Origin: Raillietiella orientalis
Taxonomy: Eukaryota
DNA length: 64,000 bases
NCBI GenBank assembly: GCA_036172245.1
Contig: JAYWIR010000028.1
Span: 2,542,001-2,606,000, forward strand
Direction: 5' to 3'
The notes beneath the pieces are model-generated. The model did not search any database. It was not told where the DNA came from and worked only from the letters and a program-made list of their open reading frames with translations. A program made the position numbers and the translations under genes. This document shows, in pieces, positions 1-64,000 of this stretch. How positions within the stretch are numbered: position 1 is the first letter of the stretch; each line of letters opens with the position of its first letter.

Positions 1-3000
1 TTCCGTGATGAAGGAGGCGTTGGTCGTTAGTCGCCCAGCAGCAAGCGAGGAGGGTTCTCGAGAGATCTGTCTCGCACGCGCAGGAAGAGTTCGGGCGGAT
101 TTCACTTCCCGAACGCTTCGTGCGTTCGGATTCCTGGTAATCCTTCGAGAGGGATTCCAGGCCTCATATGCATCCTCCCCTGTTCCCCATTCCTCAACAA
201 CGCTGTTCTTTGAGAGCAACACATCCCTGTCTTACGCGCAGCCTTTCCACCGAATGGTCCATGGGTCTGTGGGAGATTCCCAACACGAGATCTGTCCCGA
301 TGAGCACATTTCGTGTTCCTCTTGCCGATTTCCTTTTTCCCATACTTCAGGAGGATGCATAGACTGGATGCAATATAGCCCGGCGGTACTGACTGGCTTC
401 TGCCTTTGGAAGCAAGCAGCTCTGGAAAGGAAGAGAACGGAAAGAAAGATGGGTGATTCCCTTGCATTTTCTTCTTCCATCAGCTTCTTCTCGGCACTCC
501 GAAGCGTGGATTCTGGAAAAAGAAAGATTTGGTCCTTTACGAGGTCTGAGAACATCTCAAAGTTCCACTCTTTGTTTTCCAGATGCTGCCTGGAACGAGG
601 CCCGTGCTCGAAGGCGTCTCTTTCTACACCCTTGACAACAAGGGAAACCTTCCAGAAAGTTTCCGAGTGGAACTCGTGAACGCTGCGGCGCACAGCCACT
701 CTGGAACCAAATGCAGGGGAAAAACCTTTTTTAAAAGACGAGGGAGAGAAAGGGGAAATTCCTTGCGCCTATGTATCGAGTGGCTTCCAGTTGATCCTTA
801 CGTCCACTTCCGATTCATTCTCGCACAAGACCCAAGGATGCTCGAACCTTGGTGATTTCGCCACCTTTCCCTCTGGCACAGGTTCTGGCAGCAGCTTTTT
901 CCCCTCTCACTTCTGTGGGAGCATTTCATGTTTCTTCCCTCACCAAAGAAATTCTGTTTCACTTCGGTCCAGAGTTCGTTTCCTGACTTCGCATCTGGAT
1001 ACGCGATTCTGCGAAAAGTTCCCGAAACAAGCTCTGAGTCCCCCTACCCCCACATTAGACTACGGAGCTTCCGTCCTCTTCCCTTCTGCTCTGAAGAAGA
1101 GAAAAGAAGAGATAAGGTCCCTGCTTTTATGGCTTAGACTCTCGAAGACTTTGGATCCCTCTGCTCGAATCTTCGGAGCCAGACTTTTGGGGTCTGGGAG
1201 AGAGCGAGATTCTTTGCACCTACTCTTTTGATGACCTTGGTCTTCCTTGCATCTTACGATCATTATTGATTCTCACTTATTCTCCTATCTCCTCGTGTGA
1301 CATCGTGTCAATCCTCCTTAGCTTTCTGCGATTTCTCTTGCCACATTGCTACACCCAAATTATAGAGAAATTATTATCGAGAAACTGGGATTTTGGAATG
1401 AATGCTACTGTGACGCTCTGATGCGAACGGTCAGTTTCCCTGAGACTGGTTTCCGGGCTCAATTCCCCAACAACTGTATTATCCTCTATTGAGCTGAAGA
1501 AGATCATGGCTTAAAGAGCTGGAGAGTCGTTTTCCATCCCGCTCAAATGCATTCCTTCAGAGTAATGCGGTCGCATCAGTGCAAACCACACAGGGCTGAA
1601 GGAAGAGCAACAGGACATGATTCCACGACCCCAATCTCCACATCTTGGAGCAGAAGTGAGGAAGGAGATCGGCGGCATTCACCGCCGGTTCTGAGAATAG
1701 GAACGGCAAAACTGCATACCCCTGTCCCCGCCCTCCCCCCCAATTTATTCATTTATTGTCCCCTCCCCCCCCCTCCCGTTCCGAACTATCATTGTGCCCG
1801 GCCTGCATGCCGGGAACCCTACTCCCCATCTTCTGTTCCCCTTACCTGGGAACACAGTTCCCAGAAGATATTATTGATAAACGTCCCGGCGCAACCGGGT
1901 AATAAACGACCCCAATCTCACTAGCCAGGGTTAGCTGGATTGGTCATCCCTCAGCGTGCGGAGTCAAAGACCTCCGAGCCTCTTCTGGTTCTTGACAGCT
2001 GCATTTCAGGATACAGCCGAAGACCTCAGTGCTCTCACTACTGCACCATTCCAGTTTCGTGGTGAACATGAAGCATTTTTCATGTCAATGGGGGGAAAAT
2101 CCATGGTTCCCAAAAGCATTCCTTCCTTTCATGTTTATCTCCTTAAACTATTTGCTAAGGCGTTCTCGATAAGAGGAGATGAAGATTTCTCTTGCAGGGA
2201 AAGCTGGAAAATGCATCTATCCGAGAAGACTAGCAGCACAGTTTCTTCTACTCCTATCAGTGCGGCTGTCAAGGTTCCTTGTGATGGCAACATGCAATTA
2301 CTGAGGAGACAATACATGTCCAGATGTCTTTGCTCATCTTGCAATTACCCTGTGGTAGTAGGACCGAGTACCCTCACCCAATTCCGAGGAAGCTCTTCTG
2401 AGGGTCTGCGACGGCATTCTTTGCCGAAAGCACTCTTTTTGGGATGACTGATGCACTCGCTGGATCTCATGGTCTTACTCTGCGCTGCCCTCCTCTGCCC
2501 TTCCTCTGGAGCCAGCCACTGAATTCTCGAAGAGGTAAGCGACGCTCATGATGACGATTGGCCCTTTGCGCTGGGTCACAAATCTAGTCGAAGCGTGGAG
2601 TCCATCCCAGGGATACACTAGTTGGAGTTCAATATTTCTGACCAGCTCTCTCGGCTCAGGTCACCAGTTCATCGTGTTTTCGGGTAGCCGGACCCAAGTC
2701 GCTGATGCGACCATCGAGGACGTGTTCGAGGCACGCTCTCGAAGAAACTCTTTTCGCACTGCACCCCCCTTACACATCTGGTCCATACCATCCGATTGAA
2801 GGAACATCTGTAAGTACTGTAGGCTGGCCTCCACTTTTCCAAAGTACCTGCGCTAGCTACGAGTGATAGTCGTGGTATTTTCGTTCCCAAAAGAAAGAGA
2901 AGAAAGATCCTGAGCTGTCAGAGGAGTTTAAAGAGGAAGAAACGATGTGATCGAGGACTTTGGACACGTGCTGGAGGCATCTTTCAGCGCACTTCTCAAA

Positions 3001-4100
3001 AGGAAGACATGGAAAGGAGCGGGGTGGCAGGTTAGGAAGAGCATAGCGGCCAACTGCAGCGAAAGAGGCTCGAGGACGATGTCCGATTCCTCAAGAAGTA
3101 CCTGATGACGGAGAGGACAGGTTGATTGTGAGCGATTGGAAAGTCCTCCTCGTCTATCATCTCGTTCCCAAGATTATTTGAATCGGAAATTTTTCCTTGA
3201 GCTGCAACTAGAGGGGGCGTCCCTCTGGACCGAATCTGAAGTCAGATCCCGCTGGGATACCTCAGAGGAAAGATCCTCTTGATGCTGCTGCTTTTCGGTT
3301 TGCGAAGCTGGAACGAAACTGGATAAGGCTTTTGCTTCAGGAATGGAACCGTTCCTAACCAGAGATGGCTGAGGATCCAAGTGAGGGGCCTCCTTCTGCC
3401 GACTAGACTGCTAATCTCGTTCCCAGTTCCTCCAGAAACTGCACGTGCTGACAGAGCCTGTGCGCAACGGATCTACCCTGTCTGTTTCGAGAGGCGGGGT
3501 GCTGACGAGATGACTGCCGGGAAAAATCCTACAACTGTCGTCAGGGCGATCCCCGTTTGCTGGCAGAAGAGGGACTCGGAGGACTTCCTAGTTGGAAGAC
3601 CTGAGCATGCTACTGACCGACTCACTCTTCTGGAAGGAAGGCGTCTCCAGGAAGCCGCTGCAGCGGAGGTGGTCTCTCTTTCCACTCCATTAGGTTGCCA
3701 GGTCTGGAGCTCACGAGACTATCCTGGCTCTCTGTCCTTCGAACCCCCTTCATCCTTTTCTCCCTTGCTGCTCGCAAGCGCCGCTTCACCCTTTGCTTCA
3801 GAGGGTGCGGCAGAGGAGATATTCCGAGACAAGGTGAGCGCCTCCATCTTTCTCTCCAGCTTGGACCTCCTTGCTCAAGGAGGACTTTCTAACCGCTCAA
3901 GAGCCGCACTGCTCTCGGACTGACGGAAAAGTATGCAGAAGGGATTCCCAAACCTCTTCATGGGACTGTTCCAGGTGTCATTCGGTCTGGAGCTGAGTGT
4001 GGAGCTCTCTTCCCCCTTCCAACCCCCAGTATCTCTAGCAGGAGCGATCTGCCGGAGGCACCCACGGGCTGTCCAGCAGTCTCACAACCGGCGGAGACCG
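1..4100 (-). mobile_element. Decayed Ty3/Gypsy LTR-retrotransposon internal region (gag-RT/RNaseH-integrase remnants), interrupted at ~1690-1913 by a LINE 3' end
   Basis: Minus-strand motifs in Gypsy order: FCQQTG (knuckle-like, ~3560); RNaseH-like TLTAALIGVEETVLLVF (ORF 2135-2344); integrase-like EHGPRSRQHLENKEWNFE...FPEST..SAEKKLM (ORF 232-699; cf. SDNGPQF..FAKEWNF..YPQSNG). Many stops and frameshifts; no LTR found; boundaries approximate. Confidence 0.5.
1690..1913 (+). mobile_element. 3' end fragment (3' UTR only) of the Tx1/L1-like LINE family
   Basis: C/T-rich tract followed by GATAAACGTCCCGGCGCAACCGGGT (1876-1900), matching the terminal motif of the LINE at 16710-16735. Confidence 0.6.
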
Positions 4101-4199
4101 AAAGGCGTCATCCTAGACACAGGACAAGGGAGAGCATGGCAGTAGGGATGAGAAGAGGAGCGAACCGCCGACGACTTCCGTGCGCGCACGAGTAGGGAA

Positions 4200-7100
4200 C
4201 GTCATTCCCGGCGCGTGCACGGCCGGGAAGAGTCAATTTCCCCTCCTTCCCCTTCATCCCGGGTCCCTTCCATTTGCCTTTGGTTTCGTGCGCCTGCTCG
4301 GATCGAATCTCCTCGAAAAGGGAGAGCGCTGGTTCTCTAGAGGAATTCCGGGAAGCAGCTGAGCGTGTCGAGGATACTCCGCATTCTGCTACTTCCCGTT
4401 TCCGTTTTTCTCTCCTCCCCCTTTTCGTCGTCGTTTTCCTCTTCCCTCCCTTCCTCTCCTCCCTTCACGACTCAGACCTGGAACGCCACCGCCGCATCCC
4501 CTTGGGACTTTCCCCACCGCGTGAGTCGACGGGTAGCCAGGATCGCAGGAGGTACACTGCCTCACCCCCTGCGAGCCCTCCGATTCTGTGGAAATCGGCG
4601 TGAACGCAGAAGGAGGAGGAGGAGGCACCTCCTGTGGTCTCGGGAGCGTTCTTTCCCTTTCTCTTCCGAATGGGCGCTTCCCCTCCTTCCCTGGCGTTCC
4701 TGTTTCCCCGACTCTCAGCCTCCCAAAGTCCCGTCCTCTCCTGAAAGAAGAGCTCACACTCCACCGGCAGCGGCGGCACGCGCGCCTTCCATCCAGCCAC
4801 CCGGGATGCTGCGGCGAGGGATTAGGAGGTGGAGGAGGGGGAGAAGGGAGGGAGAGGAGCGATTTCTCCGCCACCGGGAGTCGCGGACTTTATCCCTCTC
4901 TTCCATTTTCTCCCTCTCTCCCTTTCCCCGCTCTCCCCTCTCCTGAACTGGATTCGCGTGCGAGAGGACGCCTACCTGAAGCTCGAATAATGCTATGCTC
5001 GGGCATTCGATCTGGAACATCTGCCGCTATCTCGCCGAGGCAGGATGCGGGAGAGCGATCCCGTCCCTGTCGGGAGTGGGTGCCGACGCTGCATCCCCGG
5101 ACAAGGTTGGGGCCATCCCCTTGGGGAAGGCGGGCGGCGGTTGCGAATGCCGCGCGAAGAGGGCGCTGAACAGCAGCCTTAGAGGTGCCACTCGTAGGCG
5201 TAAAGAAGCGAGGAAGAGGGGGGGAAACGCAGGAGGAAGGGATCGGGAAACAGCGGGGGAGAGGGCAGGCCGGGTCCGACTCCCCGAGATCGGCTCTCTC
5301 GACGGAATACTTCCAGATAATCAGGAGGGAGGACGTCCCCATTCCGGGCACGCACACATCCGAAGACTCCGTAGTCCTCCCGAAACCCCCGTAGGTGCCG
5401 CTTCTCAGACTGCGCAGCAGCGGGATGATCGACGGCACGCAGGAGACGTTCGCCAAGTGAACGACTGGGACGACACGTACATGCGGGAATGGGTCGGTCG
5501 GGAGAGAGGGAGGCGTCCGGGGGCCCCGAAGGAACGCGCGTGAGAGAGCGCGTTTTACCCTCTCCCCCCTTACCTCGAGACGCAAGCGTGGTCTCCTCCT
5601 CCTCCTCCGAGAACCTCCCTTATCTTCCGGAGAAGATGAGCCGCTTGCGCGCAAGGCCTTCTCATCCCTCGTTTGCATAGCAACGCAGCTACCGCGTCCT
5701 GTTCCCCCCCCCCCTCCTTTCTTCTCTGCGGACTGGAGGAGCAACGAAACTCGAGAGGAGAGCGCGGGAAGAGGCCGAGGCCTTAGAATCTAAGATGCTG
5801 GCCAAAAAAGCGTCTCCTGGTGTCATCCAAGGATTCTGGGATCGCTCGCTTTCCTCTGGGATGCATCCGCTCATTGCCTTCCCAGGAGCATCCTTCCCCG
5901 TCTCTCTATAGACAGCCTCTCTGGAGCCGGAACGCAAAGGTAAGCCACAGACCTCCTCGAGAGGTCATCTGGACTTCTCCCGAGACGTCCCCGCAAGATC
6001 TACGCTGGGCTGGAGGCAAAGATCGCCACGATCGCACCACACCCCTTTTGTCCCCCTCCTCAGCTCCGCTTCAAGCGACCGAGAGGAGCCAGGGATCAAC
6101 CGGGTCGGAGGCTGGGAAGCAAAGCGTCCAGCCTTCTCGCCATAGGGGCCACATCGCTCTCTTTAGCACGCGAATGAAAGGAAACGCCAGGGGGTGAGAA
6201 AGAAAGAGCCCTTCGTTCCCGGAAGGGAGGCTTGCGAAGGAAGAGACCAGGATCGGTTGCTGCGCAACAGATCCTGGTCCAGCCTTTCCCTTCCTTCTCC
6301 CACCTTTCGTCCTCACCGGCCGTCCGAGGCGTCCAGGAGCGGTGAGTCGGTTAATCCGGGAATCTATTCGAAGGACGCCTGCGGCGGGATGCGGGAAGGA
6401 GGGGGAGGGAGGTCAGGGCGAGGATCCGTAGAGTCTCTCTCTTCCCCCTTTCCGGAGGAGGTTGGGACACGCCGAATCCTCCTCCTGCTCAGACACCGGC
6501 GGGTCTCCGAAGATCCGCCGGGAGTCTCGCTGTGGCCCTTCCCCGAGAGGAGAGACAAATGGGGTAGGGGAACCGAAGGGGGGAGGGGGAGGTAGCGATC
6601 GATGCGACGGAGGACGCTTCGCCGGGGGCGAGCGGTGCTTCCGCTGCCGACCTCGAGAAGGGATTTAACCCTCCTTTCTCTCCTCCCCTCGTAGCATCCG
6701 GAGGCCAGGCCGGCTGATTCGGTCCTCTGGCAGAGGCCTTGAAGGGGGAAGACGGTGAGAGGGAAGAGAATCCCTTGCGAAGGTCACATTCGGGAAGGTC
6801 GCGCTTCCTGGGGTCACGCCCAGCAGGAAAGGAAAAGCAAATCCCATGGCAAAGCGCAAGCCTCGTCAGGGCCACAAAAATCTTATCCCAGGAAAATATT
6901 CGTCCTTTCCTCCTCCTTCTCGATTTCCACCCGCCCCCAACCTCCCTCACCCACGATTCCCCTTCCAAGTTGTCTCTCCACCCAGAAGAGCTCACGCAGC
7001 CCCGTCCTTCCTATGCTCGGGAGACGGCCAGCGCGATGCTGCTGCTGCTACTTGGAAGAGATCCTTCGTCTGGATGACACTCTCGAGAGATGTGGTGCCT

Positions 7101-8100
7101 TCTCTCGGAGGATGACATTCCGTTGGTTTGCGTACGGCCTTTTCGCTCGCCTGCTACCCCTTTCAGGTGGCTTCAGACGGATTTTCCTCCCAAGCTTCTC
7201 ATGGATTTTCTCTCTCCCGCAGGGAAAGGCCAAAACCTTAAGCATTCCCAACCAGAACCCCCCCCCCCCCTTCCCCAAAGAAAAAGCTGGACTCTTTTTC
7301 CGCCTCCGTAATCAACCCTACGGCTTGCCGTCTTCTGTGATCCTGGCGTCACGAGGAGGTCGGGTCCTGCGCAAAGACACAAAACGAACGTTGCTAAGAA
7401 AAGATGAGGGGCCAAGGATGTCAAGAGGTCTTGGGTCTGACCTCCTCTGTCTCGGAGAGGATTCTCCCTCGAGAGCTCCTTCAGACGTCGGCAAACGGGC
7501 GTTTTCGCACCGAATGCTCTCGAGGTACCTGAGGGAACCTCTGGCAAGGAAAAACCCCTCGGGCTCTTTGCGTACGCCGCTGGCCCAAGCACGCCGCACA
7601 GCCGATCTGCGAATCTCAGCATCGTCTAGAGGAGGACGCGCTCGTGCTTCGAAGTGGAGCCGGAGGCAAGGACTTACGCGAACAAGCTTGCGGGCATATT
7701 CTCCCTTGCACTCTTGTCCTTCCCTGGGACTCCCAGGATCCGCCGAGACGCTTTTCCGAAGTCCGCCTGAATCCGATTCTCTCCTTTGACCTTCTACCAC
7801 TCCACTTTCTTCCTCTTTCCTTTTTTGGTTCTTTCCCAGGGTCCTGGAGCGAATCTGCCCAGGGCTCTTCCGAGAGAGAAATGGTGTTGCTCTGGACGCC
7901 TTCCCTCGCATCTTTCTTAGCTTCTCAGCTTCTTCTTGTCTCAGCAAGACTCCTCCTTTCCTTCTTCAGAGGAAGAGCGCTCCCCCTCCCTCCCTTTCTC
8001 TCTCTCTCCTGTCCCGCCTCCTCCATGGTAGCAGCAGTCTCTCTCTGCCTCCGCGCTAGGGTCCGGTCAGCACGGAGCGGTGCTGTCCTCACCGGATTTC
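4200..8100 (-). mobile_element. Decayed GC-rich Ty3/Gypsy pol (PR-RT-RH-IN order)
   Basis: Minus-strand remnants in the correct order: DSG (~7770, protease); IRLKP..KRPY (~7150); DLRKGF (~6775); RPGLR (PFGL-like); LCFPASDPVDPWLL (~6110); RSLPPAQRR (~6010, RNaseH); GTYGGFGRTT..VPGM (~5370, integrase Zn-binding); SPQHPG (~4810); KWKGPG (~4265). Confidence 0.6.
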
Positions 8101-8599
8101 CTCCCCGCCCAATACTACTGCTACTTTGAAGCACAGTGCCCCAAACCATGGAGACGGAGAGAGGACGGAGGGGGAGACTGCGCGATCTACAGCCTTGCTC
8201 TGCGAGCGTAGGAAGCCGAGTCGACATTCCGGCGATGAGAAGGGATGCTCTAATGCTGCGTTGGAGCGAGCCCGGTGGCCTCTGGATTTCGCGGGCTCGG
8301 TCCAGGGAAGCGGAAGAAACCTCCACTCCTGCCCGTACCGATGGAGGCGATCCGGAGCCACGCCAGCGTGCAGTGCTCGTGACGCAGTGCTCCTCCCGAG
8401 GCGCCTCCCCAGGAAAGCGCAGCTGCGCCACGCTCGCGATCTGCTGGCTGCCACGAGAAACGATCGGCTCCTCCCTCAAGAACCGAAATTTGGGCTCGGA
8501 GAAGAGAGGGAGGGCCGTGCATGTAACTTCGCAGCACGATTCGGAAGGAAGGAATAAGAATGCTGTCTGGAATCGAGGGATCCCTGCGAACGAACAGCG

Positions 8600-9800
8600 A
8601 CTAGGATGGGTGACGTAAGGACTGAGGTGTACAGTAAAAGGTGTACGGTCAACTGAAGCAAGGCAAACCTTGGAGCATCAGAATAAGTGGAAACATCCTC
8701 CGTAAGCAGAATCTGCAATCTTCCTCCAGGAACGTCAGGACCAAGCCGACTTTCTTTGCGGGCTCCACGAAGGATTCCAAAAGCGCGGCCGAGAAGATCA
8801 TAAGTTCCTCCGATGCAAGGTGGGAAACGGATGAGAGAAGGAAGGACATTCCATCCTGGTCGATAGGGTGGGAGCAGGCGTTCAGATGAGTCGGCTCTAT
8901 CCGGGCTGCGAGCTATTGCTAGAGAGCTCAGCGAACCGAACGAAAAGATAGTGGGCGGACAGCCACTCTCTGCTGGATGAAGGTGACATGAACGTTTGAT
9001 CCTAACGAACCGCAAATCACCGGAGAGGGAATGGGTTTCGACCAGTGCATGACCACCTTTAGCCAGAGCACGATTCGATTCGACGTGAGGAAGTGAGAAT
9101 CACACTTGTGGATAAACACTCTAGATCGGGAGAAGATCATATCTGTCGCCGAAGCGTTGTCTCTTTAGTGAAGGATGCTCGAGGTTTGAGGCTGCAGATC
9201 ATCCACGCGCCGAGCGCCACCATGCTGCGCGGGCGAGCGTCCTGCTCCCCCAAGGATGAATGCGGGATATCTGCAGCAGACGTGTGGCAACTAGGAAGAG
9301 GGACTCAAACTCATCTTCAACCGTTGCATCATCAGCTTGAGATGAACTGGTGGCCCAGACCAAGAGGGCTGATCGGAAACACTGACCTTCGGCCGGTGTG
9401 TCTCTGGAGTGAATCCCAGGGACATACCGGTTGTCGAGGGAGATTCCAGTTTTTCGACTGGAATCTGTGCCCCAGTGCGAAGGCCCGCCCTTCATCCGCG
9501 ATCCGCATCTTGCTCCTCCGAACCCAGCGGAGGCTGTGGGAGTGTGAAGACAGAAAGCAGAACAACTTTCGAAGATGGGATCCCTCCTTTCCTACTCCCA
9601 AAGCAATGCCTGTAGCAGTGGGTCCTTGGAGTCATGGAATCGTGCAAATCGTGTGGCGACGGAAGAATCCAAGATCATTAGTCGACAGACGGGGCACATC
9701 AGGGAGGAAATGGCGCGCGCCAACATCAATGCCCTGCCGGGGCATTGATTGGAAGAGTAAGTGGGACCACTGGCTGAGATGAAACAACCCGCCCGAACCA
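8600..9800 (-). mobile_element. Decayed BEL/Pao integrase and C-terminal region
   Basis: NLPRQPVCPWDSLQRHTG (cf. LP..RV.P..PF..TG.D); SLFLVATRLL (cf. LFTCLATRAVH); WSKPIPSPVICG; VRPLS; KVGLVLTFLEED..RRMFPL (cf. GD.VLI.ED..PR..WPL), all collinear across frameshifts. Confidence 0.6.
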
Positions 9801-10859
9801 CAGCCTCGTCCAGAGGATGGAGCGGAGAGGAACAGCCTGACTGCGGTAATGGTGCAGAATTCTTCGCATCATTTGCTGTGCTCCTTCCAGGAAGCATGCT
9901 GCGCATGTGATGGAACACGGATTCAACACGGTGGGAGCCCTTCTTTGCTGTGGGGGATGGACCCCAGGAACAGCCGGTGTTCGGATCTCAGTTCTCCACT
10001 GGTGCGATTCTTAATTCCGGTTTAATGACCGTTGAACATCCCGCTTAATTCCTTGAGACGCTGCAGAGATGCATTAAATCATCGCGTGAAGTCGCTCGGC
10101 GCAGAATCTCACGCCAACACTCGATTCTCGAGTCAGAGGCGTTTTCCCTCGGAAATTGATGCAAATCTGCCTCCTCCCCTCTCTACCCTTCCCATAGAAA
10201 AAGAAAAATGGCTGCCGCGAAGGATTCGTTTTTCGGCTCTCGATCCGCAAGTTGCCTGCTAAGAGTCCGAAGACCTGCTCTTCCACCGAGGTGCCGAACT
10301 TCCCCCCCCCCCAAACAGATCCCTTCCCGGAAGACTCGCAAAAAATTCCGCGCACGGCAGATCGATAAAGCACCCGCCAAACTTCGACGTTCGGGGAATC
10401 TCGGAGCTCGCGCGAGGATGGTGAGGGTCCTTTCCATCAAGCTCTCGTTACCTGGATATTCGCTTTAAAGTCTCAGGGTTATTCGTGCAGCCGAGCGCCG
10501 GCCGGGACGAGCTCTAAATATTCTCCGGTTGTGCGCGCGCGGAAGCGTCTCTTCGGCAGTCTTTCGGAAACACTTTGATCGATTATCGTGAGAGCCTGCA
10601 GCTTCATTTTATTCTGGACTCCTGCGCAGCTTCGCAAGCCTTGCAGCATTGGGAATGGTGTCCTGCTCATCCGGTCGTAGAGAACTCGTTTATGCAGAGT
10701 GGCTCTGCTGGACCGAATTCAGATCTCCAAGAGACTCGTCTGATCATGCATTTGGTCAGTACCACGCTCGTTCCATATGAGCGAATAAATGGAGTCGGCA
10801 GAGGTTGTCCGGTACAGCCATTTTTACTTTTTTTTTTTTCGCGATGTTATTAGGGTAGG

Positions 10860-11610
10860 GCATGAAGGAGGAACACGACCAGGGAGAGAAAGAGGAAGTC
10901 GAAGGGTTGGCATCACGATGGCAGCAATTCTTTGGCAGCGATTCCCATTTTCTGCCATCGTTAAACGAAAGTGGACTGTCGTTCGGAGCGGAACTGTTTG
11001 CATTAGGGTTACTTTGGGGTTCCATTTGCTACCTTTACCATCGGACGAAATACTCGATCACCTCGGAAAGTTTAGGGATCCTTGGGTGCCTCCATCGAAC
11101 GAAGAGACGCAGTTCACGGTCTGTTTAGAATGGTTAAAAACGCTGGAAGTGACCTCTGACGATACCTCGACAAAAGAGGAGCACTCGTCTGTATCCAAGT
11201 TGATCCTTCAGACCTTCGACTAGAAGCCATTCCACGGCGGAGCTTTCTGGGAGCAGCCCGGCCAAGAGTTTTCCGGGAAGCCTTGTGTCTGCATTCGGCT
11301 GCTATTCCAAGAAAGGATCCCTGCAAGTCTGGGACCTGAAGAACGAATAGAGGAACTTGGGACCCCTACACATAGGCAGCAAACTTAAAGGGGATGATGG
11401 GTGAGCTCCTATCCAGAAAACTGGTGCAGCCACTAAGGACACATCTTGGGCCACCGGACAGGACAGACTACTGGAGTGCTTTTGCCACGCTAACGAGATG
11501 GTGGAAGAATTTCAAAAGTTGCTGTCGACACTAAAAGCGAATGACACAGGCATGCAGAACGGGACTGTCTCCTCAATGCTCAATGCTAGGTTGTGGATGC
11601 AGAAATAGGA
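10860..11610 (+). mobile_element. Decayed BEL/Pao RT-RNaseH linker fragment
   Basis: ALGLLW, RTKYSI / KFRDPW (cf. KVLG..W, TKR.ILS..FDPLG), EWLKTL and APIQK remnants. Confidence 0.4.
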
Positions 11611-12199
11611 TGTGATTGACGTACCAAAAATTCGCTACCAACACTGTCCACATGTATGTATGCATGTAGATAGAGACAACGGGGGGGGGGAGGGCTTACA
11701 AATCTTCGAACGTGTGGATTGTTCCCTTAGAAGCCAGAAGGACTTCGGCTGCACGCTGACCAGCAAGCTCTCATGTCTGAAGAAAAATGCATGCGCTGCT
11801 CCGCAGTCGCTCCCTTGCAGCTTCCGGTTTCAAACCGAACAGAGGAGAGAATAAAAAAAATAAAAATAAAAGTGAAGATGAAAATAAAAAGCGCTCTGGA
11901 CACGTGAGCAGTTTCTCCGTTCCGGGTTTTTCAGCATGCTGGGATGATTCATTTGTTTGCTTGTTTGTTTGTTTGAACTTCCTTTGCAAGTTCGCCAAGA
12001 GGGAGTACAAAGAAGGCGATGACCGAAAAGTGGCGCCCAGGCACGATCGAAACCCGGGAGAAACTCTCGAGCTCGAGCTGCAGGGAAAGCCTCCCTATGA
12101 GAACCTAAGTGCGACCCCGATTTTCGGTGGTTCCGACAGCCTCGGTCGTGCACGCTCCGGTCTACCAGCAGCACGCCGAGCCTGCAAGAGAGAAAATCA

Positions 12200-13150
12200 A
12201 AAGGAAACAGAATAGATGGTCTCTGCGGGTGGATGGCATCTTTAGCCAAAGGTAAGAAGGAGTGCCTGCGAATTGGCGTACTGGAGTGCTGCTGCGATTG
12301 CCTCGATCGTTGCTCCCCGATTGCGTGATAAGTGCATTCCAGGAGCCACGATGGCACTCCCACCTGCTCTCAGTAGCGGCAGTGCTCTCCTGCCGTAAAA
12401 CGGAAAGCTTTTATTGGCTTCAAGATGAAAACCGAGCTGAAGATTGCCACCCAATTTCACTTGCCGAGTGGGTGCGTTTATTCCTCGCGCTTCGGAAACT
12501 CGAATATCGGGATCATCTCTAGACACCATTCGACGGGAAGAGAGCACTAGAAGCAGTGGGAAAGTCACGCAACCTCTCTGACTTCTTGATGCGTAGGCAG
12601 CAAGTAGACGGGCTCCTCGCTGCCTGGCCTTCCTCCTCGGACCGTGAATCGCAAGGGAGATCAAAACGCCTCCTTCTCATGAGCTGTCGGAGGACTCTGT
12701 CGCCTCCTGAATAATCTGCATTGCTGATGATCACGAGGATTCATCGATCCATTTTTTTGCGCCCACGCGCTGGATGTTTGAACGGGATCCGGCTGTCCTC
12801 GGTCGCTCGAGATCCCGGTGGTGGTAGAAATTCAGTCGAGGACGGAAGCCGCATTCTTCTCCAAGCATCGAAAAAATCGGAATCCTGAAAAACCCTCGTC
12901 CTGCTGTTGCTGTTGTGGCTGTCGTTGTCGCTGTTTTCGTTCCTGTATTCCTCTGAGACAATCCACTTGCGCCAGCAGCTTCCGAAGCTCGGGGATGAAG
13001 CAGGATCTCCGTTAGAGCAAGGGGCAAACCCTGACGGTGCTTTAGGATCTTCCCAACACTTGTCGAAGTAGCTCAGATCTCCCATGCGCAGAGACATCGA
13101 GCACTTTCTTCGCCAGACGACAAAGAACTATCATCATCCCTATGAATACA
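12200..13150 (-). mobile_element. Possible decayed Gypsy gag/start-of-RT fragment
   Basis: FHLEANKSFPFYGRRALPLL and GATIEAIAAALQYA resemble the N-terminus of Gypsy RT; weak. Confidence 0.3.
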
Positions 13151-13163
13151 GGAAGGCTCTGAG

Positions 13164-13664
13164 TGTTGGCTTTTCAAGTTAGAGGGCAACCCCGTAGGGA
13201 CCACCTTATGAATCCAGGAAGACTCCTCTTACGCTTGGGAGGGAATTTCAATGGGAACCTCTTCCTTATTCTCTCTGGAGGGAACCCCGTAGGGAGGAAC
13301 CGGACCTTCTCGTTTCGTCCCCGAAGGGAACCCGAAAAGGATCCTTCCTGGAATTCCTTCGCCGGAGGGAACCCACAGGGAACTGCTCCTTGTTTCTTGC
13401 TCCGAAGAGAACCCCGAAGGGACGCTTCCGAATTTTCCCTAAAGAGCGCACCCCGACGGGACCGGAGCACTTCTTGACACTCTGGAGAGGATGATAGTCG
13501 ATGAAGGTTTTCCCCCGTAGGGGGTGGAAGAAACGTCTCCATTTTCACAACCGAAGGGGAACACTGAAGGGAACCGGCTCCTTGTTTCCTGGAAGGACCA
13601 GGAGGGTCAGACTGCAATCCCAGCCAATCAACGGGACCACCTGGCTTCCACCAGTGCCGCACCC
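13164..13664 (-). mobile_element. SINE-like element copy A, body with ~40-bp hairpin array (split from its head by a LINE insertion)
   Basis: About 9-10 units of GGAGGGAACCCCGWAGGGA plus a pyrimidine linker; collinear with 49429-49570/50150-50550 and 36961-37140, and with 29970-30340 as reverse complement. Confidence 0.85.
13650..13664 (+). repeat. Left target-site duplication ACCAGTGCCGCACCC
   Basis: Identical 15-mer at 16739-16753; the flanking bases differ on both sides. Confidence 0.9.
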
Positions 13665-13766
13665 TCGAGACGCCGCACGGACGTGTTTTCCGTTAGCTCC
13701 GCGAATGGTACATCGACTTTTCTTTAGTGAGTGGTTCGCGTGGATTCGGTGGTGGCGCAGGCAGCG

Positions 13767-14764
13767 ATGCCTGACACCACCACCAATGAAGGCCAGGGAG
13801 AGATGCCCGCATCTCTTCCTGATACGATGGAACGGCCCTGTCGCCGGCAGCCATGGCTGATTAAAGGGTCTACATTGAGGAGGACTAGAACCCAGTACTC
13901 CTCTACAAGGTAGGCTATTTGTATAGTCCGGAGAGCGCGGCCGCCTTCTCGAGGGCGATGTACGCTCACGGCGTTAAACAAGAGGGCCTTCTCACAATGA
14001 CTATCGGGAGTGGGGACCAGTACGCTGAGGTGGTCTGCAAGAAGACAGACCTTGGCCAACGATTGCTGAGGTCCCCCGTTGCGATGGGCAGCGGAAGTCT
14101 CCTCCCGATCACGGTGGACCGCTCGAAAGTGGTCCACTTTCTTGGAATAACTTTGCGGATGACCAAGAAGAACGTCTGCAACGAACTTGCCAAGTACGCA
14201 ACAGTCCACGCGCTGCAGACGAAGTCCGCTCCCTTCGGGGAACACCGCGAACTTCGGGGGAGCCTCGCGGCAGCGCGAATCATTGTGCGCGACGGCTGTG
14301 GGCTGCCCCACAACATACAGGTCGCCGAGGGAACGGTAGACCTGTGGTACGTGGGGAAACCCAAATATTGCGCGCACTGCAACGCTTCAGGTCATCTTAA
14401 AAAGAGGTGTCCGAGTGTGTAGTGCCAGCAGTGCCACACCATGGGGCACACCAGTGGGGTGTGCCCGCAAAGTATCGTCCGCCTCGCGTCCGCTCGGAAT
14501 GCGAGAAAGCGCACGGCTAAGAAGATTAAAAAATTCGCAGCGAAGGCCGCCAAACAAACCGCTACCTCCGCGTCATCAGACGAGGCTGCCGTATCGACCT
14601 CAGTCTCAAGTGCTGAAAAGGTCGAGGAGGACAGCCAGGACGGATGGCAGGTAGTCCAAAATAAAATAAAGCCTGAAAAAGGCTACGAAAGCAAAAGCGA
14701 TCGCGACACGCAGCGAAAATCCGCCGCGGCGCGAAAAAGCAAAGAGCTGCCGCGTGACCGTTGA
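13767..14764 (+). pseudogene. LINE ORF1 (gag-like nucleic-acid-binding protein), disrupted
   Basis: YVGKPKYCAHCNASGHLKKRC and CQQCHTMGHTSGVC (two CX2CX4HX4C knuckles) separated by an in-frame TAG at 14420-14422; DGWQVV motif; frameshift near 13915. Confidence 0.85.
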
Positions 14765-16492
14765 CCGCATCACCGCCATCGGAAAGCTCAAGAGGCGCAA
14801 GGCTCCAGGGGAGGACGGCCTGCCTGCGGAGTTTTTCCAATGCTTTGCGGCGGAGCTGACCCCCCTGATACAAAAATCGACCCTGCTGATACGCGAAACA
14901 GGCGACGTTCCCGCCTCGTTTCGTTCAGCAAGGGTACGGCTCCTTCCCAAAGGAGGAGACCCACGGAGCATAAGCAACTGGAGGCCGATTACCGTGGTAA
15001 ACGCGGACGCCAATTGCTAGCGACACTGCGGACCGAGAGGCTGGTGCGGTTGGCAAAAAGCTTCATTAGCCCGGGGCAGCCGTATGCTGTTAGCTCCAGG
15101 CGGAGCATGGGCGCCAACCTGCTCTGCGCTAGCACCTGGTTCGTGCTCCAACAGGGAAGGGAGATGATGGGCAACCGGAATTCCGGTGCGTCCGTCGGCA
15201 AAGGGCCAAATGGTCGGGTGGGGGAGGGAGCCCTTGCGGTCGCAGTCGACTTTCACAACGCATTCGACTGCATCGACCAGAGTCTCCTGCTGGAGCTTTT
15301 GGAACGCTTGGGTTTCCCGGCTTCTGTGATGGCCTACCTCCGCTCCTGCTGGTGCGAAGCGCTCGTCAATATCTTTTTCAGCGGAAAGACGGTGCACGGC
15401 GTGCCGGTGCGATGCGGCATACGGCAGGGACACAGCCTGGGCCCCCTGCTCTTTGGCACCTATTTCTAATTGGTGCTGAGGGCATACAGGGAGACTCTGG
15501 CTCTCCAGCCGAACGATTGTCTGGGTGCGCCCGCGGTGTAGGCATACGCGGATGATAATCTGCTGTTGCTCCCCATGTCCACGCCGGCATGCGCACTCGA
15601 CGGTTTCTTCGAGCTGCTCAGTCGTGGAACGGGCCTGTTGGTGAACAAGGCGAAGTCGTCTGTGGTTCCCGCTGACGCGTCGTGGGCAGTACGGCCGGAC
15701 CGGATTCTCCTGGGGATCCCCACGGGCCGGTACTTTAAGAACCTGGGCGTTCCGTTGGAGGACTTTCGCCCCTCAGAAGCCTGATCCGGACGTCTTCAGA
15801 AAGTACTGCAGGAGCTCGGCCCGTTCCAACGGGGCAGGTTCTCCCTGCCGGAGAGGGCCGTGGTATGGAACACGTTTGTGACTCCCCTCATTCGCCCTTT
15901 GCTTTTTGTTTGCCCACCGCCATGCAGCATTGGGAAACGGACAAAGGACCTCCTCCGGATCGCCTTCTGGGGCAAAGGGCAGCCCCGAGTCCGCCTAAAG
16001 GACTTGCGTGCTCCGCGCCGAGACGGCGGCCTGGGCCTCCTGACGCTGTAGCGAATGGAGCTGCGGCTCCAGTTTCGAATCTTTGCCCTCGGGTTCGAAA
16101 CTCATGGACACGGGAGGGGGGTGAACCCAAACTGTGCACGGTGCGGAGAGCAGGAGTCCTTCCCGCACCTCCTGGTAGACTGTGTTGCCCTCCGGCCCCT
16201 TTGGGAACGCTTGGCCTTGGATCTTGGAAGCCCCGACGGCAACTCCAGAAACGTTTTAAAGCGCCTCTTCCTGAGAGATGTCCTCTCGCCGGCCGCACCC
16301 CTAGCAGCACTGTGCTGCCTGCTCGGGATCGTGGCCGCGTGGAACACCAGAGGCCACAACGATAGGGACGCCATCCATTTTTCTGTCCTCTACATAAGGA
16401 CAGCGTCAAGATGGCCCTATCTGGGAACCATAAAACAGGAACTTGCCGGCATCCTTACAAGGATGCAGCGGGCGCCCTCCAACACACAGTGA
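14754..16492 (+). pseudogene. LINE ORF2 reverse transcriptase plus C-terminal zinc finger, disrupted
   Basis: KAPGEDGLPAEFF, NWRPITVVN, VDFHNAFDCID, GIRQGHSLGPLLF, YADD (15545-15556), GLLVNKAKS, FKNLGVP, GGLGL, CARCGEQESFPHLLVDC; one frameshift and several stops. Confidence 0.92.
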
Positions 16493-16738
16493 TCCCTTCC
16501 CGAATCCCTCCCCCCCCCCTCTCTTTGACCATCCTTTTTGACTGCAGTTTTTTTGGTTTGTTCTCCTCTTTTTGTTTGTCTTCCCTTCCCTCGTGCTGTC
16601 GAGGCTCACCCTGATGGCCTGCGTGCCAGATCCCGGCAGGCTCCTTTTCGTATTCATAAGTAACAACGTGGCAGGATCAAATGTCCTGCTACAGACATGT
16701 AGGTTTAGAAATAAACGCCCCAGCGTGACCGGGTGTCA

Positions 16739-16897
16739 ACCAGTGCCGCACCCGAATAGTCCAACCAGCGTCATCTTGAGTGAGGAACTGGAAAACCCAC
16801 GACGCACCAATTTCTCAGCATCGATCCTCCACGTGGGAATTCGAACTCGCAACGCTTGACACCACCCGCGGAGACCTCAGCCGCGAGGCCGCCAACG
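16739..16897 (-). mobile_element. SINE-like element copy A, tRNA-derived head (includes right TSD 16739-16753)
   Basis: The minus strand reads TGGCGGCCTCGCGG (A-box-like)...GAGTTCGAATTCC (B-box)...GATGACGCTGGTTGG...GGGTGCGGCACTGG, as in the other copies. Confidence 0.85.
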
Positions 16898-17299
16898 CAT
16901 GCCATTTGCAGTCTCCAGAAATCACCATCGCGTGGGGCTCCACGTGAAAGCCAGCAGCTGCCAGATAAAGCGTCTGCAGACAAGCAGGCCACTTGTTCCA
17001 CTTCTGGTGCCGCCTAACAGTTGTTTTGGGCGGCTGGCTTTCGCAGTTTTCCTTGCCTCCCCTTTGATACGTGCTAACGGGTAGCTGCGCCGCGGGAGGG
17101 ATGCTGGATGTCCCTACCGGATTCGCACACTCGAAAAGGCGCACTTCGTTAACTGCGAAGTCACCGTGACCAAGCGCGTCCGAGAAACGGAACTTCGGCG
17201 GAGGAAGTCCCCTTCTGGAGGGAAGAGTCCTGGGTGCATCGCTCCTACATAACTTTTTTGCCTCCCGTCTTCCCTGGTTCGACAGGGATCACGGGAGCT

Positions 17300-18940
17300 C
17301 TGCGGTCAGAAGGAGAACTTTCAAGACCGCCTCACTCACACATGATGTGATGAATGGAGGGAAAAATCTTTTTCAAGAAGGAAAGAAGTGAGGGAAACAG
17401 GGAAGCCAACTCTCCGTTCGCTTCCCCATTCGCTTCCTAGCGGGATGCTGGCCAAACGCGAAACAACGTGAACGGTCAGATTAAATTGAACGATCGGCTC
17501 CGGTTGGTCCCGGTGCTGAAAGTCCTCGTGAAGATGCTCCAATTTGTTTCCTTCCGAGGGAGCTGTGTGGGCATGCCCCATGACTTCTGTCCCAAGCAAG
17601 CGATGAAATCGCTGCCTTTGGGAAGATGGTAAAAGAAACACCGGGAAGGGCTGAGATGCAACTGCCCAGTTCTCTTCTAGAGTGCAAGATGCGGCTACAA
17701 AGAGATCCTGGTCGGAAAGGTTGAGGGAAGAGATGAGAGGCACAACATCCACTCAGGAAGGTGTCCCTAACGTTCTCAAAGCTCTGATATCTCGTGCCGC
17801 TTTTCAAGGCTTCTTCCTTCTTTCACGCATCGACATTCCCGAGGTAACCGCGACCGGATGCGTGCTTCAAGATGACGGGAAACTGAGAACAGAGGGGATT
17901 GTCTGCATTCAGGAATATTCTGCAGCGACCCTAGCTGAGATGAACCAGCTTGCGTGAGACCACAGCTTCGAGAGGAGGGTGAAATGAGGACAACTGAAGA
18001 TGGTGGAGAATTCCCCTGGAATTTTAAATTGCGAAGAGATCTACGGAAAGTGAAACAACCCAGGAGCATTTGGACGGTAGGAGAGGTCCAGAAGAAAAAG
18101 TAACGTGGACGTTTGAGTGTATCGAAGTAACCAGCATCACATCCAAGACCTGACGTTGGATGTGCACGTTAGAAACGAAACCACCTCAGGTCCACTCGCA
18201 GTTCAATGCTAGGCCTCATGGGCATCCCTCCTTGCTAAACATCCGAAGGAAGGAAAGACCCTGGAACGGAGGCATCGGGTCTCGGGGCATTTCCTAACCA
18301 ACGGTGGGCACCTTCATTCCGCGGATCACCGATTTATCCACGCAACCTCCTTCCTTCCTGTGCGAGGGCCTCACACCAGAGACGGCTCCGGCCGCTCGTG
18401 CAGAGGATGCAAAAGATGGGAAGGATCCTCCTCGCATAGGGTGGCAGGCTGACTACGACCGAGTAGAGGCATGAAGAGGCGATGATCCTGATCGAGCCTG
18501 AGACCCGGGAAGTTGGCGGCCTTCGGCTCTGCCAGGCTATCCCGAGAACTCAGACTGAGCCCGGACCTGGGGAGAAAGGAAATGGACGTCTTCGGACCTT
18601 ATGGATATTGGGAAACGGCCTGGAAAAAGCGTAGCGGAAGGAGGAGAGCAAAAGTGAAGGAGTGGCCCTGCGCCTCGCCTCCGAAGGAGTTGCCGTTATG
18701 CTAAGAGGAATAGTGATGAGATCCCCGGGATGCTGGAGCCCAGGAAACGACGAGGTGTCGAAAGAATTGAAACTCCCAAAGAAGCAGGCGGGATGCACTT
18801 TATGCAGGAAATGGTATGCTCGCACATACAGCCATTCGCGCGATGCCAACCGGGAACATCGGATAGGTCACAGCCCGTAATGCAAGAGTCTCCGAAAGTT
18901 AGAAAAGAGTCGGAGGAAGGAGACAAACGAAGGCGATAAG
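17300..18940 (+). mobile_element. Decayed Gypsy RNaseH-integrase fragment
   Basis: TGCVLQDDGKLR..QEYSAATLAE (RNaseH), GGHL (~18305) and MDVFGP (integrase core), in order. Confidence 0.5.
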
Positions 18941-19299
18941 GACTGCCCCTTTCATCTGTCTACACCCATGACACATAATTTGTGAAACAGGAATGAATTC
19001 TTAGGCATCAGAAGTTCCCAAGGGAAAGAAAGTTTTGATTTTTCTGAAAGCGACGTTACGATTGCTATGAACATTCTGGCAAAATTTGTCCTTCTCCCGC
19101 AGCAGTGAACGGGAAAAGCATCCTCGAGGATGCTTTTCCCGTTGACTGATAAAAGTTAACTCTGTGCAACGGGACCGAATAATCGATCGCTAAGGGAACG
19201 TGCAGCCAGGAAGCTCGCGGGATCCCGCGTCTGCGAGAGGAAGAGAGGCAGTCAGAACCACGAGACAAGCTGGCAGTGACAGTTGGAGCTCTGCAGCCA

Positions 19300-19660
19300 A
19301 GATGGGGAAGTTGGAAGGGTCGCCGCGGGGGTGCGAAGACTCAAGCGATTAGCATCTCGTCTCAGGCCAGACAGACAACCTTAACCAAGTTTGCTCGTTA
19401 CGGAGACCGGCATTCGGCAGACGTCATCTCCGCGGGCCGGTTGGTAGCACACGCGCGTTTGCCTCACAGAGCTCCAGGATGGTCGAGATCCGGAGCAATT
19501 CGTTTCGAAGGATGCTGTTTCCGAGCTCACCGAGCACGTGGTGCCACGGGGGGCAGGTGCAGGTCGTGAGGATCCGAGGTTTCTTCCTGCACGTGTCGCA
19601 AATCCCTTCCGTGGCGGCTGAAGAGAGTCTCGCCCTCGGTTTGGTTAAGTGGCTGCATGC
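19300..19660 (+). mobile_element. Possible Gypsy integrase core fragment
   Basis: LTKFA, HARLP..SRSG and GGQVQ remnants; weak. Confidence 0.3.
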
Positions 19661-21349
19661 TGCATAACACACAGCTTCGTGTTCCTCCGTAATAAAAGGC
19701 TAAAATGCAGATACGTAATTTATTGAGACACACAACTGACAAGCTGCATGCACTGATGCACATCAAGCATTTCGTTAGTGCTCGTGGCGTGCGTAATAAC
19801 CAGGCAACGAATTATAGCAGTGCGTTGTCGATGATGGCGAACGCGAGTCGACGTCGGAACGTGGGGTCTGCAAGTCTGTCTATTCGTGCATAGTGGTGAC
19901 GTATTTGTGTTCATCTTCATAAAAAAAAAAAAAAGAAACGAAAAAGAACCTTCCGTGTGCCGCACGTCGTGGTGCACTATTGTCTGTTTTTCCTTTCTTC
20001 TTTTTTTTTTTTTCTTTCCTCCTTGACCATTCCCCATTCCATCTGATCGCCGTATTCTGACAGCAGAGTTAAGAAAACAGTGTAGCAGCGGAATTTGGCA
20101 GTTCCAGAACGATGAGTGCACAGGAACATGGGATTCTCGGGGATAGGTCTCCAAAGTCCTACAGAGTTGGGGTGCACTTGCAAGCAAGTGCAACAGGATG
20201 GGGAAATTCTCTCTTTCCGTCTGCTGTCGTTTTTTGTAAGCTGTTGATCTCTTCTAAAATCTCAGGAATGTGAAGTTCGCTTTGTCCCACCTCTCAGAAA
20301 CTTACCTTGCGGGTACCATCCCTAGCTACACAGGAGGTGCTCCAGATCTAGAAGAAAGAATGCTTTGCTTAAAGTCTGGCCAGCTACCGAATCTTCTCTG
20401 TGTTCGGGTAAATACCTCGGTGGTGGTTGCTACCCTCTGTGCTTCCTTGCTTTCCTCTGCATCGTTCGACTCCAGTCCGCTTCTTGTCGCTCTCCGCCAC
20501 CTGCCATCAAGAAACCACAGTCTTTTCCTAGGCAGTCTGTTCAGAGGAAATAGCTCGCTCCTCATGACAGGACTGATCGTCCTTGTCCTCCGACTCTCGG
20601 AAGCGGAGAAACTCCCGTGGCTTCATTTGAGAAACAGAACCTCCCTCTCGTGAGCAGTCTCCTGGACGGTGTGGTGTGCATCTTGCGTTGCCGTCTTGAC
20701 TACTGCTAGATCGGTTGCGGAAGAGCAAACGGCTGTTCCCTTTCCCGGAACCATCCGTTGCAGCAAACCCAAGTTTTCGGGTGTCGATTCCCGTTTTTAG
20801 AGCGTCTTCGTTCAAACCTACGGACCCATTCAAGGAACGGCTTTCGTTTCATCCCAGATCTTCCGGGCCGAGATCTATCTCCCTGAGATTCCTGATTTCT
20901 CCTTCGATCTTATTCAATTATGTTCTCCAGCGGCTCCTTCCATCTTCGCTTCGTGCTTTTGCAATCTGCAACCCGAAAGGAAGATAAGTAACATTAAAAA
21001 ATTCCTGCTCCCCTTTTTCAGCGTGGCGTGCTCCAAGCACGCAACTGGACCGGAATCTGCAGATCCAATAGGCGCACTCAGGGCTTCCTGGATGCATCCA
21101 ACTGTTAGCTACTATCACTTCCTGGATGCATCAACTATTAGAGGGACTCCATTTGTCTTTGTTTTATTCCCGGAACGCGCCACGAGTACAAATTAGTTTG
21201 TTTGTTTGTTTTTTTTCCCTTTTCCGAATCGAACAAAAACGGCGGGAATCCTCTCCAAACGGTCGGGAGAAGTGAAATGTCCGCTGGCTGGAACCAGTCC
21301 CTCCGAATCGGATGGCAACGGAAGGGATCGTTCGATGCTGATGGCAGCA

Positions 21350-22600
21350 CTGATTGATTCCGTCATTCTCCCAGCGAGAGCTGCAGGTTTCAGTTTTTAT
21401 CAAAGAGAGAGAAAGCTCCTACTGGCTTCATCACGCCTGTGGGTGGTTTTCTCTGGAAAATCGTCATCCCAGACGAAAGCGAACCACATTACTCCTCCAC
21501 GTTATCTCACTTCCTCGTAGACTGAAAAGCTTCTCGGAAATCCATTCCATAAGCTGGAAGGGCTTCGCAGTCTTCCTCGATGGCGCCTTTGGGTTTTTGC
21601 TTCGAAAACGTGGGTCTCCGCGAATGGAAGGAGATCACAAGAAGTCTCTTGCAGAAAGCGAAGTCCGAGGTCCGCCGTCGGGGACTCTGTCCTTGGACTG
21701 GCGGGAAGGCACTCTGCGCGCATTCGTGAGAAGACTTGCTGTTTCAATGATCGATAAATGGAGGCTTCATTTTGAGCTAATTCCAATTAATGCACAAGTA
21801 GGGAGCGGGATTCCCTTCGGGGTAAGCGAACAGCACTGATTACGGTGCAGCATCACAAAGATGGAGCTCAAAATCAGTGTTGGCATTTCCATGCAATGTG
21901 CATCGTCATTGGATGCTCTCCACATCCAGCACCTACAGAGCCCTAAATAGCTACCTTTAATGAGGAACCGTAGGGACGGCACGCCCAACTGAGAACACGT
22001 TAAAAAATGCATGGAAGACATCGACCTCTACACCTTCGTGTTTCGCATTCATCACACGCCTCATCCTGGCGCACAAGTAACCAAATGCAAATTCTACGAG
22101 GAGCAACCGACAAACTCACCACAGTGGATAAACCTGCAATAAAGGTGCTGGTTTTTGGAAGAACTGGAGGCGCCTCGAGAAGCTTCAGACTTGCAGTTTC
22201 TTCAAGGATAAAAGCTTCTTCAGGGATTGTTTCTCTCCATCTACAGGGACGAGGAACTGTTCCCCCGGACCAGTGCATTTGTCTGAAACGCCATCAGCGG
22301 CATTCTAAACGAGCTCCACATCCCCGCTTATTTATTTTAAAAGAGAAAGCAGCAGAGCAGTTCTTTTACCATCGCATGCACGATGCGGGTCTTGCAGCGA
22401 ACGCACAGGATGTGCAAGCACGGGCGTTTCCGCTGCACCTTCGAAGCTGTGTGCTCTGCTCAAAACCTCTTCATCAGTGGCGATGACCAAGCTCGGCCTC
22501 GCTGCCCACCGAAAACTCCGTCGTGAGGATGTCTCCGTTCCTGAGTCAGTTCTGGTCGCTTCTGCTGCTGAACAGTTGTAGCTGCTCGGAGACCACCAGA
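21350..22600 (+). mobile_element. Decayed BEL/Pao RNaseH-integrase fragment
   Basis: AVFLDGA, AESEVRGP..LSL..FVRRL (cf. F.DAS, SKSRVAP..RLEL), HPRLFIL..YHRMHDAG..SCVLCSK (integrase HHCC), ASLP. Confidence 0.5.
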
Positions 22601-23199
22601 TGTGACCCCATCAGCACGATGGAAGGCAGACAAGTGTGGATCAACTACGGCTGAATGCGAAAGCAGTTGCAACTCCATCGATTTCCCGCTGTGTTTTCTG
22701 CATCAGCAATTAGATATGAACAACTGTTACCAAGACAGTGCTCCAAGGAGAATCCAGTCGTAGACTAGTAGCTAATCCTTATAAAATCTGTATAAACCGT
22801 GGAGCTTGAATAAGAAAATTAATTCATCCCCAAGAAAAAGATGCTTATCTTCGTGCATACCAACGATCACTCTTGCGCACAGTGCGCAAGACAGCGGTTA
22901 GTATCTTTTGTACACTGAAAACAGACAGTGAGTGCAATAACTGAAACAAATGTAGCGTATTTGTTGCCAAATGTTGGATCTGAAAACGCCGTTTAAGGAA
23001 AGAAGAAAAACTGACATTATTTTCACGTTGTTTTTTTACTACGTCACTCATTATTTATTATACCATGGATGGCCTTTCTCTCTTTGTAGACCCGCCTTTG
23101 TCTCCTTGTCTCTTTTTGCAACACTCTAATGACCTGAAGTTTCCTCTAAAAAGACAATTAGGAATCTGTACGCAAAGTTTCCATGAGAAGATCGAACAG

Positions 23200-24500
23200 C
23201 TCAAAGACATCCCAAGTCCTGACATTTCCGGATCACGGTAATGGAGCTTGAAGCACCAAGTAACAGGAGTTCTGCTCTTCCCGTGCACACGAGTCTTCCT
23301 GGAGAACGATTCTCCGAACCAATTAGGAGGACTCTTCCACGCCGAGACGTTTTCCCCGAGAAGGAGCTTCTGGCCCTGACCGTCGTCGAGGTGGAGGGGC
23401 GAAAACTTCGTGTTCGCCCCTCAGTGGCTGCAACCGAGGATCAGCTCCATCACAAAAATCAGGCGCCTGATCCCCCTCGTTTTCTTCAGTCGTTTCTAAG
23501 GGAGCTTTGTTCAGCAGCGTTCTTCCTTACCATAAAAACCCTGATCTTGAGGTGGGTCATCCGGTTATCTTTCTTTTCTTTTCTTTCTTGTCACACAACG
23601 CATGCGTCCTCGGTTAATAAAGACGAATGGGCAAAGTGAAGAGCTTCTGGTGCAGATTTGCAAAGTGCTTTATGATTCGGCAATCCTAATAAAATAGAGC
23701 AAGATGAAACGGTTGCCACGAACGACGGAGGGATAAACTGAAGTGAGAGCAGCATAAAATCCACGCGGGCCTCAAGAGTCTCGCTGCAGAGAGGGGTTGC
23801 GATTGCGGTTTCGCCCTCGAACAGCGAGTTCCATCTCCAAATAGATTCATCAAAAGGCGGGAAACCGACGCAGATTTTTCACAGGATGATTGCAAGAAAC
23901 TCCCCGTGCAGTCGATTTGCTGACTTCCCGTATCAATATTGAAATTCTGGATTTCTGGAAGAAGCTGAAATAGCCGTTTTATGAAAAGAGGGAGGAGAGA
24001 GGAAGAAGAGCGAGGGAAGAGAGGATAAAGTCTTGAAAAGTGCTCGAGGATGAATTTCAAAATGTGGAGGGAAAAGTCCCCTCTCTTCGGAAAGCTGGTG
24101 AACATGGAGCTGGTACTTTTTTAGGGCGATCCTCAGTCTTAGTACTGGGTCTGTTCGTGGAACTTTCAGCCTTTCGTAAGGTTCCTGTTCCTCCCATTGC
24201 AGGAATCTCTCTGCGTTGCCACCATGACAACCGTAGTCTTGTGGGAATATGTGTGCTGGAGGACCGCTGGAAGCTCCTGGCTCTAAAGTTTCCGGCAAAT
24301 TCCGTGTTAAAGAATATCGTCTGAGATGCAGTGCACAGAACGACGACGATTCTTTCTTCCCCACGCAAGAAGATCTCGATAGGACTTTTGCTAATAAAAA
24401 TCGCAAAAGAGGGATTTTTACAATGAGGAGAGTCGGCAGAGTTTACCGGCTCCCATAGTTTAATGAGATCTCAGAAGACATTTCTCTTCGCTGCACGGAG
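23200..24500 (+). mobile_element. Decayed Gypsy RNaseH-integrase fragment
   Basis: EKELLALTVVEVEGRKLRV (cf. EKELLAIV..YLEGR.F.V) and HAGLKSL (~23762). Confidence 0.45.
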
Positions 24501-25277
24501 AACAAGCAAATTCCCTTTGACTTCCATAATGAGAGGATGCTGTTCCGAAGAGTTTCGCACGAACCGTTTGCCTGGCAACCGCAGCTAGCGAGCGCAAGGC
24601 TGCTGTGGACGGCTGGCGTTGTGGCAGCCAACCGTCCAGCGAACACCTCCAGCAATCTCGACGGAGACGGCGGGGATTTGCTACATGGTCACCTTCCCGC
24701 AGCCGTTTGTCTTATATATACATATTTTTTTTTTTTGGTACGGTGCCTGATGGGGTTAACGCTCCCTTTCGCCTTTCCATTGTTCACTCTGCATTGACTT
24801 TTCACGCTGCCTTTGACGCACGCAACGCCCGTTGATGGACGTGTGTGTTCCCTGAAATCTTTCTACCTCCTCGTTTGCCATCTTTTGGGGCATCCTCTTC
24901 TTGAAAAGATGCTGGAGATTGTGTCATGCATGAAACGATAATTTAGATGCCGCAATCGATACTATTGCCAAGGATATGGAAGCTGCTCATTTCATTATCT
25001 CAGTGCACGCAAGAAGGAGCCAGGGTTCTCGGTTAATTGAATGAAGTTAATTGGATACTGAATTCCTATTAGAGATTCCTAAAGTGCATCTCTCAAGGAA
25101 AGGCCGGAGATGGGGAAACATTCACGTTTCCGGCTCCTCCAAAAGTTGGAGTTGAGAGCACCGAAGTGAGATGGCCCTATTTTCGCTTCCTAGAGAGTCT
25201 GCAAAGATGAAGAGGAAAGCAAGAGACACCTATCATTCTTGGGATCTTTTTGCATTCGGATTTAGGCGCGAGTTTTC

Positions 25278-25980
25278 CACCCGGTTTTGTCGGAGCCTCC
25301 ATTATTAAAGAAAATAATAACAAAAGTGCAGCTCAAATATTTAATTGTGTTGAAACACGTGGTTTCACCACGTGCGCAGAACTTGCCGTGACCTACACGT
25401 AGACTGGTCAGGTCCGTTCCCACAGCGACGAAGAAGGAAAAACCGGAGAAAAAAAGAAACAAACAAGAAGAGAAAAAACCGAAGGACAAGTTTCGTTGAG
25501 GATTACTTTTCGCTGGGATGCGTCCTCAGCATCCTATTCAGGATGCTGGCAAGTTTTGTCCATATAGTGCCCAGGTGGAGTCATCTCGAGGCAGTCTTCA
25601 AGAAGATCATCGCCCAGAGGATGGCGCCCCTTTCATTTAGGCCTCTTCTTCTGGCTTTCCACGCCGTCACGATCCCGCAAAGACAGCAGAGAACTGCAAG
25701 GGACGTGGCTGGAGGCAGTGCGGCACTCGCGAAGAGGTGTTTGCAAATGTCCCTGGGACCGACGACCGGGATTCCTAAAGTTATCGAGAGGCGATCCCAA
25801 AGGGGACGGAGGGCGGCACAATCTAGCACAAGGTGCGAGAAGGTCTCCTTCTCGCTGCATCGGCCTCCCCCGTGTCCAACGATAGTGTGCCTTGCACGGG
25901 ATTCCTCAATGCGACACCAGCAACATCAACTCCCGCCACTCGAGGGGGAGTGTGCCACTGTTCCAGCACGCTGGGGATCA
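25278..25980 (-). mobile_element. 5'-truncated copy of the Tx1/L1-like LINE (ORF2 C-terminus and 3' UTR)
   Basis: LDCAALRPLWDRL..SLAVLCCLCGIVTAW..KTASR aligns with ORF 16055-16492; terminal hairpin motif at 25278-25306. Confidence 0.85.
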
Positions 25981-28900
25981 TCACTTCACCTCCTCCGTAG
26001 GCATCGCGAGCAGCTCTCCCCAGCGTACAAGTCCTTCTGGAGGGACATTCGGGGTCGCAGTGTTCGTGAGCTACCGAGTTGTCCACGCACATAAAAAAGG
26101 CACCATCGCTGATGGCGTACGGCTTCGTCATTGCCGATTGCTGTGCTGTTTGGTTGCATGAGATGGCCCTTGGCCATGCTTTCAGTAGAGTAATTGGACG
26201 CAGCATAAGAAACAAAGGGAGAACAGACGATCAAGGGAACACAAATGGGCATTAGAATGCTGAGTTGTCGGGCAGAGATCGAAAGCGAAAATGCCCTTAG
26301 GCAGACGCAACAAATCCCATCAACGAGCATTCTAGAAGGTTTCGTTTGAGGAAGAATGTTCGCAACTCGCTCGAAAGATGAATCAGCTGGAGGAATGGAT
26401 GCTGGACTGAATTGAGATTACTGGATTTCATAGGAGACAAGACAACTTATGAGGGATCTCCGCCATGTTGTTCACACCGGGAAGTGCTCTTCGCCGATAC
26501 TCCTGTGAGGAGTATTCGTCTCTCAGAATTCCTAGACTCATGAATCATTATGCTCAAACAAAATGAATAGTAACAGACGTATCCATGCCAGCTGGCAGAC
26601 GTTGTCTTGAGTCACGAGAGTCCTGTTTATCCTGGTTGCAAACCGTACGATGAATCAACACTCTGGGTTCCAGCTGGAAGCTCAAGATTCCCATGCTAAA
26701 ATTGTGGATATTAGCACATTTTTTAGCGGGGGTCTGGATCGAATTGTGTTGGTATCAGGGGTTCCTCAAAATCCTCCCGCTTCTCCGTTGAGGTAGGAAA
26801 GACGTTATGGAAAGAGAAAACGAGGAAAGGCTCCTTAGCCCTTCCATGGAAAATTTTCTCCTTTCGTGGGATCGAAAGCAGAGCACCCGGCGTTTCGGCA
26901 GCTCTGACGAGGTGATACCGAAGGTGGACTCGGGTTCGGCGGGTTCCGTCCGATGGAAAACCGGAAAAAATCTCTCCGTAGCTGAGTGGCAAAAGAGCGA
27001 AAACCTCGGAGACAGAATTTTCCAGAGCGGCTCCCGGGCCGTGAGCGAGGGATGATCACGATAACGAAACGCTAAATCCCCATCCAGCCAGATGCAATGA
27101 CGACCCCGTCATTCAACTCCCGAAAGAGCCTCTCCCTCCGACAAAAGAAGAAACGATCACAGAATCTGGAGCTTCTTCGATAATTTCCCCTCCGACCGAT
27201 TCGTAACGATGGAGACCATAAAAGCCTGGAATGAAAGTGGAGATTTGGTTGGGGTGAACTGGAGCATCCGCAAATGGCGACGGTGATGGGTGCTATTCGC
27301 AAACGTGAGAAACAGTGCATTTCATCCTGAAGCCACTTCCAGCACGTGACATGTCCGGACCCGCAGCATGTGCTTTTCACCTCAGCTGCCTCCAAAGGAA
27401 GCTGTGTTTACGTGCTCGTAGTTTAAGAGTGGGAATCCGGTCCTTACAGAGTTCAAGTGGTAAGGAAAGATGCGATATGTTGCTGGGCTATTTGCGAACG
27501 TCCATCGACGGACGTTGCGTGCGTCAAAGGCAAGAAGGATTTAATTACAGATTTAGTTTTCACCGTGACCTGGAGCACGCCCAGGGGAATCGCCCTGGCT
27601 GTTTGCGCTGCTTGCGGTGAAGGTGAAAGAAGAAGAAGCACAGAAGAGGTCTCCTCTGTTTAGCAATCTTCCGTTGTTAAATCCAAATTCCTTCACTTGA
27701 AATCTCTTGAGGGCATTCTCTGGGCCCAAAGCTCATAGGAGCAGTGGTGGCAATCGGTGGCACGCGTGCCACTTTCTTCGAGCGAGAAAGTCTTGCTGGC
27801 TCACGGCACATCCAAGAACATCTTTTTATTCCATCAGATTTCCACTGTTGGCTCGTGAGATGCTATTTTGTTCTTTGTCCGGAAGTTTTGTACCGATACG
27901 TGGCGAACTCTGCTGCTAAGGAAGGTAACTGAGAACGAATGGGCCATTTGTCTGTGTTGTCTCAGTGTCGTACTCTGAGACTGCCTCGAGGTGGTCATTA
28001 GATAAGTGTTCAATATTGCAGTCTGTGGATTTGGACCAATGACACGACCTATCTGTGAAAACTTGTATGGGGATCGGTTTTATTTTCACCTACCTCCTTG
28101 GTATGTTAATTACTTAATTGGTGTTGATTTCCTTATTATTATTTTGGTTTTCGATTTTTATTTGAAAAGAATCAGCCTTACAAATGGTGCGACAAAAGTA
28201 ATAAATATGTTCAAGTACACTGAATAATTGTATTTCCATCTATAAATTAAATGTTTATCGCATCATCCATATGCTCCTGTTTCCATATGATGTATCGTAA
28301 AAATCACATACAAAATGTGCTAAGCAGCAATTTTAGAGAACCTCAAAAATAAATGGATTATCCAAAAAAAAAATGTTTACGTTTTTGGGCACCGCGATAT
28401 GCGCACTTCTGCCAGATGTTGCTCATCTTCCCGCTCCAGGAATTTTGGGTTTGCCATCACCGCTAGGACGATCGTTGGAGAATCCAGAAATAGAGGGAAT
28501 AGCGCGAGAGAAATCAGACGTGGAGATAAATGGGCACAAAGGCTCAGATATCGGAGAATGCAGACGCCGTCGGCCCATCAGTGGGAAATCCAATACGCTG
28601 ACCCTTCCTCCGTGTTTCCCCACCTTCGAAAGCTGGCGGAACATCTTCCAAGGATGGCAGGTGTGGCCGTGAGAAGGGAAGTCGGTACGTGAAGAGAACG
28701 GGATGATGAAATCTCCGCTCGATTCATTGTCTCCGCGTACAGCATACCATCATCCGCGTTGCCGCTTGAGTCTAAGAAAATCTAGAAAAGATGAACGTAC
28801 CGCGAAAGAAAGCATTCCGAGTACGAAAACAGTCTACATATCATGTGGGATCTCTGACCTTCTTCGTAAAGCTGGCTAAAGGCCATCCATGTATTGGATA

Positions 28901-29825
28901 ATGTGCAGGATCGCTACTTCAGCTCAAGAGTAGCAGTAGCAGAACCATCTGCAGGATTGCTTTTCTGAAGAAAATTCAAGAAAAATGAGACTGAAAATGT
29001 CGATTGTTATCTGAGTCTGGAAGATAACCATGAATTACGGGAAAAATAAACGCAGGATGCACATGAAAACGGAAGCCTCACGAAACATCCAGCGTTAGTC
29101 AAGGAAAGCACTGTCCACTCCGAAGAAAACGGAGGCGCTCGATTTCGAGAAGCTAAAGTTACGTATCCGCATGATGAGAAAACATCTCGGAAAAGATAAG
29201 GGAGGATCGACCTCCAGTAAGCCAGCCAGCAAATTGGCTTGTCTGAACTCTTAAGAAGTAAATCATACTCGCTGAGAGGAAAAAGAATGGAGCTGCATGC
29301 GAAGGAATAGGCAAGCGGCATCATAGCCCGGAACTCAAGGCATTTTAGAAACCGCGGAAGTCGGTTTCTGTAAATTCCTGGATCTGGAACGGAGGCGGAC
29401 TCCCTACCTCCCTTTCTGGAGCCCTCTCAAACCGCACCACAGAAAATCCCAGCCCTTCCGATTGAATTTTCCTCAAGAACGTGGGGAAGCAACCGCGCGG
29501 AACAAGGGCGTTTTTGCGAAACTTGTAGGTCTTCGGAAAGCCAATCGCCTCTTTGGCTGCAATGACGCAACTCGTGCCGTAGGGCGTGGAAGATCAAACG
29601 TGGACTCCGCAAGCAAGCATACCCTTCATTTTGGAACCTTATGAAATCGTGCCGTCGCTCGCACGGCTTCTGCAGTGACCCCTGTCCGTTCGGTCCAACT
29701 TCGACAATCTCCACTCCACGGCCACTGGCGGCCACACACATCTCCGAACGGTTATACGTGGAACATGCCGTTGGAACACACGTAATGCTGGAGCCTCAGA
29801 AAAATCTGTATGGTCCATTGCCCGC

Positions 29826-30340
29826 GTCGGAGGCCGTGTGGTTACGGTGGTCTCTGCGTGTGGCACCACGAAGAGTCGCGGGTTCGAATACTCCGAAGGA
29901 ATGGGCACATTGCGTCGTGGATTCCCAGTTCACCCCACAGGATGACGCTGGTTGGCCTACATTCATCCGGGTGCGGCACTGGCAGCGGCTGAAACCGGAT
30001 GCCCCCCGATGAGGGCCGGGACAAATGGGAGCCTCCGGGTGCTTCCAGCAATCACGGAGTGGGGGCTCCCCTCCGGTTGTGAAGGAGCGAACCCCCCATT
30101 CCGGGGGGGACCTCTCCTCGTCGTACTGATGGAGTAGGTGTGTCGCCACCACCTGTCCAGAGAGTGCAGAGAAGCGCGCCTATCCCTCCGGGGATTCTGC
30201 GTCCTTCCGGATTTCGGAGGCATCCCTTTTGGGTTCTCTTCAGAAGAGTAAAAGCAGGAGCGGATCCCTTGCGGGGGATCCCTCCGGAGAAGAAATTCCA
30301 GGATCGGATCCTTTCCGGGTTCCCTTCAGAGAAGAAGCTT
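29826..30340 (+). mobile_element. SINE-like element copy B (tRNA head plus hairpin array)
   Basis: B-box GGTTCGAAT at 29881, GATGACGCTGGTTGGCCT at 29941, GGGTGCGGCACTGG, then the hairpin units. Confidence 0.85.
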
Positions 30341-32616
30341 TCAACTTGAACTAAACAGCAATGGAACGCAGGCATTTCGACGTCGTTTGTGGAGGAGGAA
30401 AAGCGTTAGTGAATATTTGCACAGCTGTAACAGAATTCCTGGCTGCGTGTCTCGGAAAATCTCTTCTCGCTCTGAAGACTGAAGATTGCACATCTGAAAC
30501 TTTTGTTGTTGTTTTTTTGGAGAAATTGCACGCGCACTTGCTTGAGGCAAGCTTGGTTTTTGAAACGGCTTACTGAAATCCTCCTTTTCCTCGTTTGAAA
30601 CACGTTCCCCCCCGCCCACCCACCCTTTTTTTCTTTCTTTTCCCAACGCAGGTTCTTGTAGATATTGAAGAGCTTTTCAATCGAGGCTGTGGTATTTCTT
30701 TGGAACGCTCTCTTTAGCCTCATTCCTTCGCCGTGATGGGAACGGAGCGATCCGAGCACCCGTTTCCGGGTGTATGTGATCGATTTCCCCCCTTTAATAT
30801 TCACTTGGAGTAATACAAGGAATACGTTAGTCCTTGCTTTCGTGCTATAGACGTGCTAGGAAAATATGATATCATTTTCCAGAGTTGGGAGTCGTGCTGG
30901 GTTTCAATAAACGATCAATAATTATCTTTTGGCATTTTGATTCCTGCTGGCGATCCTGCTCACGGAAGTTTCGTGAGTGCTCCCTCCTCCCTTCTAGCAG
31001 TCAAATTCGCTCCAGAGGGAATGCAAGCAAATCGTGAAGGGTTCAAGTAAGCATCAAAGGGTATCGGAAGTTTTTTGCTTCTTTTGTTTCTGTTTGTTTT
31101 TTTCGTTTTTGCCCAAGGAAAAATTTCGAGTTCCTTTCATAAAACTCTGGAATGCGAAGCCTCCGCCTCAACATCGAGGGAGAGTTACGAGGAGAAAAGG
31201 ATATTCTGCAAGTGGAAAATGCCCGACTTGGCATCCCTGATTTGGCACATCGTTTTTTACAGGGATGCGAATACCGATGCTTGTTTGCTGCTACCACATT
31301 TCGAGAACGCAGTGGCGACTTACTTACTTACTTACTTACTTGCGTGGTATTCATCCGAACAGTAAACTTACTAGCTGATCTTGTATTGCACCTTTCTTCA
31401 TATTTTGGAACATCGGCACCGTGCAAGAGCGATTCCAGAAAATAACAAGAAAGCATCTCGGTTGTTGCTATACTAATGATGAAAAGTCTGCGTTACTTTG
31501 AAAGAATACAGTAAACTGAACACAAATTTTGTCATTATAATTTCTCACATGTTCTCTTATCGAAGATTCCGTCATTCTTCTGTCACGAATGCGCCATTCC
31601 GGAAAAGAATAGATTCTCCCAGAGTTACTGCACAATTATATATATCACTTTCTTCATCGATACGTATGTGTTCGGTAGTGCATAGTGAGTATCTGTTTCT
31701 AAGTACGTAGTTATACAGTCGTGTATCCGTGAGAAGATGTGATCAACATATATATATACGTATGCGTATGCGTATGTGCAGTAGTCAAGCACTTACACCT
31801 TTCACCCCCAATATGCGTAGAATGCTCTCTCTCCCAGTCAAACGCGGTGGTATTCGAGAATCTTCTGTAGTTAATACATTTCATCATCAAAATTCCTGTT
31901 CACCAGATCCATGAACGTTGAAAGGGTTCAATAGCAGGAATCACGGATATTCTTCACCGATAAGCCCAGAAGAATTCCTTGGTGTAGGGGAACATCGCAC
32001 GGAAGGGGTCTTCAAGCAGTTTTATTGATAATAAAGTTCTTGTAGAAGCACTTGAAGGAAGGTACTCTTGACACAGAACTCGTAATCGATGAAGTCTCCT
32101 TTACATCAAAGGAACATAAGCAAGTACTTAATAATAGGCGAGCACCCATGTGAAGACTTCAAAGTCGGCTCTCGAGTTCCGCATACTGTCTTGGAATAGG
32201 TCCTGTCACTTGTAGTTTGGAAAATCCCAAGAAAAATGGCTTTGTCAGCTGAGTCGCTGTGCTGTCTGGGCATTCTTTTCGGTCATGCTTGTTACTCCCA
32301 CACGACAGTGGGAGGGCAACTGAAAATAGGCTTCAGAAGAATCGAGGATGATGGGCTAGAAACTGAGAAGGCTACCGCAGCACTTTCCTTTCGTTCTTCC
32401 GTTGTCATCACTGGAGACCTCAAGAGCGCACTGATGAAGACGCCGTGATGGGAATCAGGGAGAATGCAGAATCTTCTCTCACTCTTAAGAATGGAGACAC
32501 AGCAAGTTAACTCTGCCAACAAAAGGATCGTCTGCTCCTTCATGAATGGAGGTGAAGACTGAAAAGTCTCTGCAAAGAGAGGTTTTTTATTACTACTCCG
32601 AAGACTGTTGCATTTT

Positions 32617-35600
32617 CATCCGGTCACACCGGAGCGTTTATTGTAAAAAAATATCTACAAAAAAAACACAGTCATATGCAAGATAAGGAATGTCTTCCTT
32701 CGTAGTGGTTTCACATCACCATTACGAAGGGAGGTGCCTCGGAGGCCCTGCTTCTCGTGAACAGCTTCGCAATGAGGTTCGCACAGGAGAAGGGGGGGAG
32801 GGAAGGTAAACAGACGAAAAAACACCAGAGTTAAAAGGTTTAAAAATGTTTGGGAGAGAGAGAGTGAAGGGATCGCAGATTCCTTCCTGGCGTCCTCAGC
32901 AACCTCTTGAGTATGTTGGTAATTTCCTCCTTTTCTTAGCAGAGAAGTGGTCATCTTGTCGCCTCCCTCATGAAGAAGCAGATGACTGGGATGACCTCAC
33001 CGTATGACTGGCCTCTTCCAGCGCTGCTTCTCACCGCCCCGATCCCACAAAGGCAACACAAAGGTGCAGGGAAAGCTGCAGGAGACTTCGCGTCGCGCGC
33101 AAAGAAGCACCGCAAAACCTCTTTGCGGATTGCCCATCGGGAGTGGAAGAGCGGCAACAAAGTGTTCCCGGACATTCAGGAGGGCAAGGCAATCCAACAA
33201 CAGGTGCGGGAAGGTTTCCCCGTTTCCCACACCTGGCATAGCCTATGGCCGCACTCTCCCTCGTCCACTGGTTGACTCGTGCGTTGCTGGGATCGCCCGG
33301 TGCAACAACTACAACGTCGAGTCCTGCCACTTCAGGGGAAGCGAGAGATGTCTACTGCATAGGCAACGAGGAGAATGAGAGTTGATAATTCTCAGGTCTG
33401 TTGCGTAGTTGGAGAGTTGGGGAGATGCACAGAGGCAAACTCGTGCCTTCTCATCGAGATCCAGTCATCTTCCATCTTACCTATCCCTAAATCATTCCTG
33501 GGAGCTCCCTCGCGAGGCTCGAACATCCTGTAAATCTGGGGTTCTCAAGGGCAATCGCCTAAAGAGACTTCCACCAGGCAGGCCCACAGTGTTTTCTCGT
33601 CTCTCTTGGACACTCGAGAGACTTCGATCAGCGCGAGCTAGGAGCTTTCCCAGGATGTAACAACGTTGGACCTGAGAGATCCACAACCCTCGCAGTCAGG
33701 AAAAGTACCAAGGACCACCACCCGCATCACGTCCCGTTCCTCTGATACTTTCCAGCCTCTTTCAGTTAACGGGCCCGGCCCGCTGGTCGCCAGAGTCACT
33801 TTTATCCTCCGGAAAGCCGCTCTTCTTTCTGGGGCAGCATTGGAACCACAACGAGGCTTGCAGGAAGAACGCAGGCAAAAGAAACCTGCGGCTCAGTGAG
33901 GCGCCTGACGCCGCCCTGGTTAGAAGTTTCCGTCCTCAGGAGCACACGGGCGAGTAGAGGTGCCACCGGCCCCTAATTCTGCAAGGAGGGGCTTGAGGGA
34001 CACGGAGAGAGACAAATGCAAACTTGCCTGCTTGACTCCCTCGGGACACTGGAACGCCCCGAGTTTCAGTCGAGCTACGGACGCGCTGACCGAACACCTT
34101 TAATGCGTTTACCAACCAGCTGGAGCCGCGAGCCGCGAAGGAGGTGGGAAGGGATGCAATTCACGAACGAGCTTTCCAAGGATGGGGAGGAAGCAGTGGA
34201 TGGTGACGAGGTCAGCGTCCTCTGTCCGGCGCTCCAGGAGCAGAAGGCAAACCCACGAGCCACTGCTCAACCGGAGCACCCTCCACCACTGATGCAGCTC
34301 CGAGCACAAAATGCGCAGACTAAAGTCCGGCTGTGGAGTTCCCTCCTCCCCTTCCCTTCCCGAGTGTGCGGAGAAGGAGAACCCGAGCTCCGCCGAGAAG
34401 TGGGAATAAATCCCTCGACTCCTATGACGAAGGGACAACCACGGTGAGAGTAAACTCATGGAACCGCAGGGGAGCTTCGAGTAAGACGCGATCCCTCGGC
34501 TCACGCCTCCTTCGCAAGCCCCGGCGGAAAGAGCACATTCCCAGAGTCCAGAAAAAGTGGCTTCGCACTTGGGATTCCCAGAAGTTCGATACTGCTTGGT
34601 CGTCCCCTTTTCGAGAAGACCTCCTTTGGAGTCCTCGCCCCAAGATATATTAGAAGCCCTCCCCGGTTCCTCATCGCGGACTCGTCCCCCTCCTCCATCC
34701 CCCAGTGGTCCGCCCAAATCATCCACGGAGCGCGCAGTCTTCCCGGCGCTCCCGGCAGTCGCTCTCTGGTGACCGGACGCCGGAGGAAAATTCCGCCTTC
34801 TGCTATCAGGTTGCCCTCTCACTTCTTAGGCTCGTTTCGGGGAGCGAGCTGCCGCTTCCCACCCTGACAAAGTCGCTGTTATCTTTAGGACGACCGCAAT
34901 GCATCCCCCTACCTCAATCACCCCTTCGAGCTGGCAGTCCTATCACCGAAGCGGTAATCCCGGCACTCCTGCTGCTGCTGCTCTCTGAATCCGCCTGCCT
35001 CCCGCAGGTTGCATGGACTCGCGTGCCTTGTAATCGTCCTCTCTGGTGCGTCTGGACGCGTGCAGGTTCCCTTCTTAACGGACTTCCTAGAGGTAGTCCT
35101 GTGTGACAGTGCGGCAGACAAGCTTCCCTTTCACTCTTCAGGTTGTCTTTGTATGTCCCACGGAGGAACTTGGCACTTACTCCCCCCCCTCTCTCCTCCT
35201 AAGGAGGGAGGAAGTGCTGAACAACCTGCTGTGGAGTGCTTTTTCCAGACGTGCTGTCGCATTCGTCCCGAAAAAGCAGCCCTCCACCAGCAGGTTGTCG
35301 CGCGCATAGCTTGGTACTTCGTGGTCATCCTCTCTTCCATCTTCACAGAGGGGCTTTCTTCTTTCCCATCATCTTGAGGCTTTGGCATCGTTTACGGCCT
35401 AGACATCATCGAGGGGTAGTCGGCCCCTCGCGCCGCTGGCATCCTCTTGTTCTCGGCTAAGTTGGCGGGAGCACCGGACGCGCATAGTTTGCTTTTCTTG
35501 GCGCTCCTGGTATTCCGCCTTCGACACCGTTAGCAGTGCCCGACGAACGCACCCTCCGGCATCCAGCTGTTTCTCGTGGTCCTTCGGCAACTTTCAACTC

Positions 35601-36530
35601 ACGGAGGACGGCATTTTGAAGTCCGAATTGCTGCCAGCCCTCATCTTCACCTCTCGCATCAGGATGGCCCTTGAGGCGCAGGATGGTCGGGGCGGCTGCC
35701 TCGCAGTGAACCTCATGTTCGCTCCAGGATATAGACACGCCCTTCTCCTAACTTGTGGGTGAGACCGTATCCGTGCGAGGACTCGAGTCACCCTCGGTCA
35801 ACCTTCCTCTTGCTAACGGCGACACGGGCGCTCGAGTTACCCTTCCCCCTCCAGACAGAACAAAGTCAGTCTCTTCGAGAGCATCGTCGTCATAGACGAC
35901 CGTCTCACGGTCACCCTGGAAGCCTCTCGTTTCCATGAGGCGCGGAGAATGTACGAAAGCAATCGGCTATTGGAGCTCGCCAGTCCATGACCAACGACTT
36001 TGCGTTTCGAAGTTTGTTTTGCCGCGAGTGCAAATTTTCTTGGGACCGAACGGACCCCGTCGCCACTGTCCTTCCGAGAGAGCGGAAAACACGTCTCGGA
36101 TGATGATGACCCTCTAACGCCGGGCCAAACGGAGCGTCTTTGAGATTGGCTCGACCCCCGTAGTCGCCATCCTCCAGCTGGCGAAAACCCCGGAGCGGGC
36201 TGCGGGCTGCTTGCTGTCCCACAAAAGCCTCCGCTGCTCCCCAACTCCTCCTCCCCCAAGTGCGGAAGTGCTCGTTATCGCGCTCTTGTTCTCTCGGTGA
36301 TGCCTTGCCTCCGAGGGGGACGTGCCGTAGCGCATCCCGTTGGGGCGGCTGATTCCCACTCTCCCACACATACGTCCGCTTTCCCTTACGCGAGCGATGA
36401 CGTTGTAAGTTCCTCCCTTGCGTGAGCACATGCGTCTACGATGCGCATGACGCACGTGCACACGCACGCACCTCGTGCGAGAGAACGCACATTTCCATGT
36501 TCGCAACACGAGAGCCTCGTGCTCGACGTG
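32617..36530 (-). mobile_element. Older, more diverged member of the Tx1/L1-like LINE family (ORF1, endonuclease and RT remnants, C-terminal zinc finger, 3' terminal hairpin)
   Basis: ETFPHLLLDC and LCCLCGI match the 16.1-16.4 kb region; terminal AATAAACGCTCCGGTGTGACCGGATG at 32617-32642; weak APE-like (LLIY, GDDQ, SRD) and ORF1-like remnants upstream; 5' boundary uncertain. Confidence 0.65.
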
Positions 36531-36960
36531 CGCATCGGGCGGCAGGAACATCTCTAGGCATTCGACGACCTACGATACTAGCTGACTTCCTTGGACGAGC
36601 GCACCCACAGCACCGTGAAGCAGTTACCATGAGCACCGACATGACCCAGATGACTCTGACTTTCTGCTCTGCATCTCAGCGTAGCTGATTCAATCAGCCA
36701 GCACTATCTCAACCACCGTGAGGTCGAGGTCGCTCATCTGTGCTCGGAGAAGGCCTCATTCGTTCATCCGCCTCAACAGCCTCTCCGGAGAACGTGCGCC
36801 GAGAGGAAAACGCCCATTCGAGGGGAGGAGGGATGAGTTTTTCCGCAGCCAGTCTCTCCCTCTGGCAGTACGTGTCCTTCCGGGATCGGCCGGAGAAAAC
36901 GGTGGGACCGATCGCCACTGGTTGTGGCGTGCGAGCTCCCTTCCCCTTTCTTCTTCCACC

Positions 36961-37290
36961 TTAGAGGCAATTCCTGAGGAGAGTATCAACCAGCTCCATG
37001 GTACGCTATCGTACGGATCCATTTTCACCACCGGAGGGAAACTCCGTAGGGAACCACCTCCTTGACTCTTGCGAAGACCCTGGAGGATCAATTTCTAATC
37101 CCGGCCGATTAAGGGGGGCATCCGGCTTGCACTGGTGCCGCACCTAGAGTCTCCAGGTCAACCAGCGTTATCCTGTGGATAGGACTCGAAACCCACGATG
37201 CATCCCCCATTTCCCGGTGTCGACCTTTCACGCAGGGATTCGAACCCGCAATGCTTCGCACAACGCGCTGAGAATACACGGCCGCCGATG
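36961..37290 (-). mobile_element. SINE-like element copy C
   Basis: Minus strand GCGGGTTCGAATCCC, a second B-box-like GGGTTTCGAGTCC, and GATAACGCTGGTTG; body collinear with 50365-50560. Confidence 0.85.
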
Positions 37291-38599
37291 AGGGCGAGGC
37301 TTCCTTCCGGGGTCCATCCTGCCGCGCAAGGGAGGGTAGGTGGGAAGAGAGAGATGACGGTGCGGTGAAGGAGGAATTTTCCAGGTATCTTTTGATCACA
37401 GCGTTGGATCGAGCGAAGAAGGGCGCCTCGTCCAGCCTTCTTCGCCACCGAGACAGATGGTGCCTTCAACGCAGCACCCACTGGGGAGGCGCCAGAGCCC
37501 TTCCTCACGTGCTTCCTAGATGCACCAGGAGGGAGCGAGAACTGTCGAGTTTCGCATTGGGCGTCGAAACTCGAGACTTGCCCGAATGAATGTTCATCCC
37601 TTCCATCCGCCTTCTCTCTGGAAATCTTCGGCTCCTCCCGGGAGGAGGTGAAAGCCGAAATGGAGGAAGAGTGCCGCCATCATTCCCATGAGCCATTCCC
37701 AGTCGCTGCGAACTGCGGAGGAATGGCCCCAACTGGGACGTGAAACACCAGGAAGCCTCGGGTTGATTGTGGTTGGACTTGCTCGGAACCCGCAATAGGA
37801 GGAGCCTCGTTCCTTCCACTCCCGTCCCTGCAGAAAGCCCCTGGAAATCACGCTTATCATCTAATTCCTATTTACTTCTTCACCGTTCATTTCCTCTCTG
37901 GTTCTGTCTCCAGTGAGGTTTGAGTCATTTGTTTTTGAGTAGGGCTGCGTCCGACCGTGTCGGACACTTCCTTGGATCGAAGACTGGGAATGAAGAGTGC
38001 CCTCCGCTCGTTGTCCTCATGAATTCCCGGACGTTCTGAGGATTCTATTTGTTTATTTCAAATAGATGGTCAGAACATCCAGGATGAGAAGGTACCTTCT
38101 GCTCTTGGAAGAAATGGTAGCAGCAACGCGCGTTCCATCTCCAGCACGAGCAGGGAGAGCACACCGATGAATGTCTTCCTCTTCTTGAAATCCCTCAACG
38201 CCTAACAGTAACGATTCTTTCGAACTGGAACGCTTCCAGAAAGAATCCTGCTCTCCTGCGTCGACAGCGCTCTAACACTGAATCAGAGGAAAGAGCAGAA
38301 TGTTCTTGCAATTTCAGCGTTTATCCCGATTCCGTCTCCCTCTGAGATCCATCCCTTCTCCGACATAGGCTGACACAGAACAGGAATGAAAGCCCTACAC
38401 TCAAGTGGGTGACTGCGCGATGACTTTGTGGCCAAAACTTTTCTTGCGAAACGCACATGACTGTCGCGATTCAGAGCCGCCACCTTTGTTTTTGCCTTTT
38501 TTGGAATGCCATGGTGATGAATGGAAGCAGGAAATGGAGAATCGAGAACTGTCCGACGTCTGTCAATCTTGTTAACTTATTCCAGGGGTGCGATGATTT

Positions 38600-40600
38600 G
38601 ACTTCCTGACCTGCGATCTTCTTGAGCTTGAGATTTTCGGTGCTTGGAGCGGTGTTTTGGGCGAATAGAAGTCCGGGAGTCCTGCCTTCGGTTAGTCACT
38701 GGTCAAAAGCCACAATCTCTAACAGATGCAGAGAAGATGCTCTGCAGCCGATTGAAAAGAACATCTCGCTGGCGGTGGTGGTCGGACATCATCCTGTGTT
38801 GGTTGCCGCTGCTGAGCGCAGGGCCATTCCCAGAAGGTTTCCTCTGCCGCTTAACATTCTACTACTGCTTCGAGCAGACTGAAATTCTGAGACTTTCAGT
38901 AAAGAGATGGCGAAGCCCACTGTCAGGTTCCCTGTGTCTGTCAGAGGTTTCAAGGTCATCCGCAGCCGTTCAGAACAGATTGGAAGAAGCAGCCTTAAAC
39001 TTGAACTGGAGAAGATTCACCTCTCGCTCCTTTTTTCGAAATGGGGAACAATCCAAGAAATGCATGGCAAATGAGATGTTCCCGATGCTGAAATCAAAGT
39101 AGTGCTCACGAAGGATCTGTGGATCTAACTGGGGACCTTCAAGAGGTTCCCTAAAAATGGTCTTGCTCTTCCAAAGCTCCCATAAATTAGTAGCAAGCTG
39201 AGCAAATTGATATTGCCGTGGAGCACCAACTGATTTCCCGGAAACCCTCTTGGGGAACTGAAAGTCAAAGGAACCCTATGACCTTAGGGAATTTCCGGTA
39301 CAAGCACTGGGATTCCTTTGCTCTTTTGCCTTTCCCCTTTTCCAGCCCCTTACTGCTTCCATTCCGAAATTCTTTTTTCTTTTCGAGAAAACCACCGTCC
39401 ACGCTATTGGCAGCAGGTCCTCAGAAAGTGGATGCCCCAACACCAACCAAGGAGCGTTCCGTAAATGTTGCTGATAGGTTGCTGCTGCTTCTGGATGCTC
39501 TAGGAAAAGATAGTGAGAGAGCAAAATTTCCGACACTGTGCAGGCAGGGTGGAAGTTCCCTTCTTTTTCAAAACATGCCGATTTCTGGTGATCTCCTCGG
39601 CAGCATCAGATCTTCACGTTCCCTCGAGAGCCGCATAACTGGTGCTGCAGAGACTGGAATCACTCAGGAGTAGAATTTTCCCCTCGAAGGGGGTGACTCA
39701 TACCTCACATCTCCGGTCCCGAGTGGGGCTGCCTGTTGCCGACCATCCCAAGTTTAAAACGGCGGGCCGTGAAAAATCACCGGAACGCACGCGAATTTAA
39801 GATCACGCTTTGAAGAGAAAATGAACCAAGGCGTGGTCCGTGACCTCGGAAATCCCACACCAATTCATGAATGAACGCGATTCGGATCCGCGCATCCCGT
39901 GAAGACGTGCCCCTCCACGTTCTGAACACGCACACATCCCTTGCATAGGCTGTAGTAGGCCTCCCCACTTCCGCGTGGCGATCGTCGAGCGTTCCCTAGC
40001 AATCTTCCCCTTTTTTGTCTCCTCGCTTTCCGATCTCTCGTCGGGAACTTCGTTGTTTCAACAACCCTTCTATCGATTAGGCAGGAAACAATCGATTCAG
40101 TGCGCTCGTTGCTGATACAATAGAAGAACGATTGGGAATTGAGGAGAGATGAAATGAGCTGTTGCAGTGAAACTCGGAAGGATAGCTCCGGGTGCTTTTC
40201 CCGGGAAACGACTGAAGGAGCCGGTGGCAAAGCTTCTGTGGGTTCTCGTTCTCCCTACTCCACTCCCTTCTGTGCAGAGCATGGAGTAACTTTGAAGAGA
40301 AAGGTGCGTTGCTGAGGATTGCTTTGAGGATCCCATCGCACGTTGCCATGGAGTTATTGAAATGTTGTGCATCATACTGCGAGGGCACTGCTCGTTTTCG
40401 CACACGCTCTCGCTTATTCTTCTTCATCGCTGTCAGTATGGATCCAATAAACCCCTTTTCGAGTGAGATGGGCTTTTTGCATTGCTGGGAACAGCACGAA
40501 AGCGAAGAATTTTCCTCGCGTTCTTCTGCTGTTTTGCTTGCGTGCCAATTAAAAATGCTACTCGGCTTCACCTCGCGGGAAGAAGCGAAGTGACCTATCC
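38600..40600 (-). mobile_element. Possible decayed Gypsy RT fragments (probably two pieces)
   Basis: LQSFPG (cf. LQSFLG, ~40205), STTLISASG and FFQSVL (~39000-39100); weak. Confidence 0.3.
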
Positions 40601-41949
40601 TTTCATCAGAAGCATTTCTTCTGAAGATGCCAAGTCATGTAAAGAGCAGAAGCATTCTTCTACTGATTTTCAAAAGAGCAGGCGTTGATGGTTTAGTAAA
40701 GATGGATCCTCCTGCAAACACGCTCGCCGTCGCCACCGGAAGAGCTTTTCGAAACTGTGCCAGATCCCGTGCCCACTAGTGGACCGAGATTCCCTTCGTT
40801 AAAGGTAGACCGTATGAAGGGAATCGTTATGCATTCCAGGAAGTGACCAGAGAATCGACGGGGTGCCTGTTTATGCGGAAGGGACTGACCACCTGTCGCA
40901 GAGGTTGAGGAGGTGCACAGCGCTGACGGCATCGAAAAGTCTAGTCCCCATTGGGTAGAGGGAGGTACCACTCACCCCAATGCCGATGAGGATGTCTGAG
41001 TGGCTTCACCTAGGAACAGAATGAAAGTGGAATAACTGTCTCACACGTTTGATATGAGCCAGTTATGCAGAGGTCACAAGTGAGCAACTGATCACCCATT
41101 CCCATCTTCCCTACAAAGGTCCATTCGATTCTGGCATTTATTTTTATTTTAGTTCTCTCTCAACCCCGTTGCAAATCTCATTGGAAATCGACCAGCCAGA
41201 TGCAAGCTGGACTTTAAAGTCACCTAAGATCATTCTACTTTGTTTGTTTATCTTGCTTGGTCATTGCACGTCGGTGATTAGAACGAACGCCCGGACGTGA
41301 CCTTTTCATCTCAGATAGCCGAGCCATTCATTTAAAATAAACAAATAAATAAAAACAAGTGGCGTTAAATACCGATGTGTACCCACAGAGGTAACCCTCA
41401 CTGGGGTCAGAAGTAGGAAGGAGTGGAAAAAGGAGACGACGGAAGGAAAGGGAAATGAATAAACAAAAAGGAAATGGGGTGGACTGGACTCTCGGTACTC
41501 ACCATGATTCCCGAATCCGTTCATCGGATTGGAAATGGATGAGAGGGTGCTCATTGGTGTCGGTATAGTCTGTCCATAACCACCAGAAGGTTATCTTGAA
41601 CCTTCCCTTGAACTCTGGATTGTGGGCGTGCTTCTTGGATGAAACTTCGGTCTACAGATAGGAGGTGTCACTCCGTTTCCATCAGGTCAGGTCGTTTATT
41701 TCTTGGAAAAATGAACTTCCAAACAACTCTGAAACGAGTTCCCAATGGTTTGGAAGTTCATTTTTGGAAGAGAAACAGCTGTAAGCCCACGGGGAGGGAT
41801 CATCGAGACTCAGGTCGAGAACAAGCCGACTCCGGATCGGGAGGAAAGGGACAATAAGAGATCGGGGAGAAGGAATGGGGATGCTTTGAACAGGGATTTT
41901 GCTTCGCTGTGGTGCACTTCTTCTCCGTTACAACCTCCTCAAAAGATCA

Positions 41950-42480
41950 GGTGAGTTCCATGGGGATTTCTTTAGGCAGGTGGGGGTCACCTCTCTATCC
42001 TCATGAAGAAGGCAGCTAGACGAATGACTTCCTGTTGCCACGAGCGGAGCTTCAGCACAACACGAGGTGTCCTCCGTCGAACAGAAAATGCCTTGGACCA
42101 CGACGCAGTAGATGTTAATTGCACGGCAGATCCTTCCGTCAGGAGCACTCCCGATGAGATCGCCTACCACTGTGGTGAAAACAGGTTCAGACGGCGGAGG
42201 AAAGATGTCTTTGCTAGCCTTTACTGCCAATGGAGACTCGACGCAGATCTGCCTCGAGACGAAAACTAAGGAGATGCCCACCATCTGTACCCTGTCCTGA
42301 TACGAATGCAAGCAAAGCTGGAATATGCTGTACAGTAATCGTGAACTCCTGTTAGGAATAAGGTCTTCGAAGTTGTCAGGAAAGTCAGTTCACATGATAA
42401 AATCAGTGAAAATTGAAGTGGAGGGGAGAGGGAGGACCATTTCGACCGGCTGCCAGGATCCCTCATCCACGGTGGCTTCG
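41950..42480 (+). mobile_element. Decayed Gypsy RT N-terminal fragment
   Basis: RSPTTVVKTGSDG (cf. ASP.V.VKK.DG), MPTI, KVF. Confidence 0.35.
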
Positions 42481-42485
42481 CCCAC

Positions 42486-42590
42486 GTTGGAGGCCATGTG
42501 GTTGCGGTCTCCACGCGTGGCACCAAGCGTCGAGGGTTCGAGTCCCCCCTCAAGATGACGCTGGTTGGCCTATTCGGGTGCAGCACTTGT
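42486..42590 (+). mobile_element. SINE-like element copy D (head only, single B-box)
   Basis: TTGGAGGCCATGTGG..GGGTTCGAGTCC..GATGACGCTGGTTGGCCTATTCGGGTGCAGCACT. Confidence 0.85.
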
Positions 42591-42655
42591 TGACACCTAG
42601 TTGCGCCGGGGCGTTTATTTATAAAAAATAAACATTACCAAAATAAACAAAAACC
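42591..42655 (-). mobile_element. Extreme 3' end of the Tx1/L1-like LINE, joined to SINE copy D
   Basis: Minus strand AATAAACGCCCCGGCGCAACTAGGTGTCA, followed directly by the SINE target site as at 16710-16753. Confidence 0.75.
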
Positions 42656-43849
42656 CGGGTGAAAGCTCATCTCTCTTCGACATCAGGTATTCCCGCTCTC
42701 GTCGTCCCTCCCGGTGGAAATTCGCTCGCTTCGTCCGTCGGTCGCGCTCCGCTTTCCATCGTCCCGCAACCGACAGACGGCTCCAGGAGCGGAGCGCTCT
42801 CTTCCAGGTGCCCTTCGGGAATGGTGGCACCTGGAAGAAAGCGTCTCCGCGTCTCAAATCAGTCCGCTGCTTCATCCCGCGTCCCGGCGCGCGGAGGGAG
42901 GGAGAGGAGGGAGACAGCTGGCCACTTCGCGTCCTCCCTCCCCCACACCGCGAACGGCAGGGCCCCGCCGCTGAGACTCGCGCGGCGCGCGGGCAGCCCG
43001 GCACCTCATGGACGCGGCGTCGCCCCAGTCGGGCTAAGCTGCTAAGAAAATTTATGGGGACCGAGCTCCCCTCCTCCTCCCCCGTCTCCAATGGCAGCTT
43101 GTTGACAGCTCGCTTGCGAAAGCTAATAAAAGCGAAATTTTCCTGTAGCATAATGGGGACGGAGAAGGGGGGAGGGAACTTCTTTTCCACTGGTTCTGCG
43201 GACCGAGGAGAGAGGTTCGGGAATCGGACTGATAGAGGGCCGCCGGCTATTTGCCATGAGATCCGATAGGAGCGCGAATGCAGTAAGCCACTGCTAGTTA
43301 GCTGAGGACTCCTGGGTCATTCCTGCCTGCCTGGGTGCCTGAGAAAGTTAGGGGAATCCCATCCTTCACTCTCCCTCCCCCTCACCTTCCTTGTGCAGCG
43401 TTAGCCATGCCCAAATGAGAAAAGATGACTTGCGAGGGTCCCAACATCCTTGCTAGGGGGAGGGAGAGAGATAGAAGGAGGACAGAAGCTCATTACAGGA
43501 GAGAACAGGAATGCGCATTTTCTTGCCGATAAGGACATCTGCATCCTACCCCAAGGTCTTTGATGTTCTCATTAAAAGCATCATTTGAGATGTGTGCGTA
43601 TCTTAAAAGAATAGATCACCCCATTACACAGTAGCTAGCTGCTGCTTTGCATCCAATTAAAGTGGAATGATCTTCATTTTCAAGCACATGAGAACTTTTG
43701 CTTCGAGGGAAATTGTTACACCTTTCACGAAATCTGTATTTCGAATTCTTCTTTCCTTGAGAGCAACTGGAGGATAGGGGCATGCCGCGAAGAGAGGAGG
43801 GAAGGGGGGGCGATTAAGAAAGTATCACATAGTGATACGTGCAACCGTA

Positions 43850-44500
43850 AGAAAGCAATGAGGGAAGGGGAACAGCGTCGCTCCGGGGGTGCCAAGGCTT
43901 GCGAGCTCTTCGCAGCGACTCCTGCGTTCGAGTCTCGGCGCCAAGGACAGCGCCATCCAAACGCATCCCCCTCTTTCTGGAGCTCGTCGAGGTGTTGACC
44001 AGGTGGGCCATCATCCGCACTTCTCCGGGATTTCGATCCTTCATCTCTGAAATTCCGGCTCGTCCGGGAAGCGAAGCGCCCTGAGGAAGAGCTCGCGGTG
44101 CGGCGGGCGGTGGTCTCGGGAGAAACTCGGGAGAACACACGTCGGGGCCAACAGTGGGAGAGCTGCAGCGGGAAACGATTTTCCCCGCATGGAGATGCAG
44201 GCCACAGGGCTTGTTTCCTCTACACAGGATCGCGATGTTCTCTCAATCCTCTCTTTGCAAGGGTCCCGGCTCTACAAGCGAGACGAATCTCATAAAAAGA
44301 GCTCCTCGCAAGCATCTGAACCCGGTTCCTTCCAGAGAGAAAGAGAATCGAACCTAAAATGTCTTCCAGCTACAATGTTCTGGAATGTTCTGAGCAGATG
44401 TGTGGGACATGAAGATGCGGAAGCAAATTTCCGGCATGACTCCTTCCTTCCGAAAAATCCGACACTGAAAGATTCAATTTTGCCGTGACTGCGATTCTGA
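43850..44500 (+). mobile_element. Decayed Gypsy integrase core fragment
   Basis: LFLELVEVLTRWAI (cf. Y.LV.VD..TRW..A) and AVVSGE (cf. IVSD). Confidence 0.35.
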
Positions 44501-45002
44501 GAATCAATTTTCCAACATCTTCCACTTGGCAGTCCTTTCACTCTGAGTTCTTTGGGACAAACGATAAGACATTTCTGATACAGGGACGAAGAGACTGATA
44601 ACATTCCTGATACAGGGACCAAGAAATTGGAATGAATCCGTCAGCATGAGAATTCGGGGTTTGAGCCATTCCTTTCGAAGAGAAGGGTCCTTTTTTCCCT
44701 CTCTCTCTCTGTCTCTCTTTCCCCCTCTTCCTTCAGTGGTCTCAGGGAACGATTTACCTTTTGCGCTGTCGATCTGGATCAAAAGACCCGAAGAGAAAAA
44801 ATGAGTGACATTAAGAGGTGTAGCGCGTGGCTTCCATGAAAACCCGACCGGAACTGCATTGATCAGGTGATCGACTCCACAAACCGAAGAAGCCGTGGCG
44901 ACGAAAGGAGATGGTGAGGAATTTTGTGGTAATTTCCTGAGAGGAGTAAGACTCTGCTCCTTTATCTTTTGTTCAGCATTGAACGCGCGAAAGCTGCCAC
45001 AG

Positions 45003-45516
45003 CGGCGCAGCTTCCCAGAGAAAATTCCAGGAGAGCTGCACCCTAAAAGTTCTCAATAACCCTTGAAGGCTGTTCGATCATCCTTTCGGGAGACACACAA
45101 AGAGAGGTAGCGGTAGGGAGTGGAGGATCTTTCCACAGGTTCCGTCGATTCTTCTATCTCTCCCTCTTTGCTTGCCATTGAAGAGCTGTTGCATGGCGGA
45201 TGTTCAGGAACGGGTATGTTCCATAGTTTGGTGAGGGACTAGAGTTTGCTTTCCAGGAAGCCAAAGGCCTCCAAAGAATGACGAGACAGAAACTTTAGAC
45301 TGACTGCTGCAGCCATGGATGAAGTAAGAAAAGCAAGTGATTATTTGCCGTCCCAAAGACTTCGTTTCAGACGGCGCAGCTTCCCAGAGAAAATTTCAGG
45401 AGAGCTGCATCCCAAAAGTTTTTAATGGACTCTCGAGAGCATTGGTTCGATCATCCCTTCGGGAGGCGCATAAAGGAATTTAGCGGCGTGGAGCGAGAGA
45501 TCTTTCCACAGCTTCC
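45003..45516 (+). repeat. Diverged direct repeat, ~140 bp (45003-45143 and 45372-45516)
   Basis: Both copies begin CGGCGCAGCTTCCCAGAGAAAATTYCAGGAGAGCTGCA and end GATCTTTCCACAGSTTCC; offset 369 bp. Confidence 0.9.
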
Positions 45517-45849
45517 AATCATAAGCAAATTCTGAAAAAAAAATAAAAAACAAACGAATGCTGTGGAAAGTGTAGTGACACTCGAAGGACACAGAAGGAA
45601 CTCTTGGAACAGCTCCTTGCTTGTTTGATGCAGAAAAGAAAAAGCATCTGGAGCTTTGCAGAAAGCTTGGCAACTATCGAGAAACCAGAGAACAACGGAA
45701 CAGAGAGATGCTGGATGATGCATCGTTACGCTGATCCAAAATGCATCGAATTCACAGCAGATGAGACAGAAAGCTTCGAGCTGATTTCCATGACGCTTCC
45801 TTTCTCAAGATAAGAAGTTTTTCCCGCTCCTCAGCATCACCGTTATCAT

Positions 45850-46450
45850 CCGCGTTACCAAGCAACCTCCGAGAGTCCACCCTCCACGCCCTTCCACATC
45901 GAGAACATGGTGCGTGGAAACGGCTGTTCCCCCGCGAATTTCCGTAAGAGCTCTCTTTCCACTTCGAAATGTGCTGTACATCCTAAGCGTTCTTGGGAAT
46001 GGGGGACCAACCCTCGGAAACCGCGATTGAGGATGGGAGGAAATCTGATAAGGAAGGAGAAGCAGACTCGTATAAAGGATCCCGGTTCTTCCACAGTCAA
46101 AAGCTCTACGTTTGCAGAGTCGTCATCGCGACGGACGCGGCTCTACCTATCATTGGCACTCCGGTCACATTTATCGATCAGCGTCTCTTTTGTGCGAGAC
46201 ACGTGCCTCGCGCCAATCTGCTTCCGCTGCAGCTGGATGGCGGCAGTTACTCCCGACTCCCCAGTCTGCTGTCCTCCGGCCCTCTCCAAGAGCAAGTTAC
46301 GGGAAAAGCGCATCATCACCGAGATGGAATTTTTTTTCACTCTTCGGGAAGTCTCCTCGGAATCCAAAGGAGGCGGATGTTTTCCTCGTAGCAGATGGAC
46401 AGGCCGGCATGGGAACTTTCATCTTGAGAGCGTTCCCATGCAACCCAACC
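45850..46450 (+). mobile_element. Decayed Gypsy RT-RNaseH fragment
   Basis: KRSWEWG and VVIATDAALPIIG (cf. VLATDAS..GIG). Confidence 0.45.
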
Positions 46451-46599
46451 ACCAGCAGGTTATAAATAAAAACTCATGCGCAGCGAAATGCATAAAATAA
46501 ATACCGGGCACCTCGGGCGAGGTTCCACTCCGGGAAGACTTTCCTGGATCGCCCGCGATCAGTGAAATTCGCGACCCGTGAATCCTCTGGAAGCAAGCC

Positions 46600-47350
46600 T
46601 CCGGAGGCGTAACTCGAAGTCCGAAGTGCAGGGGTGCACTTCAAGGAGGAACATCCCAAACTCCTTCACGGAAAATCACGCAGAGCATCGATCTCCCCTC
46701 TCGGCCCGCAGAGAGGACGGCGTTTCGATGCGGCCTCTTCCCAGGAAGGTGCTTTCTCATTCCCGCAAGGGGGCGCGCTCGCCTTGCTCGAGGGTTTCAT
46801 GGGAGCAGCGCGGGGCTCGGGACACACCTGGGTGCCCTCGGCTGACGGCCCTGTGGGAGCCCTTGTGGCAGCAGCGTCGCTCGCAGAGAAAGGCGTGAAG
46901 TAAGGCGGCGACGCTTTGTCGTGGAAAGCCGAGACTGAGCTTCCGGCAAGCCTTTCGCAGCAGGAGCCGACGGATCGCATCCGACGACAGCAAGAGCTTC
47001 GAAACGGTCTTTCCGAAGAAACGAGTCAAAGAGACTGGAATCTTCGAAGTCGAGTCGAAGGCTGACTGAGATCCGCTAACTAATGGATGGGGCAGCAAGG
47101 CGCGCGCGATGATAGCAGGCCAGAGATGAACCTCTGGTCTTTGGATGGGGGAACCCATCCGCGCTGTTTATTTTCCGCTTCGCGCGGAAATTGAAATTTC
47201 TTTAAATGAAACCTTCAGTTCGGAGGGTCGAGTTGGTCCCATCCCTGCGAGGAAACTTCGTCGCCTTACCTACACCCACCTGATTCCATCACGTATCGAC
47301 CTCTCCGCCAGGCCCTAGAAGCGAAAAGAAATCTTGGCGTACACCTATTC
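46600..47350 (-). mobile_element. Decayed non-LTR reverse transcriptase fragment
   Basis: QSAFDS..RFFG (cf. KAFDSV), LGFPRQSVAALL (cf. GVRQG..LSPLL) and SAEGT (YADD position), in order. Confidence 0.45.
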
Positions 47351-47899
47351 CGACCACTCTTCGTCATCGAAGAAGTTGGCCTCCTACCATTTACTCTTTA
47401 CACAACCCTTAAGCTTGCTTCTTTTTTTTTTATAAGTTGTAACGATCCGTTTTAGTTTGAATTTTCTTCACTGTAATCCACTAAATAAATGAAAACAGTA
47501 AAAAGAAAATTTTACTTTTCGTTTTTTGTATTTTTTTTTTCTTTTTTGTATTTTTTTCCACAGCGTCCATTTCTCCGTTGCGATCTGAGGTTCTAATCCA
47601 GTAAATTCGAGCCGAAGAAGGCACCCAACACGGGGATGCTCTCAAGACGAGATCCTGAAGCGAGAGGATGGCATCGTCTGCTTCGGCAGAAGCAGATGAA
47701 AGCACTCGAAAGACAGAGCATAAACAGGACTTGTCGGAAGTTCCGAGCAAGCGTGCAGTAGCTGAAGACAAGCTGGAATCTCCATCACGGAGATTCCAAA
47801 TAAATGTGGCCTTTAGAAGATAGTTTGGGGTGAATGAGTCGGGGCAAACAGCCCTGGAGCTTTACATCTGATACTGGATGGAGGCTGGAGTACTGCACC

Positions 47900-48800
47900 G
47901 GGTTCGATCTCGTGAGTTTTGATGAACATAATCCCAGGGAGCACATGTTGTTCGCAGCATCATTCGATAATCGCAGCGGAGCATGCTGATAAGTTCGCTG
48001 ATTTTTGATTCTGCAACGCAAGGATGGACAAAGGAAGGGCTTGTGATGAAGAGAGCTCGCTGGTAGATCGTCTGCCGTGAAAAGAATGGTTCCCACCGAT
48101 AAGTTTGTGAAGAGAATAAAATAAAATGAAAGCTCCGGGCTCCTTGGATCTCGTCATATGAGACTTGGACCGTGGTCAAAAATAAGTTGAGTGGAAAAGC
48201 TCTGATCCCATTTTATCATCATCCACGCTTCCTAAATATAGATGGGTATGCGAGAAGCAACTGTTGCTACCAATATATTTGACTTAATGGTGGCAACAGA
48301 CCCTCCGAATGGCTAAGAATGGAGCAAGGGTTGCCAGGGAATGCAATTCGGTTTTGGCCATCCTTCATATCCAAGTGCTTATTTTTGGATCTGTTCCTCG
48401 ATGGTTTCCAAGCAACAAACATGAGTGAGTAAATTGTGCAGAAGACAGCCATCTGAAAATGCTTTCCGGAAAAGGAAGCCGAGTAAGTAGAAGAAATGAC
48501 AGCATCATGGACCAAGAACGAACAAAGGAGACTCTTCCCAGGGTTTTAACAGATAGCACCAAAAATTTCAGTTTGCGCAGGAAGCTTGCGGGCTGCACAT
48601 CAGCAGAAGGATGGCATTGCTGTCTTGCTTGCACAAGCAAGAGAGGCACATACGCCATCTTGCACGGAGGGAGCATACAGGATGGCATGTGATACACGGG
48701 ATGCTCTCTGCCAACGTTTGCTATGGCACACATCTCTTCTTGTCAGAAAGCAAGGACAAAAAAAAAGGGCATGGCGTTTATGAAAAGCTGCGATTCGGGA
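47900..48800 (+). mobile_element. Possible decayed Gypsy RT-RNaseH fragment
   Basis: IVCREKNGSHR (cf. VVV.KKDGS.R) and DGIAVLLAQ (cf. GIGAVL.Q). Confidence 0.35.
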
Positions 48801-49059
48801 GTAGGTCGCGGATTCTCGCAGTCCATATGCAGCCAAAATGAATACCGATGCTCGCATCTTGAGGAGGCGGGGGAAAAAAACATACAGTCGCAGTCTTCTC
48901 TCAGCAATGAGCTCCCCGCGTCGAATCTTCCCAGAGCATCCCCCTCCCGTTCTTCTGAAAATTCCTCCGTTTCTGATCCTCTTTTCCGAAAACAGGCTTC
49001 CCTCTTTTTCTGCTTCTTTGTCCGTCGCCTTTTCGGAGACGAACGCGCTTTGTGAGATG

Positions 49060-49350
49060 TTTGAGAGGATGCCACCCTCAGCATCCGCTTGCGGAACCGA
49101 GAGCCGCGGGTTCGAATCCCCTGAAGGCGATCGACTTCCGAATTCGGATGAGCCGCATGTTTCGAGCCCCTAAGCAAGATGACGCTGAGTTGACTCCAGG
49201 CTTCAGGTGTGCATGGATAGGGCACCGCGGTGTGCACCTGCTGCGCTCCGATGCTCTGTTGACTAGCCAAGCTTGGGAGAGGACCCTTCAGCGTTCTCTC
49301 CGGGAAATACGAGAGCGGTCTCTCCTCTTCGTGAGCACCTCCGACGCGCG
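49060..49350 (+). mobile_element. SINE-like element copy E (head plus start of body)
   Basis: GCGGGTTCGAATCCC (~49106), TTTCGAGCCC and AAGATGACGCTG, then sequence matching the reverse complement of 13553-13640. Confidence 0.75.
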
Positions 49351-49428
49351 ACAGTGGAAGAGCCATGGCAATGCTGTCAAGCCGCTCTGACACCCGTAGG
49401 GCACCGTTCCACACCACCGGGGGGTGCT

Positions 49429-50697
49429 TGTTAACTCCTCAAGATAGAGGGTTCCCTGGGGGAGAACCACCTTATGAATCCAAAAATGGCTCCGGAAGAG
49501 GGGGTCCGTTCCTTTCACGCCTAAGAGGGTTCCCCGAAACGACCCTTCCACCCTCGTTGTCTCTGATCTCCACCCGGATACGCGGGGAGTTTATTGAAAT
49601 TTAAAAGAAACAAATTGTGGTAGAACACGTGGTCCTACCACACTCCGTTTGTCCATGGACATTCCGGGTCGCCGGTGAGCGGACCGGCAGGGCCTACCTC
49701 GGCAGCAGAGGGGAATGGGAGAAAACAAAAAGAAAAAGAAAGAGTAAATAAAAATAAACAAATAAAAAGCTTTGGGAGGATCGGGAAGAGATCACTGTCC
49801 ACTGCATCCTTTCCAGGATGCCACCTAGGTCGGTCCGAATAGGCCCCAGGTGTAGGCCATCTGGCTGCTATCCGCACAAAGCGAACTGCGAACTGGACGG
49901 CGGCCCTCTCGTTTCCTCCTCTGTAGGCTTCGCGCTCCAGGCCGCCACAATCTCGTGGATGCAGCAAAGAGCTGCTAGTGCTGCGGCTGGCTGCAGCGCG
50001 TCCCGCACAAAGAGAAGCCGTGAAACGCCCCTGCGGGTGTCAACCGGTATCTGGAGGGTCGTTCTGAAACGTTCCTATAGGGGTCGGAAGGCAACATAGT
50101 CCACGAGCAGGTGCGGAAGGGATTCCCGTTCCCCGCACTGAAACGGTCCAGACTCACTCTCCCCAGCGTCTCCGAAGGGAACCCCGAAGAGATCCTCTTC
50201 CTTATTCTCTCTAGAGAGACCCTCCTAAGGGATCCGCTCCTGAAATTTCTTCTTCGGAGGGAGTCCACCGCTCCTTGTTGCTCCTCTGAAGAGAACCCCG
50301 AAGGAACGCTCCCAAATTTTTCTGAAGGACGCTCCCCGAAGGCGGCAGCGCGCTTCTTACACTCTGGAGAGTCAACCCCTCGAAAGAGAGATCAACCAGC
50401 TCTATAGTACGCCATGGTACGGCTTCATTTTCACCACCGGAGAGGAATCCCGAAGGGAACCATCTCCTTGATTCCTGAGAGGATCCCGGAAGGTCAACTT
50501 TCAATCCCGGCCAGTCAAGGAGGACATCCGCTTCCACTGGTGCATCCGAAACCTACAGACCAACCAGTATCACTATGCCGGGGGACTCGAAACCTACGAC
50601 GCACTCCCCATTTTTGGCGTCGATGCTTCGCGTGGGGATTCGTGCCCGCAGCGCTCGGTACCACGCTCAGGGGCCTCAGCCACGCGGCCGCCATTAT
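49429..50697 (-). mobile_element. SINE-like element copy F (49429-49570 plus 50150-50697), interrupted by a LINE 3' fragment
   Basis: ACCACCTTATGAATCCA shared with 13200; array units collinear with 13255-13600; tRNA-like head at 50560-50697. Confidence 0.85.
49571..50150 (-). mobile_element. 5'-truncated copy of the Tx1/L1-like LINE
   Basis: Minus strand encodes CGERESLPHLLVD..AALAALCCIHEIVAAW; T-rich 3' UTR; terminal AATAAACTCCCCGCGTATCCGGGTG (49571-49595). Confidence 0.85.
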
Positions 50698-51249
50698 GGG
50701 CTTCTAGAGGGAATTCTAGACCATTTGAAAAGAAAAAAGAAAATGAAAAAAAAAAGATCGAGGAAAAACGTAGAAAGCAGCAAAAATGAATCAGTATTTT
50801 TAGATCACTAGTAACGATCTTTTCTGAGGTCACTACTGATCTTTAAAAACAAAAAAAAAAGCAAAAAATAAAGAAAAATAAAAGTCAGGGATCTCCATGG
50901 ATGTCGTGAACTGGAACGATCCGCGAAAGCCTCTTCGAAAGAACGACCTAATGCAGTCAAAGATGCAGCTGGGACCTGGAGGTGGCTACTGCCCTGGAGC
51001 GCGAGCCTCCTCTTATTTCAAAGTGGCGATTCCCTTTCCTCTCCTTGCTGAGAAAAACTGCTTCATCCTGCCAAAATAAAAACAAACACGAACACTTTGA
51101 AAAGCAAACGAAAACGAAACAGTCGACTTTCTTGACTGGTACAGTGCTCTCCCTCAGGAAGACGCTCCGGGCTCTTCAATTGCAGCACGGGTACGTCCGC
51201 ACCAGACCCTCTTCCAGAACGAGTGGAGTCAGGTGCAGAGAGTAGTGAG

Positions 51250-53100
51250 AGACGCCTGCGCCATCTCGAGGAACGATGGATGGGTCTGAGAGGAAGGGTC
51301 TGAGAATTCGCATCAAGCGAGATTCTGACATGTACATCAGGACCCCAGGGACCCTCAGATCACTGGATCAGGAAATACGAGACCACGAACGGCGAGTGGG
51401 AGGGGAAGCGGAGATGTGGGGACTTCATCAAGGGGTGGGGGACATCCCGAACAAGGGAGGCGCCCTCTTTGAACTGTCAGTAGCGTGCAGGACAGAGAGA
51501 AAGCGAAATCTCGCAGTCCGAAGAAGATGAGGGTGTGGTTCACTCGCCGCGAAGGCATCAGCTTTCTCGGGCTGCAGGAAGTTGGCCGGAGAAGGAACGA
51601 TGATCACAGGAATGTCCGACCTGAGCAGCCCTGCCTGGAGGGAGAAAAGAGGCGTAAGGGAACCTCCCTCAATGAAATCCCCTTAAGGAAACAAGGAAAG
51701 AAAGTTTTGGAAGTATGGATCGAGAGACGAGGAAGGAGAAAACCAGCACTTCGAGATGGAACAGAGATGCGCGCGCCGTGATGTGAAGAGGCGCCGAAGC
51801 CATGCTGCCCTAGGGAAAGGTCTCAGGGTAGGATGAGAGGCGGGGTTTCGTCTGTAAATCTTGGAGGCAGTTTTTGGTCCTAGGACCACGGTCTCGGCCT
51901 CGGAAGTCGACGGCTGCCCAAGAAAGGAAGCGCGCCTTCTTTCTCTTGCGTGGTGCGTTTCGTTATGGCAGAGACGGTCACCTGCATCCTTTCAGGCAAC
52001 CTGGCTGAGCAGCGCCTCAGCAGGGAGTCAGGTATCTATAAGATGAAGCAAGATTGCGGTAAAACGCGAGGAAGATGATTCCAGAAAGGGCACATGATCT
52101 GACGAAGCGAAGAGAGGCAACAGTTGTCTTCCTCTAGGTGGGAAGGAAAGAATCCTTCCCACCTAGAGGGAATGAGGGAATGAGGGAATCGCATTCCCTC
52201 ATTCCCTCTTCTTCCCTTTAGGCTGGTGGATCAAGGCGGTGGAGATAGAGGAAGAGGTTCCTCAGGACGTGAATGTGGGATGCGGAAACCACGAGCAGCT
52301 CGGAAGAAAGGATGGCAAGAAGAGATGTGAAGAAGCCTGGGACGACCGGCAGTTCTACAGCAGCATTTTCCGTCGACTCGTCAAAGATGGCGTAGGGGCC
52401 ATGCCTTCAGTGCTTGGGTGCCATGGCGATGTATCCTTTAGAGTGAAAGATGTGAATCCATTGAAAGATGAGAAGGTAGCAACCAGAACCTTTCAGAGAT
52501 GCAAATCCACTCACCTTCCTCCCCTCCTTCTCGAGCCGATTGTGGTGGCGCGTGGAATTCCTGCGTCAGCCGCCCGAAGAAATGAGAAAGTTAAGGGCGC
52601 TCTTGGTTCTTTCCGCTTGCTGACAGACAGAAGAGATGTGCATCCGTTCCCTCAAAATCGCAGCATACAAGAAGACGTTTGTTCTCGAGATGCGATTAAC
52701 TTTCAAACGCATGTCTGCTGCAACACGAAAGGCAAGTTCGTGTGGGCCACGGCGAGTACCAACCTCGTCGTCGCCTGCCGATCCGAATTCCCGCGATGTG
52801 AGGGAGCAATACCCTCCATCTTCCACTGAAGTGTTCAAAAAGAAAGCACATTGGATGACCGGAATAGAAATGCTCTTCATTATGGACCATCGGTTTGATT
52901 TCCTTGCTTCTTCACTCTTACCTGCACGTGACAACGAATGCTCATCCAGCATAAATGGGCACGCCCACATGCAGCACTCACATGAAAGCGGAAAAGGGGA
53001 TGGAAGAAGAAAGAGGCAACAGCTTCCTCCTGATCTGAATACCAGAACGCTTCCTTTGATGGAAAAAAAAAGGAACCTGAAAACTTATTGATAATTGACT
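51250..53100 (+). mobile_element. Decayed L1/Tx1-type LINE ORF2 (APE endonuclease to RT)
   Basis: GISFLGLQEV (cf. IDIL.LQET), QFYSSIF, IRSLKIAAYK..MRL (cf. RPISL...YK..RL) and MDHRFD (cf. D..KAFD), in order. Confidence 0.45.
52131..52208. repeat. Two adjacent perfect inverted repeats (17-bp and 16-bp stems)
   Basis: CCTCTAGGTGGGAAGGA/TCCTTCCCACCTAGAGG (52131-52169) and GAGGGAATGAGGGAAT/ATTCCCTCATTCCCTC (52174-52208). Confidence 0.95.
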
Positions 53101-53799
53101 AATGGTTCGCCCGATGTTGCAACGAGATGTGCCCTCAGGATGCGAATAACCGTAATCAAACGAATGTCGACTCGTTTGTTAGATCACAAAAAAGCTCGGC
53201 TTCCGTGGCGGGCGTCTTCATCGTCGAAATAGCTGGAAGGGACGACCTCGTGGGTGCGAAAGTTTGGATGAGTCTTTGTTTGGATGAATTTGTTTCACGT
53301 CTTTGATGTCCATGCAATCTTGCACAACACTCGAGACAGAAAGAACACTCATTCAGGAGGAAGCAGAAGGAAGGAACACGCAGACTTTGCTAGCTGCTTG
53401 CGAGTTCACAACCTGCTATGCTGGCAGATCCACAGCATTGCCCGGCACTCCAAGAAAGACCGGGAATTTTGATTAAACCTTTGTTCGTCCATTTAAAAAC
53501 AAAAAACATTTTCCGGATAATTTTTTTCCTTCTTGGTTTTCTTCTCGGAAACTAAGAGCTTACACAGAGGAATGTTGCAGAAAGAGACTTTCTGATGGTT
53601 AGAAATAATAACGAGCTCTTTCACTGTGTTCGGCTGTTGGTAGAAAGGCATTCCAAGTCCTGCATCATTTCTTTAATTGGATATTCTGATGTCTATTGGA
53701 TTTTTTGACGATTCCTTTTCTTCCCATGCGTATGAAATGCCAGGGAAAATGGCCAGGAATTCCAAAGGAAGACGCGCTTAACTGTTATGGGCATCCCGG

Positions 53800-54700
53800 A
53801 TCGCTACAGGAACTTCGCCCACTCTGCACCTGAGCACGAAGAACACCGCTGTCATTCGAGGAGGCACAGCTAACGAACCCAGATCTTGAGATGAAGGCTG
53901 CCTGCGTGGCTGCAACTCATCTCCTCTGCTGGCCGATCACAGAAAGTCGTAGGAACTATTCAGAAGACTGAGACGTATGGAACGTGGAAGCTCGAAACCT
54001 TTGGTCTGAACATGGAAGCTCTAGCAAAAAAAAAAGGAACTGCGACGAACTTCAGATGTCCTGCTCCCTTCCTTTGCAGGGAGGAGGTTAGGAAGTTTAC
54101 TGAAGGGAGCCAGCTGTGGATGGCACAGGGATAGCCAGCAGCAGAGGATTCCAAGATAGTATCTGGGGAACAACCATCTTAAAGCAACTTCCACTCGAAG
54201 ACACATTTTCCTCGCGAACAGTGACATCCTGTCTGGAACTTTATGCAGACTCTTCGGAGATTAGCGCCCTTTGCATCAAAGTTCGGAGCGGGTGTCAATG
54301 ACTCTTGAGGTCGCGTGAAACTCAAGAGATTCGCTTAGACTGAATCAGTGTTTCTCAGGTGCTCAGAAGTACTGAATCCACCTCGGTTCTTCCGTCAATA
54401 CGGAAAATTTCAAAATTTGCAGCCTGAGGCAAATTCAAGGAACGCCCGGAGGTGAACTTCGAGGTCAGTCTCCGAGTTGCCGAGGTTTTCTTAAGAGGAT
54501 CCAGATATCCCAGCGGGTATTCCTCCACGATTCGGAGCTCCAGCAGAAACTCGGCTTTCCCTTTAGGATTCCACCGCTGCTTGGGAAGACTTCCTGGCTT
54601 TCGTCTCAGAATTTCCATCCTGAGGTTGCTCTTCAAGACTCTACCATCTTCACAAAGTATGCATCCAGGAGAGATTGTGCGGGATAGAAACCACTACATT
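53800..54700 (-). mobile_element. Possible decayed Gypsy RT fragment
   Basis: LLELRIVEEYPLGYLDPL (cf. LL..GII....S.W.SP); weak. Confidence 0.28.
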
Positions 54701-54749
54701 CCGAAAATTCCAGAATGATCTGCTTAGATTTTTTCCTGTCCATATTTGA

Positions 54750-55670
54750 AAGAGTTAAGATAACAGTGATGTTGATAACGGATGCTTCACCATTGTCCCC
54801 AGGACGTGGGGTGAATTGGTAGGGTGAATTTATTTAAAATAACTGGTATACATAGCAACAGCAGTTAATCAATCACAACAGACAGGTCGTCTTTGTTATC
54901 CAAACTTTGCTTTCCACTGCAGCGCGTGCCATTATTCCAAGTCAAGTCCGGCTTCGGACACTGGGTCATTGGGTTCTGGTCACCAGGGAATTTGAAGCAT
55001 TCTGTTCACCCGGAAAGATGTAGCGATACGTCCAGGCTGGTATTCGGTTACAGTTCCTAATGCCAATCTGACTCTGAATGACTCCTTTGAAGATTTCTAT
55101 GGCAGACGCTGCTCTTCCTGTTTTCCGTAACTTTGCCCTAATCATAATGCTTGTAAAGAGGGTGATCGCTGTACGTACCATAGTATTGTATCGGAGAACG
55201 TTGCCATCCCTTTCAAACAATCCCGTGAGGATTGCCATCTTGGAGTTCGTCTGTTGCGGACCTGTCATTGTCTTAAGCGCTGTTCGGTCCTTGCACAGCG
55301 TTGGACGGGTGAATACTTGGGAGTTGAATTTCCATGACCCGACATGCCCTGCAAAGCTTATCCTAGGTGTTGCTCGTTTAGCATGTGGTCCAGGAATCAC
55401 TCAGGACTCCTCCGTGGCAAAACATAAAGAGGTCATCCTGAGTGTCCGATAGTAGGTCGCTCCTCCAGACTCTCTCCATCCACTCGCAAGTTTATGTTTC
55501 GGATCCCATGGCTGCTGGCATCCATGAAAAGGACGCCATGGTTTCCGTTTTTAGTGGAAACGAGTTCCCGGAGGACCTTCTTGATTATTCCATACCACGC
55601 GTAGTTGTCGTGGTTTTTCCACGATCTGCGTGTCCTGCTAGTGAAACATCGTGTTCTTTGTTGGCAGTAG
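54750..55670 (-). pseudogene. Degenerate elongation factor 1-alpha-like (translational GTPase) pseudogene
   Basis: Collinear across frameshifts: KEH..AGHADRGKTTTT (P-loop, 55612-55659), FLDHMLNEQ, SWKFNS, LKTMTGPQQ, LTGLFE, PAW, PGDN..V.NI.V; cf. eEF1A GHVDSGKSTTT, VLDKLKAER, LWKFET, IKNMITGTSQ, TGEFE, SGW, PGDNVGFNVKNVSV. Confidence 0.62.
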
Positions 55671-55949
55671 TAGTGATGCAGTCGCATTTTGTGGCAATAA
55701 CCACTGATGGTGAACTGTTCCGTTCGCAGTCCCGTATGGTTAGTCGGGGCCTTTGGTGAATCCATGTCTTCATTCGCATGGGATGTTCAGGAAGCAAGGA
55801 ATCACCAAGGCCGGTTGTTCATTCCAAGGGTCTTTTACTGCGCGAGGGTTCTTCATCATCGTCTCACTGCGCCCAACCTCTTCTTCGGGCGAGGCAGGGT
55901 CCGTTGTTGTTCTTGCGTTTACAGTTCAGGAGATTCTGCGCGCTCGAGT

Positions 55950-57100
55950 TGGAACTCGTGATTGTGGCTGGACTACGCTTCCTCCTCCAGAAGGTGATCC
56001 CTCCATGTCGCCGAAGCGTTGCAGGCAGTCATGTTAGTCACGCACAACCTCCTCGTCTGCTCCTCCGAGGTCCTACACTCCGACACCCTTGAGGATGCAG
56101 CTCGAGGGTGCCGTCGCCATGGAGCTCTCTCATCGTGATCTCAGGTCGCAACAAAAGCTTGTCCTTTGGTTCAGCCACCGGTCGCAGCGATCCAGGTTTC
56201 ACAGGAGAGAACGGGCTACAACCCACGCTTAGAAACCGTTGCAAGAAAAACATAGACGAGTGTTGTTCGTCCTTCGGGAAAAGATCAGCCTCGCGTTCCG
56301 AAATCCCAGACTCTTCCAGCGCCCTCGTTTCCTTTACCCGTGGACAGAAGAGAGAAGCTGGACTTTCCGGCCACGTGACTGCCGACCGCCGCGAATCGAG
56401 GCCGGAAACAACACTCTGGTGGCTTTCGGAAAACCCCTGAGAGTCTGCATGCAGTCGCGGAGATGGGTGTTGCTCGCTCTCACGATACGATACGTGGCTC
56501 ACCGAAGGAACCTGAAGATGATCGGCCACTTGTAGCACCCTGCATATGGATAATCTGGAGGTCGTTCTTATCTCAAGCAAGGCGGAGGTAAAGATCCCGC
56601 ATCCACGTGTACACCTACAATTACGAGGGTGTGGACCTTCGTGGCTTCCAGCCCGAAACGAGAGGGCGACCGTCACTGCATCTCGTCACGAGGCATGCTC
56701 TGCCCTCACCTCCGCGCTCCTCCCACCGGAGAGATCCTCTGCACGCCTTGGCATGGACCGCCGATTCCCCCGGAATTCCCTCCGACACACGGGAAGCGAT
56801 CCGCCCGCCAATTCGCTAGCGTGTGGATCATTCGAATCTGAGCCACCCCACTCCCCTCTCGGAGATTCCTCGCACGAGATCCCATCATCCTCTGCCATGG
56901 GCGTCCCTTGCCCCTCAGCGAGGCGGCGGCTGCTGCTTCGATTCGCCTCTTCGGGAACTTCGCGTGCGCAACATATACCACCATCGCCCATCCTTGTCGA
57001 TCTCTTCGGTGCAGTCCTCGCCGTGGGATCCCCACACGCGCGCGCGCGCTTCCTTCCCGGACTACCCCTCCCTGTCGGTCGAAGTGCAGGGGCTCTCCGG
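55950..57100 (-). mobile_element. Decayed BEL/Pao reverse transcriptase fragment
   Basis: EEIDKDGRWWYM, RIEAAAAASLRGKG, CTRGCGIFTSALL, LHAD (YVDD position) and TMRELH..LHPQG (cf. TKRELL..FDPLG), in order. Confidence 0.42.
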
Positions 57101-58861
57101 GGAACTCGTCCGGTTAGTCCCGGACGTGTTCCGACATCCGATGGCTTCGACCAGGTCTATCCTTGGTCCTGCCTCCTTTTATTTCTACGTTTACTGCACC
57201 ATAAGTGCCTCAACGTGAGCAGGTGGGACAAAAACGAAGGTCGATGTCGTTCTTCCCATCCGGTGGCGCCCGAGAGCTGCTTTGGGACTGGATGCTCACG
57301 CATCTGGTATTCAATGAGTAACTGGTAAAGGCGGTGACCTGACACTGGAGGAAGAAGAGAAAAACGGCCATTTTGCTATAATCGGGGAAAACCCCATCTT
57401 CTCCGAGCTGCACAGCAGTCACTCACCGCCTACATCTCATTTACCAATTGGTAACGGAGATCGATAGCTGCTCCCTGGTCGATAACATGTCCGATACCGA
57501 GCACTTTCGGTAAAAGAACAGACCACGTGCAGCAGCAAAAGAACTTCGCTCCGCACTTTAAACGGCTGAAAACGAATACTGTTCACGAACGCGGAAAAAA
57601 GAAAAAGAAAAAAAAGCAAAGAGGACCTCGTGAATGATAGGGTTCAATCACGCCTGGGAGAGAGGTCACAGCTTGAGCACGGAGCGCTTGAAATGGAAAG
57701 CCATCTTCGATACGAGGCCAGTCATCGCAAATGTGGAAAGCGTGGACCATGGAAACACCCAGGCAACGCGTGGTGTGTGTGGTTCTGCTGCCGAATTTCG
57801 CCCCTCGTTTCATCTCAAATTCAAACCGGACGGGCATGTTTTTGTTTTCTCCCTTCTTTCTTTCCTTTCTTCTTTCCACTTCCTCGACAGAAATTCGGGA
57901 AAACGAATTCGAATCGCTCGAGGGGAGTGACTCTCGTTGAACCGAACACAACCGTGCAACAGTTGGGAAGCGCCAGTTTTCTGATCTTCAGAACACGATT
58001 CCAGCCTCTTTAGCAGCCCAGGGAACGTGAAGGAAAAGGTGAACCCAAAACAACTTCGTGGGAACGGTGCACGTTATGGACAAAAAGTCCGCGCACACTC
58101 GCGGCGAGCTGTGCAGCTTCAGTACGAATAAAAAGTTTGAGCAAAAATTTCACCGGAAATGCAAGCGGTCCTGCCGTTCCCAGAAAAAGAAAAAAACGCC
58201 TGCGTAAATAAATAAATAACACAGACCGGAAAGTTTCGTTTAAAGTTTTAAATAAAGTTTATTATAAAACTTAACCATCAATGTACAACGATTTAATTTA
58301 AGACGACGAAATCTGGAAGAACTCTCTTTCGTATAAATAATACCTGAATCTGCAAGTTTACTCTGGAGTAATGGCACCGCTCGTGAAAGGGAAGAAGAAA
58401 AAGAAGAAAAAAAAAAAAAAAAAAAGGACAAAGAATGTAATGATTTTCTTCTTATGAATCGATCGTTACTCCGAGGCGTATATAAAAAAATAAAATCATT
58501 CTTTGGTATGAAATTTCTTGAAAAGGAAAACCTTCCGTGATCGGCACCGGATGTTTGAAAAGGAATTTAAAAGATGGTCAGCTAAGCACTTTAAGAAAAT
58601 TCCTCGTGGGCTGCACTGCTGCTCATTCGTTTTCTTCTAAAACGGGAAAAGCATTTTGCAAGTTACGTACTCTGCACTTATAGGAAACAACGACAAACCT
58701 CTGCACCGCTGTAGCGTTTTCGGGTTCACACTGCAGTTCCGAGGGCGATAAGGAAGCCCTGAAAAAAAGGTGAGAATGATTTCAGAACCTCCTAAGCAGA
58801 GGCCAGCTAGGTCTTTTTGGGTCAACGTGCAGCGCGAGGGAAAACGTCCAGGATAACTTAC

Positions 58862-59646
58862 CCATCTTCCAGAGAGCTACTTTCCACATCATCATCTATG
58901 TCTTCTTCCATCAGAGCAGACTGCAACTCTTCGATTCTCCTGAAGGCCACTCGTAACTCGGCTTTCGCGGACGCGACTTCGGTTTCCAGGATCTCGGTGA
59001 CCCTGTCCCGCTCCTGCTTCTGGTAGCTGATGTCGGACTCTCTCGCCTCCAAAAGGGATATCTTTTCCTGCAAGTCCTGAATCTGGCGCGTCAGCCTCCT
59101 CTCGTTCTCCGCAAGCTTCTGCTCCTTCTGGCGATGGGTTTCACTTTCGGAATTCATGCGCGAGATCACATCCTTCAGCCGAGAAATCTGCGATTCGAGG
59201 CGACTCCTGGTGGTGTCCTCCAAGGCGAGTTTGTTCTCGAAATCGCGAAGCTTCAGCTCCAGGCGCTGGCTGTCTTGGGAGGAGATCGAGTCCGCTACCT
59301 TGTCCTGCAGGCGGCAGGACATGTCGCTCAGCTGCTCTCTTAGAGAATCCCTCTCGGATTCCAGCTGGGCGAACCGGGAGTTCAAATCGCCGACAAGCTC
59401 CTGGTGTTCCGACAACTGCTGCACGGAACCACGATACTTTTTCAAAACAGACGTGAGCTCCTCTTCGTTTTCCTCCATCTGGACCTGCATCGCATTCTTC
59501 TCTCGCATGCAACGGCTGAAGCGCTCTTCCACTTCCTTCTTCTGCTGCGTGACTTCGTCGAGTTGACTTTGAAGAGCCTGCAGCTCCATTTTCACCGACT
59601 GTTGCATCCGCAGAGCCGCTGCCTTTTCCAGCTCGGCATCTTCCAG
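58862..59646 (-). CDS. Unconventional myosin XVIII (Mhcl/MYO18-like) coiled-coil tail exon
   Basis: LEDAELEK..QMEENEEELTSVLKKY..RLELKLRDFENKLALEDTTRSRLE..ELRVAFRRIEELQSALMEE matches the myosin-18 tail. CAG acceptor at 59649-59647. Ends at a GTAAGT donor (58861) or, if unspliced, at TAA 58860-58858. Confidence 0.92.
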
Positions 59647-59689
59647 CTGGATGCAACAAAAATTGATTTCCACGGCCTCCTTCGGTTAC

Positions 59690-59831
59690 CTGATTCTTTA
59701 GCTGCCTGACCAGCGCTTTGTTCGAAAGATCGGTCCTGTTTGCTTCTGCCATCAGCTGCGCATCCCGCAGGAGTGCTTTGACTTGCTTCAGCTCCCTTTT
59801 AAGGCGAGCGATGTACTCCTCGTTGCCAGAT
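59690..59831 (-). CDS. Myosin XVIII exon
   Basis: SGNEEYIARLKRELKQVKALLRDAQ..KALVRQLKNQ; flanked by AG/GT; phases consistent with both neighbours. Confidence 0.92.
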
Positions 59832-59876
59832 CTGAACCGAGGCATCAGGACACATTGATCTCGGGACGAACATTAC

Positions 59877-59982
59877 CGAAACGATTGGTCTTCCAGTTCG
59901 AGCAGCTTCCTTTCCAAACTGTGTTTTTCACGCAGAAGCGCAGATCGCTCGTCCAATTCAATCTCCAGTTGGGCCTCCAAAG
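59877..59982 (-). CDS. Myosin XVIII exon
   Basis: (A)LEAQLEIELDERSALLREKHSLERKLLELEDQSF(R); AAG acceptor, GTAATG donor; phase 1 to phase 2. Confidence 0.9.
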
Positions 59983-61834
59983 CTTTGGGCAATACAGAAT
60001 GTCATGAAAACAATAACGCATTGATCGTGGACATTAACAACGAGAACAGGCATTCTTCCATTTTTAAGCCTTTTGCCTGCAGCTCGGGACGAACCGGGAA
60101 GAAAGAAAGAAAGAAACCCGGAAGAGATGCTGGACTGCCGGATCCAGAGGAACGTCACATCTCGAACAACGCTTCATCTTCCGCGGGTAAATGATAAACT
60201 CGCGTACATCACCATCGTCAAACAAGAGGAGACTGCAACAGCAGTTAAGCTTGCAGCGTAACCAAAGATATGCTTACCAAGTGAAACGAGAATGAGAGAA
60301 ATAAGGGCAATCTTCAAAATTGAAATCGCGTATTTCTTGCCGAGCGTATTACAGTATATGTACTTTTCATTACAGAGCGTCCCGTATCGAACAACTTACT
60401 TATTCCCGACAAGGGTCTGAATTGGGATTCGCACGATGAGGGAAGCTGAGCAGAGTGTATGAGCTCACGAGTTACCTTCTGTGCCGTGTCGACAGATGCA
60501 GCAGCACGAGCTGCGCTGTCGGCAGTGCATCCCCGCCCAGGCAGACTGATTATGTCGGAGATTTGAAAAGTCGAACTGCCCATCAAACTGCGGCTTCGAC
60601 ACGAATTTAGAGATTCTTAATTTTTTTTCTCCATCCGCCATACAATTCCGCCATATGCCCTTAGCATTAAAATTATACCTCTTAACTTGTGCAACGCATG
60701 AATACATGGACCTGCGTCCTCAACAACATCAGCTAAACACTACGTGTCCCAACACGAGAAGACTGAGAATTATGGACTGTTTGCATTTTCCATATGAAGC
60801 TGATCGAGAACGATTAATTAGGAGTGACTGCTTTCAACCGAGGTTCACGGGTAAAAAAAACACAAGAGCGGGAAAAAAAAAAAAAAAAAAAAACAGCCAT
60901 TTCGGCTAAGTGTCAGTCGTGTGAAAGTGGAAACGACCGTCAAATCGCGAATAAGAATAATGAAAAATTGTTCGTATCCGTGGGCATCAGATTAGGCAAA
61001 TTGTCTGAACAGCTTGAGCGACCTTCCGACATTACGACGAGTAGGAAATGCATGCGATTGATTTCTTTCGTGTGCTGTGGGAACTATCTGAGCGCCGAAA
61101 TGACCTTTGCTTACACGATAGTGGTCGGGGAATTCATCACCGTTACACGAAAATCCACACATACAAACGGACTTCCAAGATGCAATTGATGCAGTGGATG
61201 ACGATGATGATGATGATGATCAAGTGACCTGCAAAATCCCAATGCAGGAGTGGCGAATACGCATGGCAGGAATACGTTTCGATCGAGAGAGTGAATTGGA
61301 ACCAATTCTGCGATTCGACCGAACATTCGAGAACAACTGCGATTTTTATGTTGGAACATCGTCCAAGGGAGACTGAAGATTCGGGCGCACTCTTCGCGGC
61401 CGGCAAAAGGCAAATCCCGGAAAAACTGTACAAAGAGAGTACAACCCCGCACGAAAAGTAATAAACGATGGAATGCATGGGAACGTCCAGCAAGGCGCAT
61501 TTTCCTGTACGTGGTGGCTGTGGACGTTAAGCCACGCGCAGACTGTGGACTGCATGAGGGTGGGGGAATGCAAATGGAAACGGAGGACTCTATAATGGTG
61601 TAAAACAAAAGGCTGCCAACTGTATCTTCCGGTGATAAAACAGAATGGTTATCTCTGATATCTGTGGGTAAATAAAGGTTGGTACGGTTCTCGCCATTAC
61701 AAGCTGAACTCTTTCTATAAATTAGCGAACGTACGCGTTATTTATTTCAGCACGTCGTTGCAAAGTGTCCAACCGCGTTGTGCACATTTGTCGGCAGACC
61801 CCCACACAAGGAAAGTTCACGGATGAATACGTAC

Positions 61835-62000
61835 CTTTTATTTTCTTCGAGTAAGAGCACCGTACCTCTTCTAACTCATCATCCTTTTGAGCTATTTCTT
61901 TTTTGTGTTCCCTTTTTTGTTGTTCGAAATTCATCTCGAGTTTTAATTTCGCCTGCTCTAATAATTGCACTTGACCAGCCAGGTCGTCCAGCTCTTCCTC
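61835..62000 (-). CDS. Myosin XVIII exon
   Basis: EEELDDLAGQVQLLEQAKLKLEM..DDELEEVR..KKIK; TAG acceptor, GTACGT donor; 166 nt. Confidence 0.93.
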
Positions 62001-62251
62001 CTATTGCAAAGTTAGGAAAATATAAACTTGGGCGTCAACCAATAACAACCTATTTTACAAAAAGAAAAGGAGCAACCATTCTGAATGCTTTTTGACTCAA
62101 CTAAAAAAAGAGAACTGTGCAATGTGTACAAAGGAGATGCATTAAGAGATGTAAAAACAGTAACGAATGACGTTGAAATTTCGGAACCAAATTTCTTGTA
62201 GGCAATTAAACAACCAAAATTAGTGAACGGCCGTTCCGGAATTCGATTTAC

Positions 62252-62401
62252 CTGATTCTTCATCCGGGATTCCAATTCCAACTTTTGTTTTCTCAGAGCA
62301 TTGATTTCATCCCCACATTTACTATTGTAAATCAGTTCCTCTAATTCCTTTGCTTGTGCTTTCAGTTTCTCATCCTTTAGGTTGGCTTCGGATCTGGCAT
62401 C
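62252..62401 (-). CDS. Myosin XVIII exon (gene continues upstream, apparently beyond the window)
   Basis: DARSEANLKDEKLKAQAKELEEL..LRKQKLELESRMKNQ; CAG acceptor, GTAAAT donor; 150 nt, phase 0. Confidence 0.88.
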
Positions 62402-62427
62402 CTGGAGGATGAGAATAAAAAGGAAAG

Positions 62428-62431
<4 letters not shown>

Positions 62432-62463
<32 letters not shown>

Positions 62464-62516
62464 GCACGCACGCACGCACGCACGCAGACGCACACGCACG
62501 CACGCACACACACACA
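62432..62516. repeat. (CA)n/(CACG)n compound microsatellite
   Basis: Seen directly. Confidence 0.98.
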
Positions 62517-63032
62517 ATGCAAGACTTTTTTCTACCCCCTTGATTGGAGCGTTTCCTTGACCGATCGTTTGGGCACAACGAATATGTACTGTGGAAACGA
62601 ACACAGCTGAATAAGTTTCATAAAAATTCCCGTTCCGTAAGGGACCCGTAAGGGTTCCGTAAGGGCAAAAGAGGCGAACGTGCTGCGTAATGCCTGGAGC
62701 TTCAAATTTTGGTTTCAAAGGAAGCGTTCCACACTTCAGGAAGTTGTCTACAACAAGTTCCCCGTATAGATCGACAGCTTCTCACATTATAGGTGGCTCG
62801 AACCTTTCTTTGGACACGAAGGACACGCAACTGCACGAATGCACTAAGAACACTATACTCAGCTCTCACCGACTTGTTAGGACGTCGACAAACCGCGTGC
62901 TTCTATGCCTTGACAATAACCAAAGGGGAAAATCTAAAAGCCATCAATGAAATCAAATGACAAAGGAATCAGAGATCCATCAGCACGTGTGAACTTTGCT
63001 AAAGTAAAATTTGTATGTATGTATACATATGT

Positions 63033-63034
<2 letters not shown>

Positions 63035-63110
<76 letters not shown>

Positions 63111-63115
63111 GAGAG
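63035..63115. repeat. (GT)n(GA)n compound microsatellite
   Basis: Seen directly. Confidence 0.98.
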
Positions 63116-64000
63116 AAGAGGGAAGGATGGATTCATTTTACTGCGCCAAAAGTCCACTAAATTGAAAATGGCGCGTTTCCGCAGACAATGCGATAAGGGG
63201 TTCGAGACCCGCTCTAAGATACCCGAGGAGTGGACAAAAGAAACCTAATTTTAGCGTTCTGAAAATTTGGTTTGACCCAGAACGATTCGATCCAAATCAT
63301 AAATTATCGATAGTTTGCAACCAACAAAAGTAAGAGCAGCAGCAACGGTGGCAGCAGCATCCTACAAGGATGATAAGGAATGAGGCTTACGATAAAACTA
63401 CGAGAAAAGTACAAACCTGAACGGACTTGAGACTTTACTGCCCTTGAGATTCTGGATCGAGAACCGCTATCTCGAGACCACGAAAACTCACGTATTACCT
63501 GTGAGCGTTCGTCGCTAACCTCAGGTCAGCTTCTGCTGGTCTCGATAATACCAACCACGAAGAAAGAAAAACAAGCCGAAAAAATCGCCGCTTCTCTTTC
63601 TTTCTTCTCTCGCTCCTTTTCTGTGACTCCGCTACTTTAACCGAACCAGGTTCGAGTCTCCTTTACATTTACTGAGAGATCGATCCACGAGGTTTGCTCC
63701 TCCTAGGTATAAACCATGGTGCAGCGTTGCAGGACAAGAGCACATTGGCGCTGAAACAAATGAAGACGATGGATACCTGAGGCTTTGCAGCCCCATCGCG
63801 GCGCCGAGCAAAGTTTCGCAGAGTTTACTGCGGAGAATTCATCGACGTTTTTGCTGTTTTGCTGTTGGCAACACTGAATCCCTAACTTTAGAGTCGAGAT
63901 GGTTACAGCTTGCGGTTAAGGGCAGACGTTGCCACTTGCCTGAAGGAGCGAACGAGTTAATTCGAGCTAGCTAAGGGAAACCAGCAACCTTGCCATCAGA

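Follow-up and report, generated by a model that had tools for sequence, protein, structure and literature searches.

Results

A dispersed, non-coding repeat at 13.2 kb

The locus at 13.2 kb lies within a 64-kb stretch of DNA, the whole of which was analysed and which we refer to as the window. The element at this locus reads on the minus strand and is made up of a head of ~210 nt, most of which falls outside the interval 13164-13664 initially considered, and a body of ~470 nt. Eight copies or fragments of it are present in the window, five on the minus strand and three on the plus strand, with lengths of ~190-680 nt; the long form, at ~680 nt, is non-coding. We refer to them as copies A to H, and they are listed here together with a retrotransposon relic that lies among them:

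13610..13816, minus strand: head of copy A, with an A-box-like motif, a decayed B-box region and a conserved central block (head profile E 3.7e-33; alignments)
13140..13607, minus strand: body of copy A, ~9-10 degenerate units of 37-62 nt (body profile E 1.1e-99)
near 13164-13185, minus strand: 3' terminal motif of copy A, a 3' end common to copies B and H
13889..16492, plus strand: degraded non-LTR retrotransposon between copies A and E (Pfam zf-CCHC E 0.02, RVT_1 E 5.4e-6, zf-RVT E 0.0096)
16709..16930, minus strand: copy E, short form; head, then GCGTTTATTT, then an A/T-rich end
29795..30350, plus strand: copy B, long form; head to 30030 and body from 30030, with fewer units than A
near 30182 and 30262, plus strand: stable hairpins of copy B (fold tests of unit windows)
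36933..37311, minus strand: copy C; head at 37090-37311 (exact B box at 37236-37246), followed by part of a body
42465..42655, plus strand: copy F, short form; head at 42465-42620 with an exact B box at 42535-42545, and an A-rich tail
49069..49230, plus strand: copy G, a diverged head whose B box at 49109-49119 is exact (head profile E 8.2e-14)
49425..49570, minus strand: copy H, a 5'-truncated fragment that aligns with copy A at the 3' end (exact match over 17 nt, E 3.6e-4)
50160..50723, minus strand: copy D, long form; head at 50496-50723 and body at 50160-50493

When the 13.2 kb locus was compared with the window by BLAST, relatives were found at 30.1, 37.0 and 50.2 kb with identities of 69.7-74.8%, and across the alignments the pairwise identity among copies ranged from 69.7 to 79.6%. 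These dispersed copies had been proposed in the original prediction and are real: their cores and linkers align, with the order kept. We then built two profiles, one for the head from six copies (copy A included) and one for the body from copies A-D, and searched the window with nhmmer. Seven heads matched the head profile (E 5.8e-55 to 8.2e-14), and four bodies, those of A, B and D and the partial one of C, matched the body profile (E 5.8e-103 to 5.6e-33).

The copies come in two length forms with different 3' ends. In the short form (E and F; ~190-220 nt), GCGTTTATTT and an A/T-rich tail come after the head, and the long form ends in a specific motif that is common to A, B and H. At the other end, six of the seven heads start their similarity near GCCC..TTGG, and the DNA upstream of the heads is unalignable; head G is the one whose 5' end is not recognisable in the alignment of seven heads. 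No terminal inverted repeats are present in A, B or D, and on this ground we rejected a MITE. We also searched the flanks of five copies for target-site duplications, allowing one mismatch from 10 nt, and found no exact flank match of at least 7 nt; the copies are old and their ends uncertain. What copy F is missing is precisely the stretch that separates the two B-box-like motifs described below, owing either to a recombination deletion between these motifs or to descent from a monomeric, older form of the head.

Searches for relatives elsewhere returned little. Rfam gave no match in the window at the gathering threshold, and at E<=5 there were only sub-threshold miRNA-like and snoRNA-like matches, none of them inside the element. 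A 20-nt motif from the body, compared with metagenomes, matched three loci over 20-22 nt each, and we set these aside as chance matches. Within the window, two segments of ~145 bp at 45003-45143 and 45372-45516 (plus strand) are repeated 369-373 bp apart with 78-91% identity; the pair has words of 10-12 nt in common with the body and no match to either profile, and was likewise rejected as a relative. On the head strand, a stop-free frame of 172 amino acids runs through the body of copy A (13174-13692, minus strand). No frame of at least 150 amino acids covers the bodies of B or D, so a coding origin of the body was rejected, and we take the frame in copy A to be a chance product of TA-poor repeat DNA.

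Surroundings of the element

The window is DNA of a eukaryote and has a GC content of 51.6%, a CpG observed/expected ratio of 0.89, which is near expectation, and a TpA ratio of 0.48, which is strongly depleted. The non-LTR relic between copies A and E is recognised through Pfam matches that all fall below Pfam's own cut-offs, and the sole protein relative found for it is a 63%-identical reverse-transcriptase protein from a metagenome. A fragment related to the relic is located near 33160-33219 in inverse orientation. No link between the relic and the dispersed element was found: the relic lies on the other strand and has no sequence in common with the ends of the element, nor does the 64-kb window contain a LINE 3' end resembling that of the element.

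A myosin-XVIII-like tail exon occupies 58858-59685 (minus strand), with further coiled-coil frames on the same strand to ~62617. Its best named relatives are from insects and a crab, at 35-45% identity (crickets are best, at 45%), and in the protein atlas Arthropoda is the commonest phylum; on these grounds we refer to the host as an arthropod-like animal. No representative in a library of 1.84 billion proteins exceeds 45% identity, so the host lineage seems to be poorly sampled.

Two other features of the window were noted. At 4814-4943, a long purine-rich arm pairs with a pyrimidine-rich arm, and the segment gives a dozen sub-threshold matches to Rfam miRNA families, far below gathering, that are most likely due to composition. 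The region 62432-63120 contains (AC)n, (GT)n and (GA)n microsatellites, and its AC and GT runs form a long inverted pair ~520-560 nt apart.

The head contains promoter-like motifs

Heads C, F and G have an exact B box, GGTTCGANNCC, at homologous positions, and head B has it with one mismatch (four of seven heads). A second B-like motif, GTTTCGAG(T/C)CC, lies ~55 nt downstream of the first in three of the seven (C, D and G). A-box-like motifs are seen in head D (TGGCTGAGG) and head E (CGGCTGAGG), each matching the A-box consensus at ~8 of 11 positions, and that of head D starts ~37 nt upstream of the first B box. The A- and B-box motifs are thus near the 5' end at tRNA-like spacing, which is the arrangement that marks a tRNA-related SINE. 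Across the window as a whole, the B-box pattern shows no enrichment when up to one mismatch is tolerated (25 matches versus 19.2 expected).

No tRNA itself could be recognised. At default settings ARAGORN reported none in the window and none in the six heads A-F, and at relaxed settings it assigned inconsistent identities to the heads; the majority consensus of the seven heads was called tRNA-Glu-like only at a relaxed threshold (-ps90). The Rfam tRNA model had no match at E<=5 in the window or at E<=10 in any of the four heads searched alone, and the heads had no tRNA, 5S or 7SL match in the Rfam searches. In the four long copies, the head strand contains two runs of four or more T versus 12 runs of four or more A. 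Such rarity of T4 fits a template of RNA polymerase III (Pol III), which must avoid T4 terminators. The boxes and the rarity of T4 together support the presence of tandem Pol III promoter boxes in the head, as judged from sequence; tRNA ancestry of the head, in which no cloverleaf is detected at default settings, is only plausible. As regards the tRNA-like head that had been proposed, the A-box-like and B-box motifs are there, but neither ARAGORN at default nor Rfam sees a tRNA, and most of the head lies beyond the interval in which it had been placed.

These observations bear on whether the element is a Pol III-transcribed SINE at all. It could instead be a dispersed repeat of another kind, such as a non-autonomous retroposon with a different promoter or a larger element of which one end has been sampled recurrently, in which case the B-box-like motifs would be due to chance or be relics. 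The failure of any head to match tRNA, 5S or 7SL and the failure to find target-site duplications would both fit this reading, as would the length of the long form, which is at the upper end of SINE sizes, and the location of copy A, which abuts the LINE relic, with copy E at the other end of the same relic. Against it, six of the seven heads begin their similarity near GCCC..TTGG with unalignable DNA upstream (head G, with its unrecognisable 5' end, being the seventh), and the relic is on the strand opposite to A and E, with no sequence in common with the ends of the element. The recurrence of the B-box motifs at homologous positions, the avoidance of T4 runs on the head strand and the existence of a short form with an A/T-rich tail also argue against it, and we regard this reading as unlikely.

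The classification as a SINE, which the original prediction had put forward, is by contrast supported from several sides: the element is multi-copy and dispersed in both orientations, has box motifs, a short form, a 5'-truncated copy and a near-absence of T4, and is accompanied in the window by a reverse-transcriptase relic.

The body is a degenerate array of fixed order

Downstream of the head, the body is a very degenerate array of units of 37-62 nt, arranged in an order that is fixed across copies. On the head strand, a unit comprises a core TCCC-TNCG-GGG, a second core TYCYC-TYCR-GAG ~12 nt further on, and then a linker rich in purines, for example AAGAAATTCCAGGAGC. Judged by eye, the spacing of the cores is 37-62 nt. 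Tandem Repeats Finder reported no array at 13100-13700, even at a score of 30. The autocorrelation of copy A peaks at a lag of 39, where the value of 0.336 compares with a shuffle maximum of 0.312 +/- 0.011 (9 of 300 shuffles were as high); the corresponding lags are 84 for copy B (16 of 300 shuffles as high) and 114 for copy D (1 of 300). The periodicity of the body is therefore weak, and above that of shuffles. An array of units of ~40 bp had been claimed for this locus, and the claim holds to the extent of this weak autocorrelation and of the spacing seen by eye, but not to the extent that a tandem-repeat program detects it.

The number of units varies, with copy A having ~3 more than copy B. 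The cores and linkers of different copies align in one order, and this shared order of units and linkers indicates that the array was fixed in the master element before it was dispersed.

Tetraloop-like hairpins in the body

RNA hairpins closed by a C(UNCG)G tetraloop are unusually stable, and motifs of this type had drawn attention to the locus. All those listed are present on the minus strand of copy A: CCCTACGGGG at 13190, 13285 and 13513, CCCTTCGGGG at 13319 and 13412, and CTCTTCGGAG at 13400. The two described for copy B are also present, with ATCCC-TCCG-GGGAT starting at 30182 and GGATCCCT-TGCG-GGGGATCC near 30262. The sequence CCCTNCGGGG occurs eight times in the window, compared to an expected 0.62, and none of 100 shuffles reached eight.

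On the head strand of the bodies there are ten UNCG hairpins with a C-G closing pair and a stem of at least 3 bp, six in copy A, two each in B and D, and none in C or H. The N of their loops is U in five, A in three and C in two. The idea that all four bases occur at this position holds for U, A and C in C-G-closed hairpins; the one example with G (copy B, near 30262) is closed by U-G rather than C-G.

Tests for selection on the hairpins

One way to account for these motifs is that a master RNA was selected for a regular array of hairpins capped by C(UNCG)G, of which the genomic copies are decayed images, the hairpins serving to stabilise the RNA or to bind a protein in several copies, such as the proteins of a partner LINE. 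The ten C-G-closed hairpins on the head strand, six of them in copy A and with U, A or C as N, are among the observations in favour of this reading. We examined it using pairing, covariation, strand comparison and folding energy.

Instances of the motif were anchored on the 5' half only (YYCYC then T), which gave 29 instances in 1,424 nt of bodies. At least three contiguous pairs, with G-U allowed, form in just 8 of the 29; in 11 there is the closing pair alone, and in five there is none. The fraction of stem cells that pair is 69.0%, versus 67.6% in shuffles (138 of 500 shuffles as high), and the covariation score is 0.077, versus 0.061 in shuffles (81 of 500 as high). With a looser anchor, full 3-bp stems were seen in 20 of 70 instances when 18.1 were expected (446 of 2000 shuffles as high). 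Neither anchor set, then, has an excess of pairing or covariation. One of the stems had been described as compensated at its middle position; in the anchored set the middle pair is U-A in seven instances, C-G in five, U-G in two and a non-pair in the remaining 15. The lack of significant covariation relative to a plain minisatellite, seen here as far as eight copies allow, is an outcome that the original prediction had itself named as counting against a structured RNA.

The loops of the anchored set give a picture that selection for hairpins would also predict. Position 2 is the most variable of the three positions scored (T 12, C 10, A 6 and G 1 of 29), position 3 is C in 21 of 29 and position 4 is G in 16 of 29, and in total 13 of the 29 loops are TNCG. 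Variability at position 2 is what a UNCG constraint would lead one to expect as well. Where loops depart from TTCG, many read TTCA or TTTG, the products expected if an ancestral TTCG underwent CpG decay.

Strand comparison goes against selection at the level of RNA. The complementary strand has 11 C-G-closed CGNA hairpins and the head strand has 10 of the cUNCGg type, so that the hairpins are equally common on both; the feature is a DNA palindrome without strand bias.

Folding energies were also compared with those of shuffled sequences. The 501-nt body folds at -185.5 kcal/mol on the head strand, compared to -188.5 +/- 6.7 for shuffles (z +0.45), and on the other strand the minimum free energy has a z of +0.67; the five unit-sized windows of copy A have z values from -0.63 to +0.60, so that neither the body nor its units fold better than shuffles (z -0.63 to +0.67 overall). 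In the best-kept unit, 13388-13430, the minimum-energy fold pairs both cores with each other in a single 8-bp stem with a UUCU loop and does not form two UUCG beads. Two of the eight unit windows tested have a z below -2, and both are in copy B. These two units have stems of 5-8 bp capped by UCCG and UGCG, with z values of -2.48 (equalled in stability by 5 of 200 shuffles) and -2.89 (equalled by none of 200); they favour selected hairpins, and they alone form hairpins that are clearly stable. The extended stems come from GGATCC palindromes that flank the core, and the corresponding units of A and D do not preserve them. Folding A, B and D to a consensus gave a covariation term of +0.73 and a structure other than an array of beads.

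Taken together, the beaded and highly structured RNA that had been predicted finds no support in pairing, covariation, folding energy or strand asymmetry, and the consensus fold is not bead-like. We see no sign of selection for RNA structure in the mini-hairpins. The four to five decayed bodies that are available (1,424 nt) give low power to detect selection that acted on the master gene alone, and a more specific scenario can be drawn up in which a master gene encoded a Pol III RNA of ~680 nt whose body was selected as 8-10 evenly spaced C(UNCG)G hairpins, extended by GGATCC palindromes to 5-8 bp in certain lineages (for example the one from which copy B derives), the signal then being lost through neutral decay of 20-30%. 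If so, the hairpins would be a multivalent landing pad for the proteins of the partner LINE, or a protection against exonucleases. There is a precedent for conserved stem-loops in the bodies of invertebrate SINEs (PMC4758252). Nevertheless, with mismatches in the middle pair in more than half of the instances, equal representation on both strands and folds no better than those of shuffles, we consider selection on the hairpins, in the general or the specific version, quite improbable.

Discussion

A probable dead copy of an old SINE family

We conclude, with a probability of about 0.75, that the 13.2 kb locus holds a dead member of an old SINE family, and that its UNCG hairpins are a by-product of a palindromic repeat. 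The steps by which the family may have arisen can be outlined from what is present in the copies and from the class of element to which they appear to belong. In the head, the A-box-like motif and the B box ~37 nt apart, along with the second B-box-like motif, would constitute an internal promoter from which RNA polymerase III would transcribe the element. A LINE reverse transcriptase would then recognise the 3' end of the RNA and copy it to new sites. We infer both Pol III transcription and LINE-mediated copying, including the dependence on a LINE, by analogy with other elements of this class. The body would have grown in the master copy as a unit of ~40 nt, which itself holds two sub-repeats of ~12 nt, underwent tandem duplication again and again. 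Because the junction of the sub-repeats, CCC-TTCG-GGG, is a palindrome at the level of DNA, duplication of the motif would have multiplied the C(UNCG)G mini-hairpins along with it.

That the copies instead constitute a family of functional structured non-coding RNA genes, and are not relics of a mobile element, is very improbable indeed: nothing specific speaks for it beyond the hairpin motifs and promoter-like boxes, and against it are differences of 20-30% between copies, truncations, a varying number of units, decayed promoter boxes, no match to an Rfam family and no conserved structure.

Comparison with known SINEs and stem-loops

The dead-SINE interpretation places the element beside tRNA-related SINEs, which it resembles in its 5' head, where A-box-like and B-box motifs are spaced ~37 nt apart, in the non-coding nature of its body and in its distinct 3' end, and also in its many copies in both orientations, its 5'-truncated copies and its short form with an A/T-rich tail. 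It differs from them in that a cloverleaf is not detected at normal thresholds, in the second B-box-like motif and in that no target-site duplications were recovered from the five copies tried.

For a body built from repeats, a precedent in architecture is provided by the CHRS and CHR-2 SINEs of cetartiodactyls, for which the SINEBase paper uses the term 'quasioligomer' (PMC3531059). As described there, the body of CHRS is a degenerate motif of ~20 nt repeated more than 10 times, and its variants differ in the number of repeats (PMC3531059). The element described here likewise has a body made of a short degenerate tandem motif, with ~10 repeats in variable number; this is a likeness of architecture only. 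Its unit, which comprises a linker and a pair of sub-repeats of ~12 nt, measures ~40 nt rather than ~20 nt, and its host is arthropod-like rather than mammalian.

Among arthropods, Ruka of ixodid ticks is described as a SINE of ~195 bp with Pol III boxes and a degenerate head resembling serine tRNA (PMC3160391). Going by that description, both are abundant arthropod SINEs with Pol III boxes, and the size of Ruka is near that of our short form (~190-220 nt); however, the myosin gene in the window is most similar to those of insects and a crab and not to those of ticks. We therefore mention a possible relationship to Ruka as a lead only.

With respect to the hairpins themselves, the ten head-strand cases with a C-G closing pair and a stem of at least 3 bp are like C(UNCG)G tetraloops, yet the stems are mostly of 3 bp, most instances of the motif are mismatched, and the fold tests give no evidence that these hairpins are preferred over alternative folds.

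In V-type SINEs, the stem-loop subdomain Vhc is a single block of 37-39 nt conserved across phyla, in molluscs and arthropods (PMC4758252). It is a precedent for a stem-loop preserved inside SINE bodies. Compared by description, the feature here is different, namely a palindrome of 10 nt that is repeated and has no support from conservation. In the literature we found no account of a SINE with an array of tetraloop hairpins or with a body combining minisatellite and hairpins; the papers found on UUCG or tetraloops and SINEs concern B2 and 7SK/7SL.

Implications

There is no sign here of a new class of RNA, and the locus also offers a caution: a palindrome that has been tandemly duplicated mimics a designed array of tetraloops until it is compared with shuffled and strand-swapped controls. 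At most, the catalogue of repeats known from a poorly sampled, arthropod-like lineage gains one SINE family, with two length forms and a body built from repeats, which would be of use for repeat masking and for the dating of insertions.

Follow-up and report, generated by a model that had tools for sequence, protein, structure and literature searches.

The 3' end of an L1-clade LINE meets the same base of a SINE-like repeat, each time in antisense to the repeat, at two places in a 64-kb stretch of the Raillietiella orientalis genome. This stretch, the whole 64,000 nucleotides analysed here and called the window below, is eukaryotic, 52% G+C and contains many decayed repeats; the two junctions, near 16.7 and 42.6 kb, lie 26 kb apart and are mutually inverted in it. 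The recurrence of the junction is not chance. A search with a 26-nt LINE-tail pattern, allowing up to 3 mismatches, found exactly two sites in the window compared to none in 100 shuffles. The leading reading of the double junction, to which we give about an even chance of being correct, is that LINEs inserted independently at a preferred site in the repeat.

The recurrent junction

A preliminary description of the window had quoted a string beginning with AATAAAC at each junction, and both strings were found where it had placed them (from 16710 on the plus strand and from 42619 on the minus strand). The similarity between the two junctions extends further than these strings, with 16704-16805 (+) and 42625-42527 (-) being 84% identical over 102 nt in an alignment that is unbroken across the junction (blastn E 5e-23; 84/102). 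The boundary that had been drawn between LINE and SINE was right to within 3 nt. We accept this placement because the end of the LINE tail recurs at seven sites, all seven tails in the window ending in ...CCGGGTG. Only in the 16.7-kb and 42.6-kb copies is this end followed by TCA and the antisense SINE-like repeat. The coordinates of the elements involved are collected in Table 1.

Table 1. LINE copies, copies of the SINE-like repeat (c1 to c6) and junction features in the 64-kb window
Feature	Position	Strand	Evidence or remark
LINE A, decayed L1-clade non-LTR retrotransposon, 3.07 kb	13665..16735	+	RT region about 14721-16090
LINE tail A	end 16735	+	inside repeat copy c1
Target-site duplication, left copy ACCAGTGCCGCACCC	13650..13664	.	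15/15 identical to 16739-16753
Target-site duplication, right copy ACCAGTGCCGCACCC	16739..16753	.	15/15 identical to 13650-13664
TCA between GGGTG and right duplication	16736..16738	+	also at 42591-42593 (-)
LINE tail fragment joined to c5 via TCA (42591-42593)	42594..42633, end 42594	-	LINE 3' profile 42633-42594
LINE E, 5'-truncated, nested in c4 tail, same orientation as repeat	49571..50170	-	profile 50170-49571
LINE 3' end H, outside repeat	1746..1901	+	end 1901
LINE 3' end B, outside repeat	25278..25878	-	end 25278
LINE 3' end F, not joined to repeat head	32617..33271	-	end 32617
Decayed LINE 3' fragment I, outside repeat	41001..41303	+	end about 41303
c1 head and body	16739..16905	-	nhmmer head profile 16919-16740, E 7e-49; antisense to LINE A
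c1 remainder ("rest"), other side of LINE A	13164..13664	-	nhmmer rest profile 13648-13189, E 2e-101
c2, uninterrupted (empty site)	29817..30421	+	nhmmer head 29796-29982, rest 29991-30421
c3, uninterrupted (empty site)	36701..37317	-	nhmmer
c4, junction site uninterrupted, tail carries LINE E	50155..50720	-	blastn and nhmmer
c5, 5' end to junction, no "rest"	42480..42590	+	nhmmer head 42480-42547, 42528-42589
c6, decayed head copy	49084..49210	+	nhmmer E 5.5e-15

The LINE and its 3' tails

The identity, strand and 3' end that had been assigned to the LINE are supported by matches to reverse transcriptase (RT) and by the seven matching tails. Within LINE A, the Pfam RVT_1 model matches in 14765-15466 (E 5.4e-6; 26.7 bits, under the cut-off of 29.6) and zf-RVT gives a weak match in 16052-16489. 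Furthermore, tblastn with P0001, a metagenomic protein of 619 aa, gave 65-84% identity over 14769-16090. The best PDB match of P0001 is human L1 ORF2p, with an E value of about 1e-39, while R2 reaches only 1e-15. Judged from these sequence matches, the RT of LINE A is of the L1 type. A cluster named Tx1 also appeared at rank 22 in the Atlas (score 0.88), which is a lead only and not a placement.

The longer relatives of P0001 run to about 1100 aa and up. Most of the relatives with precomputed domains combine an endonuclease with RVT_1, and many also have zf-RVT; PF03372 is present in many of the relatives listed. No endonuclease domain was detected in 13665-14720 of LINE A, a frameshifted and decayed copy, when open reading frames of at least 125 aa were searched with Pfam, and tblastn with 7 full-length relatives likewise gave no endonuclease match in this decayed region. 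Viral contigs yielded no usable loci related to P0001. A relative of the LINE RT, 26% identical, is encoded on a 1801-nt contig (L022) of an uncultured Rickettsia MAG; the bin was probably contaminated with host or eukaryotic DNA.

The 3' profile match of LINE A covers 16102-16735, and its 3' UTR terminates in AATAAAC, a small hairpin and GGGTG. LINE tails were located by profile, pattern and Hamming scans of the 64-kb window. The preliminary description had counted six LINE ends, three of them touching the SINE; the three in the repeat are borne out, and the total is seven. All seven tails have the same layout of AATAAAC, about 19 nt, and GGGTG. None of the seven has a 3' poly(A) tail, with at most 2-4 A-rich bases following GGGTG; the bases found there are TCA at the two junctions and G/A-rich at the other five tails.

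The 19-nt segment contains a 5-bp stem (CCCGG/CCGGG) in which 82% of the cells are paired, versus 18-53% when the partner is slid. Two of the stem pairs have changes on both sides (compensatory changes), and of 500 column shuffles, 20 pair at least as well. These comparisons lend modest support to a conserved LINE 3' hairpin. The 3' end of eel UnaL2 reportedly has a small conserved hairpin as well. The tails are also better preserved than their surroundings, with a divergence of 15-23% (counted on the tail alignment) versus 33-40% in the rest of the 3' UTR. An AATAAA followed by a GC hairpin, with the end about 20 nt downstream, would fit an end set by cleavage and polyadenylation.

Tail H (...CCGGGT) is followed, in window 1876-1915 (+), by AATAAACGACCCC, in which the opening 13 nt of the tail are partly repeated. 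Either a partial tail in tandem or renewed copying of the template at the LINE 3' end could account for this. Among both the LINE tails and the repeat copies, differences are mostly C/T or G/A at CpG, for example GCGCGAC to GCGTGAC or GCGCAAC, which suggests CpG methylation and decay in this genome. Such changes recur easily, so trees built on short sequences are unreliable.

The SINE-like repeat

The repeat into which the LINE tails run was found six times in the window by blastn and nhmmer. It is non-coding and interspersed, its six copies have a common 5' end, and together they occupy about 3 kb of the 64 kb, or roughly 5%. Full copies are about 650-700 nt long, which is the upper length limit for SINEs. 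As an example of the match between copies, the remainder of c1 aligns by blastn over 13272-13671 with 50169-60.

Two B-box motifs resembling GGTTCGA(A/G)TCC were spotted by eye in the repeat head. These B-box-like modules are about 60 nt apart and lie at 16790-16860 (-), 29880-29950 (+), 37160-37230 (-) and 50560-50640 (-). The element had been described as a SINE with a Pol III head, a claim that goes beyond these motifs, as tRNA models fail on the head. ARAGORN at default settings reported no tRNA genes in the window and none on the majority consensus of the repeat. With Rfam, the window had no match reaching the gathering score, and c4 and c2, two of the six copies, had no tRNA match at E<=10. 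Since no tRNA model fits the head, the repeat is called SINE-like here. The preliminary description had also put forward that such a head, lying antisense at the end of a LINE, might give rise to RNA directed against that LINE, which is speculative.

A LINE-tail-like 26-mer in sense orientation, allowing up to 9 mismatches, was not found at or near the ends of the copies, the 3' end of the repeat being provisional, and the ordinary partnership in which a SINE and a LINE share a tail is therefore not seen. A metagenome scan with a 19-nt repeat motif returned 21 loci, all of which match the motif and a few further bases only and are chance matches. The scans of viral contigs gave 5 chance loci for the repeat motif and none for the LINE tail.

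Two other repeats occur in the window. One is an inverted pair of short-period repeats (62432-62516 and 63012-63079) that show 80-90% identity in many registers, over lengths of about 45-65 nt, and the other is a direct repeat of about 140 nt with 79% identity (45003-45143 and 45372-45516), its copies 370 bp apart.

The insertion at 16.7 kb

LINE A is a genuine target-primed insertion in situ, antisense to the repeat. This conclusion rests on three features, namely the 15-bp duplication, the presence of both halves of the repeat at the flanks and the existence of empty-site copies. The duplicated sequence, ACCAGTGCCGCACCC, is identical at its two ends. Both halves of c1 are on the minus strand; placed end to end, they are colinear with c2, c3 and c4, the uninterrupted copies. 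The target on the primed strand, ...CACTGGT/GG, is not T-rich; the classical L1 endonuclease site is T-rich.

The junction at 42.6 kb

The second junction is much shorter on the LINE side. Repeat copy c5 runs from the normal 5' end of the repeat at 42480 to the same junction base, 42590, and the LINE is recognisable for about 36-40 nt only, with 42594-42619 matching the 26-nt tail pattern with 3 mismatches. A longer LINE fragment at this site was considered and rejected, the candidate sequence being T-rich and of low complexity only (124 and 224 of 300 shuffles reach its score). In the antisense direction the palindromic stem of the tail (CCCGG...CCGGG) folds into the same stem, which is followed by GUUUAUUU. 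An A-rich tract (42625-42655) then follows the unit in the sense of the repeat.

What flanks the 16.7-kb insertion was looked for here as well. A profile search beyond the LINE fragment gave no match to the "rest" of the repeat, and local alignment of the c5 flank with the rest of four copies gave scores reached by 46, 83, 198 and 107 of 300 shuffles. The best candidate for a flanking duplication around the unit is 11/14 (42470-42483 and 42723-42736), which is not significant.

Copy c5 also has a private 56-nt deletion between its two B-box-like repeats. This deletion spans exactly the inter-module segment, as if recombination had occurred between the two modules. Decayed fragments of LINE 3' UTR occur within 1.6 kb of the junction, at 41846-42032 (-) and 41001-41303 (+), so the junction sits among clustered LINE debris. 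Beside it is a 233-codon open frame (42618-43316, minus strand), very rich in GC and CpG and with no Pfam match, which, instead of being a gene, may represent a CpG-island-like region.

A possible site preference of the LINE family

The seven LINE ends in the window divide into two at the same repeat base, one (LINE E) elsewhere in the repeat, and four in other sequence. LINE E confirms an earlier statement that the end at 49571 lies inside the SINE-like repeat at another site. It is in sense to the repeat, its sequence aligns with that of LINE A (blastn 16141-16735 with 50138-49571), and its flank at 49429-49493 matches 13164-13226 (blastn), i.e. repeat sequence. With the repeat covering about 5% of the window, the binomial chance that 3 of 7 ends would lie in it is about 4e-3.

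The flanks of the other five LINE ends were compared with the repeat head, and 58, 289, 67, 248 and 167 of 300 shuffles reach the respective scores. A profile alignment that runs into the flank of LINE H was rejected as repeat sequence on the same measure (58/300). Separately, a marginal match to the "rest" profile was seen at 32473-32563 (-), with E values of 0.21 against the window and 0.0055 against the flank set. It lies about 50 nt beyond LINE end F and could represent a fourth LINE end near a repeat fragment.

Independent site-specific insertion was one of the two explanations that had been offered for the recurrent junction. The true insertion at 16.7 kb speaks in its favour, but strict specificity is weakened by the five of seven ends that lie elsewhere. 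The LINE family is at most site-preferring, not strictly site-specific, on a tiny sample (n = 7).

One insertion event or two

Under the leading reading, one L1-clade LINE subfamily would have entered the same position of the repeat on more than one occasion through target-primed reverse transcription, each time antisense to it. The 42.6-kb junction would then record a separate insertion at the same nick site, in c5 or its ancestor. This second copy would have been 5'-truncated to about 40 nt, and the distal part of the repeat would have been lost by deletion, either at integration or later. A junction of a common type would naturally turn up twice in a repeat-rich window.

The comparison of c1 and c5 bears on whether the two junctions had one origin. 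In the repeat half, over the 106 alignment columns that c5 covers, the difference is 18.9% (20/106 sites) between c1 and c5, 16.0% between c5 and c2, and 21.7% between c1 and c2. In the 26-nt tail, counted by eye, LINE A differs from F at 4/26 positions and from the c5 tail at 5/26. The preliminary description had proposed comparing trees of the two halves. This was done with the copies in the window (six repeat copies and seven short tails), and the quartet bootstraps conflict, supporting c1 with c5 at 60% or c5 with c2 at 82% depending on the outgroup. The two junction-bearing copies are thus not demonstrably sisters.

Two further observations argue for separate histories. The 15-bp duplication at 16.7 kb is perfect, whereas c1 and c5 are 18.9% divergent, and the LINE insertion therefore looks younger than the split between c1 and c5. 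If c5 had descended from the filled 16.7-kb locus, about 3 differences would be expected in the 15-mers, and a perfect match would have a probability of about 0.81^15 = 0.04; including TCC/TCA, which makes the duplication 18 bp long with one mismatch, raises this to about 0.08-0.12. In addition, c1 and c5 cease to resemble each other at the repeat's own 5' end, the point where similarity also ends in every other copy, which argues that c1 and c5 are separate retrocopies of the repeat and not the products of a segmental duplication.

Several observations weigh on the other side. Independent insertions are disfavoured by the 42.6-kb copy, which has neither a duplication nor the "rest" of the repeat, so that an extra deletion is needed. 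A preferred site is made less convincing by a target that is not T-rich and by a LINE copy in which no endonuclease domain was detected, and also by the other five LINE ends, which share no target with the junction site. Finally, both junctions carry TCA after GGGTG, which fits common descent. The TCA could instead be the true end of an active LINE subfamily (...GTGTCA), the other tails coming from copies with 33-40% divergence.

The spread of a composite unit had been put forward as the other explanation. It is still a contender, with its 3' transduction form weakened by similarity that stops at the 5' end of the repeat. In the version that survives best, which we consider unlikely but worth serious attention, the LINE/repeat junction formed a single time and the 42.6-kb copy arose by retroposition of a composite RNA. 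The RNA would have started at the internal promoter of a repeat disrupted by the LINE, stopped in the antisense LINE tail at the GC hairpin and TTTATTT, and then been reverse-transcribed elsewhere. The 42.6-kb unit has the expected extent, from the 5' end of the repeat to about 36-40 nt into the antisense tail, where the same stem and GUUUAUUU are found, and it is followed by an A-rich tract in the sense of the repeat. Such an origin would also account for the TCA common to both junctions and for a unit without the repeat "rest" and without a LINE-type duplication. However, if the source was the 16.7-kb locus, its perfect 15-bp duplication must be reconciled with the 18.9% divergence (p about 0.03-0.08), and if the source was at some other locus, the same base must still have been hit twice. 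A retrocopy should moreover be flanked by a target-site duplication of its own, and the best match around the unit is the non-significant 11/14. TTTATTT is not a canonical Pol III terminator, and yet it would have to end the transcript, which would start in a repeat head that is not recognised as a tRNA. It is also unlikely that source and retrocopy would lie 26 kb apart unless the family is large, and a single such copy is seen in 64 kb.

An extension of the composite-RNA model, which we regard as improbable, would make the 42.6-kb unit the first observed member of a SINE subfamily that arose from a LINE-disrupted copy, with the reversed LINE tail as its 3' module. If this were true, the antisense stem and GUUUAUUU could serve as a Pol III stop and at the same time mimic the LINE 3' recognition hairpin, and an antisense-tailed SINE could be mobilised by the very LINE that interrupts it.

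A local copying event at the DNA level is distinctly unlikely. Here about 190 bp across the 16.7-kb junction would have been copied in inverted orientation to 42.6 kb, e.g. by templated repair or by ectopic gene conversion between repeat copies. The short distance of 26 kb between two inverted junctions is in keeping with such an event, as are the identical junction with its identical TCA and the missing duplication and "rest" at 42.6 kb. The boundary of the copied segment would, however, have to coincide with the natural 5' end of the repeat, which has a chance of roughly 5%, and the similarity does not extend past the elements into their flanks. Local copying also conflicts with the perfect 15-bp duplication at 16.7 kb, and in the repeat half c1 and c5 do not group demonstrably as sisters.

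A 3' transduction is very unlikely. The 16.7-kb LINE would have been read through into the antisense repeat, and a 5'-truncated copy of this transcript would have been inserted at 42.6 kb. L1 elements do transduce 3' flanks, the relatives of the RT are of the L1 type, and the order of LINE tail and then flank is as expected. The transduced segment must nevertheless stop exactly at the 5' end of the repeat and include none of the flank at 16.9 kb, and at that end there is neither an A-tail nor an AATAAA. No flanking duplication was found around the 42.6-kb unit, and the perfect 15-bp duplication at 16.7 kb conflicts with a transduction as it does with local copying. Two random insertions that merely coincide can be dismissed, because hitting the same base in the same orientation of a repeat of ~700 nt, given two hits, has a chance of about 1 in 1400, and the enrichment of LINE ends in the repeat comes on top of this.

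Related systems and significance

The leading reading of the double junction, independent insertions at a preferred site, would be a known kind of behaviour, as a preference of Tx1/L1-type elements for a site within another transposon family has been documented (Kojima 2015, PMC4494074). In crocodilians, the Tx1-Mar families and SINEU are inserted at one position of Mariner-N4_AMi (Kojima 2015, PMC4494074). The two systems are alike in that a LINE of the APE-type L1/Tx1 group recurs at one position, in a fixed orientation, within another repeat family, with nested copies that have a target-site duplication of 15-16 bp. They differ in that only 2 of the 7 local LINE ends are at the site here, with 5 elsewhere, in a single 64-kb window, and in that the target is a SINE-like retroposon rather than a DNA transposon.

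The LINE tails have parallels of their own. Among L1-clade LINEs of the stringent type, LINE1-1_ZM and L1-1_CR have 3' ends with a small conserved hairpin (Ohshima 2012, PMC3472496). Similarly, the tail in the window is better conserved than the 3' UTR and contains a 5-bp stem with compensatory changes. Unlike these elements, the LINE has no partner SINE with a sense tail in the window, and the support for its hairpin is modest.

Like L1 3' transductions and U6/L1 chimeras, the 42.6-kb copy holds a LINE tail and non-LINE sequence in one unit. Chimeras of the U6/L1 type have their second RNA on the 5' side of the LINE tail, with both parts in one orientation, and L1 transductions carry source flank and a poly(A) tail. 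The 42.6-kb copy fits neither of these layouts. If it did arise from a composite RNA, it would resemble SVA and SINEU, in which a small-RNA-type head and the foreign sequence attached to it move together. In contrast to these elements, there is a single candidate copy here, its foreign part is an antisense LINE tail, and no duplication was found. A keyword search of the open-access literature returned no report of a SINE with an antisense LINE tail, which is not proof of absence.

In its present state, the finding is a well-documented nested insertion with one recurrence, which helps in the annotation of repeats and would not surprise specialists. If the site preference is real, it would mean that an L1-clade LINE homes in on a single base of a resident SINE-like repeat, in a single orientation, adding to the short list of LINEs that land in other transposons. 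Such a LINE would provide a clean natural system for studying target selection by an APE-type endonuclease or by the 3' end of the RNA. Furthermore, each insertion would inactivate a copy of the repeat, and the preference would thereby bear on how transposon families limit one another.
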